Positions 1 to 64,000 of a stretch of DNA of 64,000 bases are shown here, one piece after another. Both the position numbers and the translations under genes were made by a program. A model generated the notes under the pieces. The model was not told the DNA's origin and did no database searches. It saw only the letters and a list, made by a program, of their open reading frames with translations. Position 1 is the first letter of the stretch, and the number at the start of each line of letters is the position of its first letter. The stretch comes from a virus, in the IMG/VR virus record IMGVR_UViG_3300046616_000314, positions 286,616 to 350,615 of that record. The stretch is one strand, 5' to 3'.

Positions 1-56
1 GTCGGTATGCTGTCGCCAGCCTTCCCCGCTGGGTTCCGCAATACCAAGAAATTCCG

Positions 57-506
57 ATGCTCTGGAACAACATCGCCACGGCGAAACGCAAGTGGTCGAT
101 TCACGAAACCGAACGCCAGTGTGGTATCGCTGTTCCAGAGTTGGAAATCGTCACCTTCGAAATGAAGACGGTTGAGACGGGCGTTCAGGTTCCCGACGTA
201 GACCCCATTACCGTTCGCGTGACCCGCCTGCATCGGTTTGTGGGATCGGCGGTTGGTACCGCGTTTGAACGCCTAGTGGACTCTCGCATTGATGGCATGG
301 AATTTAATTATGCAGTCAAGCGTCGCGGCAAAACCAAAGACCTCATCGACGGTAGACTGTCGGATTCATTCTCATTTAGCACCGTAACCTTCATCAAAAC
401 CGAAGAAGATTTGATGCACGCCAAGTTGCTTCTGGGTTCGAACTTTGCTACAGCTTATGATCTGAACAACATCAAGGTCGGGGATAATGACGGAGAAGAA
501 GAGTAA
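57..506 (+). CDS. hypothetical protein
   Basis: 149 aa ORF with mixed composition and no recognisable motif; it co-orients with the downstream genes. Confidence 0.4.
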   Translation: MLWNNIATAKRKWSIHETERQCGIAVPELEIVTFEMKTVETGVQVPDVDPITVRVTRLHRFVGSAVGTAFERLVDSRIDGMEFNYAVKRRGKTKDLIDGRLSDSFSFSTVTFIKTEEDLMHAKLLLGSNFATAYDLNNIKVGDNDGEEE

Positions 507-725
507 GCCGCTGGGTCTGCACAAAGAACGCGAGCTAGCTAAACATTTGAGAAAACAATTGGCTTCGATTCCAAAGATGCCGATGGCTGTCACCGAAATG
601 ACGCCGAATGAATACGCACTCTTCGAATCACTAGCTAAAGTGATCGGCACGCTTCAATTCGTTTCCGATTATATTGATCCCGTCACTCGGGAATCACGCC
701 GTTTGGTTGAACATTCAAAGATTAC

Positions 726-754
726 TTGACAATACTCTGGGTCATGCTAAATTA
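726..754 (+). promoter_or_regulatory. sigma70-like promoter candidate (TTGACA, 16-17 nt spacer, TAAATT) upstream of the 760 ORF
   Basis: TTGACA at 726-731 with an A/T-rich -10-like hexamer; it sits very close to the ATG, so this is weak. Confidence 0.2.
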
Positions 755-759
755 TAAAC

Positions 760-1098
760 ATGACCCAGAACCCTTATGACCGCAATAATTTCCCCGGCAA
801 GTTCAAGACCAATTATATTGGTTTTGCTGACGGATTTTATTGCCTGCGTCTGAGCATGGATGCTGGTGAAGGTCTCGACGCCCTCATGTGGCAGATGGAA
901 GTCAGCGAATGGCTTTTCAACACGCTGGGCGGCAAGTGGCACATGGGGAACGATTTCCCCTACAAGGACCATCCGCAAATCAACCTGTCGGCTTGGTCGA
1001 AGAACGACTATTTCGTTCTGATCGAAAAATTTCATGAAGTCGTGCTGTTCGAAGATGCGTTCGTCGTCTCGGGTATTACCCCGTCGCAGTTGGTCTAA
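760..1098 (+). CDS. hypothetical protein
   Basis: 112 aa ORF; its stop overlaps the next start (ATGG). Confidence 0.4.
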   Translation: MTQNPYDRNNFPGKFKTNYIGFADGFYCLRLSMDAGEGLDALMWQMEVSEWLFNTLGGKWHMGNDFPYKDHPQINLSAWSKNDYFVLIEKFHEVVLFEDAFVVSGITPSQLV

Positions 1099-1385
1099 TG
1101 GCATATTGGCACGGTAAAGGCTATCGAATGACTTCGCACGATGAGCGGAAGTTGCTGCTTCAGCAATATCCGTTTGAGGGGTCGTGCCTACGGAAGAGTA
1201 AGGAAAATGATCTTCATTTCCTGGCGGGAACCGATCTTCTCGCCATCGTAGATTATTTGTCAGACCAAATGCCAAAAACAACGGAAGCAACTTGGACTTA
1301 TGACAAACTCAAGGATTGTCTGCGGTTCTCTACTGCTAAATTTCGTGACGAAACCGAGACCATCTTTAAATTGAAATTTGGTTGA
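1098..1385 (+). CDS. small protein of the C-terminal F[KR]LK[WFY] motif family
   Basis: Ends ...DETETIFKLKFG; it shares the acidic-then-FKLK[WF]G C-terminus with at least 15 other ORFs in the window. Confidence 0.45.
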   Translation: MAYWHGKGYRMTSHDERKLLLQQYPFEGSCLRKSKENDLHFLAGTDLLAIVDYLSDQMPKTTEATWTYDKLKDCLRFSTAKFRDETETIFKLKFG

Positions 1386-1405
1386 TCGTTTGATACAGTA
1401 GCTCA

Positions 1406-1735
1406 ATGAGCTACGAAATATCCGTTGACGACATTTACGACATGATTGGTGAAATCGAAGTCGAAGAACGGATGAAAGTCGGCTCCAATAAGGAAGCCTA
1501 TCGCGGCGTTTCTCATACCTTGATTGCCGCCATGCTGGCAGAGCGCAAGAGTATCAAGTTATCCCCTGAAGAAATAGCCGGATACGTAGCACTAGTTCAG
1601 TTGTCTATTCAGACGCTTTGGGAACACGGAAAACTGTTTCTTATTCGTCACAACTATCATCATCCTACGAATTATTATTCGTGCTATCCTACTGCAAAAT
1701 TTAAAGAAATATTTCGAAACTCCGATGGAACGTAA
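1406..1735 (+). CDS. hypothetical protein
   Basis: 109 aa ORF. Confidence 0.4.
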   Translation: MSYEISVDDIYDMIGEIEVEERMKVGSNKEAYRGVSHTLIAAMLAERKSIKLSPEEIAGYVALVQLSIQTLWEHGKLFLIRHNYHHPTNYYSCYPTAKFKEIFRNSDGT

Positions 1736-2024
1736 TCGTTTAGCCGTTATCATTCACGAACAAGTCTATGACCTTGAGGTTGCCGCGCGACTGATCGGTA
1801 AAGGCTACGACGGTGCCTCCAAGGAAGAAATTTACCAAGCAACGGTTAACGCTTGCGAAACGCAAAAAGCTGGTCGGTTCAACTCTATGGAATTCGATTT
1901 GGTGTTTAGAAAAATGTGTCGTTGCGATGATAGTCTTGCGCGCAACCTACATTATATGCTATCTACACGGGGACAGACTTTTTCGACCTTGGACCCAACC
2001 GAATTTACAAAGACCTTCAGATGA
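1725..2024 (+). CDS. hypothetical protein
   Basis: 99 aa ORF; overlaps its neighbours by a few nt in operon style. Confidence 0.4.
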   Translation: MERNRLAVIIHEQVYDLEVAARLIGKGYDGASKEEIYQATVNACETQKAGRFNSMEFDLVFRKMCRCDDSLARNLHYMLSTRGQTFSTLDPTEFTKTFR

Positions 2025-2821
2025 CCAATGAGATTGACGATAGCAAGCCCGATGAGCCGCACCCCACGATGGGTCCTGGCTGGTTCATCCGTTTTCCGAA
2101 GGATTGGAAGACCAAGCACGTCGATCTTCGGACCTATTATCTGATCGAGGATCAGCCCTGGTTCACCAAAGCTCCGACCACGATTTGTGATCTTCTAGGC
2201 TTCAAGATCGAACCGGGTAAGTTGAACAACCTGTTGTCGTTCGCCAATAGCGAACTGTCGTTCTGGTATTTCCTGACCTATGTCATTGGTGAACACGCCG
2301 ATGATGCAGAGACCACCAACGAAATCATCAACTTTATTCTTGGTTCCCTGGCGGGAGCCCTGAAGAACCCGCCGGGTGGGACGGGTATCGCTCTGGAATT
2401 CAAGGACATCAACAAGGTGATCCATGTCGGCGCCATTCGTGAGTACGCGAATGCGATTGCGCTGGGTATGGTCCCCAAGAGCATTCGCAAGGCTCTGGAC
2501 ATTCTGTTGATCACGGAATTCAACGCCACGCATTCGGTCACGGTTAGTCACACCGTTTCGGCTGAAGAAGCCACGCGCATCGTCCTATACGAAATGATCG
2601 CTGAGTTGACGGAAGAAATTCTGGCGCAACCGTCTGGTGAATCTATCGTGCCGATGTTCCTGAAGGTGCTTGAGGATAACCCCAAACAAGCTGATTTGCT
2701 GCGCGCTGAACCCGACAACCAAAAGCTGATCGGCTGGGCGATGGGTCAAATCATGCGCGCGAGCGTCGTGAAGCTTGATCCGAACTTTGTTCGTGGTGTG
2801 ATTATCGAGCAACTGAAGTGA
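2021..2821 (+). CDS. protein with C-terminal GatB/YqeY-like domain
   Basis: The C-terminus ...KLIGWAMGQIMRASVVKLDPNFVRGVIIEQLK resembles the GatB C-terminal/YqeY domain (pattern ...IGFLVGQVMKA..G.ANP..V.ELLKK.L). Confidence 0.5.
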   Translation: MTNEIDDSKPDEPHPTMGPGWFIRFPKDWKTKHVDLRTYYLIEDQPWFTKAPTTICDLLGFKIEPGKLNNLLSFANSELSFWYFLTYVIGEHADDAETTNEIINFILGSLAGALKNPPGGTGIALEFKDINKVIHVGAIREYANAIALGMVPKSIRKALDILLITEFNATHSVTVSHTVSAEEATRIVLYEMIAELTEEILAQPSGESIVPMFLKVLEDNPKQADLLRAEPDNQKLIGWAMGQIMRASVVKLDPNFVRGVIIEQLK

Positions 2822-2990
2822 GCATCTTCACCGACACGATCTCGGACGAGAGTACCGTAACGTATTTCGAACGTTTCTGGGATCGCGCCCGTGCTGTAGT
2901 GTGGTTCACTTTCCTAAGTCTAACGGTCCCGGTTGTCACCGTGTACCCGTGGTTCTTGGGAATGCGAGAAATATTGCATAAGGTTTTCGG

Positions 2991-3260
2991 ATGACCGAAA
3001 AACTTCAGGAGTATTATACGCCTGCTGCCATGCAAATTCTTCTGAAATATCCCGTGCCACATTGGCTGGTTCTGCGCGCGTTAGTCAACGAGCATCTTTC
3101 TCGCACGGATGCTTCGATGGTGGGAACCCCTGACATCGATATTAGTTCATTGATAATCTGCGTTCGACGCGGTATTAAACTAAGCGAATTCCTCAAATAC
3201 CTCGAAAAGGTATTTGGTGAATATTTTAGTGCTTATGAGGATGATCGCGCTGTTCTTTAA
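2991..3260 (+). CDS. hypothetical protein
   Basis: 89 aa ORF. Confidence 0.3.
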   Translation: MTEKLQEYYTPAAMQILLKYPVPHWLVLRALVNEHLSRTDASMVGTPDIDISSLIICVRRGIKLSEFLKYLEKVFGEYFSAYEDDRAVL

Positions 3261-3750
3261 CAGCCGACGCAATGCTACCGCTATGGAAACCTAGAACCTT
3301 GATGGTTCGGTTCAGGTGCTTACAGCAAACGCCCTTTAGATGGGGGTTGCGAATATGCGGGAAGCGGACTTCGGGAATAATCGCCGATTCCGCCTGAGTC
3401 ATGATGTACTGATAGCCCCAGTATTTGTAAGCTGGGCACGGGCAGTGAACCCGAATATTACCTGCCCATAGCAGCAAACGCGCTGCTTCTGGTGCGGTGA
3501 TGTTTTCATCATCGACTTGCTCATACCATTCGGGGAACTGAATGTAGGTATTCCAGCCGTTGTATTTGTTGGGAACGAAGAACTTCATAACGTTGTTCTT
3601 GATAGCAACAAATTTGACGTAAGGGATTAGTGGCGAATAGTCTTTGTGAGGCATCCAATTAGGATCAACCTGTTGCAGAAGAACCTTATAGGTTTCTTCG
3701 TCAAGCACGGGTGGGTGCTCATCACTAAAATATCGCTTCAAGTCCATCAT
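3226..3750 (-). CDS. hypothetical protein with SWIM-like CxC...CxH zinc finger
   Basis: HCPCPAYKYWG...GVCCKHL matches the CxCxnCxH (SWIM-type) pattern. Confidence 0.4.
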   Translation of the reverse strand: MMDLKRYFSDEHPPVLDEETYKVLLQQVDPNWMPHKDYSPLIPYVKFVAIKNNVMKFFVPNKYNGWNTYIQFPEWYEQVDDENITAPEAARLLLWAGNIRVHCPCPAYKYWGYQYIMTQAESAIIPEVRFPHIRNPHLKGVCCKHLNRTIKVLGFHSGSIASAVKEQRDHPHKH

Positions 3751-3795
3751 TTATTTATCTCTTGAAATTTTCGTAATCCGTGCTATATTCGAGGG

Positions 3796-4722
3796 ATGTA
3801 TGACGCGGCATTCACACGAGCGGGAAACGACCCTTGGGTTCTAGATTATGAACCTAACAAGGGACCGCGTTACCGTATCAAAGTCCGCCTCTGCGAATCT
3901 CAAAATTATCGTTGCTGCATCTGTGGCAACCACATTGAAGCTATGGCTTTCAATGGTGATCCCAAACAATGCGCTCTGGCATCCATTGATCGCACCAAGC
4001 CGACCAACTACAAAAACGAAGTGGTGGTTTGTCAGTCGTGCGCGGGTCCGATGTCAGGCTATACGCATCTGTTGGATTACTACAATGCTGTTCACTCGGG
4101 TCAAATTGTGAACGGTAAGAAAGTTAAGGCGGAAAAGGTTCGTGTGGTTCATACCGAAACCATACCTCTGATTAAGCAATTACTTGCTGAGCAAGGATAT
4201 TCTAGCGTAAAGGTTCCGGTCGATTATCAGTATGCTCCCCCGACAACCGCGCCGAAGATAGCGAAATTTTTGAGTGCTGCCGAGAAACGTCAAGAAAATA
4301 AAAAAAGCAAGCATCGCCCGCCGCCCTGGTTCCGCTGGCGCGATGAGAAAAAACGCGAGTTGATGGAATGCCAAAATCACAAATGCTGCTATTGCGGCTC
4401 TGTGATGACGGTTGAGTTTTTGCGTCACCCTCGTTACGCGACGTGGGAACACGTCATTGAATTGTCTAAGGGTGGTACGTGGGACTTAGACAATCTTGTG
4501 ATTGCCTGTTCGGTTTGTAATCATCTTCGTTCGGCTATGAAGCTGGACGCTTATGAATTTTACGAATGGGCAAAGGATCACCTTGCTGAAATCGAAGAAC
4601 GGGTACGCAATCGTTTCGTCCGTGCGCGGAATTATAATAGACCGCCCATTGTGGAAGAACGAAAAACAAGATCGTTCATGAAGGGCGCATCACAGTGGAA
4701 GGGTCCGATTTATGGGCGGTAG
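3796..4722 (+). CDS. tandem HNH endonuclease-domain protein
   Basis: C-terminal canonical HNH: CCYCG...ATWEHVIELSKGGTWDLDNLVIACSVCNH. N-terminal HNH-like module: CCICGNHIEAMAF...ASIDRTKP...CQSCAG. Confidence 0.6.
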   Translation: MYDAAFTRAGNDPWVLDYEPNKGPRYRIKVRLCESQNYRCCICGNHIEAMAFNGDPKQCALASIDRTKPTNYKNEVVVCQSCAGPMSGYTHLLDYYNAVHSGQIVNGKKVKAEKVRVVHTETIPLIKQLLAEQGYSSVKVPVDYQYAPPTTAPKIAKFLSAAEKRQENKKSKHRPPPWFRWRDEKKRELMECQNHKCCYCGSVMTVEFLRHPRYATWEHVIELSKGGTWDLDNLVIACSVCNHLRSAMKLDAYEFYEWAKDHLAEIEERVRNRFVRARNYNRPPIVEERKTRSFMKGASQWKGPIYGR

Positions 4723-5383
4723 CATCAACGTAACTGTTCGCAAGACGGACGGTCAAATTTTCAATCTCGATTCGTACACCAATTCGATGCCCTATTGGTT
4801 ACGGAATATCAGAATCTACAACTGTGACGATACTCACTTGGAAGAGTACATCGAGGAACATCGTCCAACTGCACAACTTATTCCGACTGGAACTGCCCCT
4901 AGTGGCTATGGTTTGGTCCTCGTTGACTATATGACCAAGACGTTTCTGTCGATGCAGGGATATTGCGGTTTCGATGAATTTTCTACTATCGAACTGACCG
5001 GGCGGCACGAACGTAAAGAAAATTTCTTAGAATTTCTCGACGCTGGGCTCATCGAAGTTCAGATGCTTGAAGTCAATAAATCGAACAATCATTACGAGAA
5101 AACTGGTAGGATCACTGGCTTTGACAACATCAAGGCTTTGCTAGATTCGCCAAAGTCTAGATTTGAATTCGACAGTGGCACGAAAGATGCCCCGTATTAC
5201 AACTATGAAATCAACTGGTCGCCCAAGTGGACATACTGGGATTCCGAATCATCCCTAAGTACCTCAATTGAACTTTACAGAAAAGTCAAAGACCTGGGCT
5301 TTGATTTGGACATCAATGGCTGGCGCGAATGGTTCGAAGAGAACGGACGTTTTGTGTTGGATAAGCCTACGGAAGCATTCTAG
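4712..5383 (+). CDS. hypothetical protein
   Basis: 223 aa ORF. Confidence 0.45.
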   Translation: MGGSINVTVRKTDGQIFNLDSYTNSMPYWLRNIRIYNCDDTHLEEYIEEHRPTAQLIPTGTAPSGYGLVLVDYMTKTFLSMQGYCGFDEFSTIELTGRHERKENFLEFLDAGLIEVQMLEVNKSNNHYEKTGRITGFDNIKALLDSPKSRFEFDSGTKDAPYYNYEINWSPKWTYWDSESSLSTSIELYRKVKDLGFDLDINGWREWFEENGRFVLDKPTEAF

Positions 5384-5592
5384 TGGGTTGGGGTCGCTAT
5401 TATCGCCAAAAAGTGCATTTTTACGTTGAGCACGTCACAAAGGCTGGGGTCGTCCCGGCTCTGGCTTGTGGCAAACCCAATCGGACTAAGACACGATACA
5501 GTGGTACCGCGCCGCTAGTGACTTGTGGCAATTGTCAACGAATGCAATCGCACATTGAAGCGATGGTGTTTGACAAACTGAGCCAGCAATGA
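5383..5592 (+). CDS. small zinc-ribbon protein (CxxC...HIEAMVF family), paralog 1
   Basis: ACGK...TCGNCQRMQSHIEAMVF; the motif is shared with the two following ORFs and with the N-terminal half of the 3796 HNH protein. Confidence 0.45.
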   Translation: MGWGRYYRQKVHFYVEHVTKAGVVPALACGKPNRTKTRYSGTAPLVTCGNCQRMQSHIEAMVFDKLSQQ

Positions 5593-5801
5593 AACGTCAT
5601 TTCAAAATCTATCGACTAATGACGAGTGCAGCGGCATGTATCGATGAAGGCATTGCGGCGTGTGGAAATAAGGGCGGTCCATTCGGTGATACGACGTGGC
5701 TTCAGTTATTTGGAAACCCCGAAGCAGTTACTTGCTTGCATTGCAAGAAAACGCAAGCACACATAGAAGCAATGGTTCTAGTTAAGTTAAAACGAAAATG
5801 A
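5589..5801 (+). CDS. small zinc-ribbon protein (CxxC...HIEAMVL), paralog 2
   Basis: ACGNK...TCLHCKKTQAHIEAMVL. Confidence 0.45.
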   Translation: MKRHFKIYRLMTSAAACIDEGIAACGNKGGPFGDTTWLQLFGNPEAVTCLHCKKTQAHIEAMVLVKLKRK

Positions 5802-5989
5802 AATACCGGTCGCGCCGATATCATTTACAGCATCCGAAACATCAATTTGTCGCGGTCTGTGGAAAAAATACTTTAGATTCCGATCTGTTAATGTCGGACT
5901 ACCCGTCAGACGTTGAATGTAAAGCGTGTAAGCGAACAACGCATTTCGCTGAACAATCGATTTTTTGGAAGATTAAAGAATCGTCTTGA
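5798..5989 (+). CDS. small zinc-ribbon protein, paralog 3 (degenerate)
   Basis: VCGKN...ECKACKRTTHFAEQSIF; same architecture with a diverged motif. Confidence 0.4.
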   Translation: MKYRSRRYHLQHPKHQFVAVCGKNTLDSDLLMSDYPSDVECKACKRTTHFAEQSIFWKIKESS

Positions 5990-6024
5990 CGCCATATACC
6001 ATATTGGGCTATAAATAGTTCAGT

Positions 6025-6297
6025 ATGAAAAATGAAAAATTGATGGTAGAAAATTCGTTCTACCAAGCGTGCGCCGACCTTCTAGGGGTCTCGTACGATT
6101 ATTCGCCCTATCCGTTCTCGCGTCGTACGCGCTGGAATAATCGCGCCCCTGGCAACGGTCGTTTCCCCGACCACGGGCTCATCCGTATGCACGGACCCAA
6201 TCTCATCAATGTTAGTTTGAAGAATCCCCGTATGTCGGGGTTCTATTACAGCGTTGAATCTGCCTTAGACGCTATCAAGAAAGCACTGAAAAAGTGA
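6025..6297 (+). CDS. hypothetical protein
   Basis: 90 aa ORF preceded by TATAAATA at 6010-6017. Confidence 0.4.
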   Translation: MKNEKLMVENSFYQACADLLGVSYDYSPYPFSRRTRWNNRAPGNGRFPDHGLIRMHGPNLINVSLKNPRMSGFYYSVESALDAIKKALKK

Positions 6298-6581
6298 TCA
6301 ACTCTCAAGAAGATATCGAACAAGATCGCAAAGAAATCGCCTTTGCCCTGGCTGAAGCTGGTGTGAACGTTGCGGCTTTTGAGCCCGGTACGTTTGGCTA
6401 TCATGAGATTGTTAATACATCCTCGTTGATCTTGGATTTGATCGCTACTCTGCTAGAACATCCTGCTACCGCAAACGATCCCGAAGCCTTCCGTATGGTC
6501 CATAAAGCTCATGGTGCTTTGTTTGAAGCCTATACTTATATGGGCGAAAAACATTTGCCGGAAAATCCAGAGCGCGACTAA
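6294..6581 (+). CDS. hypothetical protein
   Basis: 95 aa ORF. Confidence 0.4.
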   Translation: MINSQEDIEQDRKEIAFALAEAGVNVAAFEPGTFGYHEIVNTSSLILDLIATLLEHPATANDPEAFRMVHKAHGALFEAYTYMGEKHLPENPERD

Positions 6582-6589
6582 ATACTGTC

Positions 6590-6919
6590 ATGCGCGAATT
6601 GATGGATATTTTGGGTGACGTACAGGCTGACAACGCATACGATGCGGTCGCCACCATCTTGCGTAAGGTGTTTGGTAAGCCGTACAATCCTGAAATGATG
6701 CGATATAACGGCGGGGGTTCGGCAGTTAGTCAAACAATTTGGGGCAATCATGGATTGACCTATCGGTTGGAACGCCTAGGTTTTGTGCGTGGCGCCGGTG
6801 AACCGGCTACAGACGGTGATTATTCACTGAGTGTATTCCGTCATCCTGACGGAACATCCGTCAAGATTTGGCATCGTTCCTATGGCACACGTTTCAGTGT
6901 TTTGCTCACACACAATTAA
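6590..6919 (+). CDS. hypothetical protein
   Basis: 109 aa ORF. Confidence 0.4.
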   Translation: MRELMDILGDVQADNAYDAVATILRKVFGKPYNPEMMRYNGGGSAVSQTIWGNHGLTYRLERLGFVRGAGEPATDGDYSLSVFRHPDGTSVKIWHRSYGTRFSVLLTHN

Positions 6920-6962
6920 CACCATAAATACACTAATAGCCTAATTCTAGGAGTGTATTTTC

Positions 6963-8162
6963 ATGCGACAGTGGATTAACATAGTCGAACACCGGGAACC
7001 CATCAACGAACTATTTGATGATTCGCCATCGTTGACCGCTATTCCTGACGCTGAACTTCCGCATTCGGGGCTCCCGCAATTACCCAGTGTGCCGACACTT
7101 AAGGCTTATAAATTTAAGGTAGGGTCGGAACGCTATGCGGTCTGGTTCATAAAACATTCCGATGCCGTGGAATGTCTATTTGCTAAATTCGTCCCGGCTC
7201 CGAACGGCACACAAACCATTTCATTTGAGCTAACACCGTCAGCAAGTGCCGTACAGGTGTTCTCCGCTGTCATGGTAGCCATCAACACGTTCTGTTCGAC
7301 GGTTAGACCTGAAACGATTGTATTCCCTGGTTGGAATGCAAGACAGAGCAATTTCTATAAGCGTCTAGCTCGTTATGCCGACAAGACCGGTGTCTTGTCG
7401 AATGCGTATGAACTGTACACGCATGAACTTGACGGCAAAGAAATAACTGCGATCCGAAAGAAAGTTACGCCCAAGGCTTTCGAAGACATCAGCGAAGATG
7501 TCTCGCCTGGGTTTAAGGCATGGTTCGGGGATAGCAAGGTGGTTGACGAACACGGCAACCCTCTAAAAGTTTATCACGGCACGAATCAGCCGCTCACTAA
7601 ATTTTCTAAAGATCGTGGCGGTGCCGCCACTGGTCCTCGCCACGGCGCGGCGCATGGTTTCTTCTTTACAAAATCGCCAGTTGTTGCATCAATGTATGCG
7701 GTTCATGCTGGCACTACGAATATTGCGGGTATGGAAGACCACGAACAAAAATCAGCACAATATCAAAAAGAAATTGCTGCTGCTGAGCGCAAAGGTGATT
7801 GGGATCGCTACGAACAACTCATGAGCGATTACGAAGATCACGAAATCAATGCAACTCGGGAAGACCCAATTCACGGTCAAAACGTAATTCCGGCGTATCT
7901 GTCTTTACAGCATCCTAAAATTTTAAATTATCAAGGTGGAAGTGGTGGTACATTTAGTGTTCATGGCGATTTGGATGTGGTTATTGATCAAGCCAAAGCC
8001 GAAGGCTACGATGGTTTGATTATGCTCAATGTCGATGATACTCCTAGCGATTCCGTCGTTACGGATCACTACGTTGCATTTAGCCCGAAGCAAATCAAAT
8101 CGGTGTTCAACGGAAGCTTCAATCCGAACAGCGATCACATTAGCGAGACTTCACGAAAATAA
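6963..8162 (+). CDS. hypothetical protein; possible H-Y-[EDQ]-class ADP-ribosyltransferase fold (ART-like)
   Basis: KVYHGTNQP...GFFFTKSPVVASMYAV...VVTDHYVAFSPKQIK resembles the HGT / aromatic-Y / [ED]Y-hydrophobic triad of PARP/DT-like ARTs (compare PARP YNEYIVY). The GGAGG RBS is well spaced. Confidence 0.35.
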   Translation: MRQWINIVEHREPINELFDDSPSLTAIPDAELPHSGLPQLPSVPTLKAYKFKVGSERYAVWFIKHSDAVECLFAKFVPAPNGTQTISFELTPSASAVQVFSAVMVAINTFCSTVRPETIVFPGWNARQSNFYKRLARYADKTGVLSNAYELYTHELDGKEITAIRKKVTPKAFEDISEDVSPGFKAWFGDSKVVDEHGNPLKVYHGTNQPLTKFSKDRGGAATGPRHGAAHGFFFTKSPVVASMYAVHAGTTNIAGMEDHEQKSAQYQKEIAAAERKGDWDRYEQLMSDYEDHEINATREDPIHGQNVIPAYLSLQHPKILNYQGGSGGTFSVHGDLDVVIDQAKAEGYDGLIMLNVDDTPSDSVVTDHYVAFSPKQIKSVFNGSFNPNSDHISETSRK

Positions 8163-8222
8163 TTGCACCGCTTTGGTTTTTGTGCGATGATACCTTGTCT
8201 TTTAGATGAGGAAACAATTTCC

Positions 8223-8942
8223 ATGACGACAACCGTGTCTGCCTCGCAGACTGAAACCTACGATGTTGGTCTGCGCGCTTTCATGACCGGCGTCTACAAT
8301 CGCATGTTCGGTGCCATCGCCCTCACCGGCATTCTTGCCTATCTTGCGAGCATCGAGCCCCTGAAGTCGCTGTTCTTCACGCTCAATGACAAGGGTCAAC
8401 TGACCTATACCCTGTTGGGTATCGTCGTCGCCTTCGCACCGCTGGGCATCATCCTGGCTCAAGGCTTCCTGAAGTCCGTGAGCGGCAAGTTCGTTCTCTG
8501 GTCCGTCTCGGCACTGTTCGGGTTGAGCCTGGGTTCGATCTTCCTGAAATATACCGGCGGGTCCATCGCTTCGACGTTCTTCGCCACGGCGGCGGCGTTC
8601 GGCGGTCTGAGCCTGTGGGGTTACACCACCAAGCGCAATCTGAGCGGTTGGGGTAGCTTCCTTCTGGTCGCCCTTATCGGGCTGATCGTGGTGTCGCTGA
8701 TCAACGTGTTCCTGCTGCATTCGAGCGGCTTGGACTTGATCGTGTCGGGTGCCGGGGTTCTGATCTTCGCGGGCTTCATCGCCTACGATACGCAGACGAC
8801 CAAGAACTTCTACTCGGAGTCCCTGTCGTCGTCGGAACTGGGTGACGTGCAAGATTCGGCTGCACTGAACCTCTATCTCGACTTCATCAACCTGTTCCTG
8901 TACCTGCTGCGCTTCATGGGCGTCGGCAAGTCCAGCGACTAA
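8223..8942 (+). CDS. Bax inhibitor-1/YccA family (TMBIM) membrane protein
   Basis: Seven predicted hydrophobic helices. The C-terminus YDTQTT..NFY...AALNLYLDFINLFLYLLRFMG matches the YccA/BI-1 signature (E. coli YccA ...[33 protein letters not shown]). Start chosen at the MTTTVS codon behind a GAGGAAAC RBS. Confidence 0.7.
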   Translation: MTTTVSASQTETYDVGLRAFMTGVYNRMFGAIALTGILAYLASIEPLKSLFFTLNDKGQLTYTLLGIVVAFAPLGIILAQGFLKSVSGKFVLWSVSALFGLSLGSIFLKYTGGSIASTFFATAAAFGGLSLWGYTTKRNLSGWGSFLLVALIGLIVVSLINVFLLHSSGLDLIVSGAGVLIFAGFIAYDTQTTKNFYSESLSSSELGDVQDSAALNLYLDFINLFLYLLRFMGVGKSSD

Positions 8943-8963
8943 CGGTTGACGTTAGTCACAAAG

Positions 8964-8998
8964 AGCCGGGCGTCTGAAAAGGCTCCCGGCTTTTTCTT
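8964..8998 (+). terminator. rho-independent terminator
   Basis: GAGCCGGGcgtctgaaaaggCTCCCGGCTTTTTCTTT hairpin followed by a T-tract. Confidence 0.6.
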
Positions 8999-9016
8999 TG
9001 TCAAAATGAGTGCGCT

Positions 9017-9340
9017 ATGTCTGATCTGATTCAAGCCAGAACAAAATATAAAAAATTAAAAGATTCCCTGGATAAGGCTCAAAAGAAAGTCACCAAAGCC
9101 CACGGCAAAGCCGAAGAGGCAGGGTGGGACGATCAGAGCCTAGCGCGTTTCGAGCACGCTCTTGAGGCTGTTCAAACTCTTGACGAAGAGATCGCAATCG
9201 CAGAAGCCGATCTGCGACAAGGCGTGACCGAAGCCTTGGAAGAAATCAAACGCTTGGAACAAAAAGCCAAAGAACTTCGAAGCGAAGCCTATCAATTAGA
9301 GGCTAAGCGAGATCGGGTTTATGCGAGCATTTGGCACTAA
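9017..9340 (+). CDS. coiled-coil hypothetical protein
   Basis: 107 aa, K/E/A-rich with heptad-like repeats. Confidence 0.45.
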   Translation: MSDLIQARTKYKKLKDSLDKAQKKVTKAHGKAEEAGWDDQSLARFEHALEAVQTLDEEIAIAEADLRQGVTEALEEIKRLEQKAKELRSEAYQLEAKRDRVYASIWH

Positions 9341-9353
9341 ACACTTAGTGCTT

Positions 9354-9382
9354 GACAATACTTAGGAAGGTGTTAGATTACG
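9354..9382 (+). promoter_or_regulatory. sigma70-like promoter candidate sharing TTAGTGCTTGACA with the 35597 site
   Basis: cacTTAGTGCTTGACAat then TAGATT 16 nt later; the same 13-mer appears at 35591-35603. Confidence 0.3.
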
Positions 9383-9390
9383 TATATTGA

Positions 9391-10578
9391 TTGACGCAAT
9401 TCGGAGACATCTTCATGGACACCCGCACGAAGTTCCTGATTCCTGAAGCGAACTATCCCAAGTTCGAAGCTCAGATCGCGAAGCTGTCGCGCAAGTCGAT
9501 GAAGCTGATCGGCGAAGAAATCATGCCGGTCGTCTTCGGCTACGAATACAAGCCCTTTTCGGAAGGCAGCAAGGAAACCTATAAGGTTTTCAACGTTCTG
9601 CTGACCGCCTCGACTCCGGTGCTGGACGGTTGGGAATTCGTCGCCCGCCTGGACCACACCAACGAAACCGGTACCATCGTCCGTACCGTGCCGACTTATC
9701 ACGGCGAAATCCCGACCAAGTATCGTGAATCGGTGGTCAAGTGCGATCACTGCAACGTGCAACGCTATCGCCGCGACACGTTCGTTCTGCGCAACGAACA
9801 AGGCGAATTTCAACAAGTCGGCTCGACTTGCCTGAAGGATTTCTTCGGTCACGACCCCTACAAGATCGCCAAGCTGGCTGAACTGCTGGGCTATGTGAAC
9901 GAATGCGCTCGCGCCGCTCAAGAGTGGGGTGAATTCACCCCCGCGAACCGTCGCTGGGTTGAACTGGTCCCGTTCCTGGCTTGCGCCGCTCAAGAAGTTC
10001 GCAAGAACGGTTGGGTTTCGCGCACGGTCGCCAAGGAAAAGGACATCAACGCTACGGCTGATTACGCCATCACCGACTATCTGGGCGGTGGTCGCTATCC
10101 TGAACAAGTCCCCACTCAAGCCGATTTCGATCTGGCTGAACAAGCTCTGGAATGGGCTCAATCGCTGTCGGCGAAGGAATACCTGAACGACTACGAAAAC
10201 AACCTGCTGGTGATCGCCAATGCCGAATGGATCGAATTCCGTTCGTGCGGTCTGGCGGCTTCCATCGTCGGTGTGTTCTTCATGAACCAAGAGCGCGCCA
10301 AGAAGGCGGCTGCTGGTCCGAGCAAGCACGTCGGCACGCTGGGCGAGCGCGTCACGGTTGAAGCCGTGGTGACGGGCAATTCGAGCCGCGAAAACAACTT
10401 CGGCGGGATCACCTACAACTATCGTTTCCTCTCGGGTGATGACGTGGTTGTCTGGTTCGCTTCGGTAAACTCCAACCTGTCGATTGGTGACAAGGTGAAG
10501 CTGACGGGCACTGTCAAGAAGCTCGACAACTTCAACGGCAAGAACCAAACCATCCTGACCCGTTGTAAGGTGGCGTAA
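9391..10578 (+). CDS. hypothetical protein
   Basis: 395 aa ORF with diverse composition; the overlapping minus-strand 391 aa ORF looks like an antisense artefact (R/V/L-rich). Confidence 0.55.
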   Translation: MTQFGDIFMDTRTKFLIPEANYPKFEAQIAKLSRKSMKLIGEEIMPVVFGYEYKPFSEGSKETYKVFNVLLTASTPVLDGWEFVARLDHTNETGTIVRTVPTYHGEIPTKYRESVVKCDHCNVQRYRRDTFVLRNEQGEFQQVGSTCLKDFFGHDPYKIAKLAELLGYVNECARAAQEWGEFTPANRRWVELVPFLACAAQEVRKNGWVSRTVAKEKDINATADYAITDYLGGGRYPEQVPTQADFDLAEQALEWAQSLSAKEYLNDYENNLLVIANAEWIEFRSCGLAASIVGVFFMNQERAKKAAAGPSKHVGTLGERVTVEAVVTGNSSRENNFGGITYNYRFLSGDDVVVWFASVNSNLSIGDKVKLTGTVKKLDNFNGKNQTILTRCKVA

Positions 10579-10988
10579 TGGATGTTGCCACCCTCAATCT
10601 TCTTGCCGATATGGTGGTTGCATCCTGTCGGGATAAGATTTTGACTTTTGATGTAACCGATAAGTCATTTGGTACATCATCGCTGCATACGACACACGAA
10701 TTCGTCGGAGCCGGAATCACTCTTGATGTTGTTTTGGAACGCAAGAGTGGTGCCCGCTATATCACGTTCACGGGCGAAGGCTGGAAAGTAAAAGTCTACG
10801 CCATGGACGCCATTTCCCGTGTTCGGTACAATACCGACGAAGCGTTGATCAATCGTAATTTCATATATTACAACGAAAATGAATATCTGACTTTTCGCAA
10901 GGCGGAAGTCCTCGGCGGCGATCCTAGCGAAGCCCTAACGACGCTTTTGCTGTTCAAACATAAATGGTTTGTGCAAGATGGATACTAA
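10578..10988 (+). CDS. small protein of the C-terminal F[KR]LKW motif family
   Basis: Ends ...PSEALTTLLLFKHKWFVQDGY. Confidence 0.5.
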   Translation: MDVATLNLLADMVVASCRDKILTFDVTDKSFGTSSLHTTHEFVGAGITLDVVLERKSGARYITFTGEGWKVKVYAMDAISRVRYNTDEALINRNFIYYNENEYLTFRKAEVLGGDPSEALTTLLLFKHKWFVQDGY

Positions 10989-11421
10989 CACGATAGAGCT
11001 TCTTCTTGATCTGGCATTGTATCTTCGTCAACGTCGCGATGATCACCGAGACACGCCCGAAGATTGGGAGCGTGCCCGTGGGCGCGTCCCTAAGATGCCA
11101 TCGTTCGTGGTCCCTGGAACCGAGATCAAAATCAATTACAAAGAACAGCCGCGCAAACATCGGGCACAAACTCCCGATATTATTCTCACATGCGGTAATC
11201 GTTGGTCCGTTCATTTTCAGCCCGTTCTTCTGACGGAAATTACTTCAAAGAACGCGGAGGGAGTTGTTTCGCGTAAGGCTGTCGTTCCGGGTGATGTCGT
11301 CGGAAGATGGACCCGGCATCTTTTCGCCGCACGCCCCGCAACTCGTGGCTGGGAAGCCCTACAAGAAGATTTGGTATACCTAGCGTTGTTCAAGAATCGG
11401 TGGGTGTTGCCCACGGAATAA
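10969..11421 (+). CDS. small protein of the C-terminal F[KR]LKW motif family
   Basis: Ends ...LQEDLVYLALFKNRWVLPTE. Confidence 0.5.
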   Translation: MCKMDTNTIELLLDLALYLRQRRDDHRDTPEDWERARGRVPKMPSFVVPGTEIKINYKEQPRKHRAQTPDIILTCGNRWSVHFQPVLLTEITSKNAEGVVSRKAVVPGDVVGRWTRHLFAARPATRGWEALQEDLVYLALFKNRWVLPTE

Positions 11422-11876
11422 ATTCCTGTTATATTACAATAGAATATGAGCATTGGATTGAGTGCGTGGAATTAGACAAGCTTGAGTTGCATGGGTCGAA
11501 CAAGCAAGAAATTCTTGCCTTGTTCAACGCCGTCTCGAATGAAGATAGCGATTGGCTTGTGACCAAGACCTATGCCCGAACGGTGCGTGACATCAGCGGA
11601 ACCAAGATTTACGTTCGGTGTAATTTCAACGCTCAGAACAAAGTGACAGAAGTTTCAATCGGTGGTGAGAATGGTTGGATGATGCGTTTCCAACTTCGTC
11701 TTCGTCCCACAGGTATGACCAAGGATTACATTAGAGCAAGTCTATGGTTGTGCGACGGCGAAGAGACGGGATTGGCGACTTATATTCTCTATGATCCGCT
11801 CTTGATGAGTCCCGGTGTGTTTCAAGAGGATATGGTAACGCTTCGGCTGTTCGCTACAAAATGGATGCCGCAATGA
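11307..11876 (+). CDS. small protein of the C-terminal F[KR]LKW motif family (start uncertain; possibly GTG at 11466)
   Basis: Ends ...FQEDMVTLRLFATKWMPQ; the annotated ATG overlaps the upstream gene by 115 nt. Confidence 0.4.
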   Translation: MDPASFRRTPRNSWLGSPTRRFGIPSVVQESVGVAHGINSCYITIEYEHWIECVELDKLELHGSNKQEILALFNAVSNEDSDWLVTKTYARTVRDISGTKIYVRCNFNAQNKVTEVSIGGENGWMMRFQLRLRPTGMTKDYIRASLWLCDGEETGLATYILYDPLLMSPGVFQEDMVTLRLFATKWMPQ

Positions 11877-11933
11877 ACCAGACGCAGAAAGGCGCGTTTT
11901 AGCCCTCGGGTTTATGAGACCAATGGGAAAAGT

Positions 11934-12302
11934 ATGATGGTGAATAACGTACCGATGTCGTTCGTGACGCGGGTTTGTGAGGCAGTCTATTCCAAGACAA
12001 AGCCCGGCGTGACGACGATTGTGATCGGCGCCGTTTCTCTCAAATTATTCATCAAACAATATGGCACGACTTACGAGCGTTTCATGTTGATTGGTGATGA
12101 TTGGTCGCTGGGCTTCAACGCTTTCGTAAAAGGTTCCGATACCGAGAACTTGGAAGCAGTCGCGGACCCGACTGAATATCGTATTTTCTTGACGAACATG
12201 CGTATCTTTGATGTCGCGGTTCATGATGATGAAAATTTCATTCGAGACATGGCGGTTCTACGTATGACCGAACATGAATGGGCGAAAGAATTCGCTTCGT
12301 AA
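11934..12302 (+). CDS. hypothetical protein (divergent member of the same family?)
   Basis: Ends ...DDENFIRDMAVLRMTEHEWAKEFAS. Confidence 0.4.
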   Translation: MMVNNVPMSFVTRVCEAVYSKTKPGVTTIVIGAVSLKLFIKQYGTTYERFMLIGDDWSLGFNAFVKGSDTENLEAVADPTEYRIFLTNMRIFDVAVHDDENFIRDMAVLRMTEHEWAKEFAS

Positions 12303-12323
12303 TTCTACGCGCCTAAATAATGG

Positions 12324-14252
12324 ATGCGTTATCGTGACATTATCAAGGAAAATGGTGGACTCGTTGTCCCTGGTGTGAACACCACTCCTGACGTTCAGCC
12401 AGGAGAGATCGCGCGCCAAGCCGCCAAGCTTGGTTTCAAAGTTGACGCCAACGGATTGCCGCCCATCTGGACGGGTCACGATGCCTCTACGGGCGCCAAG
12501 GACACCCCTAACAAGGGCGAAGCGTTCTATAAGAAGAATGGTGCCCGCCCCAACAAAAAAGCCCCTAAGCTCAAGAAAAACGTGTCCGAAAGCGTACTCG
12601 TTGAGAGCTTGCGCGGTTGGTTTTGGAATGCAAACACTGGGGAAACTTTAGACATCCCCGGAACCCAAATGATGCACGTTGAGTACATCAAGGGTTATCC
12701 AGAAAATTTTGGCTTGTCGATTGCAGACGTTAAAGACGTAAATCTACGTAACTCGATTGAAGCTGGCAAATTACTACACATGGTATTGGCGATGGGCTGG
12801 ATTCGTTGCGCGAATTCCTTCTCCGGTCACACCGCATTTTTGAACGCAGCTTCGAAGCGTTACGCCAATATGGCAATCAAACATTTTGCTAAGATGTTTA
12901 CCGAGCTAGTGGTTGAGATCACCGAGAACGGTGAAGCCCCTGGTGGAGGCGTTAGCTTCCGATTGAAAGACCCCATGGCGGTGCGTCAATTCCTTCGTAC
13001 GGGTGTAACCGGTGAAGAATGGATTGACGATCAGCTTTCCGCTCTAACCGAAGCTCGCCGGAATCCTGAACAGAATAGAGGCGAACGAAATCAAGGCTTC
13101 GGAGCCGCCCTAAAGAACTATATCGGACCCGATAGCTTCATCAGCTTTACAATGATTGACAAGGTTGGCGCCAACCCGCGCACGCAATTTTCTACGCCCA
13201 TAGGCATCTATACCTATCCGCTTGACGAAGAAACTTGGCAAGACGTGATGGATGACGATATTCCGTTCGCTGGGGATTTGAAATACATCAACATTATCAA
13301 GTCCAGAGCTTCGAAAGTCATGGACAGCGCGAATTACGCACAAGGCGATATGGTCAGCAATGAAATCAAATTGCGCGAATGCTTACTAGACTATTGGATG
13401 GAAGACCCGGATGGCATCTATCAATTCTTGAAGGATGCTCAGACTTCGGCATTCCGAAAGAAGAATTCTCCTTTCATGGCGATGACATGGAATCAAACAC
13501 GCTGGGTAGCCATGGCAATTAGCACGGCTCGTAAGAACAAAACTCTTGACCCGGAAAAACGTTTGACACTCGTTGACGTTGCGAATCATGTAGCTAAAGA
13601 ATATGACGACAACTGGAACAGTAATCCGCAGTTGTGGAATCACGTTCTATCCAATGTTCTCGGATACGATATGATCTTGGATCGAGGCGCGGGTATCATT
13701 CACAGTAATGAACCTAAGCAAGCACTGTTCTTGAAGCTCTCTGCTTTACAGTTGATGGAGCGCAAGATCAATCCAAACTGGAATGAAGATGCAAAGACGG
13801 AAAAGAAAATCACTATGGGTTATTTGCCCTTACTGATCGGAACAGAGCGTCTTCCAATCAATAAGATTTTCTGGGGGATCAATACTGCCATCGCCAATAA
13901 GCGTGCTTATGACAATGATCAGGATATGCATAACGCCTTGGGCGGCAAGTACATAGTAACAATAAAAGACGATTTCAATAGTGATTTCAAAGTCTTTGTA
14001 ACTAATCTTCTAAATCATGTTGATGTCTCTAAGCTGAACGTAGGGCAAGCCAAAAGTTTGAATATTGGAATATATGAAATGTTCAAACATGCTGACGCAA
14101 TCCGATCATTACCTCATGATATGGTTGTCGGTCTATGTGTGATGCTTAAGAAAGCAACTACTATACACCACGGACAACGAATCGCGCTTCCTGAATACAT
14201 TCGTGGTTTCATAACGCCCGAAGAAGTCGAGAATATCAATGCTAATTACTGA
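12324..14252 (+). CDS. large hypothetical protein, paralog A of a tandem pair
   Basis: 642 aa. Residues ~260-470 align with the next ORF: SFTMIDKVGANPRTQFSTPIGIYTYP / IPFAGDLKYINIIKSRAS / WNQTRW / WNHVLSNVLGYDMILDRGAGIIHSNEPKQALFL. Confidence 0.6.
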   Translation: MRYRDIIKENGGLVVPGVNTTPDVQPGEIARQAAKLGFKVDANGLPPIWTGHDASTGAKDTPNKGEAFYKKNGARPNKKAPKLKKNVSESVLVESLRGWFWNANTGETLDIPGTQMMHVEYIKGYPENFGLSIADVKDVNLRNSIEAGKLLHMVLAMGWIRCANSFSGHTAFLNAASKRYANMAIKHFAKMFTELVVEITENGEAPGGGVSFRLKDPMAVRQFLRTGVTGEEWIDDQLSALTEARRNPEQNRGERNQGFGAALKNYIGPDSFISFTMIDKVGANPRTQFSTPIGIYTYPLDEETWQDVMDDDIPFAGDLKYINIIKSRASKVMDSANYAQGDMVSNEIKLRECLLDYWMEDPDGIYQFLKDAQTSAFRKKNSPFMAMTWNQTRWVAMAISTARKNKTLDPEKRLTLVDVANHVAKEYDDNWNSNPQLWNHVLSNVLGYDMILDRGAGIIHSNEPKQALFLKLSALQLMERKINPNWNEDAKTEKKITMGYLPLLIGTERLPINKIFWGINTAIANKRAYDNDQDMHNALGGKYIVTIKDDFNSDFKVFVTNLLNHVDVSKLNVGQAKSLNIGIYEMFKHADAIRSLPHDMVVGLCVMLKKATTIHHGQRIALPEYIRGFITPEEVENINANY

Positions 14253-15441
14253 ATTGTTTGAAGCACGTTCTAACCCAACGCAGAACAAAGACAACCGAGC
14301 TTCGGATGTTTCTGAATATTTGCGCGGTCTAGACTACGAAACTGGCGAACTGTTTATGAGTTTTACTCAAATCGATAAAGTTGGCATGAACCCGCAATCG
14401 ACTTACAACACGCCACTAGGTGTGTATTGCTATCCGATCAATCGCCACACTATCGAAGATTACGACAACAACAGTCTTCCATTTGCGGGCGATGCCAAGT
14501 TCGTGAACATTATCAAGTCACGCGGTAGTCAACTGAATGTTCAGGACTATGGCGATGATGATCTAGCCGACGACTCCAAGCGGTTGACCAGATATCTACT
14601 TAAGATTTTTCCCGAAAATGAAAATGAGATTGATCAAATTCATGCGCTAGCCGTACAGGATGCCAAGAATGGTACTCATGGCAAGAAAACGGCGGCTTCT
14701 TATATCTGGAATTACACTCGCTGGGCAGCTTACTTGCTGGACATCAAAGACCCGAAGGCAATCATTCGTAAGATGTCGGGATTTGATTCTACCACACCAA
14801 GCAAGACAGCCGCGACTTGGAATGCCGTCCTGCGTAAGGTGCTAGGATATGATTCGGTAGTCGATAACGGCTGGGGCATCATTCACGAAAACGAACCGAC
14901 ACAGGCGGTGTTCTTGGATGTTCGTGGTTTCCAGTTAGTATCGCGCCGCGTGAACACCAATTGGTCAGGTCGCCTCCTGAAGAAAATTAATCTGAGTACA
15001 GTTCCGTGGTTGTGGAAGAATAACAATATCGCTTTCCGTTCCATCCTCGCGGCTTTGGAAATTTTTATTACTAAGGCGCCCGTAGTGCTCAATCGCAAAT
15101 ATGAAGTGAACCGAGACAAACTTCGACAGGAAGTTCCAGGGTATTTTGCGGCATTGCGATCAGTGATAAGATACACGCATGTCACTATGCAGGAAGCTAG
15201 TTATATCGCTCATGGTATCATGAGTCATATCCGCAATGGTGGTATCTTGGAACATCTGAACCAAGACGAACGATTGGAACTGTTGGAGTGGTGGCTACCA
15301 TTTTTCCAAAAAGGCTTTTCTACCCAAACCGATTTGGCTAGCAATGAAACGTTCAAGAGAGATTACATGAACGTATTTGTTCACGTCCTAGACGACGCAC
15401 ATTATGCTAAATTTGAGGAATTTGTGGCTAATTATGGATAA
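14239..15441 (+). CDS. hypothetical protein, paralog B of the tandem pair
   Basis: 400 aa with SFTQIDKVGMNPQSTYNTPLGVYCYP / LPFAGDAKFVNIIKSRGS / WNYTRW / WNAVLRKVLGYDSVVDNGWGIIHENEPTQAVFL. Confidence 0.6.
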   Translation: MLITELFEARSNPTQNKDNRASDVSEYLRGLDYETGELFMSFTQIDKVGMNPQSTYNTPLGVYCYPINRHTIEDYDNNSLPFAGDAKFVNIIKSRGSQLNVQDYGDDDLADDSKRLTRYLLKIFPENENEIDQIHALAVQDAKNGTHGKKTAASYIWNYTRWAAYLLDIKDPKAIIRKMSGFDSTTPSKTAATWNAVLRKVLGYDSVVDNGWGIIHENEPTQAVFLDVRGFQLVSRRVNTNWSGRLLKKINLSTVPWLWKNNNIAFRSILAALEIFITKAPVVLNRKYEVNRDKLRQEVPGYFAALRSVIRYTHVTMQEASYIAHGIMSHIRNGGILEHLNQDERLELLEWWLPFFQKGFSTQTDLASNETFKRDYMNVFVHVLDDAHYAKFEEFVANYG

Positions 15442-16705
15442 TACATTTGCAGTAATGTCGGCTGATGAATTTAGAGAATTTATCAACCGCACGCGCGAGA
15501 TCAATTCAGACCTAGCACCGGGGCATGACAATTTCCACACGGATCGAATCAAGTACGTCTATCCTTTGGATAAGAATGAGCATTTGGTTGTGCTCAACGG
15601 TGATCACATTATTGCTATGGCAGGCGTTGAAACCAATCCGTATGACCATGAACAGCTTTGGATTAAGTATGTAAGCGTTGACCCAGAATATCGCGGTCAA
15701 GGTCTAGGGCGTTTCCTTCTAGAAAAGGTTTTCCAATACGCGGTCGCCCATGGTCAGAAGGTCAAGAATAGCAGCTTCACCGAACTAGGCGCCGAACGTC
15801 TCAAGCATCTGCACCCGGAATTCGAGAAGAAATATCCACAAGCTGCATTCGCCCGAAACGAACAGGGTAAGTACGTAAACTCTCGCGGTCAGGTCATGGA
15901 AGAATGCAACTTCACGCTTGAGCGCGAAGCGGCGAGCCATCTACCTACGGAATGGCTGAACGAAGCATCGACCGAAACCCCGGATGCCCCAACGGTCGAT
16001 ACGACCAAGGATGGTCAGACGATCACCTTTGAGCGTTTCAAGGATATCGAAGGCAATAAGAATCGCGGCTGGCGCGTAGACAAAATCGAAGCCAAGATCG
16101 GTAACGAGTTAGTGGGCTACATTAAGATTTCGTATATTCCGAAGACTCGCTTCAGACAATATTACAAGAGTGTCTTCAATTTTGCTCATCAGATGCTAGG
16201 TCAGACTGTCTTTCCATTCGGAAAAGAAACTGCCTCACTAGAAAGCTTGAATAACAAAGAATTGTTTGACGCACTCTACCGTGTATACAGAGAAAAGAGT
16301 TACAGTTTAGCCGAGCAACTAGACCCTAAGATGCCACGCAAGCAAGTTATGCTTTTGCTTAAGAAGCAAGAGTTGGCGTGGATGAACGATGAAACTAACG
16401 AACCGTATGGTGAGAAATTCAAGAAGTTCTATCGCTACCACGTTGATAAGCCGATGGTCGATGCGATTCGCGTCGAAGATGGTAGCGGATCATTGGGTAC
16501 CGCCGGTAAGCCGTCACATTTGCGTAGAGGAATCGGGCGCAAGCTCTATGCCGCCGCGTCAGAATGGATGCAAGAACGCGGTCTACGACTACACGCATCG
16601 GGTTGCCAGACGAACGATGCCAAGGCGTGCTGGACAAAGTTTGATTCTGAAGGCGGCGTTAAGAGCGATGCCGATGGACGCCGTTATATCGATTTCATGA
16701 AATAA
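15434..16705 (+). CDS. double GNAT-like N-acetyltransferase domain protein
   Basis: N-terminal IKYVSVDPEYRGQGLGRFLLE (GNAT motif A, Q/RxxGxG/A). A second C-terminal copy: LRRGIGRKLYAAASEWMQERG. Start taken at ATG 15434 (8 nt overlap); the alternative is 15404. Confidence 0.5.
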   Translation: MDNTFAVMSADEFREFINRTREINSDLAPGHDNFHTDRIKYVYPLDKNEHLVVLNGDHIIAMAGVETNPYDHEQLWIKYVSVDPEYRGQGLGRFLLEKVFQYAVAHGQKVKNSSFTELGAERLKHLHPEFEKKYPQAAFARNEQGKYVNSRGQVMEECNFTLEREAASHLPTEWLNEASTETPDAPTVDTTKDGQTITFERFKDIEGNKNRGWRVDKIEAKIGNELVGYIKISYIPKTRFRQYYKSVFNFAHQMLGQTVFPFGKETASLESLNNKELFDALYRVYREKSYSLAEQLDPKMPRKQVMLLLKKQELAWMNDETNEPYGEKFKKFYRYHVDKPMVDAIRVEDGSGSLGTAGKPSHLRRGIGRKLYAAASEWMQERGLRLHASGCQTNDAKACWTKFDSEGGVKSDADGRRYIDFMK

Positions 16706-16888
16706 CGGAACCAAACCGCTATTCGAGTATTTTGGTACTGAACCGTGCGGAGGTACCAATGTTCTTCAAATCTAAAAAGATCATCAAAGTAGAAAAGCAG
16801 CCGAGCATCAATCGCTATCTCATCGATCAAATGATGAAAGCGAACCCGGCTGCTTCATATGTCGTAGACATCGGCACTAAGGGCAAGT

Positions 16889-17167
16889 TTACTCAGTCTT
16901 GATGAACTTGCTCTGGTGTTGCGCCATGTCCTCTGGGGACTCGTAACCGAGCAATTGCCACTCGGGAATCGGGAGAACCAGAGGCAGGACGAAGTAGCGC
17001 ATATGCGCGTTGTCCACCGTTTGTTGAGCCTTGGCTTTCCACGCGGCGCGAGCTTGAGCCGGATCGCTGAAGACACCAACCACGTCAAGGTTGTCTGGGT
17101 CCTTGAAGATCGTGCCTTGAACGTGAACCAGTTCACCGCCGATTACCAGTAGAAGTTTCTGTTCCAT
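16889..17167 (-). CDS. small conserved protein, DUF4170-like (alphaproteobacterial family, recalled from memory)
   Basis: LLLVIGGELVHVQGTIFKDPDNLDVVGVFSDPAQARAAWKAKAQQTVDNAHMRYFV resembles small alphaproteobacterial proteins of the form ...LVFGG.L.D....F.DL..L..VGV...Y..A..AWRAKAQ.TVD.A.M.Y. Confidence 0.35.
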   Translation of the reverse strand: MEQKLLLVIGGELVHVQGTIFKDPDNLDVVGVFSDPAQARAAWKAKAQQTVDNAHMRYFVLPLVLPIPEWQLLGYESPEDMAQHQSKFIKTE

Positions 17168-17174
17168 CTTACCC

Positions 17175-17528
17175 TCACAAATTGATTTTTAGCATCATCA
17201 TGTCGGCGTCAAACATTTCCTTGTCGCCGTTCCATGCGAAACAATCGCAGCTTTTGTCAGTGATATTATGCTGACTCGAAAAGCTGTAAAATTCAGCAAC
17301 CCATTCATCCGCTTCAATTATGAAATGGGTAGATGAATTGGTCTTGAGTTGCCCGTAGTCTTCCGCCGGTTGGAAAAAGATTTTTACCGTGAAGTTCTTG
17401 CCAGAAAAATCCACGTGCCGCATGGCGCCGCATTTTTCCTTACCATTCCCGAAGAAGAAAGAATCCAACTCGGGTAGAACGAAGCGCATCAAGAGACGCT
17501 TATATTCCGGCTCAATGATGCGCTTCAT
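17175..17528 (-). CDS. hypothetical protein (last gene of the NAD operon)
   Basis: 117 aa ORF lying 6 nt downstream of nadE on the same strand. Confidence 0.45.
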   Translation of the reverse strand: MKRIIEPEYKRLLMRFVLPELDSFFFGNGKEKCGAMRHVDFSGKNFTVKIFFQPAEDYGQLKTNSSTHFIIEADEWVAEFYSFSSQHNITDKSCDCFAWNGDKEMFDADMMMLKINL

Positions 17529-17533
17529 CGTTC

Positions 17534-19327
17534 CTAGTTCCGCCAGCGGTTCACGATGGGATAGCGACGATCCCGACCAAAAATCTTGCTTCCGATCTTA
17601 ACACCGGGAGCCGCTTGGCGACGCTTGTATTCAGCGTTATCCACAAGTTTGCGGATTTTCTGAACAACATCCAATCGAACTTCAAGTTCGACAACGATGT
17701 CAGCGACCGACAGTTCTTCTTCGATCATCGCCTTGAGGATCGAATCGAGAACCGGATAGGGCGGCAGGCTGTCTTCGTCCTTTTGATCGGGACGCAGTTC
17801 AGCCGAAGGCGGCTTCACGATGATCTCTTCGGGAACCACTTGAGTTGCCCGACCCAAGAAGCCAAATTCCGTCAGATATTTTTGCGGAATGGCATTGCGC
17901 CAGCGGCACAAGTCCCAAACCGTCGTCTTGTAGCAATCCTTGATCGGATTGAAGCCACCGCTCATGTCGCCGTAGAGGGTCGAGTAACCCACGCTGACTT
18001 CCGACTTGTTGCCGGTGGTCAGGAGGATATGACCCTCTTGGTTGGAGATCGCCATCAGGATAGTACCACGGGCACGCGCCTGGATATTTTCATCCGCAAC
18101 GCCTTCAAGCTCACGAAGACCAGCAGTCATACCCTTTTCGTACTGGGCACTGCTATAGGCAACGCGCAGCGAATTCACGACGTTCTCAATCGGGATGGTT
18201 CGCATTTGCGCACCAAGGCGATCAGCCCCGGCTTCTGCATCCGATAGCGAGTGATCCGAAGAGAATGCCGAAGGCAGGCGAACCAAGTGAACGTTCTCGG
18301 GACCGATGGCGTCACAGGCGACAGCCGCGACCAGACCGGAGTCCACCCCGCCGCTGTAGCCGAGAACCACTGACTTGAAGCCTTGCTTTAGAAGGTAGTC
18401 ACGGGTACCGAGCACGACAGCTTGATAGATTTCCTGTTCGTGTGGTGTAACGATCTTCGGATAAAGATGCAAGGGAGCCCGATTTTCCGGCGGCTTGATC
18501 CAGTGCGAGAACGAACCGTCATCGCGCACCGAGCCCACAATCGTAGTCGGAACGCCCGCGTCATTATATTCGAAATGGCGCGAACGGGTTTGCGGGTGGA
18601 ATTCGAAGGCGAACAAACCTTCTTTGAAATATGGCGCCGACTGATAGCCCTTGGCGTCGTAGTAGAACGATCCGCCGTCGAACACCAGTTCGTCTTGACC
18701 ACCGATCATGTTGACGTACAGGAACGGCAAGCCGGTTTCCTTGATGCGGTTGGCGATCACTTGGTGACGAGTGACATTCTTACCGGCTTCGAACGGTGAA
18801 CCGTTGATGCTCAGAAGGAACGTGGCGTCATTGTCCGACAGCGAACGGCTCACGCTGGGGAACCAGCAGTCTTCGCAGATCATCAGACCGATGCGTTGAC
18901 CCCGGAATTCGATGGGAAACGGTTCGGCGGTATTTGCTTCGAACACGCGCTTTTCATCGAACACACCGTAGTTCGGTAGTTCGGTCTTGTGGATCAGATC
19001 GACCTTCTTGAGAACCGGATCGATCAAGTACGCACTGTTGCGCGGTTTGACGTTGCCCTTCGTCGGCGTGCCGAAGATGATCCCGGCGTCCATGAAGCCG
19101 CCGCCCATGACAGCATCAATGATGCGTTGGTTGGCGCGTTCAACCGCGTCCATGAACGAATGGCGCGACACCAAGTCTTCGATGGGATAGCCGGTCACGG
19201 CGCACTCTGGGAAGACGACCAGATCAAAGCCCGATTTTGCGGCGTTCTCGTATTGGGCAATGATTTGATCCGCGTTGCCGACGATATCACCGACGACCGG
19301 GTTAAATTGAATGACAGCAATTCTCAT
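17534..19327 (-). CDS. nadE: glutamine-dependent NAD+ synthetase (nitrilase domain + NAD synthetase PP-loop domain)
   Basis: N-terminal CN-hydrolase signature (MRIAVIQFNPVVGD...LVVFPECAVTGYPIEDL...GLMICEDCWFP). C-terminal PP-loop (VVLGYSGGVDSGLVAAV). 597 aa is typical for Gln-dependent NadE; GAGGAA RBS. Confidence 0.85.
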   Translation of the reverse strand: MRIAVIQFNPVVGDIVGNADQIIAQYENAAKSGFDLVVFPECAVTGYPIEDLVSRHSFMDAVERANQRIIDAVMGGGFMDAGIIFGTPTKGNVKPRNSAYLIDPVLKKVDLIHKTELPNYGVFDEKRVFEANTAEPFPIEFRGQRIGLMICEDCWFPSVSRSLSDNDATFLLSINGSPFEAGKNVTRHQVIANRIKETGLPFLYVNMIGGQDELVFDGGSFYYDAKGYQSAPYFKEGLFAFEFHPQTRSRHFEYNDAGVPTTIVGSVRDDGSFSHWIKPPENRAPLHLYPKIVTPHEQEIYQAVVLGTRDYLLKQGFKSVVLGYSGGVDSGLVAAVACDAIGPENVHLVRLPSAFSSDHSLSDAEAGADRLGAQMRTIPIENVVNSLRVAYSSAQYEKGMTAGLRELEGVADENIQARARGTILMAISNQEGHILLTTGNKSEVSVGYSTLYGDMSGGFNPIKDCYKTTVWDLCRWRNAIPQKYLTEFGFLGRATQVVPEEIIVKPPSAELRPDQKDEDSLPPYPVLDSILKAMIEEELSVADIVVELEVRLDVVQKIRKLVDNAEYKRRQAAPGVKIGSKIFGRDRRYPIVNRWRN

Positions 19328-19329
19328 TT

Positions 19330-19671
19330 TTATTCCTCAATATCAACGGGAGTGATATGCCAAACCGAACGGCTCTGGGGTTTCACTCCGGTACGCATGG
19401 CGTCCATCACTTGACTGATATTACTGATTCCGCCAGTAATTTCAACAAAGCCAACGCCGACGATGTTTAGGGCAAGCGCATCCGCACCCGCCGTGATGTT
19501 TTGAACCTTGTCATTCTTAAGAATGATTTCAGTACAATCGACCAAGTTCTTGATGTTCTTGATCGCTTTCACGTGTCCAATTTTCAGAGCCACCTTGGCT
19601 GCATCATCTTCATTGTGGGCGAAGATGCTGCAACCAGAGTTGGCAGAATTGGTGATGCGGTAGATACGCAT
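19330..19671 (-). CDS. hypothetical protein within the NAD operon
   Basis: 113 aa ORF packed tightly between pncA and nadE. Confidence 0.45.
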   Translation of the reverse strand: MRIYRITNSANSGCSIFAHNEDDAAKVALKIGHVKAIKNIKNLVDCTEIILKNDKVQNITAGADALALNIVGVGFVEITGGISNISQVMDAMRTGVKPQSRSVWHITPVDIEE

Positions 19672-20316
19672 TTAGTCCTCGTGCGGATAGGCGTGAGCGA
19701 AGGTCAGGTTTTCGTTACCCGGAAACTCTTCCAAGATAACTTGCTGCATGTCGCGCACGATGCCCTTGGTCAGGTCAGCCATGACGATCACCTTGAAGCC
19801 ACGCTTCAGGAAACCTTCAATCGCCCAAAAGACGCAGAAGTCGGCAGCAAAACCGGTGATGATGATCGTATCGACGCCTTGCGCCTTCAGATCGGCGAAG
19901 AATTCATCGCGATCATAGTACGAGTTGGTCAGCGCGAGACGCAGATCGCGCAGATACAACTTGTCTTCTTCCCACATATTGAAGACGCCCTTTTCCAGGG
20001 CATAGACCGGGATGGCGAAATTGATCAACGCCGGATTGATGACGTTCTCCCAACCGGGTGTGCCCTTTTCACAGTGCAGATTGAAGCCTGGGGCGCCCAC
20101 TTCCGGGTTGCCGAGATTTTCCGGCGAGCCGATGAAGGTTTCTTCGGTGTGCGTATCGAAGGTGTTCAGAACACCCGCGATTTCGTCAGGGTTCAAGCTG
20201 GCGTTCCAACGCAGCAGCTTGGAAACCACGGCTTCAGCACCTTCCACCGGCAGGGCAAAGCCCTTGAAGATGAAATCGGCTTGGGTATCAACGTTGACCA
20301 CAAATTTGTTTTTCAT
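19672..20316 (-). CDS. pncA: nicotinamidase / isochorismatase-family cysteine hydrolase (PncA-like)
   Basis: VNVDTQADF (the VDxQNDF motif), ...IITGFAADFCVFWAIEGFLKRGFKVIV (catalytic Cys in the GxxxxxCV context), ~214 aa. Confidence 0.65.
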   Translation of the reverse strand: MKNKFVVNVDTQADFIFKGFALPVEGAEAVVSKLLRWNASLNPDEIAGVLNTFDTHTEETFIGSPENLGNPEVGAPGFNLHCEKGTPGWENVINPALINFAIPVYALEKGVFNMWEEDKLYLRDLRLALTNSYYDRDEFFADLKAQGVDTIIITGFAADFCVFWAIEGFLKRGFKVIVMADLTKGIVRDMQQVILEEFPGNENLTFAHAYPHED

Positions 20317-20328
20317 AATATTTTTTCC

Positions 20329-21663
20329 TTAAACCAGAACCGGAGCACCATCGAGACCTTCGATCCCGAACAGTGCGCGGTAGCGGTCCACTTCAGAGGC
20401 GGGACCAGTTGCCTTGTTATAGTTGTCCGACATCTTCACGGCAGGACGCCCATCGGCATCCTTGATCTTGGCAACAACCGAGATCGAACCCATGTAGTCG
20501 TCAGCTTCGCCAGGGACGCAGCCATAGAAATCGTTCGACAGGTTGGTACCCCAACCAAAGCCCATGCGGACCTTGCCACGGAAGTAGGCTTCGATTTCCA
20601 AGATGTCTTCACCGTGGGTGTCGTAGCCATCGATCTTGACATCAAGACCGTCGCTGAAAATAATCAGCTTTTCTTGCGGGTTCTCGCCGTGCGTCTTCCA
20701 ATATTTGATCAGTTCGTCACCGCCAGGAATCGGCTTCTTGGAGTCGGGGCGAGCACCCGTCCACTGAGAAACCCATTGCGGGGCATTCTCAAGGAACTGG
20801 GTCGTGCCGAACGTGTCGGGCAGGAAGACCAGCAGTCCGCCGCGATATTGCGCCGCCCACTTCAGGAGCACCTTGTATTGTGCATCCTTCAGTTCGGCAT
20901 CGTCTTGCGCCAGAGCCGCCAGGGTCATCGGTAGTTCATGGGCGTTCGTGCCCTTGGCTTCCAAACCATGCTTCATGGCGAGATATGCGTTCGACGTACC
21001 GGTGAAGCGGTCGCCAAGAACTTCCTTCGCCAGCAGCATGGCGTATTCTTGCCAAAGGAAGCTATGGCGACGGCGAGTGGCGAAGTCCGTCAGGTTCAGG
21101 TCTTCGACAGTCGCCAGCTTTTCGAGCTTGGCGTACAGCTTCGCCTTGGCGCGGGCATACATGATGTCGATTTGGGTAGCCGTCAGCTTTGACATCCGCG
21201 AACGAGCAAGAAGCTCATTGATGATGGTCAGTGCGTAGATTTCCCAAAGCGTCACTTCGGTCCAAGTGCCGTGGAATTCGAGGATGTATTGACCGGTTTC
21301 TTCGTCAACTTCCAATGAATATTCCGGCAGTTGGAACGTCTTCAGATATTCGATATAGCCCGGCTTGAACAGTCGGTCTTGACCGTAGAAGGTGTTTCCC
21401 TTGAGCCAGTGAATCTCGTTCGGCTGGAAACGCAGCGTGCGAGCATGGTCGAGTTGCGCGCGGAGTTGCTTGATATTGATGTTCCGCGCGAGCTTCACTC
21501 GCTTGGTACGATTGGTGACGGCGAACGTCACCTTCGTATTGAAGAAATCTTCACGGATAAGCTGTTGCATCAGCAGCTTATAAAAATCGATGTCCAGCAG
21601 CGACCGAACGATGGGGTCGATGTCGTAAAGAAGGGCGTCTTTGGCGCGTTTTGCAAAATCCAT
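20329..21663 (-). CDS. pncB: nicotinate phosphoribosyltransferase
   Basis: Aligns by eye to E. coli PncB: DIDFYKLLMQQ/DTDAYKLHMQQ, LWEIYALTIINE/LWEVPLLAVISE, FATRRRHS/FGTRRRFS, GTSN, GTNAHE/GTQAHE, KMSDNYNKATG/KLSDSPGKTIC. Confidence 0.8.
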   Translation of the reverse strand: MDFAKRAKDALLYDIDPIVRSLLDIDFYKLLMQQLIREDFFNTKVTFAVTNRTKRVKLARNINIKQLRAQLDHARTLRFQPNEIHWLKGNTFYGQDRLFKPGYIEYLKTFQLPEYSLEVDEETGQYILEFHGTWTEVTLWEIYALTIINELLARSRMSKLTATQIDIMYARAKAKLYAKLEKLATVEDLNLTDFATRRRHSFLWQEYAMLLAKEVLGDRFTGTSNAYLAMKHGLEAKGTNAHELPMTLAALAQDDAELKDAQYKVLLKWAAQYRGGLLVFLPDTFGTTQFLENAPQWVSQWTGARPDSKKPIPGGDELIKYWKTHGENPQEKLIIFSDGLDVKIDGYDTHGEDILEIEAYFRGKVRMGFGWGTNLSNDFYGCVPGEADDYMGSISVVAKIKDADGRPAVKMSDNYNKATGPASEVDRYRALFGIEGLDGAPVLV

Positions 21664-21668
21664 AATAA

Positions 21669-22760
21669 TTAAACTTTCTTAATCAGAGCTTCGGAGTCGC
21701 TGATCATCTTCCAATGATCTTCGAAATATTCGTAACGCGGAATGGTATCCGGGTCCTTCCAAACGGCGCGCTTGGCGTCCGACGCCGCGCGAACCTTCGG
21801 ATACGCCAGGGCTTCGCGAACCTTGGTGATATCGGTCACGCCCGGCGGAATCTTCGGAGTCAGATTGATGAAGGTGGTGTGGCTGACGGTGCGCTTGCGA
21901 GTCGAGCGATTGGGATCATCGTAGGTTTTTTCGCCGATGATGCTGTTGCGTAGAGTTTCGCGAGCGACCTTCAGACGGGTCTCTTCGTACAGTTCCTTGA
22001 TCGCAGCGTCCGCAGCCGTTTGATTTTCGCAGTGACCACCGGGGACCGCCCACAGACCCTTACCGGGGAAGCCGCCGCGCTGGACCAAAAGAACCTTGCG
22101 CGCTTGGCGAACGACCGAATCCGCCGTGTAGAAAATCGGCGGATAGGGAGCACTGTCCCATTGCCCCAGATAGTTTTGCATGAACACCTTCTCGGCAAGA
22201 AGGCTTTCAAGATATTCGGGGGTTTGACGGAATTCTTGAAGGAAGGCGATCACGCCTGGGGCGAGATATTCAGTCGCTTCGCCGTTCAGGAATTCCGAGA
22301 CGAGGCGTTGATCTTCGACAATATATTTGTCGCGCGCATAGGTCGCGTTGATCCCACGGAAGTTGGGGACTTCGACGCTTTCCCAATCGGGGAACTGCGA
22401 CAGATAATAGCCGGTGGGTTGATCTTTCTTGTGACCGACAAGGGCGGTGGGATCATCTTGAACGATATCCCGCGTGGCATCATGCACGGCGGCTTGCCAT
22501 TGCGAAATGTTGCCATAGTCCATGACGTTGACGAACTTGACCCGACGCAGTTGTTCGGGAGGCAGCATACGCCGCCACATTTCTTCACGTTCAAATTCTC
22601 GGAAGGGAACATGGTCCCATCGCCGTGCGGCGAAAGAAGAACCGTTGACGACAACTAGTTCTTCGCATTCTTGTAGCCCGGCTGCAACTACGGCGCCGTG
22701 AGCTAGTGTTACTGGTTGACCGCGAACAACGGTCACACCGTGACGATAACGATACTTCAA
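21669..22760 (-). CDS. nadM: bifunctional NMN/NaMN adenylyltransferase - Nudix hydrolase (NadM-Nudix type)
   Basis: N-terminal nucleotidyltransferase region (VVRGQPVTLAHGAVV, GQP..xHxGH-like). C-terminal Nudix box GGHCENQTAADAAIKELYEETRL (Gx5Ex7[RK]ELxEEx). The architecture matches NadM-Nudix and phage NatV. Confidence 0.65.
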   Translation of the reverse strand: MKYRYRHGVTVVRGQPVTLAHGAVVAAGLQECEELVVVNGSSFAARRWDHVPFREFEREEMWRRMLPPEQLRRVKFVNVMDYGNISQWQAAVHDATRDIVQDDPTALVGHKKDQPTGYYLSQFPDWESVEVPNFRGINATYARDKYIVEDQRLVSEFLNGEATEYLAPGVIAFLQEFRQTPEYLESLLAEKVFMQNYLGQWDSAPYPPIFYTADSVVRQARKVLLVQRGGFPGKGLWAVPGGHCENQTAADAAIKELYEETRLKVARETLRNSIIGEKTYDDPNRSTRKRTVSHTTFINLTPKIPPGVTDITKVREALAYPKVRAASDAKRAVWKDPDTIPRYEYFEDHWKMISDSEALIKKV

Positions 22761-22813
22761 GGTAAATCCTACCGAGCTATGGTAGCGCGTGGACTATTCC
22801 TGCGCCATGTTTT

Positions 22814-22821
22814 TATTTATA
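22814..22821 (-). promoter_or_regulatory. T4 late-promoter-like TATAAATA box upstream of the NAD operon
   Basis: Plus strand reads tatttata, so the minus strand reads TATAAATA, 54 nt upstream of the nadM start. Confidence 0.3.
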
Positions 22822-22862
22822 CCAAACTTTTTTCGTAAACGCAATTAAAAAATGCGGGCAAG

Positions 22863-22895
22863 AAAAAGCCCGGCGATTGCTCGCCGGGCTCTTGT
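22863..22895 (-). terminator. rho-independent terminator downstream of the mucR-like gene
   Basis: GCCCGGCGAttgctCGCCGGGC hairpin with a T-tract on the minus strand. Confidence 0.55.
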
Positions 22896-22920
22896 AGTCT
22901 CTATAGCTGGCGCCGAGAGA

Positions 22921-23475
22921 TTAGGCTTCGGTCGAAGCCAGATCAGCAGCGGCGTTCTTGGCTTCCGATTCCACGACGGTTTCCTTGGCGGGCTTGCGAG
23001 CCTTGGTCGCCTTCGGAGCCTTCGCAGCCGGGGCAGCAGCCTTCGCCTTGCGACCGCCTTGACCCAGACCCAGAGCCTTCGCCATCGCCGAACGGGCTTC
23101 CGAGTAGGCGGGCGCCGTGGTCGGGTAGTCGTTCGGGAGACCGAACTTCGCCTTGTATTCGGCGACGGTCATGCCGTTGGTGGTCAGGTGACGCTTCAGG
23201 GTCTTGTAGGGCTTGCCGTCGATGAAGCTGATCAGCGCGTCGTTGGTCACGGACTTGCGGATTTGAGCCGGGGTCGCCTTGGCTTGCTCGTCAGCGACGA
23301 CAGCGACCGGCGAAGCGGCGTTGGTCAGACCGGTCAGAGCCGCCGAAATGGCGCCGATGACGCCGGGGATGTCGGTCGCCGACACGGCGTTGTGCGAGAA
23401 ATAGGCACCAGCAACAGCGGCGGTCAGTTCGACGGTCGAAGTCGCGGACGACACGGGTTGAGTTTGATCAGTCAT
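22921..23475 (-). CDS. mucR: Ros/MucR-family transcriptional regulator homolog, zinc-finger-less variant with Lys/Ala-rich C-terminal tail
   Basis: VELTAAVAGAYFSHNAVSATDIPGVIGAISAALTGL and IRKSVTNDALISFIDGKPYKTLKRHLTTNGMTVAEYKAKFGLPNDYPTTAPAYSEARSAMAKALGLGQ align to Agrobacterium Ros ([104 protein letters not shown]). The Cys2His2 ligands are replaced by I/S and T/N. The tail reads KAKAAAPAAKAPKATKARKPAKE. Confidence 0.8.
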   Translation of the reverse strand: MTDQTQPVSSATSTVELTAAVAGAYFSHNAVSATDIPGVIGAISAALTGLTNAASPVAVVADEQAKATPAQIRKSVTNDALISFIDGKPYKTLKRHLTTNGMTVAEYKAKFGLPNDYPTTAPAYSEARSAMAKALGLGQGGRKAKAAAPAAKAPKATKARKPAKETVVESEAKNAAADLASTEA

Positions 23476-23798
23476 ATTCGCTCTCTGTCTGTTTCACAAA
23501 AGGATGCCGCAACCATCAGCGGCGTTGGAGAGCCTTGAAATTAGTTCGCTGCTTTCAAGGTGTCAACAGCACTCATAGAGATTTTTTGATTTTATGCTGT
23601 TTTGGCAAGCCTAGACACTGATTTTAGACCAACGGATACATGAGCTAGATGCAAAAGGTTTAATGAAAAAATCAATAAAATCATATAGTTATGGTGGAGG
23701 TTCCGTAGAGGCTCACCGCTTTGGGGGCTTCTGAAACTTTTTTTGCTTTTTTGCTTGGAACCAAAGCTTTTCGAAAGATATTGCGCGTAAAAGGGACC

Positions 23799-24299
23799 AT
23801 GAGTTATGATTATCAGATGACAACGAAACTTGATCTCGGCTTCAAACACGGTGGATTGGCTCGCCAGCTATCCAATCTCTACGCTTACCCTTTCGTGCTC
23901 GATGGCACGCAATGCGGCTCTATTGAGGGCTTTCTTCAGGGTGTGAAATTCCAGGGCTTGGAAGAACAAGCCTTGATTGCGTCTTTGCAGGGCTACGAAG
24001 CTTATAAGACCGGGCAACTAGGGAACGACTGGAAAGAAACTCAAACCCTGTGGTGGCAGGGTAAGGCTTTTCCTCGCCTTAGTAGAGAGTACCATACTCT
24101 CTTAGAGCGGGCGTACGATGCGTGCTTCGATCAGAACCCGGCTTTCGTACAAGCATTGATCGACAGCGGCATTGATGTCCTGACACATTATATGGGGCAT
24201 CACGATCCGCATAATTCGGTGCTCACCGAATGGGAATACATCTATCTTATGTATCGAGCGCGTACGAAGGCGTTCCAAGGGATCATGGCAGAAACTTGA
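23799..24299 (+). CDS. NADAR (YbiA-like, DUF1768) domain protein, predicted ADP-ribose/NAD-derivative N-glycosidase
   Basis: GGLARQLSNLYAYPFVLDGTQCGSIEGFLQGVKF ... GNDWKETQ ... NPAFVQALIDSGIDVL matches the NADAR core (LSNFYP.PF..DG..Y.SVEHYFQA.KF ... DWE ... NP.L...LL.TG). AAGGGA RBS 4 nt upstream. Confidence 0.65.
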   Translation: MSYDYQMTTKLDLGFKHGGLARQLSNLYAYPFVLDGTQCGSIEGFLQGVKFQGLEEQALIASLQGYEAYKTGQLGNDWKETQTLWWQGKAFPRLSREYHTLLERAYDACFDQNPAFVQALIDSGIDVLTHYMGHHDPHNSVLTEWEYIYLMYRARTKAFQGIMAET

Positions 24300-24325
24300 C
24301 AGTGCCTTAACGAAAGTTTATAGAC
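24297..24325 (+). promoter_or_regulatory. sigma70-like promoter candidate
   Basis: TTGACA at 24297-24302, a 17 nt spacer, then TATAGA at 24320-24325, upstream of the 24350 ORF. Confidence 0.3.
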
Positions 24326-24349
24326 AGGATTCCGGTCGAGGGAATTTCT

Positions 24350-24592
24350 ATGTCATCTGACGAATTTGGTATTTTGTTTCTCGCTGCGGTGTGTCTTGGA
24401 CCATTTGTGTTAGTTTGTTTTTTTGCCCTGAACGAAAACCGCAACAAGGGCAAGTGGGAAACCGTCAAGGATGACGGGCGTTATTCCTATCAACAACACA
24501 AGGTGACGGGTAAGCGGCGCCTTTGGGTGTCTAAAGTTGGTCTCCTTCCTGTAAATCAGGATTGGGTAGACGGCAAAACTGATATTCTTTAG
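24350..24592 (+). CDS. small membrane protein
   Basis: 80 aa with an N-terminal hydrophobic helix (ILFLAAVCLGPFVLVCFFAL). Confidence 0.4.
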   Translation: MSSDEFGILFLAAVCLGPFVLVCFFALNENRNKGKWETVKDDGRYSYQQHKVTGKRRLWVSKVGLLPVNQDWVDGKTDIL

Positions 24593-24594
24593 GA

Positions 24595-24900
24595 ATGAAA
24601 ATGACCGCTTCCGTCCGTCAGCCCGTCGTGTGGGTGAAATCCCCGGTGAAACAAGAAGAAGAAAACGCCCGATTGGCGCGTGAAAAATCTGCAATGATCG
24701 TCAAAGTGCAGGTTCCCTTCATTGAAGACGGCGAAGTGTCGGTGTATCGTGAAGGTCGAAAGGGTTTGAAGCACCAAGCCCTGACCGTCGAAGAACAAGC
24801 CATGCTGGGCGATGACCGCAAGGCGCATTTTAAGGCGTTATGGAACGTCGATGCCGTTCGATGGGATTTGCTGAAGCGGGTTAAGGACCAAGCGTGGTAA
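24595..24900 (+). CDS. hypothetical protein
   Basis: 101 aa ORF. Confidence 0.4.
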   Translation: MKMTASVRQPVVWVKSPVKQEEENARLAREKSAMIVKVQVPFIEDGEVSVYREGRKGLKHQALTVEEQAMLGDDRKAHFKALWNVDAVRWDLLKRVKDQAW

Positions 24901-25211
24901 CTTCCATTAAGTGGTATGCGCGGGTAAAAGAGACCTCTGGTGGAATTTTGAAAACGATTGACTGGGTTGAAGAAAATTGCCCCGGTTGGTCGTTTTTCGA
25001 TATTAAAAGCAAAGATGGTCCGCTACCTGAAATCAAAAGTATTTTGAGCTTGAGTGCGATAGATGCACCCGAGCGCAATATGGAATATGAAATCTATTTT
25101 GTTCAAGAAGAACATTTTGCGATATTTAAGCTATATAAGTCTGAAAGGATAATTGCATCTTCGACTGTTTGGGTAAGTAATATTCCCAATCTTTCGTGGG
25201 GACCAGAATAA
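24894..25211 (+). CDS. small protein, weak member of the F[KR]LK family
   Basis: Contains ...VQEEHFAIFKLYKSE. Confidence 0.35.
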   Translation: MVTSIKWYARVKETSGGILKTIDWVEENCPGWSFFDIKSKDGPLPEIKSILSLSAIDAPERNMEYEIYFVQEEHFAIFKLYKSERIIASSTVWVSNIPNLSWGPE

Positions 25212-25220
25212 CCAATTATC

Positions 25221-25481
25221 ATGATTAAGATTGAGCTAGATGTTAAGAATTCCGACATGCGTTCATTGCATGTGTGGCTCGACGCCAATTGCATTGGTTG
25301 GTGCTATCAAGGTGCAGGAAACCGTTTGTCCAACGAGCTTTGGGCAAAGAAAATGAACAAAAACATCGGCGCCCGCCAGAACGATATGAAAATTATTTTT
25401 TATGTAAAAGTTATCGAGGACGTTGCGACGATTCGTTTAAAATACGGCGGCGTCCGCGTAATTTCCGTCGATATCAATTGA
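25221..25481 (+). CDS. small protein of the F[KR]LK[YW]GG family
   Basis: Ends ...IEDVATIRLKYGGVRVISVDIN. Confidence 0.4.
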   Translation: MIKIELDVKNSDMRSLHVWLDANCIGWCYQGAGNRLSNELWAKKMNKNIGARQNDMKIIFYVKVIEDVATIRLKYGGVRVISVDIN

Positions 25482-25494
25482 TTAACGAATTTAA

Positions 25495-25854
25495 ATGGTG
25501 CATAGACGCCATGAGGGGGAACCCATGATCGAATTACCGAAAAACAAAAACAATTTTTGGGTTGAAGCACGTGTGCTGATCGCAGCTACCTTGCATCTGA
25601 TCCTTTGGAACATCTGGCATTTGAAATTTGCCATTTTTCTCGCACTCGTCACCTTTGGGTTTGCGGATGGAATGGCAAAGCAACTGATTGCCCCCTGGCA
25701 ACTGTTGGTCTTGATTTCGTTTGTCGTGTTGATCGCCTACAGCGATGGCTCTACAGCCAGAGACAGTTACGAACACCACATGCGCAAGCGTGAGAATAGC
25801 AACGCAGCTAAGTTCCAGCGTAAGATGGACAAGCTCAAAGCAAAAAAGAAATAG
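25495..25854 (+). CDS. small membrane protein
   Basis: Three hydrophobic segments and a basic C-terminus. Confidence 0.4.
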   Translation: MVHRRHEGEPMIELPKNKNNFWVEARVLIAATLHLILWNIWHLKFAIFLALVTFGFADGMAKQLIAPWQLLVLISFVVLIAYSDGSTARDSYEHHMRKRENSNAAKFQRKMDKLKAKKK

Positions 25855-25856
25855 AT

Positions 25857-26375
25857 ATGAACATCATCTATAAGCACGGCGACCTAATGGCTTCGCCGGA
25901 AACATTCATCGTTCAGGGCTGTAACGCCCAAGGTGTAATGGGTTCGGGTGTCGCGAAGCTATTGCGTGACGCAGATGAAACCATTTACTCCGAATATCGA
26001 CAAGTTTACGAGGACCAAGGCAATTTCCTGAAGCAAGGGCAATGCGTTTGGGTTTTCTCGAAAGTGTTGAACAAGTTCGTTATCAACGCGATCACACAAC
26101 GATTTTATGGTCGCGAACCCGGCGTGGTCTACGCGGATTACGATGCCATTGAACAAGCGTTCCGTGACATCAATGATCATTTCTATAAGCATCGCAACGA
26201 GAATGCGACTATCCCTCAAGTGGCAATGCCTTTGATCGGAGCCGGGCTTGCTCAAGGTAAGTGGTCGATCATCGCTCAAACCATCGAAGAAAGCGCGGAG
26301 CATTTTCAGCCCGTCGTCTATCTGATGGACGGGATCATTCCCGATGGTGTTCAAGGGGAAGTCATCAATGCGTAA
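25857..26375 (+). CDS. macro domain protein (ADP-ribose binding / ADP-ribosyl hydrolase, Appr-1''-pase family)
   Basis: IVQGCNAQGVMGSGVAKLL (the N-A-x-N...GGGV-like motif) and QVAMPLIGAGLAQGKW (the PxIGxGxxG motif); 172 aa is typical for a single macro domain. Confidence 0.7.
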   Translation: MNIIYKHGDLMASPETFIVQGCNAQGVMGSGVAKLLRDADETIYSEYRQVYEDQGNFLKQGQCVWVFSKVLNKFVINAITQRFYGREPGVVYADYDAIEQAFRDINDHFYKHRNENATIPQVAMPLIGAGLAQGKWSIIAQTIEESAEHFQPVVYLMDGIIPDGVQGEVINA

Positions 26376-26619
26376 AATTATTCTAATTGCCTTGCTGGCT
26401 CTCAGTGCGTGTGGTCGCCCGCCCGAAAAAACCAGCGAAGACACCAAATCTACCGTGACCACCGATTTTACGTTGGTGCGCAAATGCGAGAACGGCAGCG
26501 AGCTATATCGACTAAGCAACGGAGACCTTGCGCAATACAACGCACCTAGCGAAGGTGAGGGATATTTCGTGAAGTTCGAAGGAACAATAGAAGAATATTG
26601 CGTCGAAGCTTCTTCTTGA
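26368..26619 (+). CDS. small lipoprotein
   Basis: MRKIILIALLALSAC: signal peptide with the L-S-A-C lipobox; AAGGGGAAG RBS; start taken inside the longer ORF at 26344. Confidence 0.5.
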   Translation: MRKIILIALLALSACGRPPEKTSEDTKSTVTTDFTLVRKCENGSELYRLSNGDLAQYNAPSEGEGYFVKFEGTIEEYCVEASS

Positions 26620-26674
26620 CCAAACGAAAATAATCGTGTAAAAAGCCCTTTGAAACTCTCAGAGGGCTTTTTTC

Positions 26675-26908
26675 ATGAGCACGGAATCGATTGGTGGCGC
26701 GTTGTCAGCGGAAGAACTGGGCGAAGCCCTGTCCGGTGGTAACTGGACCGTCGTGGAGACCGATCCCCGCTGGGAAGAAGAAAATCGTCTGCGGGCGATT
26801 GAAGACGAGAACGTTCGTCGTCGCACCGCCATGAAGAATCCCATCATTGCCTTCATCCACTGGGTTTACCAGTCCGAATGGCACAAGCAAACCAAAGCCG
26901 AACGCTGA
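26675..26908 (+). CDS. hypothetical protein
   Basis: 77 aa ORF; a terminator-like hairpin lies upstream at ~26640-26665. Confidence 0.35.
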   Translation: MSTESIGGALSAEELGEALSGGNWTVVETDPRWEEENRLRAIEDENVRRRTAMKNPIIAFIHWVYQSEWHKQTKAER

Positions 26909-27108
26909 TGGGAACGCAATTTCTTCGTCAAGGGAAATACGCCAAATTGTCGGCTCGTGGCAATGATGGTGTGGAATGGGTGGAAGATCGGGTGATTAGC
27001 TCGATCCTCTACGATGACGATATCATTGAATGTATTCGGAAAATGTACCCGGATGCTACCGAAATTCAAGTTGACCCTAACGCAGACGAATTTAAGAGAT
27101 TTATTTGA
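26878..27108 (+). CDS. hypothetical protein
   Basis: 76 aa ORF ending ...ADEFKRFI. Confidence 0.35.
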   Translation: MAQANQSRTLMGTQFLRQGKYAKLSARGNDGVEWVEDRVISSILYDDDIIECIRKMYPDATEIQVDPNADEFKRFI

Positions 27109-27485
27109 TGGCATATTCAGGTTGGGAAATTAGCGAAAAAGATCGCGCGACACTCATGGGGATCATGGGTGCCGCTTATCCTGACGTGATCGCTCATCAT
27201 ATCACCTTGCGTCCTTTTGTTCGCAAGGATGATCCCGACGAATTGCCCCCGGAAGTTGTCGCCGAAGCTGTTGGCTGGGCGGACAACGGTGTTGGCGTAC
27301 AAGCAATTGTTGTTGCGATAAACGGTTCCACCAAGCGTCCCGATGGTCGTACTTACCATATTACGTGGTCGATCAACCGCGCCGCTGGCTACAAGCCGGT
27401 GGACAGCAATCGTGTTATCGAACTAGGCTGGAATGTGCTCTTTGAGCCTGTTCCTCTGACAGTAACTCCCAAAATCTTCAGTTAG
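27105..27485 (+). CDS. hypothetical protein
   Basis: 126 aa ORF. Confidence 0.4.
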   Translation: MMAYSGWEISEKDRATLMGIMGAAYPDVIAHHITLRPFVRKDDPDELPPEVVAEAVGWADNGVGVQAIVVAINGSTKRPDGRTYHITWSINRAAGYKPVDSNRVIELGWNVLFEPVPLTVTPKIFS

Positions 27486-27495
27486 GATACTCGAT

Positions 27496-28554
27496 ATGGG
27501 TTCTTGGAACCATACCTGCATGATTTCTCGGATGCCGGTACTTGATGGAGAGAAAGTGGTTTCGCTATTCCTGGCTCAACAGAGCCAAGATTATGTGAGC
27601 TTCGTTTACGCCACCGCGTTGTGGGCGCCGATCCCGTACGTGGTTCATGGTGAATATAACGATTATGGCGCCGTCCATAATTTCACCGGCAAAAGCGACG
27701 CGCATCTGGTGGAGTATTTTAAAGAAAATGCTATCAAGATGGGCATTGGTGAAAACGAGTACCACGATATCGAAATCAGTGAAGAAAAGATTTCGAGTGA
27801 TGGTCTGGAATTCATCTACAGTGCCGACCACGAAAATCGTCTGCAATTCAGCGACTATCGGAAGAACAAACTTCTGGTGAAACACGTCGTAATCCGCGAA
27901 TCCTTGTACAACAAGGTGCTCTCGGATTACAGTTTCTCGAATTATCAAATGAAGCTGGGCGCCAAGAAAACCGACAGCTACGTTTCGGAAGATCACGAAT
28001 ACGTTCGGGTCAATTTCGCTTACATCACGCAAGATTGGGAAAACCAATCCAAGAAAATCATCGAACTGCTTCGCGAACAACTCAGCGAAGAAAAAAATAT
28101 GTTCGGAATGCGGGATGATTATCTCATTCGGACGTTGACACAAGATATTTACGACCACGAAGCCACGCTTCCTGCGCTACAATGGTTGAGCGGTGCATCG
28201 GGTGGGCGCGGCGAGTCGGCGGGATGGATGCCCCCTCTTGGCTTCTGGTCCAAGTTCAGTGGAATGTCGGACGCTGATGCGGCTGACTACCTGTACGAAT
28301 TCCTGAAGTTTGCGTGGTTCAATCGTTTCGTTTGGGATTCGCGCATCACGTGGTTCCCGTCCTGTAACGCCAGCCAAGATTCCGATATGGACGCCCAAGT
28401 CTTCCTGGCGAACTATATGAAGGAAGAAGCTCGATCCCTCATCAAGGAACGAATCGAAGACGATTGGGAATTCGATCCCGATCAGCTTGCGGCGGTCGAT
28501 TTGCTCGATTACAAGCCCGCCAACTTCGAAGATGCCACCATCGCCGAAGACTAA
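27496..28554 (+). CDS. hypothetical protein
   Basis: 352 aa ORF; the minus-strand ORF overlapping it looks like an antisense artefact. Confidence 0.5.
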   Translation: MGSWNHTCMISRMPVLDGEKVVSLFLAQQSQDYVSFVYATALWAPIPYVVHGEYNDYGAVHNFTGKSDAHLVEYFKENAIKMGIGENEYHDIEISEEKISSDGLEFIYSADHENRLQFSDYRKNKLLVKHVVIRESLYNKVLSDYSFSNYQMKLGAKKTDSYVSEDHEYVRVNFAYITQDWENQSKKIIELLREQLSEEKNMFGMRDDYLIRTLTQDIYDHEATLPALQWLSGASGGRGESAGWMPPLGFWSKFSGMSDADAADYLYEFLKFAWFNRFVWDSRITWFPSCNASQDSDMDAQVFLANYMKEEARSLIKERIEDDWEFDPDQLAAVDLLDYKPANFEDATIAED

Positions 28555-28559
28555 GGAAA

Positions 28560-28590
28560 AAGCCCCCGGAACGATCCGGGGGCTTCTTTC
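28560..28590 (+). terminator. rho-independent terminator
   Basis: AAAAGCCCCCGGAacgaTCCGGGGGCTTCTTTCG. Confidence 0.6.
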
Positions 28591-28791
28591 GTTGGTAAGG
28601 TGTCGGGTCTGGCTAGGGTCGTGAGTGGTCTCTATGGTGCGGACACAGAGACCACTCACGAATGACCAACAACGCAGGGTCGGGTCTGGGTGTGCCAGTC
28701 ACGCTTGCACCTTATAAACCATAGTTCTCTGTGTCAAATTGAATCGGACATAATGTCGCACTTTTTTATTGCATCTGTGAGTATGCACTGA

Positions 28792-28799
28792 TATAAATA
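28792..28799 (+). promoter_or_regulatory. T4 late-promoter consensus TATAAATA immediately upstream of the tRNA
   Basis: Exact TATAAATA lies 9 nt before tRNA position +1. Confidence 0.35.
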
Positions 28800-28808
28800 A
28801 TAACTGTT

Positions 28809-28883
28809 GCGGGTGTAGTTCAGTGGTAGAACATCAGTTTTCCAAACTGAGTGTCGCTGGTTCGATCCCAGTCACCCGCTCCA
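28809..28883 (+). tRNA. tRNA-Gly (anticodon UCC)
   Basis: Cloverleaf folded by hand: acceptor stem GCGGGTG/CACCCGC, D-arm GTTCAGTGGTAGAAC, anticodon stem TCAGT/ACTGA with loop TTTCCAA (anticodon TCC), T-arm GCTGG-TTCGATC-CCAGT, discriminator U, encoded CCA. Confidence 0.8.
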
Positions 28884-28888
28884 ATCCT

Positions 28889-29128
28889 TCAAATCTTTGG
28901 TGGTGCAGGCTTCTTAGGTAGAGGCTTGATGAATGCTGGATTTGTTAGCTTGTAGTGCGTGCCACACGCCGAACAATGGAAATCCAGAGTACGGAAGATC
29001 GCATTCTTGAAATGCAGTTCCGCAACTTGACCACAATCGCAACTGAATTGCAGTGGTCCCATCATCATTTTATATTGGTTAGTAGCCTCAATCTTGGGTT
29101 CTGAACCCGGAAACTTAATAATTTTCAT
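28889..29128 (-). CDS. small zinc-ribbon protein
   Basis: CDCG...HCSACG pattern, 79 aa. Confidence 0.4.
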   Translation of the reverse strand: MKIIKFPGSEPKIEATNQYKMMMGPLQFSCDCGQVAELHFKNAIFRTLDFHCSACGTHYKLTNPAFIKPLPKKPAPPKI

Positions 29129-29242
29129 TTTTACTGTTGTAACAAAGACCCGACCTTTGTTTCCTTTTGGAATATTTATTGGTCAGTAAAAAATTAATAA
29201 GTCCTCATATTGAATGAATGCGTTCAATCATATAGGGCAAAA

Positions 29243-31285
29243 TTATGTCACAACCAACGTAAACGTGCGGAAATTTGACGTATAATTGTCGTTTGCCGCC
29301 AATTCGAACGTATAAGTTCCGGCTGATACTGTTCCCGATAGTAGACCGGTTGCTGACAGCGTTGTTCCAGAAGGCAACGTTCCCGAAGCCAACATATATT
29401 TTACGCCTTGACCTTCTGGGTCAGTCGCAGAGAATTGCAAGCTGTATGCGCCTGCGGAAGCCCCTGGCAACGATGCTGCGGTATTCCAGTTAGGAGCACG
29501 GTTTGTGATTTGAACAGTAAAATTATGTGGAGTGATCAAAAACCCATCCGTTGCGGCGATAGTAAAACCATAAAAGGTAGTAGCTACATCAACAAATGGT
29601 ACGGTTCCAGTAATCACACCCGTATTTCCATTGAGTGTCCAATTATTGAAACCCAAATCTACGGAGCGATAGGTAATAGTCAAACCATCATCTGATCCTG
29701 TATTACACGTAATAGTGATAGGATCACCGCAATTGGCTTGAATAACCGCGCTATTGTTGTACCAAATAGGTCCAGCAGCGCGCTTAGTACCCAAGAAATC
29801 CGATAGGCGAATTTCTCCCGACGTTGGAATTCTTGACGTGTATGGACGATCTACCACATAGAAATTGCCCAAACCAAAAACCTTATGTGTATACGGATTC
29901 GTGCAGGTTCGGATGCCAAGATCATCGACGTGTTCAGTCGGGCTCAATGTCCAAACGGTACCCGAACGATTATAAACACTATTATTTCGATTGTCATAAA
30001 TCTTGGTGAAACCGACACCGGGTAATGTTCCACCGGCTGCTTTGGTTACTCCAATATTGGTTGTCTGGTTGATTTGATCCCCGGTGTAGTAAGTAGAATT
30101 TCCAGTTACGGGATCAACATATGCAAAAATATTATCGTATGTATACCATTTTGCATATACGGCGCCGGGGAGGGCTGCAACAATTTGGGCATACGTTTTC
30201 GACCCAGTAAGCGTTTGCCAACCATCCGCCGCTGTCAATGCTTGGTGGATAAATTCGATTCCACCAATTTGTTTATAATTTACATCAAAACAATATAGAC
30301 CCATAATGTGATGACATGGATTGCCATTTGTTGTGGTAGGATCGGTTACTTGGCGGCGATCCATAGACATATTGTATGTCGCGCCGCTTTCTAATTTAAA
30401 ATATGCCAATTCACCGTAGGATCGTGCCTGGATAATGCTACCCCAGTATTGCCCTTGTGTTTGGATGACTGGTCCCTTGGTCGGGTCAGTAACATACGTA
30501 ACCTGCCCGCCGCCGGGTAGGTTTCCACGCGGGACCATCGTTCCATAGTCAGATGATAGATACAATTGACTCGTATGAACAGAGGGGTGATTACCAGCCT
30601 CCGACAGGTACATGGAATCGAATTCCCATTGTGTGTCCACAACGTTGTTCGTAATCTCAGACAGCACGGTCTTGCGATAGTAATCAGTTAGCTTGGTTGG
30701 GGTAGGTCCAACGAATTCTGTTCGAATGTCGCCCAAGCTGATTTTCGGAAGCACTTCGAATTTGAGGATTTCGTAGATGGCATCCGAAAAGGGAATACCA
30801 TCAGGGGCTCCCGACCGATTTAGGCGAATACGCGGACGTGCCGCCGGATAATTTTGCGGACAAACCCACAAGCAAAGAATTTCGTACCATTCATTGACAA
30901 CCCACGATGATGTATCAATGAAATCATCGGGCGCGATCAAGCCAGGACCACTAGTCGGACCTTTAATAATAATGTTAGTTGAGTAATCAGTGGGCGCATC
31001 GGGATAGACAATAAAACCGGGTCTCAACCACGATGTAATACCAGATGACGCCGCAATCTTCCGCATGGTGGCGCGCATAAGATAAGACCGCCCGGCTTGT
31101 GGAACAAATGCATCAATGCCAGTGAGTGATGGACCCTCACCGGTTTTAGAACGGAATACTTGCTGACCATCACCATTAGTTACCAAATACGACGGATCAA
31201 TTGGAGTCGGAGACGCCGAATTTTCATTGAATGTCCAATCGTTTACGGACGTGAAGAGGGATGGGTAGTAGGGAGGTAGAGCCAT
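29243..31285 (-). CDS. tail fiber / host-recognition protein with C-terminal Ig-like (cadherin-like putative-Ig) repeats
   Basis: 680 aa, rich in G/T/N/S. C-terminal LPSGTTLSATGLLSGTVSAGTYTFELAANDNYTS (the ...LP.G.sld..tG.isGtp...g.y.f.v.a.d motif of the dystroglycan/cadherin-like Ig domain). Confidence 0.5.
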   Translation of the reverse strand: MALPPYYPSLFTSVNDWTFNENSASPTPIDPSYLVTNGDGQQVFRSKTGEGPSLTGIDAFVPQAGRSYLMRATMRKIAASSGITSWLRPGFIVYPDAPTDYSTNIIIKGPTSGPGLIAPDDFIDTSSWVVNEWYEILCLWVCPQNYPAARPRIRLNRSGAPDGIPFSDAIYEILKFEVLPKISLGDIRTEFVGPTPTKLTDYYRKTVLSEITNNVVDTQWEFDSMYLSEAGNHPSVHTSQLYLSSDYGTMVPRGNLPGGGQVTYVTDPTKGPVIQTQGQYWGSIIQARSYGELAYFKLESGATYNMSMDRRQVTDPTTTNGNPCHHIMGLYCFDVNYKQIGGIEFIHQALTAADGWQTLTGSKTYAQIVAALPGAVYAKWYTYDNIFAYVDPVTGNSTYYTGDQINQTTNIGVTKAAGGTLPGVGFTKIYDNRNNSVYNRSGTVWTLSPTEHVDDLGIRTCTNPYTHKVFGLGNFYVVDRPYTSRIPTSGEIRLSDFLGTKRAAGPIWYNNSAVIQANCGDPITITCNTGSDDGLTITYRSVDLGFNNWTLNGNTGVITGTVPFVDVATTFYGFTIAATDGFLITPHNFTVQITNRAPNWNTAASLPGASAGAYSLQFSATDPEGQGVKYMLASGTLPSGTTLSATGLLSGTVSAGTYTFELAANDNYTSNFRTFTLVVT

Positions 31286-31360
31286 ACCAATATTTAGCCC
31301 AAATTTTCGTTGACAAAAATTTTCAAAGTCGATAGTGGTAGGTCGGATTAACAGGAGGAT

Positions 31361-31591
31361 TTGTTAATGAGTAAGAAAGTCCCGACCGTGTACGAATTCG
31401 TACTCTGGGGTCTGGCGGCGATTCTAACCATGCCGATTTCGATTGTCGTGGCGTCGCGTCTGTTTAACCAGAAGAACGATTTCCTTCTGGTCATCGCTGG
31501 GCTTGTTCTGATCGGCGGCGTGCTGCTGGTCATCAAGCTCGTGTCTATCATTGTTGGGAAGCTTCAGCTTCTCGCCGCGAACAAGGAATAA
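31361..31591 (+). CDS. small membrane protein
   Basis: Two hydrophobic helices, 76 aa. Confidence 0.4.
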   Translation: MLMSKKVPTVYEFVLWGLAAILTMPISIVVASRLFNQKNDFLLVIAGLVLIGGVLLVIKLVSIIVGKLQLLAANKE

Positions 31592-31595
31592 CCCT

Positions 31596-32492
31596 TTGAT
31601 CAAGAAGCTTATGCTGGTTGCCGCCCTGGCGGTTACTGCGCTCACTTCGACCGCCTGTGGTCAGCGCATCGACTACAACGAAGCCGCCGTGGAAATCAAG
31701 GAATGGGGCTCGGGCGCCGGTGTCCAAGACACTGAAATCGGTACCGGTCGCTACTGGCGTCCGCCGTTCTCGGGCTACTACATCGTGAAGTTCCCGAAGC
31801 CGCTGCAAACCTACAAGTTCGACGGCGCCGATGGAAGCCAACCGTGCTTCCACTTCATCAACAAGGACAAGGTTGAAGTCACCGCCTGTCTGGCTCTGAC
31901 TGCCGTGATCCAAGCCGACAAGGCTTCGAACATCGTCGGCAAGTACCAAGGCGCCATCAGCAAGGGCGGCGGCTCGGACGGCTACGTTCTGGACGACATC
32001 ATTGATGGTCCGGTCGCTCGCGAAATTCAACAAGAGTTGAATTACACCGGCATCAACTACACCACCGAACAACTCTACAACGACGGTGGTCGCGCCCTGC
32101 TGGATCAAGTATCCGTCAAGGTGAAGACGATGTTCAACCCGGATGGCATCATGCTTCAGCAACTCATGTGGGCTAAGCCTCCGCGTCTGCCGGATGACAT
32201 CGTTGGGTCCATCAAGGGTGCCCTGAAGGCTCAGACCGACGCCACCCGCGCCAATGCGGAACTGGCTAAGACTGTCGCCGAAGGCAACAAGCGTCGTGCC
32301 GACGCTGACGCCAACGCCTACGTCCTGCAAACGGAAGCGCGTGCTATCGCCGCCAATCCCGAAATTCTGGCTAAGCTGGAAATCGAGCGTTCGACGGGCA
32401 TCTGTCCCCGTAACGCGGCGGTCTGTGTCGTGGGTGCTGACGCTCCTGCGGTGCTGAATGCGCTGGGTACGCGCCGCAAGCAAGAAGACTAA
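31596..32492 (+). CDS. SPFH (stomatin/prohibitin/flotillin/HflK-C) domain protein with signal peptide (probable lipoprotein)
   Basis: KKLMLVAALAVTALTSTAC signal. The core EIGTGRYWRPPFSGYYIVKF...FINKDKVEVTACLALTAVI plus the A/E/R-rich C-terminal helix ATRANAELAKTVAEGNKRRADADANAYVLQTEARAIAANPEILAKLEIER resemble HflC/prohibitin. Start taken at TTG 31596 behind AAGGAA; the track ORF begins at 31551. Confidence 0.55.
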   Translation: MIKKLMLVAALAVTALTSTACGQRIDYNEAAVEIKEWGSGAGVQDTEIGTGRYWRPPFSGYYIVKFPKPLQTYKFDGADGSQPCFHFINKDKVEVTACLALTAVIQADKASNIVGKYQGAISKGGGSDGYVLDDIIDGPVAREIQQELNYTGINYTTEQLYNDGGRALLDQVSVKVKTMFNPDGIMLQQLMWAKPPRLPDDIVGSIKGALKAQTDATRANAELAKTVAEGNKRRADADANAYVLQTEARAIAANPEILAKLEIERSTGICPRNAAVCVVGADAPAVLNALGTRRKQED

Positions 32493-32514
32493 CGTCCTCT
32501 AGCTACGGTCTAGA

Positions 32515-32548
32515 AAGAGCCCCCGTGAGCAATCGCGGGGGCTTTTTT
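32515..32548 (+). terminator. rho-independent terminator
   Basis: AGAGCCCCCGtgagcaatCGCGGGGGCTTTTTTGTG. Confidence 0.6.
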
Positions 32549-32572
32549 GTGTCTTGATTTTTTAATGATTGC

Positions 32573-32938
32573 GTGTATACTTCCGAAATTACTATGCGGA
32601 GATTTGTTATGCCCGAATTTCGAGCCAGCGATATCAGGACCACGAATTATTCTCACGCTTTCCAAGCGTCGATGTTCGCTGACAAAACCGAATGGACGAA
32701 AGCCAAGAGTGGCAAGGATTTCGCTCGAAAGTTTTTCGAAAAGAATCCCGATCTTTTGGAAGACCCTCGGACGTGGCAAGCCGGTCTCGGCGTCCAATTC
32801 GAAGAAGGTAAGTGGTCCTATTACCACCCTGGCGAATTCGGCTATATGATGCCCGACACGATTCGGGCTACGTTCTCGCCAGAAGTTTTGGCGGCGATGC
32901 AAAAGCTTCAGGACTTCGGTCAACCGCATGGTCTCTAA
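32573..32938 (+). CDS. hypothetical protein
   Basis: 121 aa ORF. Confidence 0.45.
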   Translation: MYTSEITMRRFVMPEFRASDIRTTNYSHAFQASMFADKTEWTKAKSGKDFARKFFEKNPDLLEDPRTWQAGLGVQFEEGKWSYYHPGEFGYMMPDTIRATFSPEVLAAMQKLQDFGQPHGL

Positions 32939-33944
32939 ACTCCTAACGCGCGAGCAATTCAGCGAGCAAGTGATTGGTCGTGCGAAGGGGAAGTGCGTCT
33001 TTTGTGGTGATCCGGCTACCGAAGCTCATCACATTATGGATCGCAAATTATTTAAGGATGGCGGATACTATCTCGATAACGGCGCGGCTGTCTGTAATAC
33101 CTGCCATATGAAATGCGAAGACAACACATTCACAGTTGAAGAAGTCAGAAAAGCGGCGGGTATTACTGAAGTAATTCTTCCACTTGACTTTGACCCCGAC
33201 TTACTATACGATAAGTGGGGTAATATCACACTTAGTGACGGAACAAGGGTCAAGGGACCGTTGTTTGAGGACACTGCGGTCCAAAAACTTTTGAAGAGGG
33301 AGCTTCGCATGTATGAACATCTTGTAAAGTATTCCTCGACTCCGCATCTGCCTCAGTCGCGGACGCGCACGGAAGACGACAAGGTTCTCAAGACCATCGA
33401 ACATCTGTTGAAGTTCAATGGTGTTGCGACTGAAAAAATGGATGGCGAGAATGCCTCGCTGTACAACCATCACTATCACGCACGGTCGCTTGATAGTCGT
33501 CACCACGTGTCGCGTGATTGGATCAAGTCGTTCTGGGCAACCATCAAGGAAGACATTCCGGTGGGTTGGCGCGTGTGCGGCGAAAATCTGTTCGCAGAGC
33601 ATTCCATTGGTTACAACGACCTTCCGAGCTATTTCCTCGGATTTTCGGTGTGGACCGACAAGAACGAATGTTTGGGCTGGGATGATAGCCTGGAATGGTT
33701 CGACCTTCTGGGCGTCACTCCGGTCCCGGTGCTGTATCGCGGTCCTATCTCTGAACAAGTCATCATGGACTTGATCAAGGGTATCGACATCACGGTTCAA
33801 GAGGGTTTCGTCCTTCGTAACGAAGGTTCGTTCCACTACGACGATTTTGCTTCTAATGTTGCCAAGTGGGTGCGTCCTAAGCACGTGCAAACGGACCAAC
33901 ATTGGATGGCGAAGGATGTCGTGCCCAACGGGCTTAGGAAGTAA
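32928..33944 (+). CDS. HNH nuclease - RNA ligase (Rnl2-like nucleotidyltransferase) fusion protein
   Basis: N-terminal HNH (CVFCGDPATEAHHIMDRKLFKDGGYYLDNGAAVCNTCH). C-terminal ligase motifs I EKMDGEN (KxDG), III/IV WRVCGENLFAEH and EGFVLRNE, V AKWVRPKH. Confidence 0.6.
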   Translation: MVSKLLTREQFSEQVIGRAKGKCVFCGDPATEAHHIMDRKLFKDGGYYLDNGAAVCNTCHMKCEDNTFTVEEVRKAAGITEVILPLDFDPDLLYDKWGNITLSDGTRVKGPLFEDTAVQKLLKRELRMYEHLVKYSSTPHLPQSRTRTEDDKVLKTIEHLLKFNGVATEKMDGENASLYNHHYHARSLDSRHHVSRDWIKSFWATIKEDIPVGWRVCGENLFAEHSIGYNDLPSYFLGFSVWTDKNECLGWDDSLEWFDLLGVTPVPVLYRGPISEQVIMDLIKGIDITVQEGFVLRNEGSFHYDDFASNVAKWVRPKHVQTDQHWMAKDVVPNGLRK

Positions 33945-33945
33945 G

Positions 33946-34923
33946 ATGCGTGCAGTAATTTTTGACATTGATGGCACGCTAGCGAACTGCGATCACCGGT
34001 TGCACTATCTAGACAATGGTCGCAACTGGGATGGCTTCTTCGGTGATATGCATCTGGACACGCCGATTGAGGCGGTGGCTTGGCTTGCCCAATTCATCGC
34101 CTCAAACGCGCGTGCTGGCGCCTTTGACACCGATATGAAGGGCATCATGCGCGACGACCACGTTGCCGTGCTCGTTGTCACCGCGCGCCCCGATGACAAG
34201 GATTATCGCGCCGTCACTGAAAAGTGGCTGGCTGACCATGACATCGTGTACGATAAAATTTACATGCGTGCCGGTGGAGACTATCGCCCTGACCAAATCG
34301 TCAAGGGCGAAATCCTTCAGCAAATCCTTGAAGATGGCTACGATCCCTTCTTGGTGGTCGATGACCGTCCGCAAGTGGTGGATATGTGGCGTAGCTTCGG
34401 CATCACCACGTTCCAATGTGCGGCTGATGAGAGCAAGCGTTGCCGCCCCGAAGATCAAGGCAAGCTGCTTCTGACGATGCTGGTTGGTCCCGCGTGTGCG
34501 GGTAAGAGCACCTATTGCAAGAAACACTTCAAGGCGGATGACATCATTTCGACTGATGACATTCGGGTGCAACTGTACGGGGATCGTTCAAAAGGGCATA
34601 ATCCCGATGAGCTTGCGCGCACGTGGAAGTATGCTCACTCGCTGATCAAGGCACGGTTGGAGAATGGCGTATACACGGTTCTGGACGCCACGAACCTCAA
34701 GAAGAAAGATCGCCTCAAGGTTCTGGAATCGGTTCCTTCGGGCGTGTTGGTCGAGTACGTTGTGTTGGATCGCGATTATGATACGAAGATCGCGGAACGC
34801 GGTGTGCGCTCTGTTGAACTGATTGATAAACACCATAAAACGTTTAAAAGCCAAATCAAAGAAATCCTGAATGCAGACGGGATGGGCTTTGTGATGGTGA
34901 AGGACGCGAGAGAAAAGAAATGA
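33946..34923 (+). CDS. pnkp: polynucleotide kinase-phosphatase (N-terminal HAD 3'-phosphatase, C-terminal P-loop 5'-kinase)
   Basis: HAD motifs VIFDIDGTL (DxDGT), VLVVTARPD, K...VVDDRPQ, then Walker A LLTMLVGPACAGKST. Start taken at ATG 33946, immediately after the upstream stop. Confidence 0.7.
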   Translation: MRAVIFDIDGTLANCDHRLHYLDNGRNWDGFFGDMHLDTPIEAVAWLAQFIASNARAGAFDTDMKGIMRDDHVAVLVVTARPDDKDYRAVTEKWLADHDIVYDKIYMRAGGDYRPDQIVKGEILQQILEDGYDPFLVVDDRPQVVDMWRSFGITTFQCAADESKRCRPEDQGKLLLTMLVGPACAGKSTYCKKHFKADDIISTDDIRVQLYGDRSKGHNPDELARTWKYAHSLIKARLENGVYTVLDATNLKKKDRLKVLESVPSGVLVEYVVLDRDYDTKIAERGVRSVELIDKHHKTFKSQIKEILNADGMGFVMVKDAREKK

Positions 34924-35237
34924 AATATTATGCGTTGCCACTAAACGGAGAGTATGACACCCGACTGTCTTACGACCAATCGGGTTTGCAATCCGTTGAG
35001 TGGCGAGATTATGCGGGTCAGTTCACACTTGAACTGACTTTGACTGAATTTTTGAATCAATATCAAAGCATTGCTGGTTGGATGGACCGTAATGGTTTCA
35101 CCGATGCTGACTTTGATGCGATTCTAGAAGTGTCCGAGAACAACCGGAGCGAAACTTGCGTTCTGGTCGCCTTCTTGGATTCGGATCAACGTATGCTGTT
35201 CAAGATGAAGTACGGCGGCAATTTTTGGATGACTTAA
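34920..35237 (+). CDS. small protein of the F[KR][LM]K[YW]GG family
   Basis: Ends ...DSDQRMLFKMKYGGNFWMT. Confidence 0.5.
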   Translation: MKYYALPLNGEYDTRLSYDQSGLQSVEWRDYAGQFTLELTLTEFLNQYQSIAGWMDRNGFTDADFDAILEVSENNRSETCVLVAFLDSDQRMLFKMKYGGNFWMT

Positions 35238-35594
35238 ATGCTATTTGATGAAGCTACGGCAAACAAAATTTGTGATCTTCTGATGCCCCTGGTCGATAAC
35301 GAACACGGCATGGGCGTGCTGCAAAAGGGTTTGGGGTTCACCGTGACCCCCGAATTCCTTGAAGCCATGATGCAAGCTGACAGCTTTTGCTCTGGCTTTG
35401 TTCTATCGAGCATTGTTCCGCGTGAGCAAGCCGAAGAAGTATATAACGAGAATCTTCGTTTGAGCCTTGAAAAGGCTGATGACGAACACAACTCGACATA
35501 TGGTCCAAATACCCCGGCTCATATCGTCATGGCGCAAATCAAAGAGCGTCATAAGGACAAGTATCCCAACATGAAGTGGGGCGACGAAGATTAG
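35238..35594 (+). CDS. hypothetical protein
   Basis: 118 aa ORF. Confidence 0.45.
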   Translation: MLFDEATANKICDLLMPLVDNEHGMGVLQKGLGFTVTPEFLEAMMQADSFCSGFVLSSIVPREQAEEVYNENLRLSLEKADDEHNSTYGPNTPAHIVMAQIKERHKDKYPNMKWGDED

Positions 35595-35597
35595 TGC

Positions 35598-35626
35598 TTG
35601 ACACACTAAGTAATTAGTGTACTATG
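35598..35626 (+). promoter_or_regulatory. sigma70-like promoter candidate (TTAGTGCTTGACA ... TACTAT)
   Basis: TTGACA at 35598-35603, a 16-17 nt spacer, then TACTAT; the 13-mer TTAGTGCTTGACA is shared with 9345-9359. Confidence 0.3.
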
Positions 35627-35658
35627 CTGTTATTGATTAGCAGCATAGGCAACCGCAC

Positions 35659-35988
35659 ATGACCCGCAAGACTTTCGCTCTCGCCGCTGTCGCCGTTCTG
35701 GCTGCTGCCGCCGCCGCTGCTGGTGGTGCGATCACCGTCAATAAGTATGTCGAAGCCCGCGTGGCTGTCGCCACGAAGATCGGCTACTACGACGGTTATT
35801 ATGCCCACGACGGCTACGACATGATGAAGTCGGTTGGTCAACTGTGTGACGCGGCTGTCAAGCTTCATGTTAAGCGCGGCGAGAATAAGGAAGCCGAAGC
35901 TCTTTTCGTGGAATGCCCGACCTATTACGCCAAGGCGGAAGATTTCAAGCCGAAGACCGATGCGTTCGGCAACGCTCTGAAGAAATAA
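35659..35988 (+). CDS. secreted small protein (signal peptide)
   Basis: MTRKTFALAAVAVLAAAAAAAGGA: classic Sec signal peptide. Confidence 0.5.
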   Translation: MTRKTFALAAVAVLAAAAAAAGGAITVNKYVEARVAVATKIGYYDGYYAHDGYDMMKSVGQLCDAAVKLHVKRGENKEAEALFVECPTYYAKAEDFKPKTDAFGNALKK

Positions 35989-36030
35989 ACTGCGGACTCT
36001 TTGCCGAATTAACTGCCAATAAATATTGGC

Positions 36031-36402
36031 ATGAAATTCAATGGCGACGCCCTTCTTAAGTTCCTCAAAGCCCTCCCGGCAATCTCTTTCGCGATTATGC
36101 TGGGTGCTGGCGTTGTGGCGACTTGCTTTGCCATCTGGTATACCTACATTATTGCGTATCGTACGTGGCCCGAAAGTGCCGTTCCTCAACAATTGGGAGC
36201 CGTTACTATCGGTCTGTACATTTCGCTTGGTTTGATTGGTGCAGTTCTGTTTGTCCTGGCATTCGGCAAGATCGATAGTCTTAAGATCACAACGGCTACC
36301 GGCATCGGTGGAGAAATCGACTTTGATGAAGATCACAGTGCGGCTCCCCAAGTTGTGACCACAACGACAACAACTGTTGCTCCTACGCCACCAACCGTAT
36401 AA
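36031..36402 (+). CDS. membrane protein
   Basis: Three hydrophobic helices; C-terminal TTTTTVAPTPPT. Confidence 0.45.
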   Translation: MKFNGDALLKFLKALPAISFAIMLGAGVVATCFAIWYTYIIAYRTWPESAVPQQLGAVTIGLYISLGLIGAVLFVLAFGKIDSLKITTATGIGGEIDFDEDHSAAPQVVTTTTTTVAPTPPTV

Positions 36403-36438
36403 TTTGACTTAGCCTAAGCGGCGCCATATAATGCGCCC

Positions 36439-37131
36439 ATGGTTGATATTCTTTTCCTTGCTAGAGAGTGGGCGTCGATTCATCGCGCCGAAGAAATCCG
36501 TCCGAGTTGGATGGAATTCTTCAGAATTTTGTGGGCATATTCAAGCAAGGGTCGTTTCTATCACACCCTTAAGCATCTAGAGCATGGCTTGCGCTTTATT
36601 GCGAACAACCATGCCAATGCCCGCGCAGTTCACATTGCCAAACTGGCATATTTTTATCATGACATCGTGTACAACGCCACGCGCGAGGATCACACGAACG
36701 AAGAAGATAGCGCAGAGGCGTTCATCGCCTATACACGCGCCGTTGGGTTCTCTTCGGATACCATCACGCATGGTGTCGCTCTGATTTACGCGACGAAGAA
36801 TCATTTCGCAGATCATTTCTCCAATCGTGCGGATGGCGGCTATTTGATTCAGTCGCTTTGGGCAATCATGAGCGACGCTGACCTGTGTATCCTGGCGTCA
36901 AACGAAGAAACCTATCTGGGCTATGCCACCAAAATTTGGCATGAGTATAAGATCGTTGGCGAAGAAAAATATATCGAAGGTCGCCTAAATTTCCTTCGCA
37001 AGGTCGCGGATAACAACGTCAAAATTTTCAAGACGCCTAAGATGATTGAGCATTTCGAACAGAAAGCTCACATGAATCTGGTGAATGAAATTTCACGCCT
37101 GACCGTGATCCCACATTCAATCATCAAATGA
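36439..37131 (+). CDS. HD-domain metal-dependent phosphohydrolase (predicted)
   Basis: FYHTLKHLEHGLRF ... AYFYHDIVYN (H...HD motif spacing). Confidence 0.45.
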   Translation: MVDILFLAREWASIHRAEEIRPSWMEFFRILWAYSSKGRFYHTLKHLEHGLRFIANNHANARAVHIAKLAYFYHDIVYNATREDHTNEEDSAEAFIAYTRAVGFSSDTITHGVALIYATKNHFADHFSNRADGGYLIQSLWAIMSDADLCILASNEETYLGYATKIWHEYKIVGEEKYIEGRLNFLRKVADNNVKIFKTPKMIEHFEQKAHMNLVNEISRLTVIPHSIIK

Positions 37132-37394
37132 GATACGGTGCGCCTGTCCCGAATGAGTATATTCAATATACTTGGGCGGATGATGATGAGCGATACTATC
37201 AAGGTATCGAAGATAAGGAACAGGTGAAGGAAGAACTTTACGATTGGTGCGATGACAATCTCGCTGATCCATACAAATTTTCTCTGGACCTAACGGGGTA
37301 CTACCCTGGTGGGGCAATGGTATGGAAGTTAGTCACCGATAACGAGGATGACGCCACGTTTTTCATGATGAAGTGGGGCGGGCTTAATCCTTAG
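37128..37394 (+). CDS. small protein of the F[KR][LM]KWGG family
   Basis: Ends ...DNEDDATFFMMKWGGLNP. Confidence 0.5.
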   Translation: MRYGAPVPNEYIQYTWADDDERYYQGIEDKEQVKEELYDWCDDNLADPYKFSLDLTGYYPGGAMVWKLVTDNEDDATFFMMKWGGLNP

Positions 37395-38091
37395 CCCAAC
37401 GTGATTTCATGACTTCGGGTTGTTGCGTAAAATTCCCGGTCTCTTGGTTATACCATCCTGCAAATTTTGGATGGCTGGTCAGGAATTCCAATTCTTCATC
37501 TTTCAACGGGAATGAGCCGTATGGACCATTCATCGAACTGATATAGATAGCGATCAGAAATTGATCCAAAGGCTTTACGGCGCCTTCCGCCGCTTTGAAA
37601 CGTTCCCATTCGTCGCCCATGACCCGGCGGCGCAACGGGTTCGGGTTTTCGCTATCTTTCTCGTCGTCCTCGCCGTTGTATTTGTCGAGGGTTGACTTGG
37701 TGACTACGAATTCTTCGCGTTCATTTTTGTGATGATTCCCGCTGGGGATGCTGTAACCCCAATTGAATGGAATGATTTTATAGCGTTGAGCGATTTTGGC
37801 TTGATCTAGTTTGATCATGACATCGCCCCACTTCATAGCGAAGTGAGGATCGCGGGTAAGTGAGATACCTTTCATCCAATAGGAATCTTCATATTCGGGA
37901 TCATTGTCTTTGCGACGCTTGCCATCAGCCCAAAAGCGTTGGGTGGTAGTCCCGCCCATTTCGTTCTTGTTTAGGGCTGCAATAGCCTTCCAAGCGTCTC
38001 GATAGCCATGCCAAAGAGCCGCGTCGCGACCTTCCATAATCATCACGTTCTCCGGTGTGATTCCTTCGACAATGTTCATCAAATCGCGCAT
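37384..38091 (-). CDS. hypothetical protein
   Basis: 235 aa ORF. Confidence 0.5.
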   Translation of the reverse strand: MRDLMNIVEGITPENVMIMEGRDAALWHGYRDAWKAIAALNKNEMGGTTTQRFWADGKRRKDNDPEYEDSYWMKGISLTRDPHFAMKWGDVMIKLDQAKIAQRYKIIPFNWGYSIPSGNHHKNEREEFVVTKSTLDKYNGEDDEKDSENPNPLRRRVMGDEWERFKAAEGAVKPLDQFLIAIYISSMNGPYGSFPLKDEELEFLTSHPKFAGWYNQETGNFTQQPEVMKSRWAKD

Positions 38092-38118
38092 TGAAATATT
38101 TATCCACTAAATACTTTC

Positions 38119-38499
38119 ATGGACATTCCCGGTTTCGACCCAAAAGTATTCACTGATCAGCAATTACTCGACAAAGAAACCGAGTTGCATAAGCGTATCG
38201 CCTATGCCGCTCGCTTCGCGGGGGCTGATACTATTCAACAATTTCAAAATTTCCTACAGGCGATTGCGACCGAACGAATGGAACGCCTAGTTCATTCAAC
38301 ATGGGAAATGCGTCAAAAGATGTTCCCAGATGTTATTGAGTCTGATCCCGACATGATTGAGAAAAAAGATAGTGAAATTGAGACCAAAGATGCGGTAAGA
38401 TCAGGGCGTAGAGTTGGTAGAGACCGCCTTGGAACCAAGGTGATTATGGAAAAATCTTCAACCCCTACGACTAATTTGATTACACCAAATAAAAAGTAA
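38119..38499 (+). CDS. hypothetical protein
   Basis: 126 aa ORF. Confidence 0.45.
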   Translation: MDIPGFDPKVFTDQQLLDKETELHKRIAYAARFAGADTIQQFQNFLQAIATERMERLVHSTWEMRQKMFPDVIESDPDMIEKKDSEIETKDAVRSGRRVGRDRLGTKVIMEKSSTPTTNLITPNKK

Positions 38500-38509
38500 G
38501 GTATTTTTC

Positions 38510-39208
38510 ATGGGTGATGAAGATGAACTGCCCGGCGTATATACTACATATAATTTTGAACTAAAATTAATTCGCTGTCTTGAAAACATGCTGGTTCCAA
38601 CCACGCTAAAGGTCGCGGCTGAATTCATTGCTATAGAAGATGCCGATGAGGACGATATTGATTTCGCCTTCACCAAAATTCGCTATTGGCTGGATTACGT
38701 TGTTTCCAAGAGCGTTGTTTTCTCACACGACAATTCGTCCGCAATCGAAATGTTTATTGACGAATCCACCAATTCTCGGCTGGGTAACGTCATGGTGCTA
38801 ACGCCCGAAGAACCGGACGATCAGCATCTTGCGGCAATCCTCCAAGCCAAGCTTACGGCACTGGCGGGCGGTAGTCTGATTTTTGGTCCGATGGAACTGA
38901 CATCGGATAACATCGTCGGCTTGACGTTTACGTTCATTGGCGATTCGAGTGCCGTTCTTCCGTCTAACGAAGAGTGGGCTGGTACACGAACCTATTTCGA
39001 TGAACCTTGGTGGAACCGCGATGATGGTTCGACCCTGGACGTGCTTCCACCGGAAGATGCCGATCTGAGCATCAAGCCTAGCTGGGCGTTCAATTTCGAT
39101 TTCCTAAAGAAAAATCGACAGAACCCGACCAAGGCTGGTATGATCGTCAGACCTGAATTTAAGCCGACCGTCATCACGGGTGGCAAGACCGAAGATAAAG
39201 ATGATTGA
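38510..39208 (+). CDS. hypothetical protein
   Basis: 232 aa, acidic. Confidence 0.5.
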   Translation: MGDEDELPGVYTTYNFELKLIRCLENMLVPTTLKVAAEFIAIEDADEDDIDFAFTKIRYWLDYVVSKSVVFSHDNSSAIEMFIDESTNSRLGNVMVLTPEEPDDQHLAAILQAKLTALAGGSLIFGPMELTSDNIVGLTFTFIGDSSAVLPSNEEWAGTRTYFDEPWWNRDDGSTLDVLPPEDADLSIKPSWAFNFDFLKKNRQNPTKAGMIVRPEFKPTVITGGKTEDKDD

Positions 39209-39734
39209 TAACGTAACACGCAAGGTCGATGCTTGGGGTCGAATTATTGTCGATTCCAGTGCTCTTGTTGATCTCATTTACGATGGCGTCGATATCACTA
39301 CTCTTCTCGTTGAGAGTAATGAAGAGACTGCTGCGTTCAATGATCTATGCAAGAAATTCGACAAAGCGGATAGCGTTCTCAGAACACCGGAACCGCTGGA
39401 CATTGATCCAGCGGATTTCCACGCCGAAAAATCGTCTACATGGGCTATATCCAAGGATATACAGGAACTAGACGTTCGGTCGCTATTGCTGTCTCTGTGC
39501 TCATCTGAGACGGCTACAGCACGTGTTAATATGGAAATGGATATGTTTGAAGAAAGAGGTTTGATCCCCTTGCTTCAACTCATGGTCTATCTGGTTGACC
39601 ATTTCAGACAGAATAAAATCGTGTGGGGCGTCGGGCGCGGTAGTTCGGTTTCGAGCTATTGCCTGTATCTGATCGGCGTCCACAAAATCGACAGCATCCA
39701 ATACGACTTGGATATCAACGATTTCTTGAAGTAG
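39180..39734 (+). CDS. hypothetical protein
   Basis: 184 aa ORF. Confidence 0.45.
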   Translation: MARPKIKMIDNVTRKVDAWGRIIVDSSALVDLIYDGVDITTLLVESNEETAAFNDLCKKFDKADSVLRTPEPLDIDPADFHAEKSSTWAISKDIQELDVRSLLLSLCSSETATARVNMEMDMFEERGLIPLLQLMVYLVDHFRQNKIVWGVGRGSSVSSYCLYLIGVHKIDSIQYDLDINDFLK

Positions 39735-40059
39735 CGTTTCTGACGCCAGCCAAGAGGCTGAACTTAGAACCACTGGCGCCTTGAATGATAGACCGGCGCA
39801 TTTTCTCAAATTCTGCCAGTTCTTCAAGGGACAGGACTTCGCCACCGAACTTGATTCGGAACACGGCTGCGTCCTCGGCATTCTCGAAATAATAATCCGA
39901 GAAGTAGGCGTGATGGTGGGCAGACCAATTGCCCTGGCGACCATTCGCCTTGATGAACTTGTAATAGGTGCCGCGTTCTGGACCGTTTTCGGTCCATTCC
40001 CGAGCAACCCGCACGATATGCGGAGCGGCGATATGCTTATAATCGACATACTTACCCAT
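39715..40059 (-). CDS. small protein of the F[KR][LI]K[FH]GG family
   Basis: ...GNWSAHHHAYFSDYYFENAEDAAVFRIKFGGEV; tandem paralog of the next gene. Confidence 0.5.
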   Translation of the reverse strand: MGKYVDYKHIAAPHIVRVAREWTENGPERGTYYKFIKANGRQGNWSAHHHAYFSDYYFENAEDAAVFRIKFGGEVLSLEELAEFEKMRRSIIQGASGSKFSLLAGVRNATSRNR

Positions 40060-40271
40060 TACGGAATTTCCTTAATGCGATTGCCACCATGCTTAAGAAT
40101 GAAGAAAGTAGCATCTTCTTCATTTTCGAAATAGAAATACGAATGCCTCCGATGGCGAATACACCAATTACCCGTAAGGTTAAGGTCTTTCATCACAATC
40201 GAAAGATCACGCCTCCCCAAATCAATGAGGAAGGCGTTCTTTAGTTTAGAGTGGAGAACGTGATCTCCCAT
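40059..40271 (-). CDS. small protein of the F[KR][LI]K[FH]GG family
   Basis: ...GNWCIRHRRHSYFYFENEEDATFFILKHGGNRI. Confidence 0.5.
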   Translation of the reverse strand: MGDHVLHSKLKNAFLIDLGRRDLSIVMKDLNLTGNWCIRHRRHSYFYFENEEDATFFILKHGGNRIKEIP

Positions 40272-40882
40272 TAGTCTTCCGTCTTCGGAGCGTGCATGGC
40301 GCGAACCAGACGCATTTGATTCTTCAAGCTATGCTTGATGATTTCGTACGCGCGTTCCTGTTGCGGAAAGTTGCGTCGAGCTTGCTTCAGCATCGGAATG
40401 ATATTTTCTTCCGCGAAATCGACATAGCTCAATTGCTTCGCTGGGGTGAACACGCCGACCATGGACGAGAAATTGTGATCGCGATCAATGCCCTTGTCGA
40501 GGCTGGCGATAGGGTCATTGCTCATGCTGATGAACAATTCCTTCTCGTCGCGCTTCACACCGCGATATTCCTTCGTCATGTTCCACACGGCGTTACCGGT
40601 CAGGTCGCCGAAGCGAGCGCGAAGGGTGGCGGGATCAACGTCGTAATCCTCGCTCACGTCGTGCAGGAGAGCCGTGCTGATGGTTTCTTCCGGGTGCATC
40701 AGATCGGGCAGAGCCCGCGCCAGATGCGCGATGCTGACCTGATGTTCGAATTCGGGCGTCACGCCATCCTTGCGAAAGCCGGTGTGCAGCGATTCGGCGA
40801 AATCCATGGCTTCCAGAGCCTTGTTGAAGCCCCGACCCAGGAGCCAATACCGAAGTGCAATACGGCGTTTTTCGAAGGACAT
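40271..40882 (-). CDS. small alarmone hydrolase (SpoT/RelA-type HD domain, (p)ppGpp hydrolase)
   Basis: HQVSIAHLARAL...ISTALLHDVSEDYDV matches the SpoT/Mesh1 HD motif ...H...Hpl.VA..L...ALLHDv.ED; single-domain, 203 aa. Confidence 0.7.
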   Translation of the reverse strand: MSFEKRRIALRYWLLGRGFNKALEAMDFAESLHTGFRKDGVTPEFEHQVSIAHLARALPDLMHPEETISTALLHDVSEDYDVDPATLRARFGDLTGNAVWNMTKEYRGVKRDEKELFISMSNDPIASLDKGIDRDHNFSSMVGVFTPAKQLSYVDFAEENIIPMLKQARRNFPQQERAYEIIKHSLKNQMRLVRAMHAPKTED

Positions 40883-40958
40883 ATGAACAACCTTTCTGTC
40901 TACATAATTAGAGTAACACAGAAATATAGAGTTTCAACCAATATTATCCTAAAATGAG

Positions 40959-40966
40959 GATAAATA
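40959..40966 (+). promoter_or_regulatory. late-promoter-like box GATAAATA
   Basis: 7/8 match to TATAAATA, 28 nt upstream of the 40994 ATG. Confidence 0.25.
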
Positions 40967-40993
40967 AGTATACAGAGAATGGAGAATTAACAA

Positions 40994-41344
40994 ATGTCTA
41001 AGATCAAATCCCGTTTTGGTAGAGACCTAGATTTCGGTGCCTTGGTTGCCAAGAACCCGAACACGCCTGCGGCGGGTAATGCTTCGATGAATGCTCGCGG
41101 CGACAAAATTGGTCGCAATGGCGAAATCATCAAGACTCGCGAAGCAATTTCGCACGAATATCACGCGACTTCGCGCACCGTGCAACAACAAGTTGCCCTG
41201 CGTAATCTGAAGTCAGAAGTCTTCCAATCCCCGGCGGAAGCACTTGCTTCGCTGGCTGCGGCGAAAACCGCCCCGGCTCCGGTGGCGGAAGTAGAGAAGA
41301 CCCCTGCGAAGAAACCTCGCAAGCTGGACGACTCGGCAGAATAA
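40994..41344 (+). CDS. hypothetical protein
   Basis: 116 aa, basic with an Ala-rich C-terminus; followed by a terminator. Confidence 0.5.
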   Translation: MSKIKSRFGRDLDFGALVAKNPNTPAAGNASMNARGDKIGRNGEIIKTREAISHEYHATSRTVQQQVALRNLKSEVFQSPAEALASLAAAKTAPAPVAEVEKTPAKKPRKLDDSAE

Positions 41345-41376
41345 AGAAAAGGGCGGGGAAATCCCCGCCCTTTTCA
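41345..41376 (+). terminator. rho-independent terminator
   Basis: AAAAGGGCGGGGAaatCCCCGCCCTTTTCATTTT. Confidence 0.65.
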
Positions 41377-41596
41377 TTTTACAGATTATTCGATTTCACC
41401 AATTAAGGAACCGAACCCCGTTGCCCTATGTAGAAGAACACGCCCGTCTGTAGTCGGCTGCGTTTTGCGAAGGACCATCCGCAAATACACAATATCATGT
41501 TTCAAAAGTCTGTCAACGAAAATTTTCGTAAAAATGAAATTGCAATCTGTTAACCAAACCTGTATTCTACGTTAATCAATTAAGTACAGGTATTTT

Positions 41597-41950
41597 ATGT
41601 CCATTTTAACCCGTGCAGAGATTAGCACATTTACACCGCTTGTTAATCATGTCTTTGTGACCGATCTGGATTCTGGTGTTCAAAAAACAAAGAATGGCAT
41701 CCTAATTCCCGATGACAACATGACCAATCGTGGCGTTCGTCCGCGTTGGGGTCAAGTCTATGCAGTTGGTCCCGACGTGACCGAACTGAAGCCGGGCGAG
41801 TGGATTTATATCGAACACGGTCGCTGGACCGAACGCATCACGCTTCAATTTGAAGACCATGAAGTCAACGTTTGGCGCGTCGATTTCCCTGCGGCTGTCA
41901 TGGTTGCCTCGGAAACCGATCCACGAAATACCGACCGAACCACACTTTAA
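41597..41950 (+). CDS. GroES-like co-chaperonin (phage Cpn10 / gp31-like)
   Basis: LVNHVFVTDLDSGVQKTKNGILIPDD...GQVYAVGPDV...LKPGEWIY parallels GroES (LKPLGDRVLVK...TAGGIILPDSAKEKPQ.GEVVAVGPG......VKVGD.VLF). Confidence 0.55.
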   Translation: MSILTRAEISTFTPLVNHVFVTDLDSGVQKTKNGILIPDDNMTNRGVRPRWGQVYAVGPDVTELKPGEWIYIEHGRWTERITLQFEDHEVNVWRVDFPAAVMVASETDPRNTDRTTL

Positions 41951-42015
41951 AATTGGTTTTTCCGTTTCGGTCTGGTATGGTTAACCATACTTTGAAAATT
42001 TAGGTTTTTTGATTA

Positions 42016-42951
42016 ATGAGCGTTGAACTCTGGGTGGAAAAATACCGCCCGAATACCCTTGACGAATTCGTCTGGAAAGATACCGCGCAGCGCAAAACAG
42101 CCGAAGAATGGATCAAGCAAGGCGCCTTCCCGCACCTGATGTTCTCGGGTGTCCAGGGTTCGGGTAAGACCAGCCTTGCCAAACTTCTGCTAAAGATGCT
42201 GAACATCCCTCGGGGTGACATCTTGGAAATCAACGCTAGTCGTGAACGTCAAGTTGACGTTATCCAAGATCGCATCGTTAATTTCGTTCAGACTTGGGCT
42301 CTTGGTCCGACTGGTATTAAGTACATTATTCTTGACGAAGCTGACAGCATGAGCCAATTGGCTCAACGTGTTCTTCGCGGGGAAATGGAAAAGTATCACG
42401 ATATGTGCCGGTTTATTTTGACCTGCAACTATCCTGAACGTATCATTCCGGCTATTCACTCGCGTTGCCAGGGCTACCGTTTCGGTTCTCTGGACTCCGA
42501 TGAATTCACGGCTCGGGTGGGTGAAATTCTCGTCACGGAAAACGTCAATTTCGAAGTTGACGACCTTCTGGTGTACGTGGAAAAGACCTATCCCGACCTA
42601 CGGAAGTGTATCAACCTTGCTCAACAACATTCGTCGTCGGGTACGCTCGCGCCGCTTGAAGCTGATGAGGAAGGTACAAAGGATTACCTAGTTGATATGG
42701 TCAATCTGTTCAACTCGGGTAAGTTCTTGGAAGCTCGTAAGCTTGTTGTCGGTCAGGCGCAAGTCGAAGAGTATCCCGAAATCTTCAAGTTCATGTATCG
42801 TAACCTGAACTTGTGGGGTGCTACCGAAGACAAGCAGGATGAGGCTTTGCTTATCATCCGGCGCGGTCTGGTAAATCACGCGGTAGTAGCGGACTTTGAA
42901 ATCAATCTGGCGGCGACGCTGGCTGAACTTTCGCGTCTGGCAAAATCGTAG
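42016..42951 (+). CDS. gp44: sliding-clamp loader large subunit (gp44 / RFC small-subunit homolog)
   Basis: WVEKYRPNTLDEFV (the RFC box), Walker A GVQGSGKTS, DEAD-like ILDEADSM, sensor ILTCNYPERIIPAIHSRC. Confidence 0.85.
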   Translation: MSVELWVEKYRPNTLDEFVWKDTAQRKTAEEWIKQGAFPHLMFSGVQGSGKTSLAKLLLKMLNIPRGDILEINASRERQVDVIQDRIVNFVQTWALGPTGIKYIILDEADSMSQLAQRVLRGEMEKYHDMCRFILTCNYPERIIPAIHSRCQGYRFGSLDSDEFTARVGEILVTENVNFEVDDLLVYVEKTYPDLRKCINLAQQHSSSGTLAPLEADEEGTKDYLVDMVNLFNSGKFLEARKLVVGQAQVEEYPEIFKFMYRNLNLWGATEDKQDEALLIIRRGLVNHAVVADFEINLAATLAELSRLAKS

Positions 42952-42958
42952 GATAACA

Positions 42959-43138
42959 ATGATTCCTGATTTGGAAATTTATAGTGCCATTCGGCGCGCT
43001 GATGGTTCCGTTCTCGTAACTTTTAGCAATCAACGAATGGAAAAATATAGCAATCCAGTGGACATTGCAGTTATCATACAGAAATTGAAGAGACAGCAAG
43101 AAACTCTGCCTCCTAGATTTCCTAGTTTATTATCTTAA
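42959..43138 (+). CDS. small hypothetical protein
   Basis: 59 aa starting MIPDLEIY, just after the gp44 stop. Confidence 0.3.
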   Translation: MIPDLEIYSAIRRADGSVLVTFSNQRMEKYSNPVDIAVIIQKLKRQQETLPPRFPSLLS

Positions 43139-43141
43139 TTT

Positions 43142-43615
43142 TTGGAGAATATTTTGGACGACACTGAAAACGTTGTGACTCCGGTTGAAGCAGCCGAAGC
43201 CACCAAGAAGGCGACATATGATCGCTACTTGCGTAATCGTCCTTTCCTCGTGATCAACACGGTTCGTCGTCCTTCTTCGAAGGCTCGCACGAATAAAGCG
43301 GGTTGGGCAGAGGACGAGACGAACTGGGAAGTTTTCGAACAACCCGTTCTTGTGGACCGTGTTAATGCGGTTCACATGAGAGACGCCACCGTCATTATTG
43401 ACGTTATGAAGGCAGAAGTTGTTAAGACGCGCTTCGCGGACAATAGTCCAGAGGAAGTCGTCAACTACTACCTGAATAAGTATCGCGAACAAATTTCGGA
43501 AGCGATGGGCGTTTGGCTGAACAATATGTCTAAGAAGGTTGCTGCAAATATGCGCCGCGAAGACGAATTGGCGGCTGTCGCTGCGAAGATCGACGCTACT
43601 TATAGCGCGGTCTAA
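43142..43615 (+). CDS. hypothetical protein (by position possibly clamp-loader small subunit gp62)
   Basis: 157 aa ORF directly downstream of the gp44 homolog, as gene 62 is in T4; no motif support. Confidence 0.35.
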   Translation: MENILDDTENVVTPVEAAEATKKATYDRYLRNRPFLVINTVRRPSSKARTNKAGWAEDETNWEVFEQPVLVDRVNAVHMRDATVIIDVMKAEVVKTRFADNSPEEVVNYYLNKYREQISEAMGVWLNNMSKKVAANMRREDELAAVAAKIDATYSAV

Positions 43616-43630
43616 CTCGGAAACCATTTT

Positions 43631-44239
43631 ATGAAATACATCCTTACGGATATTGACGACACAATCTTGCGCTTTGCTGACGCTTTCCAAGATTGGGCGG
43701 AAACCAAAGGTTATATCGGCACGGATCGTTTGCGCGATACTTGCTCAATAGAAAAACTTTTGGGGTCAACGGATCGAGAGATTGTCAACAATTTTATTGA
43801 CGAATTTTCGTGTGATCCGAAGTTCATGGCTAACCTTGAACCCGAACCAGACGCGCTCGTCATTCTCCCGGTATTGCATAAGATGGGTTACGAAATCGTG
43901 GCAATTTCCTCATGTTCGGATAAGCCGGGCGTGCAGGAAAGTAGAGAAGCAAACCTGAAGAAAGTTTTCGGGTTTGATTTTGCTGCGGTCCATTGTGTGG
44001 GATTGCAGCAACCGAAAAGTGCAGTGTTGAAGAATTATCCTTCATCGATTTGGGTGGAAGATAATTTTAAACACGCACTTGACGGGGCGTCCATAGGTCA
44101 CAAGAGCTACCTAATGGAACGTGAGTATAACCGTGACAAAGGTTTGAGATTTGCCACGGGGCGCATGGTACCGAATTGGTACCATATCCACCATGATATT
44201 GTGCAACAGGGTTTTCTTTTAGATTATGCGAGTGCGTGA
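43631..44239 (+). CDS. HAD-superfamily hydrolase (5''(3'')-deoxyribonucleotidase-like)
   Basis: MKYILTDIDDTIL (DxDxT motif I), VAISSCSD (motif II), IWVEDN. Confidence 0.5.
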   Translation: MKYILTDIDDTILRFADAFQDWAETKGYIGTDRLRDTCSIEKLLGSTDREIVNNFIDEFSCDPKFMANLEPEPDALVILPVLHKMGYEIVAISSCSDKPGVQESREANLKKVFGFDFAAVHCVGLQQPKSAVLKNYPSSIWVEDNFKHALDGASIGHKSYLMEREYNRDKGLRFATGRMVPNWYHIHHDIVQQGFLLDYASA

Positions 44240-44411
44240 GCAACTTTTAGACTTGGAACGCCAACGTCGGTTAGAAATTGAACAACGTCGTATCGGTCAG
44301 CTAAAGACCCTTCGTAATCAATTTTCCACTTCGTATAGCAAAAAAGCTATCGAATATTTGGATACCGCCATTGCCCTTCTCGAAAGCGAGAATCAATGTT
44401 CGGGAAACTAA
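44226..44411 (+). CDS. small hypothetical protein
   Basis: 61 aa overlapping ORF. Confidence 0.3.
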   Translation: MRVREQLLDLERQRRLEIEQRRIGQLKTLRNQFSTSYSKKAIEYLDTAIALLESENQCSGN

Positions 44412-44947
44412 CGACCATTTGCGGTCCAATGTATGCTGGTAAGACCACGGAACTTTTGAAGCGAGTCCTATGGGCTCAACAGGGTCAAAAGAAACGTGTT
44501 CTGGTAGTAAAGCCAGCATTTGATGATCGGTTCTCAACCACTAAGATCGTCTCACATGACGGTCTTTCGGTTGACGCCAAGTCAGTTACGACTTGGGATC
44601 AAGTTGCCTTAGAAGCCGCCGACTCTGAAATTGTGTTCGTAGACGAAATACAATTTTTCCAAGAGCCGCATTTCAAGGGAAATATCATTGAGCATATTCG
44701 AGACTGTCTAATAACGGGCGCCGACGTTGTAGTTACAGGTCTCGATATGGACTGGCAAGGAGAGCCGTTTCTGAAGACGGCTCTCCTTGCCGGAATGGCA
44801 GACAGCACGATTAAGCTGAAGGCTAACTGCACCCGTTGCGGTCAGCCTGCCGCCAAGACGCATAAGAAAGTCCCCGATGGGGAGCAAATCGAACTGGGCG
44901 CGGCTGACAAATACGAAGCCCGCTGTAACGATCACTGGGGTATGTGA
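44396..44947 (+). CDS. tdk: thymidine kinase
   Basis: Walker A ICGPMYAGKTTELL, VFVDEIQFF, and the C-terminal zinc ribbon CTRCGQPA...C. Confidence 0.85.
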   Translation: MFGKLTTICGPMYAGKTTELLKRVLWAQQGQKKRVLVVKPAFDDRFSTTKIVSHDGLSVDAKSVTTWDQVALEAADSEIVFVDEIQFFQEPHFKGNIIEHIRDCLITGADVVVTGLDMDWQGEPFLKTALLAGMADSTIKLKANCTRCGQPAAKTHKKVPDGEQIELGAADKYEARCNDHWGM

Positions 44948-45083
44948 TGAAAGACGCCGCGATAGGCATAATCATCCTGTCCGCGTTCTTGATCACGGGA
45001 TATCTAGTGCTTCTGCGCAAGCCAGGGATTGCAATCATCTACCTATTGGTGATGACCTACATCCTCATGGCGACGATGAACAG

Positions 45084-45347
45084 CTAGAATAAAATCGAAA
45101 TTTCACGAACGTTGCCATCCTTGTCACGCACGAGGATGGCTTCTTCGTTTTTACGAACAGTCTTGACCCATTCAAGAAGCTTGAGGCTGTTCTTCACGGT
45201 TTCGGTATAGGTCGAATCCGTCTCTGCAACGTGTGCATCGAGAAAATCCCACACCGACTGTGGGATAGACATATTCAAATTACGCCGCTTAACCATAGCA
45301 TTTCTCCGATTCTGCTTAGGTATAGCACGTATTTTGGCTACCACCAA
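45084..45347 (-). CDS. hypothetical protein
   Basis: 87 aa ORF. Confidence 0.4.
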   Translation of the reverse strand: MVVAKIRAIPKQNRRNAMVKRRNLNMSIPQSVWDFLDAHVAETDSTYTETVKNSLKLLEWVKTVRKNEEAILVRDKDGNVREISILF

Positions 45348-45682
45348 ACGTGAATAAAGACCGGGGTTACAGCAACGTCGATGTCGTGTTGCTTCAAGAA
45401 CCTCAACATCTTCCCGTCGAAATCGTCAAGCGTATCGACGCTCGGACCATCGTACTCCGGGTGATAGTAATCGCGCAGCAACGTGAGATCGATCACCGAA
45501 TGCTTACGAAAAAACTCGGTACTGATGTACCGCGCCTTGATTAGAGCTTGGATGTCTTGATCGGGAATAAAGCACCAATCAAGAACAACGGCATTCCGAT
45601 GGATGAATTCGCTCATACAAATCTCCTGATCAATGGTGGGGATTATTGCACGCTTATATGATTTTGTCAAGAAGACAATCAT
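45338..45682 (-). CDS. hypothetical protein
   Basis: 114 aa ORF. Confidence 0.4.
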   Translation of the reverse strand: MIVFLTKSYKRAIIPTIDQEICMSEFIHRNAVVLDWCFIPDQDIQALIKARYISTEFFRKHSVIDLTLLRDYYHPEYDGPSVDTLDDFDGKMLRFLKQHDIDVAVTPVFIHVWW

Positions 45683-45816
45683 TACTAATGAATACTATTA
45701 ATATCGAAGTATAGCCAAGTATTTGCTATGGTTAATAAGTGAATAGATCATGAGTAGTCAAAAATTCCCTAGATAAAACCATACTTATTTAAAAAAATCT
45801 CTACTCCTAAATATTT

Positions 45817-46638
45817 GTGAGCGGTTTTAACAAACTCAAAATGGAGGCTGAAGTGGCAAGACACCTCGCCAGAAATGCAAAACGGTCTAACAAGCCCAAC
45901 CCTCGGGAAGAACGCAACTCACCCGAATATTCTCGTTCTAAGCAACGAGGCGCCAACGTCATCGACTTTGATCACGGCAAAACTCAAACCAAAATTAAGC
46001 GTGTAGAACTTACACCGCGTAACCTAGCCCAAGAAGACTACGTTGATGCTCTCGAAAACGATAGCAAGTCAGTAGTTTTCGCAATGGGTCCAGCCGGTTG
46101 CGGTAAGACTTTGCTGGCAACACAGTATGCCATCAAGTGCTTGCAAGAAGGTTTGATTTCCAAAATCGTCATTACTCGTCCAGCCGTCTCGGTTGACGAA
46201 GAACACGGCTTCCTCCCCGGCGATCTTATCGCCAAGATGACGCCCTGGATGATGCCGATTTTGGACGTGTTCAAGGAACATTATTCGAAAGATCAAGTCT
46301 TGAAGATGTTCACTGATGAAGTAGTCGAAATCGCTCCCCTCGCGTATATGCGCGGTCGCACATTCAAAAACGCAATCATCATTGCCGACGAAATGCAAAA
46401 TTCGCAAGTCAGCCAAATGAAGATGGTTCTCACCCGTATCGGTGAAAACAGTCGTATGATCGTAACTGGTGACTTGAACCAGCATGATCGCGGTTTCAAG
46501 ATCAATGGTCTTGGTGATTTTGTTGAACGTCTAGAAAAGCGTGGAAGCAAGGCGATTTCCGTCATTCGCTTCGATGCACACGACGTTGAACGTCACCCGA
46601 TCATTGAAGAAATTCTTGATATCTATGGTGATGACTAA
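45817..46638 (+). CDS. phoH: PhoH-like ATPase
   Basis: Walker A AMGPAGCGKTLLA and the PhoH core ITRPAVSVDEEHGFLPGDLIAKMTPWMMPI...IIADEMQN...MIVTGDLNQHD. GTG start at 45817; the alternative is ATG 45841. Confidence 0.85.
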   Translation: MSGFNKLKMEAEVARHLARNAKRSNKPNPREERNSPEYSRSKQRGANVIDFDHGKTQTKIKRVELTPRNLAQEDYVDALENDSKSVVFAMGPAGCGKTLLATQYAIKCLQEGLISKIVITRPAVSVDEEHGFLPGDLIAKMTPWMMPILDVFKEHYSKDQVLKMFTDEVVEIAPLAYMRGRTFKNAIIIADEMQNSQVSQMKMVLTRIGENSRMIVTGDLNQHDRGFKINGLGDFVERLEKRGSKAISVIRFDAHDVERHPIIEEILDIYGDD

Positions 46639-46683
46639 ACAACAGTATAACCGGGGCGCCGCTCACTGACCCGGATGGTTAAA

Positions 46684-46718
46684 CTGAAAGCCCCGCTCTA
46701 ATCAGCGGGGCTTTTGAG
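46684..46718. terminator. bidirectional rho-independent terminator between convergent genes
   Basis: AAAGCCCCGCTctaatcAGCGGGGCTTTT with A/T tracts on both sides. Confidence 0.6.
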
Positions 46719-46725
46719 TCCTCGG

Positions 46726-47010
46726 TTATGCAGCTTTCCTATTCATATCAACGTATTCGTCATACGCTGCTTTAAACGAAAGCCCAATATACCATCGATT
46801 GTTGTTCGGACACGTCTTAATCCACAACGTATCGTCGCGGCGATCATAGCCGAACGCTTCAATTACTTTTTCAAGTTGCTCTCGCGTCCCCTCATGCAGG
46901 GTAGACGGAAAATCATGCCCATATTCAGCAAATGCTTTGGTAACACGCCAATAAATCAAATCTGTCATGAGCAATTTCCTTAGTCGGATTCCCGACAGAT
47001 ATCCGTGCAT
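46726..47010 (-). CDS. hypothetical protein
   Basis: 94 aa ORF. Confidence 0.45.
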   Translation of the reverse strand: MHGYLSGIRLRKLLMTDLIYWRVTKAFAEYGHDFPSTLHEGTREQLEKVIEAFGYDRRDDTLWIKTCPNNNRWYIGLSFKAAYDEYVDMNRKAA

Positions 47011-47039
47011 CTGCGCGCTGTCAAGCTACGAAAATCGGC

Positions 47040-47067
47040 TTGACAAATATAGGATAGACGATAATAT
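47040..47067 (+). promoter_or_regulatory. sigma70-like promoter (TTGACA, 16 nt spacer, TAATAT)
   Basis: TTGACA at 47040-47045 and TAATAT at 47062-47067, 30 nt upstream of the 47097 ATG. Confidence 0.4.
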
Positions 47068-47096
47068 AGCCAAATATTCGTTTAGGAGTATTTGTC

Positions 47097-47474
47097 TTGA
47101 AGCTTAAGAAAGCCCCCAAATCGGTTGCCGATATTCGTACGAAGAAGGCTCAAGGAAGCCATATGGCGCCGACAAGCTGGGACAGCTACTTGCGCACTAT
47201 GAACGAGCCCAGGCGCGTTCTAACGCCCAAGGAAGCCCGCGAAGCGGGCAAGGCATACTCCGGTCCCCTCATGGACGATAAGGGCAAACTGGACGGTTCC
47301 TGCAACCGCACGGCGTGCCAATATCCGCTTAAGGGCGAGCCCCGACAGTGGTATATGGAGGACATCACGAAGAACCACTATTGCGATCAGTGCGCTCGCA
47401 TGTTCAATCGTGATGATCGCGATATGCGTCAACCCCAACGTTGTATGCCGGTGGACCGAACCCATGAAGATTAA
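47097..47474 (+). CDS. Cys-rich small protein (zinc-binding?)
   Basis: CNRTACQYP...HYCDQCARMF. Confidence 0.45.
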   Translation: MKLKKAPKSVADIRTKKAQGSHMAPTSWDSYLRTMNEPRRVLTPKEAREAGKAYSGPLMDDKGKLDGSCNRTACQYPLKGEPRQWYMEDITKNHYCDQCARMFNRDDRDMRQPQRCMPVDRTHED

Positions 47475-47760
47475 ACTTCGCATCACCATGCGCGCAGGCA
47501 TGAACGGCGAGCTTGCTCGCAAAGGAACCCCGTATTCGGACTACGAAATCCTGTTGGTGGATGAACTTCCGACTTACTCGGAAACCGTGCTGAATACCAT
47601 CGTGGGTTATGATCGGTTCATGAGCCACGTCTACGACATCGACCAGATTCGCCAGGATGCGGTGACGTATCTGAACGAGAAGGCGAAGTTCATGCATATT
47701 CAAATCGCCGAACCGGAGATCATCATCACCGATGCCGCCAAGAAATTGATGCTGGACTAA
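47464..47760 (+). CDS. hypothetical protein
   Basis: Starts MKIKLRITMRAG; internal start chosen to avoid a 65 nt overlap. Confidence 0.4.
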   Translation: MKIKLRITMRAGMNGELARKGTPYSDYEILLVDELPTYSETVLNTIVGYDRFMSHVYDIDQIRQDAVTYLNEKAKFMHIQIAEPEIIITDAAKKLMLD

Positions 47761-48170
47761 TGTATCAAGAACTTGTTCAATTTTTTCCCAAGCGTGGAAC
47801 GCTTGATATTGCTCGCGGCAAGTTTGTGCTTGCTCTAGGGAGCGATATGGATTGGTCTATCTACAAGATCATGCGGCTGGAAAAGTACGGCGACAGAGTG
47901 TTCATCGATACGGATTTTATCGATGATCCATTTCCGTTTGATACGGCGTCGTATAGCTTTCATTCGCAAGAACAATTTGAATTTCATGATGGTGACAGTT
48001 TCATCATGAAGAAAGATATTGTTGGCGTCTTTGATACTAAGGAACAAGTCAAAGCGGTCGGTGATATGATGGACGAATTGACACACCAATTCCGAAGGCG
48101 TACAGCCGAAATGCGCCTTGAATTTTGGATGGGAACCCAAGGTGTGATCAACACCGGCACGAGGTACTAA
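47760..48170 (+). CDS. hypothetical protein
   Basis: 136 aa ending ...EMRLEFWMGTQG. Confidence 0.4.
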   Translation: MYQELVQFFPKRGTLDIARGKFVLALGSDMDWSIYKIMRLEKYGDRVFIDTDFIDDPFPFDTASYSFHSQEQFEFHDGDSFIMKKDIVGVFDTKEQVKAVGDMMDELTHQFRRRTAEMRLEFWMGTQGVINTGTRY

Positions 48171-48171
48171 C

Positions 48172-48411
48172 ATGCCTTTGTATATGGACCCGCTTGAAAT
48201 GGAAATTCCGATGGAATACGTCGAATTTCCATCTGGTGATCTGAAACGTGAGCTAGTGCATTGGTGTAAAGCAAATCTCGGAACGTGTTATCACTTTGAA
48301 GAAACCGAAGCCGACAAATGGAAATTTGTTACTTTGGATGTCGAAGAAATGGCATTGTTTAAATTGAAGTGGTCCAGACAAACAAAAACGGCGGGGTTTC
48401 CCCCGCCGTAA
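48172..48411 (+). CDS. small protein of the FKLKW family
   Basis: ...HFEETEADKWKFVTLDVEEMALFKLKWSRQ. Confidence 0.5.
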   Translation: MPLYMDPLEMEIPMEYVEFPSGDLKRELVHWCKANLGTCYHFEETEADKWKFVTLDVEEMALFKLKWSRQTKTAGFPPP

Positions 48412-48435
48412 TCGTTGTCTATTTCTAAGCTAGGC

Positions 48436-49650
48436 TTAGATGAAGGACAGAGTGCCGGTGTCGATTGCAACCAGACCCAGGTAGTCAGCAGCGTTGCCGA
48501 GCGACGAAGCACTGTTGGACAGTTCAACGTAGCCGTAACGTGTTTGGAAGCTAACGACTGGTTCGAAGGTTTGCGGATCGATAACAACGCCCGAGCTTGT
48601 CAGCGGGACGTAAGGGCAGTAGAACGCAGCGGCGTCCATTTCGTTACCCTTATAACCAACCAGAACCGGAGTTGCGTCCGAAGCGTATTGGTCAACGTAA
48701 ACGCGCATGGAGTTGTTCAGAGTACCGACATACTTAGTATTGGTCGGAGCTTCGAAAACGCCTTCGGTTGTACGGGCGAAAGCCGATGTAGTTGCGGATT
48801 GCAGGATGGTCAGAGCGGTCGGCGAAACGACAACCCAGTTACCAGCACCACGGCGAGTACGCGAAGCGATCAGGTTAGCTTGACGGTTGATCAAGATAGC
48901 CAGAGCGGCGTGAACGTCACCGACGAAGGTCGGGGTACCCGAGACTTCATCTTGCTTGAAGGTCGAAGTAGCAGCACCCGGCAGAGCACGCAGCGAAACC
49001 AAGATTTCTTGGTCGATTTCTGCGGTGATTTCTTGAGCCAGGATTGCCATGATTTCTGCTTCGATGTCAATGCCTTGTTGGGCTTGAGCATCTTGGGCAG
49101 CTTCGTAAGTCCAGCGAGCCGACAGCTTGCGCGACTTAGCTTCAACGACTTCCTTCAGGATTTGGATCGACAGGCGATTACCCGGCTTTCCTTCCAGAGC
49201 GGATGTCGGTGCAGCCTTCGGGGTAGCAACGTTTTCGTTACCCGAATAGAAACGAGCGATGTCAAACGGCGACAGGGCTTCGTTACCAGCCGAGACACCA
49301 CCGCCAGCGGTCGGAACGGTATCAGCGTAACGGACGCGCAGGGTGTGGATTTGGGCAACGGGACCGGTCATCGGTTGAACGCCGATGATTTCGTTGGCGA
49401 TAACGGTAGGCATAACGCGGCGGATAACCGGCAGAATGACCTTGTTCAGAGTAGCAACCGACGCTGCGTTGGTAGCACCGGCAGTAGCCGATTCCATCAG
49501 GCGCAGTTCGCGACGGGTGTTCTCAAGAACAGTTTCCATCATCTTCTTCTTAGTTGTGTTAGGTGTACCGTCCATATTACGGGTCAGGTCTTCACCTTCG
49601 CAAAGCGTTTGCTTGATTACGCTCCACTGAGATTCAAAAAGCTTCGACAT
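48436..49650 (-). CDS. gp23: major capsid protein (T4 gp23 family)
   Basis: VIRRVMPTVIANEIIGVQPMTGP matches the gp23 signature (VRRVFPRLIAHDLVSVQPM) and GNWVVVSPTALTIL matches T4 GNWIVCSP; it sits downstream of the gp20-gp67-gp21-gp22 cluster exactly as in T4. Confidence 0.85.
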   Translation of the reverse strand: MSKLFESQWSVIKQTLCEGEDLTRNMDGTPNTTKKKMMETVLENTRRELRLMESATAGATNAASVATLNKVILPVIRRVMPTVIANEIIGVQPMTGPVAQIHTLRVRYADTVPTAGGGVSAGNEALSPFDIARFYSGNENVATPKAAPTSALEGKPGNRLSIQILKEVVEAKSRKLSARWTYEAAQDAQAQQGIDIEAEIMAILAQEITAEIDQEILVSLRALPGAATSTFKQDEVSGTPTFVGDVHAALAILINRQANLIASRTRRGAGNWVVVSPTALTILQSATTSAFARTTEGVFEAPTNTKYVGTLNNSMRVYVDQYASDATPVLVGYKGNEMDAAAFYCPYVPLTSSGVVIDPQTFEPVVSFQTRYGYVELSNSASSLGNAADYLGLVAIDTGTLSFI

Positions 49651-49668
49651 TTTGAAAAAACTCCTTAT

Positions 49669-50916
49669 TTACTTAATACCGGCAAGGCGAATAACTTGCG
49701 CTAGTTCATGATCGATTTCGGCGTCTGTATCGGAAACCGATTCTTCAAGCCGTGCGCGGCGGTCGCCAGTGACGACGGTTCCACGCTGTTCTTGGTGGTT
49801 CTTCTTCTCTTCCATCAGAGCGGGCTTAGCCGTGGCAATTGCCGGGCGAGCCTTGCTTTCGTTCAGAACGACAGGAAGGAGACGATTGAAGGATTCGCGG
49901 AGGTTAGGTGTTTTCACCATTTCCAGCATACCTTCCATGACTTGCTTCTTTTCACCGCGAAGGTTAGAAAGAAGTTCGTTCATGATTTTCGTGCGAACCG
50001 CACGGTCTTCAGCCAGCTTATTCTTGCGAATAAGTGCAGCCGACGATTGTTCAGCTTCGTTCAGCTTGGACTTCAATGAAGCCAGTTCTGATTCCTTCGA
50101 TTCAACGACGGTTTGCAGAGTGGCAATTTCAGTACCTTCGACTAGATAGCTAGTCATGAATTCAGCAGCGACAGCTTCGAAGATGCGACGACCGAACGAG
50201 TTCTGACGATTACGTTCTAGGTCTTCATGCAACTGGGTCATTTCACGCTTCAGCGACTCATTCACCATTTCCTCAACCTTTTTGGCAGAGTGCTTGATGA
50301 ATGTAGTTTGAGTTTCCTTCAGCTTCTTACGACCTTCGGAAACCAGCTTCAGACGAGTTTCGACTAGAGCACGGTGATCTTCTTTAAATTCAACGAGTTC
50401 TTTGCTGAGATTACGCACAACAAATTCATCGATTTTTTGGACACGTTCAGCTTGTTGCTTAGCAACGCTTTCCTTCAGAGCCTTCAGGTCTTCAAGAGCC
50501 GTCTTGCGGGTCTCAACGAGAGCCGAACGGGCTTCCTTCAGCTTGATAGCTTCCTTGGAAAGTTGTTCCACGGCGAAGTTGTTTGTAAGGTCAACGTGTT
50601 CCTTCAACTTCGTCTTGTACTGAGCACGCGATTCTTTTACTGCATTACGGAATGCCTTACGGGCTTCAGCCAACTTAGCGACTTCAGCCGATTGCTTTTC
50701 CGCATGTTCTGTGACCGCTGTAGTAATCATACGGTCCATAGCTTCGACGAGTTGTCCGTGGTCATGTTCATAACGACGGGCAAATTCTTCGCGAATCGAC
50801 AGTTCTGCCTCTTCACGCGCCGCAGCCACCTTTGCATCAAAGGCTTCCTGTAGGCTTTCAACGATGTCCGAAGACAGTCCAGCCTGACCAAGAAGTTCTG
50901 CGAGAGTTTTATCCAT
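49669..50916 (-). CDS. gp22: prohead core scaffold protein (gp22-like)
   Basis: 415 aa, almost entirely coiled-coil (K/E/A/L-rich), in the gp22 position between the protease and the MCP. Confidence 0.6.
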   Translation of the reverse strand: MDKTLAELLGQAGLSSDIVESLQEAFDAKVAAAREEAELSIREEFARRYEHDHGQLVEAMDRMITTAVTEHAEKQSAEVAKLAEARKAFRNAVKESRAQYKTKLKEHVDLTNNFAVEQLSKEAIKLKEARSALVETRKTALEDLKALKESVAKQQAERVQKIDEFVVRNLSKELVEFKEDHRALVETRLKLVSEGRKKLKETQTTFIKHSAKKVEEMVNESLKREMTQLHEDLERNRQNSFGRRIFEAVAAEFMTSYLVEGTEIATLQTVVESKESELASLKSKLNEAEQSSAALIRKNKLAEDRAVRTKIMNELLSNLRGEKKQVMEGMLEMVKTPNLRESFNRLLPVVLNESKARPAIATAKPALMEEKKNHQEQRGTVVTGDRRARLEESVSDTDAEIDHELAQVIRLAGIK

Positions 50917-51137
50917 AGGATGAGTTCTCCTTTGGGTTTAATCGGTTCTTTGACTGACGCCTAGACTTCAGTCATACTTACAAGGCAAGATGATTTCAGA
51001 TCATGTTGAGCAAATCGGTCGGAACCAAAGAACGCTGCAACGTGTAAGAAACACTTGCCTATACAATTATTTAGATAGACAATAAAAAAGCCCCCAGTTA
51101 AGGCGGCTTTTTCGCGTTTTTTATTCAACTAAATTGA

Positions 51138-51166
51138 AAAAGCCCTCCGAAGAGGGCTTTTTACTG
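51138..51166 (-). terminator. rho-independent terminator between gp21 and gp22
   Basis: AAAAAGCCCTCcgaaGAGGGCTTTTT (palindromic, so it works on either strand). Confidence 0.55.
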
Positions 51167-51168
51167 TA

Positions 51169-51810
51169 TTAGCGGAATTTTAGATTATCGATTACTTTCA
51201 GAAGTGTCTCTTTCAAGTGCTTCTGAGCCTTGGGGTCTTCGACCATGGCATGAGCCAACTTGTCGATTTCGTAGCCCTGGCGAGAGTGCATCATCGCTTC
51301 ATAGACAGCCTTCGGATAAGCATTCTGAGCCGAAGGGCGAGCAACCACGTCAACCGTGATGATTTCGAAATCCGAAACGTTACCGCTTGCATCAACGTTA
51401 CCCGATCCGCGCGACGAAACGCCGAGCTTCACGCCGCTTTCCAGCAGAGTACGGATGATGTTGCCCTTCGGTGTTTCGAGGATTTGCAACTTGCCCATAC
51501 CGGTGTTGCCATCCATCCACATCTTAGTAATCATGTGGGAAACGCGATCTAGGTTGATGGTCAGTTCTTCGGGGTGATCACACTCGCCGAGAACGCTTTC
51601 GCCCTTGTGCAGGGTTTCATTGATGTTATCGACCGCCTTACGAATCTCGTTAGTCGGGTAAACACGTTGGTTCAGGTTACGGACGCCACCTTGAATAAAG
51701 ACGCCAGACATGAACAGCTTCTTCTTGGCGGTATCGCCTTCGCCTTCGGTCTTCGCTTCAACGATTAGTCCAGCTTGATCAAAGGTCAATTGTTCTGTAA
51801 GAAATTTCAT
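51169..51810 (-). CDS. gp21: prohead protease (gp21 family, peptidase U9/S78-like)
   Basis: ...GESVLGECDHPEE... (the GxxDHP motif), ~213 aa, in the gp21 position. Confidence 0.7.
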   Translation of the reverse strand: MKFLTEQLTFDQAGLIVEAKTEGEGDTAKKKLFMSGVFIQGGVRNLNQRVYPTNEIRKAVDNINETLHKGESVLGECDHPEELTINLDRVSHMITKMWMDGNTGMGKLQILETPKGNIIRTLLESGVKLGVSSRGSGNVDASGNVSDFEIITVDVVARPSAQNAYPKAVYEAMMHSRQGYEIDKLAHAMVEDPKAQKHLKETLLKVIDNLKFR

Positions 51811-51915
51811 TTGCTTATCTCAAATTTAATTACAGGCAAATTCGCCCACGTAATGTCAATATTATTTAGTCGAAACTGTACTTGCTTTATCTTCAACGTA
51901 ATCTTTTCAACAAAA

Positions 51916-51943
51916 AACCCCGGAGTTTCCTCCGGGGTCATTG
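51916..51943 (-). terminator. rho-independent terminator
   Basis: Minus strand reads AATGACCCCGGAGGAAACTCCGGGGTTTTTTG. Confidence 0.55.
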
Positions 51944-51965
51944 TAGTAAGTCGTTAATCTAGAAT

Positions 51966-53036
51966 TTACTTCTTGATCAGCGGCGAGACGTTGTTACCGT
52001 CCGACTTCAACTTATTGACTTCAGCAGCAGGCTTATTGCCTTCCTTGCTGATCTTTTCCATCGAAGGTGCGGTAGGCTTGTTGTTCTTGTGTTGCTTTGC
52101 AGCGGCAACGGTCGGTGCTGTTTCACGAGCGAAACCCGAGTGGTTCTTGCTCTTGATTTGAACCGGAGCACCACCCTGACGGGCTTCCTTGCTCTTTTGC
52201 GGGATAGCAGCCGACTTGTTCTGTGTGAACGAAGGACCAGTGCCGATTTCGTCGCCGTCAGTCAGAGCGATCTTGATGGCTTGCAATTCCGACAGAACCG
52301 ATTCGTTCATGTCGTCATAGTCGTCATCTAGGTCTTCGTCTTCGTTAACGTCGTCTTCGTCAGTGTCAGCCATGTCGTCTTGGATTTCATCAGCTTCGTC
52401 TTCGTCACCTTCCGGTGCAACGTCCAGACCTTCGTCGTCGGTCGGAGCGAATTCGTCAGCCGGTTCGTCCAGAGTTTCATCGCCGTCAACGCCAGCATCA
52501 GCTTCCGCTTCGCCGTTGAATGCAGCCATAACTTGTTCGAACTTCGAAACCATGTCGTCAATCTTGCCGGTCAGTTCATCGATTTGATCTTCGACGGTTT
52601 CCGGTTCATCGTTCAGGTCGGTGTCGAGATCGTCAGCCGGTTCGCCCAGGTCATCGCCCAGTTCGCCAGCAGCATCATCAACGCCGTCAACGCCATCTTC
52701 GGCACCGAAGGCGCCAGCGTCGTCAGCAACGTCGCCCGTTTCCAGGTTTTCGTCATCAGCAACGTCATCTTCGTCGCCGTCTTCTAGGTCGGTCAGGTCT
52801 TCTTCAGTGAAGTAGTGTTCCGACGAGATTTCTTGATCCCAATTTTCTTCTAGAGCAAATTCGTCACCCGAACGGTTAGATTCGTGGATTTGACGAGCAC
52901 GCTCAACGATGAAATTGTGGAAATATTCTTGGGCTTTGTCGTTCTCTTCATTAAGAAGGGCGACCAGTGCCTTTTCTAGCATAGCACGCATGTTATTAGT
53001 TCTCCCATATGGTTTTGCACGACGCCGCTCAAGCAT
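51966..53036 (-). CDS. highly acidic prohead core / internal protein (gp68-position)
   Basis: 356 aa whose central ~200 aa are D/E-rich low complexity, with a basic K-rich C-terminus; it sits between the gp67-like gene and gp21. Confidence 0.45.
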   Translation of the reverse strand: MLERRRAKPYGRTNNMRAMLEKALVALLNEENDKAQEYFHNFIVERARQIHESNRSGDEFALEENWDQEISSEHYFTEEDLTDLEDGDEDDVADDENLETGDVADDAGAFGAEDGVDGVDDAAGELGDDLGEPADDLDTDLNDEPETVEDQIDELTGKIDDMVSKFEQVMAAFNGEAEADAGVDGDETLDEPADEFAPTDDEGLDVAPEGDEDEADEIQDDMADTDEDDVNEDEDLDDDYDDMNESVLSELQAIKIALTDGDEIGTGPSFTQNKSAAIPQKSKEARQGGAPVQIKSKNHSGFARETAPTVAAAKQHKNNKPTAPSMEKISKEGNKPAAEVNKLKSDGNNVSPLIKK

Positions 53037-53161
53037 CTGAATTATTTAGTTCTTTGAATATAAATGCTGTTGTTAACTGTAAAAAACAGTATATTTTTTG
53101 AATAACAGCAATATGATGGGTGAAAACTAGGAGAATTTAAGACTAAATCCCCCTGAATTCA

Positions 53162-53404
53162 CTACATCGGGAAGCCACCGCCTTCACCTTCATCGGGTGA
53201 TGAGTACATCACACTGATCAAATCTTGGTGTTTCAGTTTCTCCAACTTGCGCAATGCACGCATACGCTTCAATCGGTTTAGAGCCGAAAGTGTGAGCTTG
53301 GGCTTACGAGTATCGTCCAAGTTACGTTTATTCAACGCATCCTTGGCAGGATCGTAGTAAGCTGTTTGCATATCGCGTTCATCGACAAATTCAAAAATTT
53401 TCAT
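53162..53404 (-). CDS. prohead core protein (gp67-like)
   Basis: 80 aa (T4 gp67 is also ~80 aa) immediately downstream of the portal gene. Confidence 0.4.
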   Translation of the reverse strand: MKIFEFVDERDMQTAYYDPAKDALNKRNLDDTRKPKLTLSALNRLKRMRALRKLEKLKHQDLISVMYSSPDEGEGGGFPM

Positions 53405-53418
53405 ATCCCAAATCCTTC

Positions 53419-55197
53419 TTACATCGGACCCGCGCCACCACCCGGCGGGGGTGCAGCATCAGGAGCCCCACCAGGGACGCCACCACCTTCAGGGGGTGCA
53501 TCGCCGTCCAGTGCTGCTTCGTCTCCCGGTGGCAGTTCCATGTCATCACCCGGCGGGCGAATACCAACGGCGCCAAGATCGCCATCAGGTTCGCTTTCAG
53601 CAGCCGTTGTACCGGTTGCCTTACGAACCTTGTCGGGATTCTCTTCCTTCCACAGACGCTCGTTTTCCACCATTTCGTCTTCAGAGAGGTTCAAGAAGCG
53701 GGTCAGCTTAAAGCGTTCCGACAGTTTCTTGATCCCTTGAACACCGGCATAGACTTGCGTTTGTTGTAGGTCGAGTTCGATCTGACGATATTTAGTGAAG
53801 TTTTGGGGAGGATTAAATCGTAATTCAAATAGGCTTTGTTCGATTTCAATGCCGTTTTCCTTCAAGTAATACTTGAAGTCTTCATCGAATTTATTAGCAA
53901 GCAAAGCTTGTTGGCGCATACAATACTTGTTGAAACGGAATTCTTGAATAACCGCTGCACCAAGCTTGCCGTCATTATATGACACGCCTTGACCTTCATC
54001 GTCACCGATAGCCAGATACGAAGAAGGAATACGCAGACCGCGCGCCATCTTACGGCTGAAATAGCTCAAGTCGCCAATGTCACCGAGCGAATCGCCGCCC
54101 GGCAAGGTTTCGACCTTTGAGCCACGACCATCAGCCGATTGAGCAAAGTAATAGTCTTCAAGAATACCCAGAGGATTATAAGCAGCATCCATGATCGAAG
54201 ACCCGCCGCCAGTGCGGTTAGGAATACGACGTTGGTGGATTTCGTTCTTGATTTGCTCAATGTGCGACTTGGCACGAACCGGAGGCATGTTACCAACGTC
54301 AATATAGAACACGCGACGTTCGGGAGCGCGCTGAACGCGATAGATGATGATCGAATCTTCAAGCAATTCTTTTTGCTTATACGTCTTGAAGATGGGTTCA
54401 AGGATAGATTTGCCGAAGGGCCAATTGGCGTCCATGCCAACTGACAAGGAAAGGTGAACAACGTGCTTGGCTTCGATGACGCTCATTTCAACAAGCGAGT
54501 TGCCACCCTGCATGGTACGGGGATCGCGGTTTTGTCCTGCCATTTGGAAGTTCGATGAACTGGTTGTGCCACCGCCGCCAACTGGACGGCTGTTCGGAAT
54601 CAGCGAGGTACCGAACGGGGTACGATACTGAGTGGGGTCAGCAGTCTTAGTGGCAAACTTGCCTTGGAGGTTCAGGTCTAGACCACGAACGATATACTCA
54701 TCCGGCTTCTTACCTTGGGTTTCGTCAACCTTGACCATTTCAACAGCGAAGTGGTCAATCCAGAGCCATTCACCCGTTTCGGGGTCACGCAAGAAGAACT
54801 GATCGCCGTTCTTCATGGTTTGGCGGAAGATATGCCACAGGCGGCTCTTGAAATCGTTGAGCTTTACCCATTTTGTCAAGTAACTCTTGATGAGAGTTAC
54901 TTCAGTTTCATTGGCTTCTTCGGTATAAAGAATATCAAACGGTTCTTCATTCTGTTCTTCAGATTGTGTACAGAAGTCAGCAATAGTGTCCAGCGCAGCA
55001 TTAATATCGCTATCGCGGTCCATGTCTTCGTATTGATAGTAACGCTGAATACGGTTAGGGTGTCCAGCGTAGACTTCCGGCAGATAGCTTGCGTATTTCG
55101 CAGAAGCAGAAGCCCCCGCACTATAGCCAGTATTGCCGCCACTAATAGGAGTGGTTGCTACCGGATTTACGACTACAAAGTGTTTTTTCCAAGACAT
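53419..55197 (-). CDS. gp20: portal vertex protein (gp20 family)
   Basis: NRIQRYYQYEDMDRDSDINAALDTIADFCTQSEE matches the conserved gp20 N-terminal block (QR...Y..FDEMD...EI..ALDI.A.F.TQ); 592 aa with a Pro/Gly-rich C-terminal extension. Confidence 0.85.
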   Translation of the reverse strand: MSWKKHFVVVNPVATTPISGGNTGYSAGASASAKYASYLPEVYAGHPNRIQRYYQYEDMDRDSDINAALDTIADFCTQSEEQNEEPFDILYTEEANETEVTLIKSYLTKWVKLNDFKSRLWHIFRQTMKNGDQFFLRDPETGEWLWIDHFAVEMVKVDETQGKKPDEYIVRGLDLNLQGKFATKTADPTQYRTPFGTSLIPNSRPVGGGGTTSSSNFQMAGQNRDPRTMQGGNSLVEMSVIEAKHVVHLSLSVGMDANWPFGKSILEPIFKTYKQKELLEDSIIIYRVQRAPERRVFYIDVGNMPPVRAKSHIEQIKNEIHQRRIPNRTGGGSSIMDAAYNPLGILEDYYFAQSADGRGSKVETLPGGDSLGDIGDLSYFSRKMARGLRIPSSYLAIGDDEGQGVSYNDGKLGAAVIQEFRFNKYCMRQQALLANKFDEDFKYYLKENGIEIEQSLFELRFNPPQNFTKYRQIELDLQQTQVYAGVQGIKKLSERFKLTRFLNLSEDEMVENERLWKEENPDKVRKATGTTAAESEPDGDLGAVGIRPPGDDMELPPGDEAALDGDAPPEGGGVPGGAPDAAPPPGGGAGPM

Positions 55198-55271
55198 ATG
55201 AATCTTTTCGAATAGTTACAATAGGATATTTAGTTAATTATGCCTATTAACCACGAAGATTACAATATTTA

Positions 55272-57848
55272 CTATTTCATTCCGTCAGTTAATGTGCCGT
55301 TAGTCTTACGCAATAGATCGTTGTTTTCTTTTTGAAGACGCAGGTTTGTTTGCCCTTGTTGTTCCAACATTAGGCGCATTTGACGCATTTCTTTGGCTGT
55401 TTCATCCGATCCAGCGGATTGCTTAGGTACATAGCCAAGGTCGCCCGAGCCCAATGGTGCGCCGGGTAAAGGCTTGCCAGTCGGGGATTTAACAGTGCCC
55501 GAAGGTGCTTTCTTTCCAGACAGCTTATCGTAAGCAAAACCACCAATAGCTTCGCCGCCTTTTGCACCAGCCCATGCACCAATAGCCGAGCCAGCAGCAC
55601 CGCCGATGACGGCACCAATGACCGTGCCAGGACCAGGGACGATAGAGCCCACGACGCCGCCGATCAGAGCACCGATTTGTGCGCCGCCAGCAGCACCAAG
55701 GGCGCCGCCTGCTAGCCCACCAGTGAGCTTAGCTAGTTTTTTCTTAGCCTCTTCGGGCGTGATCTTTCCACTATCGACGGCTTCTTTGATTTTCACCATA
55801 TCGTTGACAGCCATACCAGCCGTGATAGCAACGCCAAGAAGACCGGCGCCCTTTGTTAAACCGGAACCGAACTTAGCTACCTTGGAACCTGCACCGGCAA
55901 CTTCAAGAACACCCGTCAGACCTTTAGAGCCATATTTTTCAGCAGCCATTCCGAGCTTGCCGCCAATGCCTTTGCTTCTGAACAGGCGTTGCTCAACCGC
56001 AGCCATACGCTTTGCTGAGCCCGCGCCCTTGCGCCAGCCCTTACCACGGCGTCTGCGTCCCTTGCCTTCGACCAGATCGTCAAGGACACCCCCGCCGCCA
56101 CCACCGCCATTGACGGATGCCGCATTGATGTTAACGACACCAGCAGTGACGTGCATCTTGGAATTGCCCATCAGCATACCGAGGGCTTGCTTAGCCTTAA
56201 GGAAAGCAACCAGACCGACGAAACTAGTCACAACCAGCGATCCGGTCTCACCCAGGAAACCGAGTTGCTTATGTACAAAGCGCAGACTATCGAGGAAGAA
56301 ACCAGCGATGAATGTTCCGGCTGTAACCAGAGCCGAACCCACCTTGAACAGCATGTCCAACATCGAAGCAAAACGCTCGATATTTTGTGGTGTAACGGTT
56401 TCAGAAATGAACAAGCCGAGATTTGTTCCGAGTTTTTCGAACAGCGGCGCAAGTTTGTCGAAGGCTCCACCTTCACCCATAGCGGATTCAATGGATTCCA
56501 GCGGCTTAAGCAATGCGTCAACGAATTTACCGCGCAAACGCTTGAACACGCTGTCAAATGCAGTAAAGAAATTCGTTACTTTCTTTTGACGTTCGATATC
56601 CGCCGAGTTTGCTTTCTTTTGCGCCGCAGTATAGACCGTAATCTCTGATCCTAATTTGATCAAAGATTTAGCAGTCGCATCACCCGTCGAAGCATTGACC
56701 TTCAGCATTTGCAGAACTTGTGGGTTCGTAAGCAATTGCTTCATCTGTGTATTGAACGACGCAGTTGCCTCATCCGGGTCCATGCCGTTCGCAATATTGT
56801 CTTGTAATTGTTGAAGGAAATCAACACCTTGACCTAAGCCTTGATCCAACAATTTCTGACCCAGATCAGAGAATTGGGGACCAATGCCGCCCGCAGTTTC
56901 AGCAAACGCTTGGGACAACATTGTACCAGCTTGCCCGGTTTGGGCGGCAAGATCATACACAACCTTTTCGATTGCTTTGTTGTAGGTTCCCATACCGGCT
57001 TTGGTTGTTTGTTGCATGGTTGCAACAAGAACTTCAGTGTCCAATGCCGCCTTACCATCTTGAATGATTTGCTCTCTGAGCTTACCCGTGATGACAGCCA
57101 TGGACGAAACACTTAGTGCGAATTCTTGAACCGCCTTGGCTTGTGACTTGGTATTCTTAGCTGATTTGTCCCCGGTCAAACGCTGAGTATCCAAGGCGAT
57201 GCCTTGGAGATCATTCATTTGTTCAAGAGTAAAGCCGTAATTACCAGCAGCATCCGTAAGCTCACGAACACGCTTGCTCAAACCGGTGAAGTCTTTCAAG
57301 CCGACGTTGGCGATAACAACACTGTTCTTCTTGATAACGGTGGCAAGTTCATCCAACGGCAAACCAGCTTGGGCAGCAGCACGAGACATCGTGAACATGC
57401 TACCGCTGAAGGTTTGTCCATAGTTGGACAGGTCTTTCATAACCTTTGCAGACTCTTGACCGTACTTCAAGAAACTCTCAAGGAAGAAACCAGCGGTTGC
57501 CATACCGCCATAGATCATCTTGTTGTTGCTTGGGCGGTTGCCCGTCATCTTATCAACAGCATTGTCGAGACCACGAGCAAACTTGCTCATGAAGCCCGGT
57601 AGGGCATTCATCATGCTCTTAGATGACGAAGTATTTTTTAGGAACTGATCAGTGCTACTCTTTAACGCCTTGACGTGATCTTGAGTAGACTTGGTATCGT
57701 CTTGAAGGTTCTTGCGCAGGATTTGACGAGCGTTCGACTTCCCGGCAGCAGTAGCGTCGAGATTATCCGCGATTTGCTTAAGCAAACCGGTTGACTTGTT
57801 CATCGAGTTAACAAGTTCTGCTAATGCTACGTCAGTAATGTCAGCCAT
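55272..57848 (-). CDS. large virion-associated protein (tape-measure-like / internal structural) with C-terminal glycine-zipper
   Basis: ~858 aa. The long helical N-terminal region is A/K/Q-rich; the C-terminal GGGGGGG...GxxxGxxxG repeats read LAGGALGAAGGAQIGALIGGVVGSIVPGPGTVIGAVIGGAAGSAIGAWAGA. Start taken at ATG 57848; the track TTG is at 57872. Confidence 0.45.
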   Translation of the reverse strand: MADITDVALAELVNSMNKSTGLLKQIADNLDATAAGKSNARQILRKNLQDDTKSTQDHVKALKSSTDQFLKNTSSSKSMMNALPGFMSKFARGLDNAVDKMTGNRPSNNKMIYGGMATAGFFLESFLKYGQESAKVMKDLSNYGQTFSGSMFTMSRAAAQAGLPLDELATVIKKNSVVIANVGLKDFTGLSKRVRELTDAAGNYGFTLEQMNDLQGIALDTQRLTGDKSAKNTKSQAKAVQEFALSVSSMAVITGKLREQIIQDGKAALDTEVLVATMQQTTKAGMGTYNKAIEKVVYDLAAQTGQAGTMLSQAFAETAGGIGPQFSDLGQKLLDQGLGQGVDFLQQLQDNIANGMDPDEATASFNTQMKQLLTNPQVLQMLKVNASTGDATAKSLIKLGSEITVYTAAQKKANSADIERQKKVTNFFTAFDSVFKRLRGKFVDALLKPLESIESAMGEGGAFDKLAPLFEKLGTNLGLFISETVTPQNIERFASMLDMLFKVGSALVTAGTFIAGFFLDSLRFVHKQLGFLGETGSLVVTSFVGLVAFLKAKQALGMLMGNSKMHVTAGVVNINAASVNGGGGGGGVLDDLVEGKGRRRRGKGWRKGAGSAKRMAAVEQRLFRSKGIGGKLGMAAEKYGSKGLTGVLEVAGAGSKVAKFGSGLTKGAGLLGVAITAGMAVNDMVKIKEAVDSGKITPEEAKKKLAKLTGGLAGGALGAAGGAQIGALIGGVVGSIVPGPGTVIGAVIGGAAGSAIGAWAGAKGGEAIGGFAYDKLSGKKAPSGTVKSPTGKPLPGAPLGSGDLGYVPKQSAGSDETAKEMRQMRLMLEQQGQTNLRLQKENNDLLRKTNGTLTDGMK

Positions 57849-57911
57849 AAAAAAGAACCCACAAATATTCAAATATATTTAGGGTCGTATTAAAGCCCGC
57901 CTTAATTGCTC

Positions 57912-57919
57912 CATAAATA
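57912..57919 (+). promoter_or_regulatory. late-promoter-like box CATAAATA
   Basis: CCATAAATAC, 28 nt upstream of the 57947 ATG; the same CCATAAATAC occurs at 6922-6931 upstream of 6963. Confidence 0.3.
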
Positions 57920-57946
57920 CCTATATAACTCTTTAGGAATTTTCAC

Positions 57947-58840
57947 ATGAGCGATGCGTTTGATGATTTTGATGAATCTGCAATGTTTTCACCAGCAGCG
58001 GTTTCGGGCAATCCTCTAGCCAAGTATTTCCGTCAGCCGGGCTTGCATATTGATTTGCCGACGCGCGGTGCATTCTTGCGCCCCGAACAATATAATCCGA
58101 CGATGGCAGGACAAATCCCGGTCTTGCCCATGCGCGCGGCTGACGAACTATTGCTGTCGTCCCCAGATGCATTGATGAGTGGCTATGCCATTGAAAAGTT
58201 GTTGGAATCATGTGTCCCAGACATCAAGGCGCCGCGCGCGATCTCTACGCCAGACCTAGACGTGATCTTGCTGGCTATTCGTGCTGCGACCTACGGTAAC
58301 ACCATGGAAATCCAGGCACGTTGCCCCAAGTGCGGTCACAATCATGAAATGGACTGTGATCTTGGTGGAATGCTGGCAGGCATGGTTCACATTGAATTGG
58401 AAGACGGTCTAGTTCGACTATCCGACGAAATTCTAGTGTATACGAAGCCGTTTGACATGGAAATCGGCACTCGAATTGCCATGGTTGCTTATGATGTCAA
58501 CCGCATGATTCAAGAGATCGAAGAAGATACACCCGAGGCAGAGCGTTCGCAAATTCGAAACGCTGCACACAAGCGTCTGACCGATCTATCGGTTCGGTCG
58601 CTGGCGGAATCGATTACTAAGGTTGTTGTGCCGAACAACACCGTGACCAAGACATCCGACATTGCTGAATTCTTGTCGAACATCCCGAAGCCTTGGTTTG
58701 AAAAGATTGAAAAGACCGTGGATAGCATGAATTCCAAGGGTCTCGACAAGGGCGTCAACGTCCAGTGCGAAGCTTGCCAGCACGAGTGGAAGTCGGACGT
58801 GGAGTTTGACCCTTCTAGTTTTTTCGCCAAGGGCTCTTGA
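57947..58840 (+). CDS. hypothetical protein with split CxxC...CxxC zinc ribbon
   Basis: CPKCGHNHE...CEACQHEW; 297 aa. Confidence 0.5.
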   Translation: MSDAFDDFDESAMFSPAAVSGNPLAKYFRQPGLHIDLPTRGAFLRPEQYNPTMAGQIPVLPMRAADELLLSSPDALMSGYAIEKLLESCVPDIKAPRAISTPDLDVILLAIRAATYGNTMEIQARCPKCGHNHEMDCDLGGMLAGMVHIELEDGLVRLSDEILVYTKPFDMEIGTRIAMVAYDVNRMIQEIEEDTPEAERSQIRNAAHKRLTDLSVRSLAESITKVVVPNNTVTKTSDIAEFLSNIPKPWFEKIEKTVDSMNSKGLDKGVNVQCEACQHEWKSDVEFDPSSFFAKGS

Positions 58841-59058
58841 GGATCACTGATCGTCAAGAGCTAGGTCAATTCTTGAAAGAATATGCAGTCGGTACAAAGA
58901 AATTGATTTTAGATATTCATGAAATCATGTGGTACATGCGCGGTTCGGTTTCGCGAGAAGAAGCATGGACACTATGCTTTGAAGAACGCGAAGCTATTAA
59001 AGAAATGATCGCGGAGAAAGTCAAAAACGTAGAGAAATCGGGACTACCGATCCTATGA
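58837..59058 (+). CDS. hypothetical protein
   Basis: 73 aa ORF. Confidence 0.4.
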   Translation: MRITDRQELGQFLKEYAVGTKKLILDIHEIMWYMRGSVSREEAWTLCFEEREAIKEMIAEKVKNVEKSGLPIL

Positions 59059-59381
59059 GCGAGTTTTCCGAAACTTGTACGTTCTTCGGTGTTCGTGCTT
59101 TGAACGAAGTGAATTACTTTGTGCTTCGCATGATCGCCGAAGATCATTCCCGCCCGGCGTGGCTGAACGGCAAGCACAAGCTTGAACTGTTGCCACGCTG
59201 GAATGAAGCCGTTCGCGGAACTGGCAACCTTTATCCAACCCAAAGCGTCGCGGGATACAAAGTCGCCCGGCGTTTGTTATGGCTTGTCGAGAATTTACAG
59301 GGTGGATGGTGTTTAGACGTAGCCGGTATTCATTTCGAAACCGATGACGATCTCGTACACTTCAGACTGAAATTTAGCTAG
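59055..59381 (+). CDS. small protein of the F[KR]LKF family
   Basis: ...GIHFETDDDLVHFRLKFS. Confidence 0.5.
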   Translation: MSEFSETCTFFGVRALNEVNYFVLRMIAEDHSRPAWLNGKHKLELLPRWNEAVRGTGNLYPTQSVAGYKVARRLLWLVENLQGGWCLDVAGIHFETDDDLVHFRLKFS

Positions 59382-59601
59382 TACCGAGTATCCACTTGCC
59401 GAGCTTATAGCAGATCGAGACACCGACAAGGGTGAGGGCGGCATACAGAACCCACATTAGGTGTGAGATCGCGTAGATTAGAAACAAGACGAATAGAGAT
59501 ATCAAACAAACCGAGATTGCAATAGCCGCCGCGCCAGCGATGACGTGGAAACACATATCGCATATAATCTTGATGATATCGGATAAAGTGTTTTCTCTCA
59601 A
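59374..59601 (-). CDS. small membrane protein
   Basis: Two hydrophobic helices, 75 aa. Confidence 0.4.
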   Translation of the reverse strand: MRENTLSDIIKIICDMCFHVIAGAAAIAISVCLISLFVLFLIYAISHLMWVLYAALTLVGVSICYKLGKWILGTS

Positions 59602-59966
59602 TTCAAGTCCTCGATATATTGCCCCGCGAGGTTATCGTTCCGGCGGACATGCAACAAAGTCAGACGCGGAAGCCGCGCTTTGACTTGATCGAAACAAGCC
59701 TTGTAGGTCTTCAGTTCCGGGGCGTTGACCTTCCACTTCCCAAGAGCTTGCTGAATGACCAGATTCGAGTCACCGAGGATGGTGATGTCTTGGTCTTTAT
59801 AGTGATCAGCTAGTTCGACCGCCGCCAGGAAAGCAATCCATTCAGCTTCGTTGTTTGTGCCGTCATGAATGCGTTGGTGAAAGCGCACGGACCCGCATTC
59901 GGAAACCACCGCGATTTCCATCTTGCCAGGGTTCGGCTTACATCCACCATCGAAATAAATTTTCAT
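59598..59966 (-). CDS. rnh: ribonuclease H (RNase HI type)
   Basis: MKIYFDGGC (first Asp), TNNEAEW (Glu), ILGDSNLV (Asp), RRNDNLAGQ (Asp); start taken at the internal ATG 59966, which abuts the upstream stop. Confidence 0.8.
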   Translation of the reverse strand: MKIYFDGGCKPNPGKMEIAVVSECGSVRFHQRIHDGTNNEAEWIAFLAAVELADHYKDQDITILGDSNLVIQQALGKWKVNAPELKTYKACFDQVKARLPRLTLLHVRRNDNLAGQYIEDLN

Positions 59967-60307
59967 TTCATACGCCACAAACACTCCGACCAGCGGAGCA
60001 AAAACAAAGGAATAATTTCCGTATCGGTAAAGAATATCACATTTGAGCCGTAACCCCAACCGTGAACTTCGGTATGTTCCAACGATAAATCAGCGGGATC
60101 ATCCGACGACAGCCACATGGGTTCCCCGTGTTCTTTCGTCATCCAATCTATAATGCGTTGAGTAGTTTCCGAACGGAAGAACAGATTGCCATCCGCAATT
60201 TGGAAGGCATAGAGGATCGGAAACTTTGGGTTGTTGCTGTCGAACTGCGCGACGTGACAAGAATACGTCTTCATCAGTCGTCTCGGAACGAAACGAAATC
60301 TGACCAC
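59963..60307 (-). CDS. small protein of the F[KR]L[KR]W family
   Basis: ...FFTDTEIIPLFLLRWSECLWRMK. Confidence 0.45.
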   Translation of the reverse strand: MVRFRFVPRRLMKTYSCHVAQFDSNNPKFPILYAFQIADGNLFFRSETTQRIIDWMTKEHGEPMWLSSDDPADLSLEHTEVHGWGYGSNVIFFTDTEIIPLFLLRWSECLWRMK

Positions 60308-60540
60308 CGTAACTTGAACTGCACAAACTGTTCATGATTAGGGAAATAGAGGATAGTTCCCGTACGAGCCCATTGGGTAGGAACAGCATCATCCGGTTTC
60401 AGCCCGTGCAAAATTGCGGGAGCACCGAACGTCGTGGTCATCCACTTTATAATATCACAGAAGTAATCAGTAGGTATTAGCCCACCATCTTTGTCCAAGA
60501 TGCTGGCAATCACCGGACCATCTTCTAAGATCATCATCAT
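60274..60540 (-). CDS. small protein of the FKLRW family
   Basis: ...YFPNHEQFVQFKLRWSDF. Confidence 0.5.
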   Translation of the reverse strand: MMMILEDGPVIASILDKDGGLIPTDYFCDIIKWMTTTFGAPAILHGLKPDDAVPTQWARTGTILYFPNHEQFVQFKLRWSDFVSFRDD

Positions 60541-60779
60541 ATGCGGTAGAATTTCTTCTTGCGCTTCGTTTTGTAGACGACTTTCCCATCATGATCGACA
60601 TACATGCCGACCAGAACATCTTCTTCGGGGGCTTCACGATACTCGCGAATCATTTCGTGCCCGTGGCGAATCAAATCATAGACAACCCGAAGGGTTGCGG
60701 CGGCGATCAGAGCCATGAACGTGACGCCCACGAATTGCATGACAATGCCGATCCCGCCTAGAATTTCTTCAATGCTCAT
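60537..60779 (-). CDS. small membrane protein
   Basis: One transmembrane helix, 80 aa. Confidence 0.4.
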   Translation of the reverse strand: MSIEEILGGIGIVMQFVGVTFMALIAAATLRVVYDLIRHGHEMIREYREAPEEDVLVGMYVDHDGKVVYKTKRKKKFYRI

Positions 60780-61069
60780 GACAGTATCGCAAACGCAACC
60801 ATCCCCAGAAGCAGTTCTATACCAAGAACCATGAAGATTGTCCCGTAAATTATACGACGAACGGTAACTTTTCGGCGATCTTTCCTAACGGGCTTGGCTT
60901 GTTCAACTTGTCGTATAGGTGAACCATCCGGCTTTCGTTTCAGGACATATACACCCGAGGGAGCCCGGTCACAGGCGGCAGTAATCGCAGAATAGCTTCC
61001 ATACTCCGCAAGAAGGGCGCGCATGTCCATCATCTTAGTCGGTTGCTGATGGCGTCGATCTAGCTTCAT
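60776..61069 (-). CDS. small membrane protein
   Basis: C-terminal transmembrane helix, 97 aa. Confidence 0.4.
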   Translation of the reverse strand: MKLDRRHQQPTKMMDMRALLAEYGSYSAITAACDRAPSGVYVLKRKPDGSPIRQVEQAKPVRKDRRKVTVRRIIYGTIFMVLGIELLLGMVAFAILS

Positions 61070-61365
61070 CGGCGGCGGGCCTTGTTGGCGGCGACCTGTT
61101 TCTTACGTCCCTCACGTGCTCCCACCATTTGACGCTCTTGGACAGACCCATTGTAGGAACGTAAAACACGCGAGTAGAGGGCGTCAACCATCTGATCCAG
61201 TTCATCGGGCGATTTTGTAGGATTGCCCCGGATAAGGTTGGCTCGCAAAGTCTTTCTAATCTGATATGACGTGTATGATTTGGTTTCTTCCCGATTTTCT
61301 CGGATCATACGCTTGCTGATTTCAGTAACAGCCGAGTGATAGTTTGTAGAGGTAAGATACGCCAT
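61066..61365 (-). CDS. hypothetical basic protein
   Basis: 99 aa, R/K-rich. Confidence 0.4.
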   Translation of the reverse strand: MAYLTSTNYHSAVTEISKRMIRENREETKSYTSYQIRKTLRANLIRGNPTKSPDELDQMVDALYSRVLRSYNGSVQERQMVGAREGRKKQVAANKARRR

Positions 61366-61448
61366 ATAGTTAATATATACGAATTATTCCTAACTCTCAA
61401 TTTTTAGTTCGCTAAATATGTATGTAGTTTATTCGGGAATTTTCATAC

Positions 61449-61943
61449 ATGGCGGTCCAAAGCAAAAACAAAGGGAACACTTTCGAACGAAAGATTTCAA
61501 ATCTTTTATCAAAGCGTTTCGCTGAGATTACTGGAATTGAGACGGCTTTCCGCCGGAACATCGATTCGGGATCGTTCTTCGGAGGCAAGAACCAACAGCG
61601 CACGGTTACGCACAATCTTGAAACCGCGACGTTTGGTGATATCGTTTGCCCATCGAATTTTAAATTTTCGCTAGAGTGCAAGCACTACAAATCGGCGCCA
61701 TCTTTTGCGTTGCTGATCAATCAGAACTGGAAAGAATTGGATAGTTGGATTGAACAGGCTTCCCAGGATGCCGCCAATGGCGATAAGGCTCTTGCGGTCA
61801 TCGTCAAGTACAACAACGTCCCTGAGATCGTCGTTCTCGATAAACTCCCCGCAGGTTTGACAGCTATCGTCAACTACAAGCAATATTTTGTATTGCCTCT
61901 GGCTGCATGGCTTGCTCTACCAGATACAGAATTTTTCGATTGA
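61449..61943 (+). CDS. hypothetical protein, possible PD-(D/E)xK nuclease fold
   Basis: GNTFERKI...GDIVCPSNFKFSLECKHYK (a D...E-x-K arrangement). Confidence 0.3.
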   Translation: MAVQSKNKGNTFERKISNLLSKRFAEITGIETAFRRNIDSGSFFGGKNQQRTVTHNLETATFGDIVCPSNFKFSLECKHYKSAPSFALLINQNWKELDSWIEQASQDAANGDKALAVIVKYNNVPEIVVLDKLPAGLTAIVNYKQYFVLPLAAWLALPDTEFFD

Positions 61944-61957
61944 GAAAAGAATAGACT

Positions 61958-62347
61958 ATGTTAGATTGTGGTATGGTTTTTAATCCGATCACCGCTACGA
62001 ACAAATCTAATAAGATGAAGAAACGCAACCGGCGAAATGTCGGAACTGCGACCAAGCATCGTAAGAAAGAACGTCCCGAGGGCGTAACTTTCAACTATGA
62101 GATCGTTCTTCAACGGGCTTCAAACCCCAATTACAGCTACCAGGGCTCGCCGAAAGAGATCGAGCGACGTAGGATGGTGGATGCCGTGATCGCCGCGACT
62201 AAGCGGATGCCGCAATTCAAAGTCATTGAAAATCCCAGTTATCGTTGGGCGATGACAACTAAGCTCTATGTTATGTCGGAAGACGAAGTGATCTTCCTGA
62301 CGCTCATGGCAAAGGATGTGATTTTCCGCGTCTACAAATATTCTTAG
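61958..62347 (+). CDS. hypothetical protein
   Basis: 129 aa with a basic N-terminus. Confidence 0.4.
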   Translation: MLDCGMVFNPITATNKSNKMKKRNRRNVGTATKHRKKERPEGVTFNYEIVLQRASNPNYSYQGSPKEIERRRMVDAVIAATKRMPQFKVIENPSYRWAMTTKLYVMSEDEVIFLTLMAKDVIFRVYKYS

Positions 62348-62643
62348 TAGATGCCGTACTTGAGCCGCATCAGACAAGCGGCTTCAATCGTTTTGAATTT
62401 GAGCGTAGTTTTGTCGTACGACCGAAGACCGAGGGTTGGTAAATCCCCGTCTAAATTATCTTCCATCCATTTTGTTACTTCCGGTGTGAACTGTGTAATT
62501 TGTTTCCCGGTACCATCCCTATAATCATTGTATAGAATATCGTGCGAAACAACGACCATTCGCATTCCGAATTCAGGGTCTTTCAAATTTTTGGCAAGTT
62601 TAGCCAGGATTTCCGTCACAGCCGCGTCCATATCTAAAGCCAT
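62344..62643 (-). CDS. small protein of the [MF][KR]LKYG family
   Basis: ...KFKTIEAACLMRLKYGIY. Confidence 0.45.
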   Translation of the reverse strand: MALDMDAAVTEILAKLAKNLKDPEFGMRMVVVSHDILYNDYRDGTGKQITQFTPEVTKWMEDNLDGDLPTLGLRSYDKTTLKFKTIEAACLMRLKYGIY

Positions 62644-63002
62644 TTGAGTTTGAACATCGTTAGGTCTTCTTCCGTGGCGAAGACGACTTGGCTGTAACCG
62701 GTGTACGGATATTTCGATGCACCACTATGGCAGCGGACAGGATGCATTTCCACGTCATTCTTTTCGCACCATTCATCAATGTCGCCTCTAAGGCGCATGG
62801 TGGACATCGGGTCTGCCAAATCGAATTGACTTATGACAAACGCATACGGAACCCGGATGACCAACGGTAATTGCTCACCCCGGCGGGCTTGCAATCGAAT
62901 TTCGTTTAGGTCGCCCGGTTGGATTATCATCGGAAATAAGTCGAGATTGCGTTGATCGCCATGCGCAACGCACTGAGGTTCAGCAGCAGGAAGCCAGACC
63001 AA
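62634..63002 (-). CDS. small protein of the FKLKW family
   Basis: ...VVFATEEDLTMFKLKWL. Confidence 0.5.
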   Translation of the reverse strand: MVWLPAAEPQCVAHGDQRNLDLFPMIIQPGDLNEIRLQARRGEQLPLVIRVPYAFVISQFDLADPMSTMRLRGDIDEWCEKNDVEMHPVRCHSGASKYPYTGYSQVVFATEEDLTMFKLKWL

Positions 63003-63119
63003 AACATGATGGTCTGAGTCATGATTTCCTTGGGATCGAGATCGGGAAGCTTATCCAGAATCTTACCAGCCATGACAAAGGCTGTCGCCAGGGCAAGAAA
63101 TCCCGCAACGGTCCAGATG

Positions 63120-63509
63120 CTAATCATCTTTTTTATTATACCAGTAATGAACCGAGCCGTTGGCATCCTTGTAGGATTTCTCGTAATCAATACTGATTAC
63201 CTTAGCGAGCCAAGGTGTAATGATTCGATAGTGCTGGGGATGACGTTCTTGATCCATCGTATAGGAAGACATTTTTATAGCCTTCACTGTACGCTTGCCC
63301 GTGGGGGTTTCATACAAATCCCAACGCCACATGACGCCGCTACTAGTTTCACCAAGTACCGTATGCTTAAACACAGGAGTACGTGCATAAATCGCGTCAG
63401 CCTTCAACGCCCGCTTGGCTTCTCGCCAGCGGAAGAATTCGACATACCAACGGACTAAGAAAAAACTCTTGTCCTCGATTTTAGTCAGAGTAGTCATGTA
63501 ACCTATCAT
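63120..63509 (-). CDS. hypothetical protein
   Basis: 129 aa ORF. Confidence 0.4.
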   Translation of the reverse strand: MIGYMTTLTKIEDKSFFLVRWYVEFFRWREAKRALKADAIYARTPVFKHTVLGETSSGVMWRWDLYETPTGKRTVKAIKMSSYTMDQERHPQHYRIITPWLAKVISIDYEKSYKDANGSVHYWYNKKDD

Positions 63510-63915
63510 GCCACTTCATTTTGTAGAGCACAAGATTTTCTTCAGTGTTAAACATAATAAATGCAGGCGGAAGCTTAAACCCGTGGTTCGCCTTGAAGGT
63601 GTCAAATTCGGTGCTATCTGGGAAAGCGATCAAGTCCCAATTGAACTTTCCGACCGTCTCATCAAGCCATTTCTTGATTGACGAGCCGCCTACCGAAAAA
63701 TGCCATTCATCGGTCCAGCCGTAATAGACTTGGATGTTGTCGGGCGTGGGAGCACGCCATTCTGACCACACATGCCCAATCGTGGCTCCGCTATGGGGCG
63801 GATTGCTACTAGTGCCCGGTTGCCCCCATCGATAGCTTGAGGGATGGATCATGTAGCCTTTATCAATCGGTCCCATGAATTTAGAAGTGGCTACGTTCAA
63901 TATCACGTTTGCCAC
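63481..63915 (-). CDS. small protein of the [FY]K[LM]KW family
   Basis: ...FIMFNTEENLVLYKMKWHDRLHDYSD. Confidence 0.5.
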   Translation of the reverse strand: MANVILNVATSKFMGPIDKGYMIHPSSYRWGQPGTSSNPPHSGATIGHVWSEWRAPTPDNIQVYYGWTDEWHFSVGGSSIKKWLDETVGKFNWDLIAFPDSTEFDTFKANHGFKLPPAFIMFNTEENLVLYKMKWHDRLHDYSD

Positions 63916-64000
63916 CCATGAATGCCATAGTCAGAATGTCTTCGAACAATTCGGCACGCACACACCGAGCGGGCATGTTGCGAAACATAGCACGATTGAA

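Follow-up and report, generated by a model that had tools for sequence, protein, structure and literature searches.

A jumbo-phage MucR homologue with a clade-typical zinc-site-less DNA-binding domain, a diverged N-terminal domain and an acidic C-terminal peptide

Introduction

Why would a jumbo phage encode a protein of the Ros/MucR family, and what might such a protein do to the gene silencing of its host? MucR is the alphaproteobacterial analogue of the H-NS/Lsr2-type silencers, and copies or antagonists of host silencers occur on mobile elements, including Sfh of plasmid R27, phage-encoded H-NS, prophage Lsr2-like proteins, T7 gp5.5 and LUZ24 Mip. We know of no described mechanism for a phage MucR. 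MucR proteins prefer AT-rich DNA, and bridging requires self-association of the N-terminal domain, in which residues L36, L39 and I40 of the Brucella protein and Y24 of the S. fredii protein take part (PMC9410896, PMC6250670). The Caulobacter proteins MucR1 and MucR2 favour AT-rich sites and interact with each other, and a MucR1 cut down to its N-terminal part is trans-dominant over MucR2 (PMC4083442). MucR proteins also autoregulate, and one review cites the mucR genes found in phages as evidence that phages transfer them (PMC7710501). Here we analysed a mucR-like gene in a 64,000-nucleotide stretch of viral DNA (the window), for which a sequence-only reading had proposed a zinc-lacking, phage-encoded MucR with a histone-like tail.

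Results

A full-length Ros/MucR protein encoded by a jumbo phage

The gene (22921..23475, minus strand) has exactly the coordinates that had been proposed and encodes a full-length Ros/MucR protein of 184 aa, with an ATG start and a TAA stop at 22921-22923. The sequence-only reading had aligned both halves of the protein with Ros and had staked the family assignment on significance against PF05443; the ROS_MUCR profile matched with 126.3 bits (cut-off 25.4, E = 9.2e-37) over profile positions 2-123 of 123 and aa 14-138 of the protein, spanning both halves. The sole match in a phmmer search of the PDB was Ros87 (2jsp; E = 9e-19, aa 68-143), while NCBIfam and PHROGs searches returned no family. 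The similarity to Ros/MucR proteins is far above chance level, and the quoted motifs ALISFIDGKPYKTLKRHLTTNGMT and KAKAAAPAAKAPKATKARKPAKE were both found in the protein, the latter at aa 143-165. From its N-terminus, the protein consists of a self-association domain of two helices, a linker, a DNA-binding domain with the Ros87 fold and a disordered, basic tail; relative to Caulobacter MucRs it has an N-terminal extension of 6 residues.

The gene lies in phage DNA, as had been claimed: elsewhere the window encodes a portal protein (phrog_213, E = 1e-101), and it also holds NAD-salvage genes and a lysin domain associated with the tail. The portal is 50.8% identical to that of Phosso and 50.5% identical to that of Atu_ph07, both jumbo phages, and we assign the carrier to the Atu_ph07/Phosso clade as an uncultured jumbo phage of ~0.56 Mb. 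The immediate neighbourhood of mucR consists of metabolic or accessory genes, with the structural module far away, and the parts of the window that were examined showed no genes for lysogeny. The identical protein (P0001) is encoded by a 561,116-bp JGI contig, and the same gene in the same context was present in two independent assemblies, this contig and a 40-kb Logan contig, which rules out an assembly chimera. Neither megablast of positions 20000-26000 against GenBank phages nor tblastn of the 866-aa tail protein gave a match, so the phage is not a sequenced isolate. mucR is absent from Atu_ph07 and Phosso, the closest cultured relatives, and is therefore accessory and not essential to the clade.

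Probable origin from a Caulobacter-type gene

The closest named relatives of the protein were from Caulobacter (65-71% overall identity), as were all named top matches except one record labelled Ricinus communis; overall identity to the MucR proteins of C. vibrioides and C. segnis was 63-66%. Because these closest named relatives are Caulobacter, we infer that the probable host belongs to the Caulobacterales, narrowing the earlier suggestion of a MucR-containing alphaproteobacterium. The DNA-binding domain was 88-93% identical to those of Caulobacter MucRs, conjugative-element copies included, and was closest (92-93%) to two such copies (P0005 and P0009), whose genes adjoin AlpA, TraD and a MobA/MobL relaxase. 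The protein shares the signature residues Ile85 and Phe111 with the MucR2-like/conjugative-element subclade. As expected of a silencer copy on a mobile element, the protein is a Caulobacter MucR homologue in a phage genome with its nearest relatives on conjugative elements.

A second phage (P0111/L001) carries an orthologue as an intact open reading frame, and the divergently oriented neighbouring gene is conserved there too (68% aa identity). By distance ranking, the two phage MucRs were not mutual nearest neighbours at the protein level; synonymous distance was 0.45 between the phages compared to 0.8-1.1 between phage and bacterium, so the transfer was not recent. These comparisons suggest that the core was captured from a MucR2-like or conjugative-element-type Caulobacter gene before the two sampled phage lineages split. 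The tail module also occurs in a third related phage with a different MucR core. Among IMG/VR viral contigs, PF05443 genes were frequent, with 156 stretches confirmed. A first scan of IMG/VR for close relatives returned two GC-rich contigs with bacterial-type MucR, one of which is probably a prophage or host boundary since its mucR sits at the contig edge; neither contig was informative.

mucR forms a cassette by itself, GC-rich and equipped with a separate terminator. GC content was 63.8% (GC3 75.7%) compared to 48.9% for the window, in the top 0.14% of 555-bp windows, and Caulobacter mucR loci have 64% GC. The predicted intrinsic terminator (22853..22893, minus strand) lies 28 nt past the stop codon and consists of a 13-bp G+C-rich stem (22864-22893) and a U-run, with an RNA fold of -35.8 kcal/mol (z = -4.8) that none of 200 shuffled sequences equalled in stability. 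A consensus scan placed a terminator-like site overlapping this hairpin, and an Rfam scan of 22600-24000 gave matches on the hairpin alone, all below gathering scores. Upstream of mucR lies an AT-rich divergent region of 323 bp (23476..23798, minus strand, about 39-44% GC) common to a PF08010-like gene. Within it, a consensus scan found promoter-like hexamers (TTGCCA-16-AAAAAT at 23608-23581) and a perfect TTGACA at 23566-23561, which are putative promoter elements, and the mucR leader contains a hairpin plus T-run at 23523-23506. No conserved operator or promoter block was found between the upstream regions of the window and L001 mucR genes.

Loss of the zinc site is a property of the clade

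The DNA-binding domain (aa 68-141; 23053..23274, minus strand) is of the Ros87 type with no zinc site, as assessed by alignment to 2jsp, AF2 modelling and Foldseek. Model confidence was high (pLDDT ~90 over aa 68-140), and the top PDB match of the model was 2jsp (probability 1.00, TM (target) 0.56). In the alignment, Ros Cys79 corresponds to Ser83, Cys82 to Asp86 and His96/His97 to Asn100 plus a gap, while the equivalent of Ros His92 is His96, which was invariant in every aligned homologue. The four-ligand sphere of Ros (Cys79, Cys82, His92, His97) is thus represented by the His92 equivalent alone, such that the ligand replacement described in the sequence-only reading holds for three positions (Ser83, Asp86, Asn100) and not for the fourth, where His96 is retained. 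Asp at the Cys82 position is the residue used by some zinc-binding members of the family.

This loss is not peculiar to the phage copy. Ser83, Asp86, His96 and Gly101 were invariant in 104/104 closest homologues, in which position 100 was His in 77 sequences, Gln in 18 and Asn in 4. Of the 79 best viral MucR loci in IMG/VR, 54 likewise had Ser-Asp-His. We therefore rejected zinc loss as a phage adaptation. The protein carries the signature of the Caulobacter-type clade, namely Ser-x2-Asp...His-x3-(H/Q/N)-Gly, the DYPTTAP motif and GLGQGGRK plus a basic A/K/P tail. Far from being an oddity, the "zinc-less zinc finger" predominates among the MucRs of this clade, as it does among the closest viral loci examined. 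Between the window and the phage orthologue, dN was 0.07, dS 0.45 and dN/dS 0.16 over the DNA-binding domain, which indicates strong purifying selection.

The N-terminal domain is conserved in form and diverged in sequence

The N-terminal oligomerisation domain (aa 9-52; 23320..23451, minus strand) was predicted to form helices at aa 9-28 and 33-52 (AF2 pLDDT 81-94). Mapping to Brucella numbering through the motif D/E-L-P-x-L-I matched Tyr25 to S. fredii Y24, and Ile36, Val39 and Ile40 to Brucella L36/L39/I40, giving a two-helix domain, by prediction, with the hydrophobic triad and the aromatic residue. The homologue consensus at these columns was Y/F, L, L and I; the triad replacements are conservative but rare, with Val39 in 2/104 and Ile36 in 7/104 sequences. 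Since the hydrophobic positions are conservatively kept, mixed oligomers with host MucR are conceivable.

Identity of this domain to bacterial homologues was 39%, compared to 61% among the bacterial homologues, and the difference persisted at matched DNA-binding-domain identity (0.36-0.41 for window-bacterium pairs, 0.58-0.64 for bacterial pairs). Among the sequences compared, the most similar N-terminal domain was about 54% identical. The domains of the two phage orthologues shared 30% identity (dN 0.74, dS 1.02, dN/dS about 0.7), while conjugative-element orthologues had an N-terminal-domain dN of 0.05. By these measures the N-terminal domain is the fastest-evolving and least conserved part of the protein. 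Position 40 is Thr in the orthologue P0111, by numbering the same type of replacement as Thr39 of S. meliloti MucR3.

An ordinary basic tail capped by an acidic peptide

The basic Lys/Ala/Pro-rich tail (aa 142-165; 22981..23052, minus strand) was predicted to be disordered, with pLDDT <50 from aa 145. The 25 residues of aa 141-165 comprise 9 K/R, 10 A and 3 P (36%, 40% and 12%), with a net charge of +8 and a pI of 11.3. Tails of bacterial homologues after GLGQ had a median length of 18 aa and a median net charge of +7; the phage protein has 45 aa after GLGQ, 2.5 times the bacterial median length, and the net positive charge of its basic part is no more than that of bacterial tails (+8 compared to the median of +7). 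What had been called a histone-H1-like tail is the clade's usual basic tail, lengthened. Its composition and predicted disorder would suit an H1-like tail, but the basic part spans only 25 aa and gives way to an acidic segment, and H1 homology cannot be claimed from low-complexity sequence. We also rejected the basic tail as a phage adaptation, a K/A/P tail being normal for the Caulobacter-type clade.

Nor does the protein end in this tail, as had been stated: 19 more residues follow, forming an acidic, phage-specific C-terminal peptide (TVVESEAKNAAADLASTEA; aa 166-184; 22924..22980, minus strand; net charge -3, pI 4.05) with an ..EAKNAAADLA.. core. The peptide is conserved in P0111/L001 (TVTAEAKQAAADLAAAEPAA) and in L081/L082 (TVERESTQAAADLAAPVSAE), and was confined to three related phage lineages, in which it is attached to two different MucR cores (Ser-Asp-His in the window and L001, Cys-Asp-His in L081/L082). 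None of about 370 further MucR homologues that we checked had it, and a tail-only alignment scan of IMG/VR confirmed no further carrier. Searching viral and metagenome contigs with a degenerate DNA pattern for the peptide, we recovered MucR only in L081/L082, the remaining matches being unrelated proteins. The real novelty of the tail is this acidic end, which had been overlooked.

Comparison with known MucR proteins

Caulobacter MucR1, MucR2 and the copies on integrative conjugative elements (ICEs) share with the phage protein the family, the zinc-site-less signature and the basic A/K/P tail, whereas the phage protein differs in its diverged N-terminal domain, the 6-residue extension, a 45-aa tail instead of the median 18, the acidic end and its location in a lytic-type jumbo phage of 49% GC. 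Agrobacterium Ros, Brucella MucR and Sinorhizobium MucR1 likewise have two domains, the Ros87 fold, the oligomerisation positions and C-terminal basic regions, but coordinate zinc with a Cys2His2 or Cys-Asp-His2 sphere where the phage protein has Ser83/Asp86/His96/Asn100, and lack the extended tail. Ml4 and Ml5 of Mesorhizobium loti, which need no zinc to fold or to bind DNA (PMC5693944, PMC9779718), resemble the phage protein, going by their published description, in lacking the ligand set; they are Mesorhizobium paralogues, whereas the phage protein falls in the Caulobacter clade. S. meliloti MucR2 and MucR3 are non-chromosomal accessory paralogues with altered oligomerisation residues and no fourth ligand that bind DNA without bridging (PMC13297338), and so already exemplify how a MucR could compete and yet not silence, although they still bind zinc via Cys-Asp-His and serve a bacterial function.

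Annotated phage PF05443 proteins, namely gp61 of Erythrobacter phage vB_EliS_R6L and those of ZS04 and Mesorhizobium phage Cp1R7A-A1, were 37-42% identical to the window protein and come from phages of 65-131 kb; R6L gp61 shares Ser-Asp-His, while all have short tails and no acidic end peptide. We found no functional study of these annotated phage MucRs in the literature surveyed. Sfh, phage-encoded H-NS, the Lsr2-like proteins, T7 gp5.5 and Mip embody the same concept and are not homologous.

Discussion

Our preferred reading, to which we assign a probability of roughly 0.45, is that the protein is a zinc-independent MucR paralogue that would compete with host MucR for AT-rich phage DNA, acting as a competitive counter-silencer or a phage-specific chromatin protein. 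Because its DNA-binding domain is 88-93% identical to those of chromosomal and conjugative-element Caulobacter MucRs, it should bind the same AT-rich, T-A-step DNA, and by analogy with Ml4 and Ml5 it should do so without zinc. Host MucR should coat and silence the phage genome, since at ~49% GC the phage would be the largest new AT-rich target in a Caulobacterales cell of ~64-67% GC. The phage protein would then compete for host-MucR sites on phage DNA and may assemble with itself instead of with host MucR, as suggested by the strongly diverged oligomerisation domain and the lengthened, acidic-capped tail, forming a non-silencing or differently regulated coat rather than acting as a poison subunit. 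The sequence-only reading had offered that a phage copy might out-compete or poison host MucR, and competition for DNA sites is the better supported half of that proposal; poisoning of oligomers is possible but disfavoured by the combination of a diverged N-terminal domain and a conserved DNA-binding domain.

A dominant-negative poison would use its N-terminal domain to co-oligomerise with host MucR1/2, breaking up silencing filaments or bridges on the phage genome, in line with the trans-dominance of truncated N-terminal MucR1 over MucR2 in Caulobacter (PMC4083442) and with the retained two-helix fold and Tyr25, Ile36, Val39 and Ile40. A domain that docks on a conserved host partner should itself stay conserved, yet this one evolves fastest (39% compared to 61%; 30% between the phage orthologues, dN/dS about 0.7), Thr40 of the orthologue P0111 resembles Thr39 of the poorly oligomerising S. 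meliloti MucR3, and the strong purifying selection on the DNA-binding domain (dN/dS 0.16) would be needless for a pure poison, so we consider this mechanism unlikely. A possible but less likely alternative to competition is that the protein itself silences or represses genes, since the complete MucR architecture, with all bridging modules (N-terminal domain, DNA-binding domain and basic tail) in place, fits a genuine silencer equally well and the sign of the effect could go either way. Such a protein could top up the MucR pool so that ~0.5 Mb of AT-rich DNA spares host MucR, a stealth function like that of R27 Sfh; it could hyper-repress the host MucR regulon, for example its G1-phase and surface genes, and so aid takeover or exclude superinfecting phages; or it could impose temporal repression on phage genes, its own included, which would agree with MucR autoregulation (PMC7710501) and the 323-bp AT-rich region upstream of the gene. 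The conjugative-element location of the closest bacterial homologues fits silencer copies that travel with mobile elements, and mucR is frequent in viral contigs of IMG/VR. Stealth, however, chiefly serves elements that persist in the host, and the window parts examined showed none of the genes for lysogeny, while the diverged N-terminal domain and acidic end argue against a simple duplicate of host MucR activity.

Two further explanations fare worse. The protein might be a virion-packaged or DNA-condensing "phage histone", which might be injected with the genome; its tail would coat DNA in the head or replication compartment, and the conserved C-terminal peptide would act as a targeting or processing signal. 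Giant T4-like phages do package internal proteins, and a disordered basic tail followed by a conserved terminal peptide was found in related jumbo phages only. The charge of that tail is nevertheless no higher than in bacterial MucRs, the genes around mucR are metabolic or accessory and the structural module is distant, and the sequence has no recognisable targeting motif, which together make this role very improbable. As a compositional outlier (GC 63.8% compared to 48.9%, GC3 75.7%) that is missing in Atu_ph07 and Phosso, the gene could also be taken for a functionless passenger recently acquired from the host or for an assembly artefact. Against this stand the identical gene and context in two independent assemblies, an orthologue with the same neighbour and an intact reading frame in a diverged phage, a DNA-binding-domain dN/dS of 0.16, phage-to-bacterium dS of 0.8-1.1, by which the transfer was not recent, and the gene's own terminator. 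A recent passenger is largely refuted by these observations and we rejected it, leaving scarcely any weight on this explanation.

A more speculative extension of the competition reading, and one that we think improbable, is that Caulobacterales jumbo phages keep a lineage-specific MucR "chassis", consisting of a disordered K/A/P spacer and an acidic ..E(A/S)(K/T)(N/Q)AAADLA.. end, and possibly of the N-terminal extension, into which host MucR paralogue cores would be recombined to make a dedicated modular counter-silencer. If so, the phage would keep a near-perfect mimic of whichever silencer the host uses, rapid evolution of its N-terminal domain would keep it apart from host oligomers, and through the terminal peptide MucR-bound DNA would acquire an activity specific to the phage, such as autoinhibition, recruitment of a partner or anti-bridging.

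The carriage of host-silencer copies by mobile elements is well established for H-NS and Lsr2. Given this precedent and the phage mucR genes already annotated, the present case is a variant and no new principle. MucR has only recently been recognised as the alphaproteobacterial counterpart of H-NS (PMC9410896, PMC10746212), and PMC12560781 describes one anti-silencing mechanism against it, through cyclic-di-GMP, with the statement in its abstract that such mechanisms were otherwise unknown. The phage protein narrows the probable host of an uncultured ~0.56 Mb phage to the Caulobacterales, provides a natural experiment in which DNA recognition, self-association and the role of the tail come apart, and offers a direct handle on whether MucR restricts phages.

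Results

A MucR gene maintained in a jumbo phage

The jumbo phage carries a complete and selectively maintained MucR-family gene. The ATG-initiated open reading frame at 22921-23475 (minus strand), at the coordinates assigned in the sequence-only reading, encodes 184 aa that match the whole Pfam ROS_MUCR model (aa 14-138; 126 bits, cut-off 25.4, E = 9e-37) and, in a PDB search, a single structure, Agrobacterium Ros87 (2jsp, E = 9e-19, aa 68-143), which bears out the proposed Ros/MucR kinship. Replacement of the zinc ligands held for three of the four: Ros Cys79, Cys82, His92 and His96/97 pair in the 2jsp alignment with Ser83, Asp86, His96 and Asn100 plus a gap, which leaves the first histidine in place. 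The Lys/Ala/Pro stretch noticed earlier occupies aa 143-165 but does not end the protein as had been claimed, since 19 further residues follow, the acidic TVVESEAKNAAADLASTEA. With these two corrections the original observation is confirmed, and its interpretation is partly supported.

The window is phage DNA: it encodes a portal protein (phrog_213, E = 1e-101) and a tail-associated lysin domain, and it has genes of NAD metabolism. Its portal is 50.8% identical to that of Sinorhizobium phage Phosso (469 kb) and 50.5% identical to that of Agrobacterium phage Atu_ph07 (490 kb), while no GenBank phage matched the window at the nucleotide level and no PHROGs v4 family was returned for the MucR protein. 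An identical MucR protein with the same neighbours was found on a 561,116-bp JGI contig and a 40-kb Logan contig; if the former is one genome, the phage exceeds in size both Phosso and Atu_ph07, the cultured phages nearest to it.

Zinc-site loss and basic tail are shared with bacterial relatives

The best 120 matches in a collection of 5.8 billion proteins were 59-71% identical to the window protein, and those with an organism name were all Caulobacter, save one record labelled Ricinus communis. Ser83, Asp86, His96 and Gly101 were invariant in an alignment of 104 of these matches, with position 100 occupied by His (77), Gln (18), Asn (4), Met (3) or Lys (2), indicating that the zinc site is missing throughout the Caulobacter clade. 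MucR-family genes were common on IMG/VR viral and prophage contigs (at least 156 tblastn-confirmed stretches), and the first three ligand positions were Ser-Asp-His in 54 of the 79 best IMG/VR loci and Cys-Asp-His in 20; gp61 of Erythrobacter phage R6L also has Ser-Asp-His. The family members Ml4 and Ml5 fold and bind DNA without zinc (PMC5693944, PMC9779718). Basic A/K/P tails in the Caulobacter clade extend a median of 18 aa past GLGQ with a median net charge of +7, compared to 25 aa and +8 for the basic segment of the window protein, and other MucR representatives have long A/P/K/E tails, some with AT-hook-like RGRKPK repeats. Zinc loss and the Lys/Ala tail, both stressed in the sequence-only reading, are therefore found in bacterial relatives, and neither distinguishes the phage copy.

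The two domains evolve at different rates

We compared the window protein with its bacterial homologues and with P0111, a second phage's MucR protein encoded on a 1.6-kb JGI contig, which shares the FIDG and TTNG motifs and the ending, has a still longer tail, and lies beside a divergent PF08010-like neighbour as in the window (68% identical). Mean identity of the DNA-binding domain (aa 68-141) between the window protein and bacterial homologues was 88%, equal to their mutual identity, whereas N-terminal domain (aa 14-50) identity was 39% (maximum 54%), compared to 61% among bacteria. When matched for DNA-binding-domain identity, window-to-bacterium N-terminal identities (0.36-0.41) did not exceed the 5th percentile for pairs of bacterial proteins. 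In the comparison of the two phage genes with each other, dN was 0.07, dS 0.45 and dN/dS 0.16 for the DNA-binding domain, and dN was 0.74 and dS 1.02, with 30% amino acid identity, for the N-terminal domain; N-terminal dN was 0.05 for a pair of closest-type bacterial orthologues. The DNA-binding domain is almost the same as in the probable host lineage, the self-association domain is diverging fast, and the tail is lengthened and ends in a peptide that is conserved and phage-only. For the DNA-binding domain, dS between phage and bacterial genes (0.8-1.1) exceeded phage-to-phage dS, such that the two phage genes share ancestry and capture was not recent.

An AlphaFold2 model built with the 104-sequence alignment showed two N-terminal helices (aa 9-28 and 33-52, pLDDT 81-94), a DNA-binding domain with pLDDT of about 90 and a disordered tail (aa 145-183, pLDDT <50), and Foldseek ranked Ros87 first (prob 1.00). 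Residues shown by experiment to drive MucR oligomerisation, L36/L39/I40 in Brucella (PMC6250670) and Y24 in S. fredii (PMC9410896), correspond to Ile36, Val39, Ile40 and Tyr25 in the window protein, replacements that are rare, though conservative. Position 40 of P0111 is Thr, which by numbering would correspond to Thr39 of S. meliloti MucR3, a protein that oligomerises poorly and leaves DNA unbridged (PMC13297338).

An acidic end peptide on exchangeable cores

The motif AA(A/S)DLA lies near the C-terminus of the window protein, P0111 and the MucR (TVERESTQAAADLAAPVSAE) of a third, related jumbo phage, represented by two near-identical IMG/VR contigs (L081, IMGVR_UViG_3300046003_007336, 198.5 kb; L082, IMGVR_UViG_3300042892_005063, 107 kb), and was absent from about 370 further MucR homologues; when viral and metagenome contigs were scanned by pattern for the end peptide, no additional carriers emerged. 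This third MucR (3001-3636, 211 aa) has a long K/A/P tail with the motif at its end, and its phage belongs to the window phage's clade, since the DNA polymerases of L081 and Phosso are 51.7% identical. The core of this MucR differs in type (Cys-Asp-His/Tyr), and its closest relatives (67-72%), which have short tails (median 10.5 aa), are encoded in Caulobacteraceae, Phenylobacterium and Brevundimonas genomes. One tail module on two different cores implies recombination, through either core replacement or tail transfer. Possible roles of the acidic peptide are an autoinhibitory fold-back onto the basic tail and partner docking. A homologue of the ORF just downstream of mucR in L081/L082 lies at window 93-464 (33% identity).

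Gene context and origin

mucR is a compositional island (GC 63.8%, z = 3.8, top 0.14% among 555-bp windows; GC3 75.7%) in a window of 48.9% GC whose structural genes have GC3 of about 0.50. A terminator-type hairpin 3' of its stop codon (13-bp G+C-rich stem plus U-run, z = -4.8) and a divergent upstream region of 323 bp and about 40% GC, common to mucR and the PF08010-like gene, mark it as a monocistronic cassette. The 5' leader also has a terminator-like hairpin and T-run (23506-23523, minus strand; GCCGCTGATGGTTGCGGC ATCCTTTTGT) about 30 nt before the start codon, which could be an attenuator or merely a structured leader. mucR GC3 was 0.76 in the window and 0.89 in the P0111 contig (22921-23475 vs. 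624-1235), compared to 0.52 and 0.65 for the adjacent orthologous gene, where dS was saturated while that of the mucR DNA-binding domain was only 0.45. The high mucR GC3 could reflect amelioration at a slow pace, recurrent gene conversion by host copies or selection that keeps the coding region GC-rich.

Past the terminator on the same strand lies a complete NAD salvage and synthesis set (17534-22760), directly downstream of mucR, comprising NMNAT-Nudix (21669-22760), NAPRTase (20329-21663), PncA-like isochorismatase (19672-20316) and glutamine-dependent NadE (17534-19327) genes, with GC3 of 0.60-0.70 compared to about 0.50 in structural genes. The set resembles a phage module for NAD+ replenishment, a type proposed to counter NAD-depleting defences. 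The window also has a single tRNA-Gly(TCC) (28809-28883, plus) and, as accessory genes with precomputed Pfam matches on the corresponding Logan contig, those for a weak Macro-domain protein (25857-26375, plus), an RNA ligase (32928-33944, plus), a 680-aa He_PIG-domain protein (29243-31285, minus) and a GNAT acetyltransferase-domain protein (15404-16705, plus).

The nearest DNA-binding domains, 92-93% identical to that of the window protein, belong to three bacterial relatives (P0005, P0009, P0012) in a MucR2-like subclade with marker residues Ile/Leu85 and Phe111. Neighbours of these genes, for example in Caulobacter CP033875.1 (1527577-1536026), include AlpA, two TraD, a MobA/MobL relaxase, a response regulator and an HTH_3 regulator, and the neighbourhood in these loci (L008-L012) looks like an integrative conjugative element. 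These contexts indicate that a mobile-element-associated MucR2-like subclade exists in Caulobacter, such that in this lineage mobile elements already carry MucR copies.

Discussion

MucR targets AT-rich DNA with T-A steps, and silencing occurs by DNA bridging that depends on self-association of the N-terminal domain (PMC9410896, PMC6250670). A phage genome of 49% GC in a host of 64-67% GC should attract host MucR, with which phage MucR would compete for the same sites. Since its N-terminal domain has drifted while the DNA-binding domain, needless for a mere poison, is conserved, phage MucR probably self-assembles rather than joining host MucR, and the outcome would be a coat that is non-silencing or differently regulated. 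We hold this reading tentatively, at a probability of about 0.45.

Poisoning of host MucR through hetero-oligomers has precedent in Caulobacter, where MucR1 and MucR2 prefer AT-rich sites and form heteromers and truncated MucR1 is trans-dominant (PMC4083442), but the same pattern of N-terminal drift and DNA-binding conservation makes it unlikely. That phage MucR is itself a true silencer, represses genes in a timed manner or adds to host MucR as a 'stealth' measure is also unlikely, though slightly less so. We regard a packaged DNA-coating protein as improbable, and a passenger gene or artefact, given a complete and selectively maintained gene, as scarcely credible. Competition with host MucR by a self-assembling phage protein is the reading we prefer.

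Earlier annotations list MucR genes for Erythrobacter phages R6L and ZS04 and for Mesorhizobium phage Cp1R7A-A1, and a review takes phage-borne copies as signs of phage-mediated transfer (PMC7710501). Mobile elements with copies or inhibitors of H-NS, Lsr2 and MvaT are likewise a known theme, judging from the works in that review's reference lists, so the window mucR belongs to a known kind; the literature searched contained no functional study of a phage MucR. That literature does not describe four variant features of phage mucR: the host-identical DNA-binding domain, the rapid evolution of the N-terminal domain, a tail module peculiar to jumbo phages and set on exchangeable cores, and a GC3 that stays high.

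Follow-up and report, generated by a model that had tools for sequence, protein, structure and literature searches.

A probable RNA repair cassette in a large phage: an HNH-module RNA ligase fusion abutting a phosphatase-kinase of reversed domain order

Introduction

Do two abutting genes of a phage of roughly 561 kb, one encoding a ligase fused to an HNH module and the other a polynucleotide phosphatase-kinase, together mend broken RNA, and if so, what is a nuclease-like module doing in the same polypeptide as the ligase? Systems that cleave tRNA or other RNA are recognised as one of the major classes of defence against phages, for which RNA repair by the phage is the obvious counter-measure. 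In bacteriophage T4, Pnkp acts with Rnl1 or Rnl2 to repair tRNA against the PrrC anticodon nuclease. The HNH-Rnl2 fusion ligases of jumbo phages were reportedly treated by Burroughs and Aravind in 2016. In jumbo phages, according to Iyer et al. 2021 (PMC7824862), an ATP-dependent RNA ligase goes together with polynucleotide kinase and HAD phosphatase to repair tRNA; HNH-Rnl2 fusions are described in the same work. Comparative genomics has already put both the architecture and its interpretation on record, and the present finding overturns nothing; the window, by which we mean the whole stretch of 64,000 nucleotides that was analysed, offers a clean example, with a ligase and an end-healing kit in two abutting genes that probably form a phage RNA heal-then-seal cassette.

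Gene organization

ORF calling in the window places genes A and B (Table 1) inside a run of same-strand genes, each abutting or overlapping the next, and the stop codon of gene A is separated from the start codon of gene B by a single base (TAA-G-ATG), leaving the two translationally abutted. Gene A is likewise called on contig L005. The phage is represented in metagenomes only, as a 561,116-bp JGI contig and in Logan run SRR26076614, and a nucleotide search with the region returned no match among cultured phages. The small ORFs nearby (32573-32938, 34920-35237, 35238-35594 and others) have no Pfam or PHROG assignment. The window contains a single tRNA gene; the connection that the first-pass annotation had suggested between the cassette and a tRNA-Gly(UCC) gene 4 kb upstream is unsupported.

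Table 1. Coordinates, in the window, of the two genes, their domains and a possible accessory gene
Feature	Positions	Strand	Basis
Gene A, HNH-module / Rnl2-like RNA ligase fusion, 338 aa	32928..33944	+	ORF, phrog_24030, PF09414, PF01844
HNH (beta-beta-alpha-metal) subdomain, residues about 8-66	32949..33125	+	zinc ligands and catalytic residues
Middle subdomain of N-module, residues 67-132, motifs YDKWGN, GPLF, VQK	33126..33323	+	conservation
Nucleotidyltransferase (ligase) domain, residues 133-338	33324..33941	+	motifs I, III, IIIa, IV, V
Motif I KxDG, K170 the predicted adenylylated lysine	33435..33446	+	K170, D172, G173, E174 invariant
Gene B, polynucleotide 3'-phosphatase / 5'-kinase, reversed domain order, 325 aa	33946..34923	+	PF25109, PF13671
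HAD 3'-phosphatase domain, residues 1-160, D7-x-D9-G-T11, K120, D139-D140	33946..34425	+	profile and invariant residues
P-loop 5'-kinase domain, residues 172-325	34459..34920	+	profile and invariant residues
HD-superfamily phosphohydrolase, possible accessory gene, 230 aa	36439..37131	+	1.5 kb downstream of gene B

The ligase domain of gene A

Profile searches confirm the HNH-nuclease/RNA-ligase fusion followed by a domain-swapped Pnkp that had been proposed for this locus (PF01844, PF09414, PF25109, PF13671). Gene A matches phrog_24030, 'RNA ligase', over its full length (E 4e-124) and PF09414 with an E-value of 3.9e-28, and its homologues form 5747 protein clusters, the metagenomic ones numbering in the thousands. 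The ligase motifs are I (K170-M-D-G), III (E219-N220), IIIa (G238-F239), IV (E292-G-x-V-x-R297) and V (K313-x-V-R316), and the residues K170, D172, G173, E174, E219, N220, G238, F239, E292, G293, R297, K313 and R316 are invariant in 36-40 ligase homologues. The same full-length architecture, at 47-51% identity, is found in Salicola phage SCTP-2 (gp101), Ralstonia phage RsoM2USA (RsoM2USA_242), Caulobacter phage CcrSC (gp219) and Acinetobacter phage ME3 (gp200). The fusion of a breaker and a sealer, which had been remarked on as odd, is real but not new, having been described before (PMC7824862) and being covered by the full-length phrog_24030 match.

The family of the ligase was assigned through predicted structure, because searches of PDB sequences with a single sequence or a profile returned only the HNH domain of IscB and an insignificant match (E 1.3) to the Rnl5 ligase NgrRnl. 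In a fold comparison of the AlphaFold2 model (pLDDT 89, pTM 0.77), the closest solved fold to the ligase domain is the nucleotidyltransferase domain of Rnl2. Gene A ends at K338, 22 residues past motif V, however, so that the C-terminal alpha-helical domain of Rnl2 is missing, and the model shows no extra domain in its place; the label 'Rnl2-type' that the ligase had been given is valid for the nucleotidyltransferase domain only. T4 Rnl2 requires its C-terminal accessory domain to seal nicks. As compared to T4 Rnl1 and Rnl2, gene A is not Rnl1-like, and in place of the Rnl2 C-terminal domain it possesses an N-terminal HNH module. It also differs from the Rnl5 ligases of Deinococcus (DraRnl) and Naegleria (NgrRnl), whose N-terminal module is OB-like (PF21189), whereas that of gene A scores as HNH and not as PF21189.

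The phosphatase-kinase of gene B

As the first-pass annotation had it, an HAD phosphatase domain (PF25109, E 1.1e-28; matched over residues 2-160) lies N-terminal to a P-loop kinase domain (PF13671; residues 176-321) in gene B, the reverse of the order in T4 Pnk. Both PHROG matches, phrog_505 and phrog_415, are named 'polynucleotide kinase'. With family profiles, the HAD domain matches the phosphatases of Pnkp1 (4xrp, E 8.6e-28) and T4 Pnk (1ltq, E 1.6e-19), and the kinase domain matches the kinase of CthPnkp (E 6.7e-17); the kinase segment also matches TIGR04075, the bacterial Pnkp kinase segment (E 4.4e-15), and resembles the bacterial CthPnkp type more than it does T4 Pnk. The kinase residues are G181-x4-G-K187-S, D204-x-x-R207, D247-A-T-N250, R276 and R288. 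Among 37 Pnkp homologues, D7, D9, T11, K120, D139, D140, G181-x4-GK187S and D204-D-I-R207 are invariant, the last corresponding to a DxxR acceptor motif common to RNA-repair Pnks (PMC3902929). In neither the ligase nor the Pnkp family does any catalytic residue vary. Homologues of gene B fall into at least 346 clusters, and the HAD-then-kinase architecture is found in all of the best 120.

Among cultured phages, the only proteins in the collection with the full-length HAD-then-kinase order are those of Caulobacter phages (Bertelyvirus), annotated as '3'-phosphatase, 5'-polynucleotide kinase' and 32-34% identical to gene B in 11 records. The HNH-ligase fusion is present in these phages as well, but about 150 kb from the phosphatase-kinase gene, whereas the two genes abut in the window. 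Apparent reversed-order matches in T4-like Enterobacter and Klebsiella phages were rejected: the Pnk there has the usual kinase-then-phosphatase order, and the alignment runs on beyond its end.

The likeness to eukaryotic PNKP that had been noted holds for domain order but not for sequence: no mammalian PNKP chain appears at E<=1 with a single sequence or the family profile, while the profile finds T4 Pnk, Pnkp1 and CthPnkp. The FHA domain of PNKP is absent, gene B opening instead at the DxDxT motif (residue 7). The further remark that this is also the baculovirus order is unsupported; Martins and Shuman are said to have reported in 2004 that the baculovirus enzyme runs ligase-kinase-phosphatase, that is, in the T4 order.

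The phosphatase-then-kinase order is nevertheless that of mammalian PNKP, established as a DNA repair enzyme, and since T4 Pnk and CthPnkp, like the mammalian enzyme, also accept DNA ends, RNA is no more than the probable substrate here. The cassette might accordingly mend DNA, with Pnkp resetting 3'-OH and 5'-phosphate ends at nicks or breaks, the ligase sealing them and the HNH module nicking or trimming DNA or, in a variant of the same idea, with nicks being made and then resealed in the phage's own DNA. The kinase of CthPnkp takes both DNA and RNA 5'-OH ends (PMC2190708), and all solved HNH structures matched by gene A are those of DNases (IscB, McrA, GVE2 and Cas9). We regard DNA repair as quite improbable; the joint RNA-repair module, whose activities are predicted, is supported by profile, structure-prediction and gene-neighbourhood evidence.

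Gene neighbourhoods

In about 25 of the 30 loci examined, the homologue with the HAD-then-kinase order has an RNA ligase gene as its neighbour. A Rnl2-like PF09414 ligase lies directly 5' of Pnkp in related phages (L014/L022, L015, L016, L023) and in six of six Sphingomonadaceae chromosomes (L017, L098-L102), a Rnl1-type PF09511 ligase lies directly 3' of it in 14 viral contigs, and a Rnl5-type ligase matching PF21189 lies 3' of it in L030 only. Thus, across phages and bacteria, a single end-healing family is combined with three families of RNA ligase. In the profile scan of contigs, a broad Pnkp alignment picked up generic P-loop patterns and gave no confirmed match, and a narrower alignment was used.

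The Sphingomonadaceae operon is an orthologous two-gene unit in the same order, with a Pnkp 52-54% identical to gene B and a ligase domain about 46% identical to that of gene A (examples are Sphingosinicella sp. BN140058, CP035501, and Sphingomonas parva, S. zeicaulis and S. oligophenolica). Its ligase differs in being about 230 aa long, chromosomal and without the HNH module, and the two ORFs overlap in Sphingosinicella. The same layout is known from Runella slithyformis, where the ORF that comes directly after the ligase ORF, or overlaps it, encodes a phosphoesterase domain with a 5'-OH kinase domain C-terminal to it (Munir & Shuman 2017; PMC6097658). The Runella ligase/HD-Pnk cluster and the window share this layout and differ in that Runella possesses an HD rather than an HAD phosphoesterase, a ligase of another family and no HNH module.

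These neighbourhoods support a joint function of ligase and Pnkp, and strongly so when seen from the Pnkp side. Seen from the side of the HNH-ligase, most genes have no adjoining Pnkp, including those of SCTP-2, RsoM2USA, ME3 and CcrSC and of the contigs of P0003 and P0012, which implies that the fusion functions even with no healing enzyme next to it. The window, with its two abutting genes, differs in this respect from the cultured phages that carry HNH-Rnl2 fusions.

Proposed pathway

In the heal-then-seal pathway that we favour, an RNA, most plausibly tRNA or another RNA of translation, would be cut by a ribonuclease of the host or of a competitor to give a 2',3'-cyclic or 3'-phosphate and a 5'-OH, and we infer that repair of such breaks serves counter-defence. 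The HAD domain of gene B would strip the 3' phosphate, D7 acting as the nucleophile and D9 as the acid/base, and its P-loop domain would move the gamma-phosphate of an NTP onto the 5'-OH by means of K187, R207 and D204, the last serving as the general base. The ligase of gene A would then adenylylate itself at K170, pass the AMP to the 5'-phosphate and join this end to the 3'-OH. In the literature, we found no biochemical activity reported for any member of the ligase or Pnkp family.

The HNH module

The classical heal-and-seal pathway has no obvious place for the intact HNH active site of gene A. The HNH subdomain has a Cys zinc site (C23, C26, C56 and C59) and catalytic residues (H35, N51 and H60) on a beta-beta-alpha fold, and these residues are intact. 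It is followed by a middle subdomain with no match in Pfam, in which K96, W97, G98, G105, G110, F113 and Q119 are invariant and which accompanies the HNH part wherever the N-module is a separate gene. Conservation is higher in the N-module than in the ligase domain (67% as compared to 58% all-pairs identity), and the module is found as an N-terminal fusion, as in the window, as a C-terminal fusion (P0362) and as a separate adjacent gene (L016, L014/L022, L023). Ten N-module homologues checked for domains have no catalytic partner besides this ligase. Since the module occurs with the ligase only, and does so in three arrangements, the two probably share a substrate or form a complex.

Two other ideas about the module were rejected. 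Proteins of ~700 aa that carry the N-module and looked like HNH-ligase-Pnkp triple fusions are HNH-ligases with an intein (Hint and LAGLIDADG) in the ligase domain. Nor do a split N-module and ligase stem from a single gene that a group I intron or a sequencing frameshift has divided: there are no Rfam matches, and the spacers are of unequal length (54, 272 and 434 nt), the one in L014 carrying a small ORF of its own. In L014, moreover, a promoter-like site and a ribosome-binding site precede the ligase gene.

It is also conceivable that the HNH module is independent of repair, either as an offensive DNase directed against host or competing phage DNA, a role proposed by Iyer et al. 2021 (PMC7824862), or as a selfish homing endonuclease fused by chance. 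The locus does draw mobile endonucleases: the ligase domains of P0242, P0246 and P0334 contain LAGLIDADG inteins, in L015 a GIY-YIG gene separates the ligase gene from that of Pnkp, in L103 the N-module is followed by a LAGLIDADG gene, and a free-standing HNH gene adjoins the CcrSC ligase. Unlike homing endonucleases, however, which are fast-evolving and sporadic, the module is better conserved than the ligase over its 132 aa, the non-HNH half included, and its fidelity to that one catalytic partner across the three arrangements likewise makes independence unlikely. Sequence comparison points instead to a partner that is dedicated to this clade of ligases, can be separated from the ligase and is probably dispensable for ligase chemistry.

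For such a partner, the most likely roles would be to bind or position the substrate in place of the missing Rnl2 C-terminal domain or Rnl5 N-terminal domain, to trim unligatable ends to 3'-OH and 5'-phosphate in a metal-dependent manner, or both. A stronger version, which we hold to be rather unlikely, makes the N-module an active end-resetting nuclease that would trim damaged or blocked RNA termini to 3'-OH and 5'-phosphate beside the ligase site, for repair independent of Pnkp or for programmed cutting and rejoining. Were it true, the N-module would be a new kind of RNA-repair component, and RNA would for the first time be the physiological substrate of an HNH enzyme. The module is present in thousands of environmental proteins, and its candidate roles extend from binding domain to end-trimming nuclease to weapon.

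Highly improbable, in our estimation, is a splicing- or editing-like program in which the HNH module would cut the phage's own RNA and the ligase rejoin it, with Pnkp as an occasional helper. HNH chemistry does yield 3'-OH and 5'-phosphate, exactly the ends that an ATP-dependent ligase needs, and the many HNH-ligase genes without a Pnkp neighbour would be explained by an HNH module that leaves ligase-ready ends. Rfam scans, however, gave no candidate RNA substrate or intron, no RNase is found among the solved HNH enzymes matched, and the bacterial ligase-only form is still paired with Pnkp.

A possible accessory gene

JGI annotates the HD-like protein encoded downstream of the probable heal-then-seal cassette as 'predicted metal-dependent HD superfamily phosphohydrolase'. 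The protein matches phrog_19425, 'phosphohydrolase' (E 1.2e-25), with a conserved H..H / HD / H / D pattern; its structure prediction, at pLDDT 56, is too low for a fold search. A tie between this gene and the ligase and Pnkp genes is only suggestive. Homologues of the HD-like gene lie 3' of the Pnkp gene in related phages as well, at a distance of 107 nt in L014/L022 and of 2 kb in L016.

Gene pair and genomic setting

Gene A, a fusion of an HNH module with an Rnl2-like RNA ligase, and gene B, encoding a polynucleotide kinase-phosphatase (Pnkp), lie on the same strand exactly where the first-pass annotation located an RNA-repair module, and all of the motifs that it quoted are present at the expected positions. 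A mechanical ORF list began gene B at TTG 33847, but the real start is ATG 33946, 1 base past the TAA stop of gene A; the identical two genes have been called independently on this DNA in a public assembly. Because the start of gene A is overlapped 11 nt by the upstream gene and the stop of gene B is overlapped by the downstream gene (ATGA), the pair sits within a tightly packed run of genes on the + strand. The source of the window is a 561,116-bp metagenomic contig that matches no cultured phage at the nucleotide level, and its T4-like portal, baseplate, PhoH and clamp-loader-like AAA proteins identify it as a very large T4-related myovirus.

Location of features in the window and in loci with homologues (L-numbers)
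Feature	Location	Strand	Remark
HNH endonuclease	3796-4722	+	308 aa
ART-PolyVal ADP-ribosyltransferase domain protein	6963-8162	+	
NAD+ salvage/synthesis cluster	17534-22760	-	
Glutamine-dependent NAD synthase	17534-19327	-	
Nicotinate phosphoribosyltransferase	20329-21663	-	
Bifunctional NMN adenylyltransferase (NMNAT)/Nudix protein	21669-22760	-	
Gene A	32928-33944	+	338 aa
Gene B	33946-34923	+	325 aa; ATG start
HD-superfamily phosphohydrolase (phrog_19425)	36439-37131	+	1.5 kb downstream of gene B
Small ORF	39180-39734	+	184 aa
Clamp-loader-like AAA protein	42016-42951	+	
PhoH	45817-46638	+	
T4-like portal (gp20)	53419-55197	-	
T4-type baseplate protein	57947-58840	+	
HD phosphohydrolase homologue	L014 10715-11353		
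HD phosphohydrolase homologue	L016 8972-9640		
Separate module and ligase genes	L016 4760-5877		54-nt spacer
Separate module and ligase genes	L014 7791-9375 (= L022)		272-nt spacer
Separate module and ligase genes	L023 1658-3230		434-nt spacer
GIY-YIG gene	L015 4771-5565		
LAGLIDADG-like gene	L103 851-1501		
Synthetase core protein	L021 6903-8054		517-kb viral contig
Stand-alone HNH module and neighbours	L104 4001-5782		module 133 aa
Short module-like ORF	L008/L009/L010 5749-5949		

Elsewhere in the window, an NAD+ salvage cluster probably serves to counter defences that deplete NAD; Salicola phage SCTP-2 also carries an NMNAT/Nudix gene near its HNH-ligase. The small ORF, which matches only part of the DNA polymerase III alpha NTPase domain (PF07733, E 1e-9) and is syntenic in L015 and L016, may represent a split or fragmented polymerase gene.

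Domains and conserved residues

In Pfam, gene A residues 166-315 match RNA_ligase (PF09414, E 3.9e-28) and residues 23-62 match HNH (PF01844) at E 6.5e-4, slightly below the curated cut-off, and in PHROGs the 'RNA ligase' family phrog_24030 covers the protein end-to-end (E 4e-124), with numerous HNH families matching its N-terminus. Alignment of 36-40 homologues reveals an invariant HNH set (C23, C26, H34, H35, N51, C56, H60 and E64, with Cys or His at position 59), an invariant second block (K96, W97, G98, G110, F113 and Q119) and invariant ligase motifs (K170-x-D-G-E, E219-N220, G238-F239, E292-G-x-V-x-R297 and K313-x-V-R316). Against the PDB, the family profile finds the IscB HNH domain (E 0.0017), and its best ligase by sequence is an insignificant match to NgrRnl. 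Gene A ends 22 residues past motif V and thus is without the Rnl2 C-terminal domain. Its plan resembles that of Rnl5, an accessory N-module followed by a nucleotidyltransferase domain, although the Rnl5 N-module is OB-like whereas that of gene A is HNH-based.

Gene B consists of HAD_PNKP (residues 2-160, PF25109, E 1.1e-28) followed C-terminally by AAA_33 (residues 176-280, E 9.5e-17), the reverse of the order in T4 Pnk. Invariant residues of the phosphatase (D7-x-D9-x-T11, K120, D139-D140) and kinase (G181-x4-G-K187-S, D204-x-x-R207, DATN and two downstream arginines) correspond to those that active enzymes would be expected to possess; DxxR is a motif common to RNA-repair polynucleotide kinases (PMC3902929). 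Among solved proteins, the family profile matches the phosphatase domains of Capnocytophaga Pnkp1 (E 8.6e-28) and T4 Pnk (E 1.6e-19) and the kinase domain of Clostridium thermocellum Pnkp (E 6.7e-17), with mammalian PNKP absent at E<=1. The likeness to eukaryotic PNKP drawn in the first-pass annotation therefore holds for phosphatase-then-kinase order but not for kinship, and gene B is a permutation of phage/bacterial-type domains. In cultured phages this order is found over the full length only in Caulobacter Bertelyviruses (11 records, 32-34% identity), where it is already annotated; what looked like a match in T4-like phages proved to be alignment run-through. The architecture is common in metagenomes.

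Probable partnership of ligase and Pnkp

Viewed from the ligase side, adjacency to Pnkp is not general, as HNH-ligases lack a Pnkp neighbour in Salicola phage SCTP-2, Ralstonia phage RsoM2USA, Acinetobacter phage ME3, Caulobacter phage CcrSC and two large metagenomic contigs. When Pnkp is taken as the starting point, the association is strong. An Rnl2-like ligase lies immediately upstream of Pnkp in related phages (L014/L022, L015, L016 and L023), and in all six of six Sphingomonadaceae chromosomes a ligase-only version (~230 aa) overlaps the start of the Pnkp gene. For a more distant Pnkp branch, the gene immediately downstream encodes an Rnl1-type ligase in 14 viral contigs and an Rnl5-type ligase in 1. 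Only L018, L021, L048 and two Caulobacter phage loci have no ligase in the flanks examined around Pnkp. Such pairing of a single healing enzyme family with RNA ligases of three families is the hallmark of heal-and-seal cooperation. Runella slithyformis LIG/HD-Pnk is documented to be arranged in the same way, its ligase ORF abutting an ORF for a phosphoesterase followed by a kinase (PMC6097658).

These neighbourhoods, together with the domain matches and invariant residues, confirm the identification of a ligase gene and a Pnkp gene and support their reading as an RNA-repair module. The four accompanying side remarks, on PNKP kinship, a tRNA-Gly link, the baculovirus order and how odd the fusion is, are unsupported or only superficially true. 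The sole RNA gene in the window is tRNA-Gly(UCC), and nothing ties it to the cassette. For jumbo phages, Iyer et al. 2021 (PMC7824862), citing Burroughs & Aravind 2016, state both the HNH-Rnl2 fusion and the pairing of ATP-dependent RNA ligases with HAD phosphatases and polynucleotide kinases; the fusion also constitutes a PHROG family, annotated 'RNA ligase' in RefSeq phages. We found no biochemical study of the HNH-ligase or reversed Pnkp family in the literature.

In three phages, that of the window and two related ones, an HD phosphohydrolase gene lies 0.1-2 kb downstream of Pnkp. The protein, described as a COG-type 'predicted metal-dependent HD phosphohydrolase' and yielding a poor-quality structure model, could act as an additional end-healing phosphoesterase, which would make it a third healing component with a loose attachment to the cassette. 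In L021, Pnkp is followed by a class II aminoacyl-tRNA synthetase core protein (PheRS-alpha-like, PF01409, E 2.8e-31), with no ligase; this neighbour provides a further connection with tRNA.

The HNH module

With gene A residues 1-132 as query, 615 relatives were found among 1.84 billion representative proteins, 322 of them at E<=1e-10, and they form three length groups: stand-alone modules (~130-150 aa), fusions with ligase (~340-360 aa), and fusions with an intein (Hint + LAGLIDADG) inside the ligase domain (~700 aa). In one protein, P0362, the module is at the C-terminus of the ligase, and in other loci module and ligase are separate neighbouring genes. No intron was detected between the split genes; the L014 spacer holds another small ORF, and the ligase there is preceded by a promoter-like site and a ribosome-binding site. 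These arrangements are fission, fusion and permutation of one module-ligase pair. Stand-alone modules retain both the DKWGN block and the HNH residues, and among the fusion proteins conservation is higher in the HNH part than in the ligase domain (67% vs 58% all-pairs identity). These sequence comparisons mark the module as a partner dedicated to this ligase clade and separable from it, not as a passing homing endonuclease.

Bacterial ligase-only forms show that ligase chemistry does not depend on the module. We favour a role in binding or positioning the substrate, on the model of the DraRnl N-module (PMC1807946), and/or in trimming ends to 3'-OH/5'-phosphate; an offensive DNase role has been suggested by Iyer et al. 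2021 (PMC7824862). The window's pair is a compact example that invites functional tests of the conserved HNH module.

In L104, a stand-alone module lies near PTH2, EF-Ts and an RlaP nucleotidyltransferase, of the RNA-ligase-associated Pol-beta family, with no ligase of the gene A family within 4 kb. Slightly upstream of the HNH-ligase of L009 (a 218,697-bp JGI metagenomic contig; longest recorded contig for its HNH-ligase protein cluster, 523,572 bp) and of the same locus on Logan contigs L008 (99-kb) and L010 (160-kb), a short ORF carries a second copy of the module's first ~39 residues (HMM positions 1-39, E 2e-14) and looks like a leftover of partial duplication or recombination.

Mobile elements at the ligase locus

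The module-ligase locus attracts homing-type elements. Mobile elements target it in the homologues P0242, P0246, P0334 (~700 aa) and P0363, and LAGLIDADG inteins sit in the ligase domain shortly past motif I. In L015 the ligase and Pnkp genes are separated by a GIY-YIG gene, in L103 the stand-alone module is followed by a LAGLIDADG-like gene, and a free HNH gene is present at the ligase locus of CcrSC. The window also contains a second HNH endonuclease gene (PF01844, E 9e-8), unrelated to the gene A module, that probably encodes a free-standing homing endonuclease.
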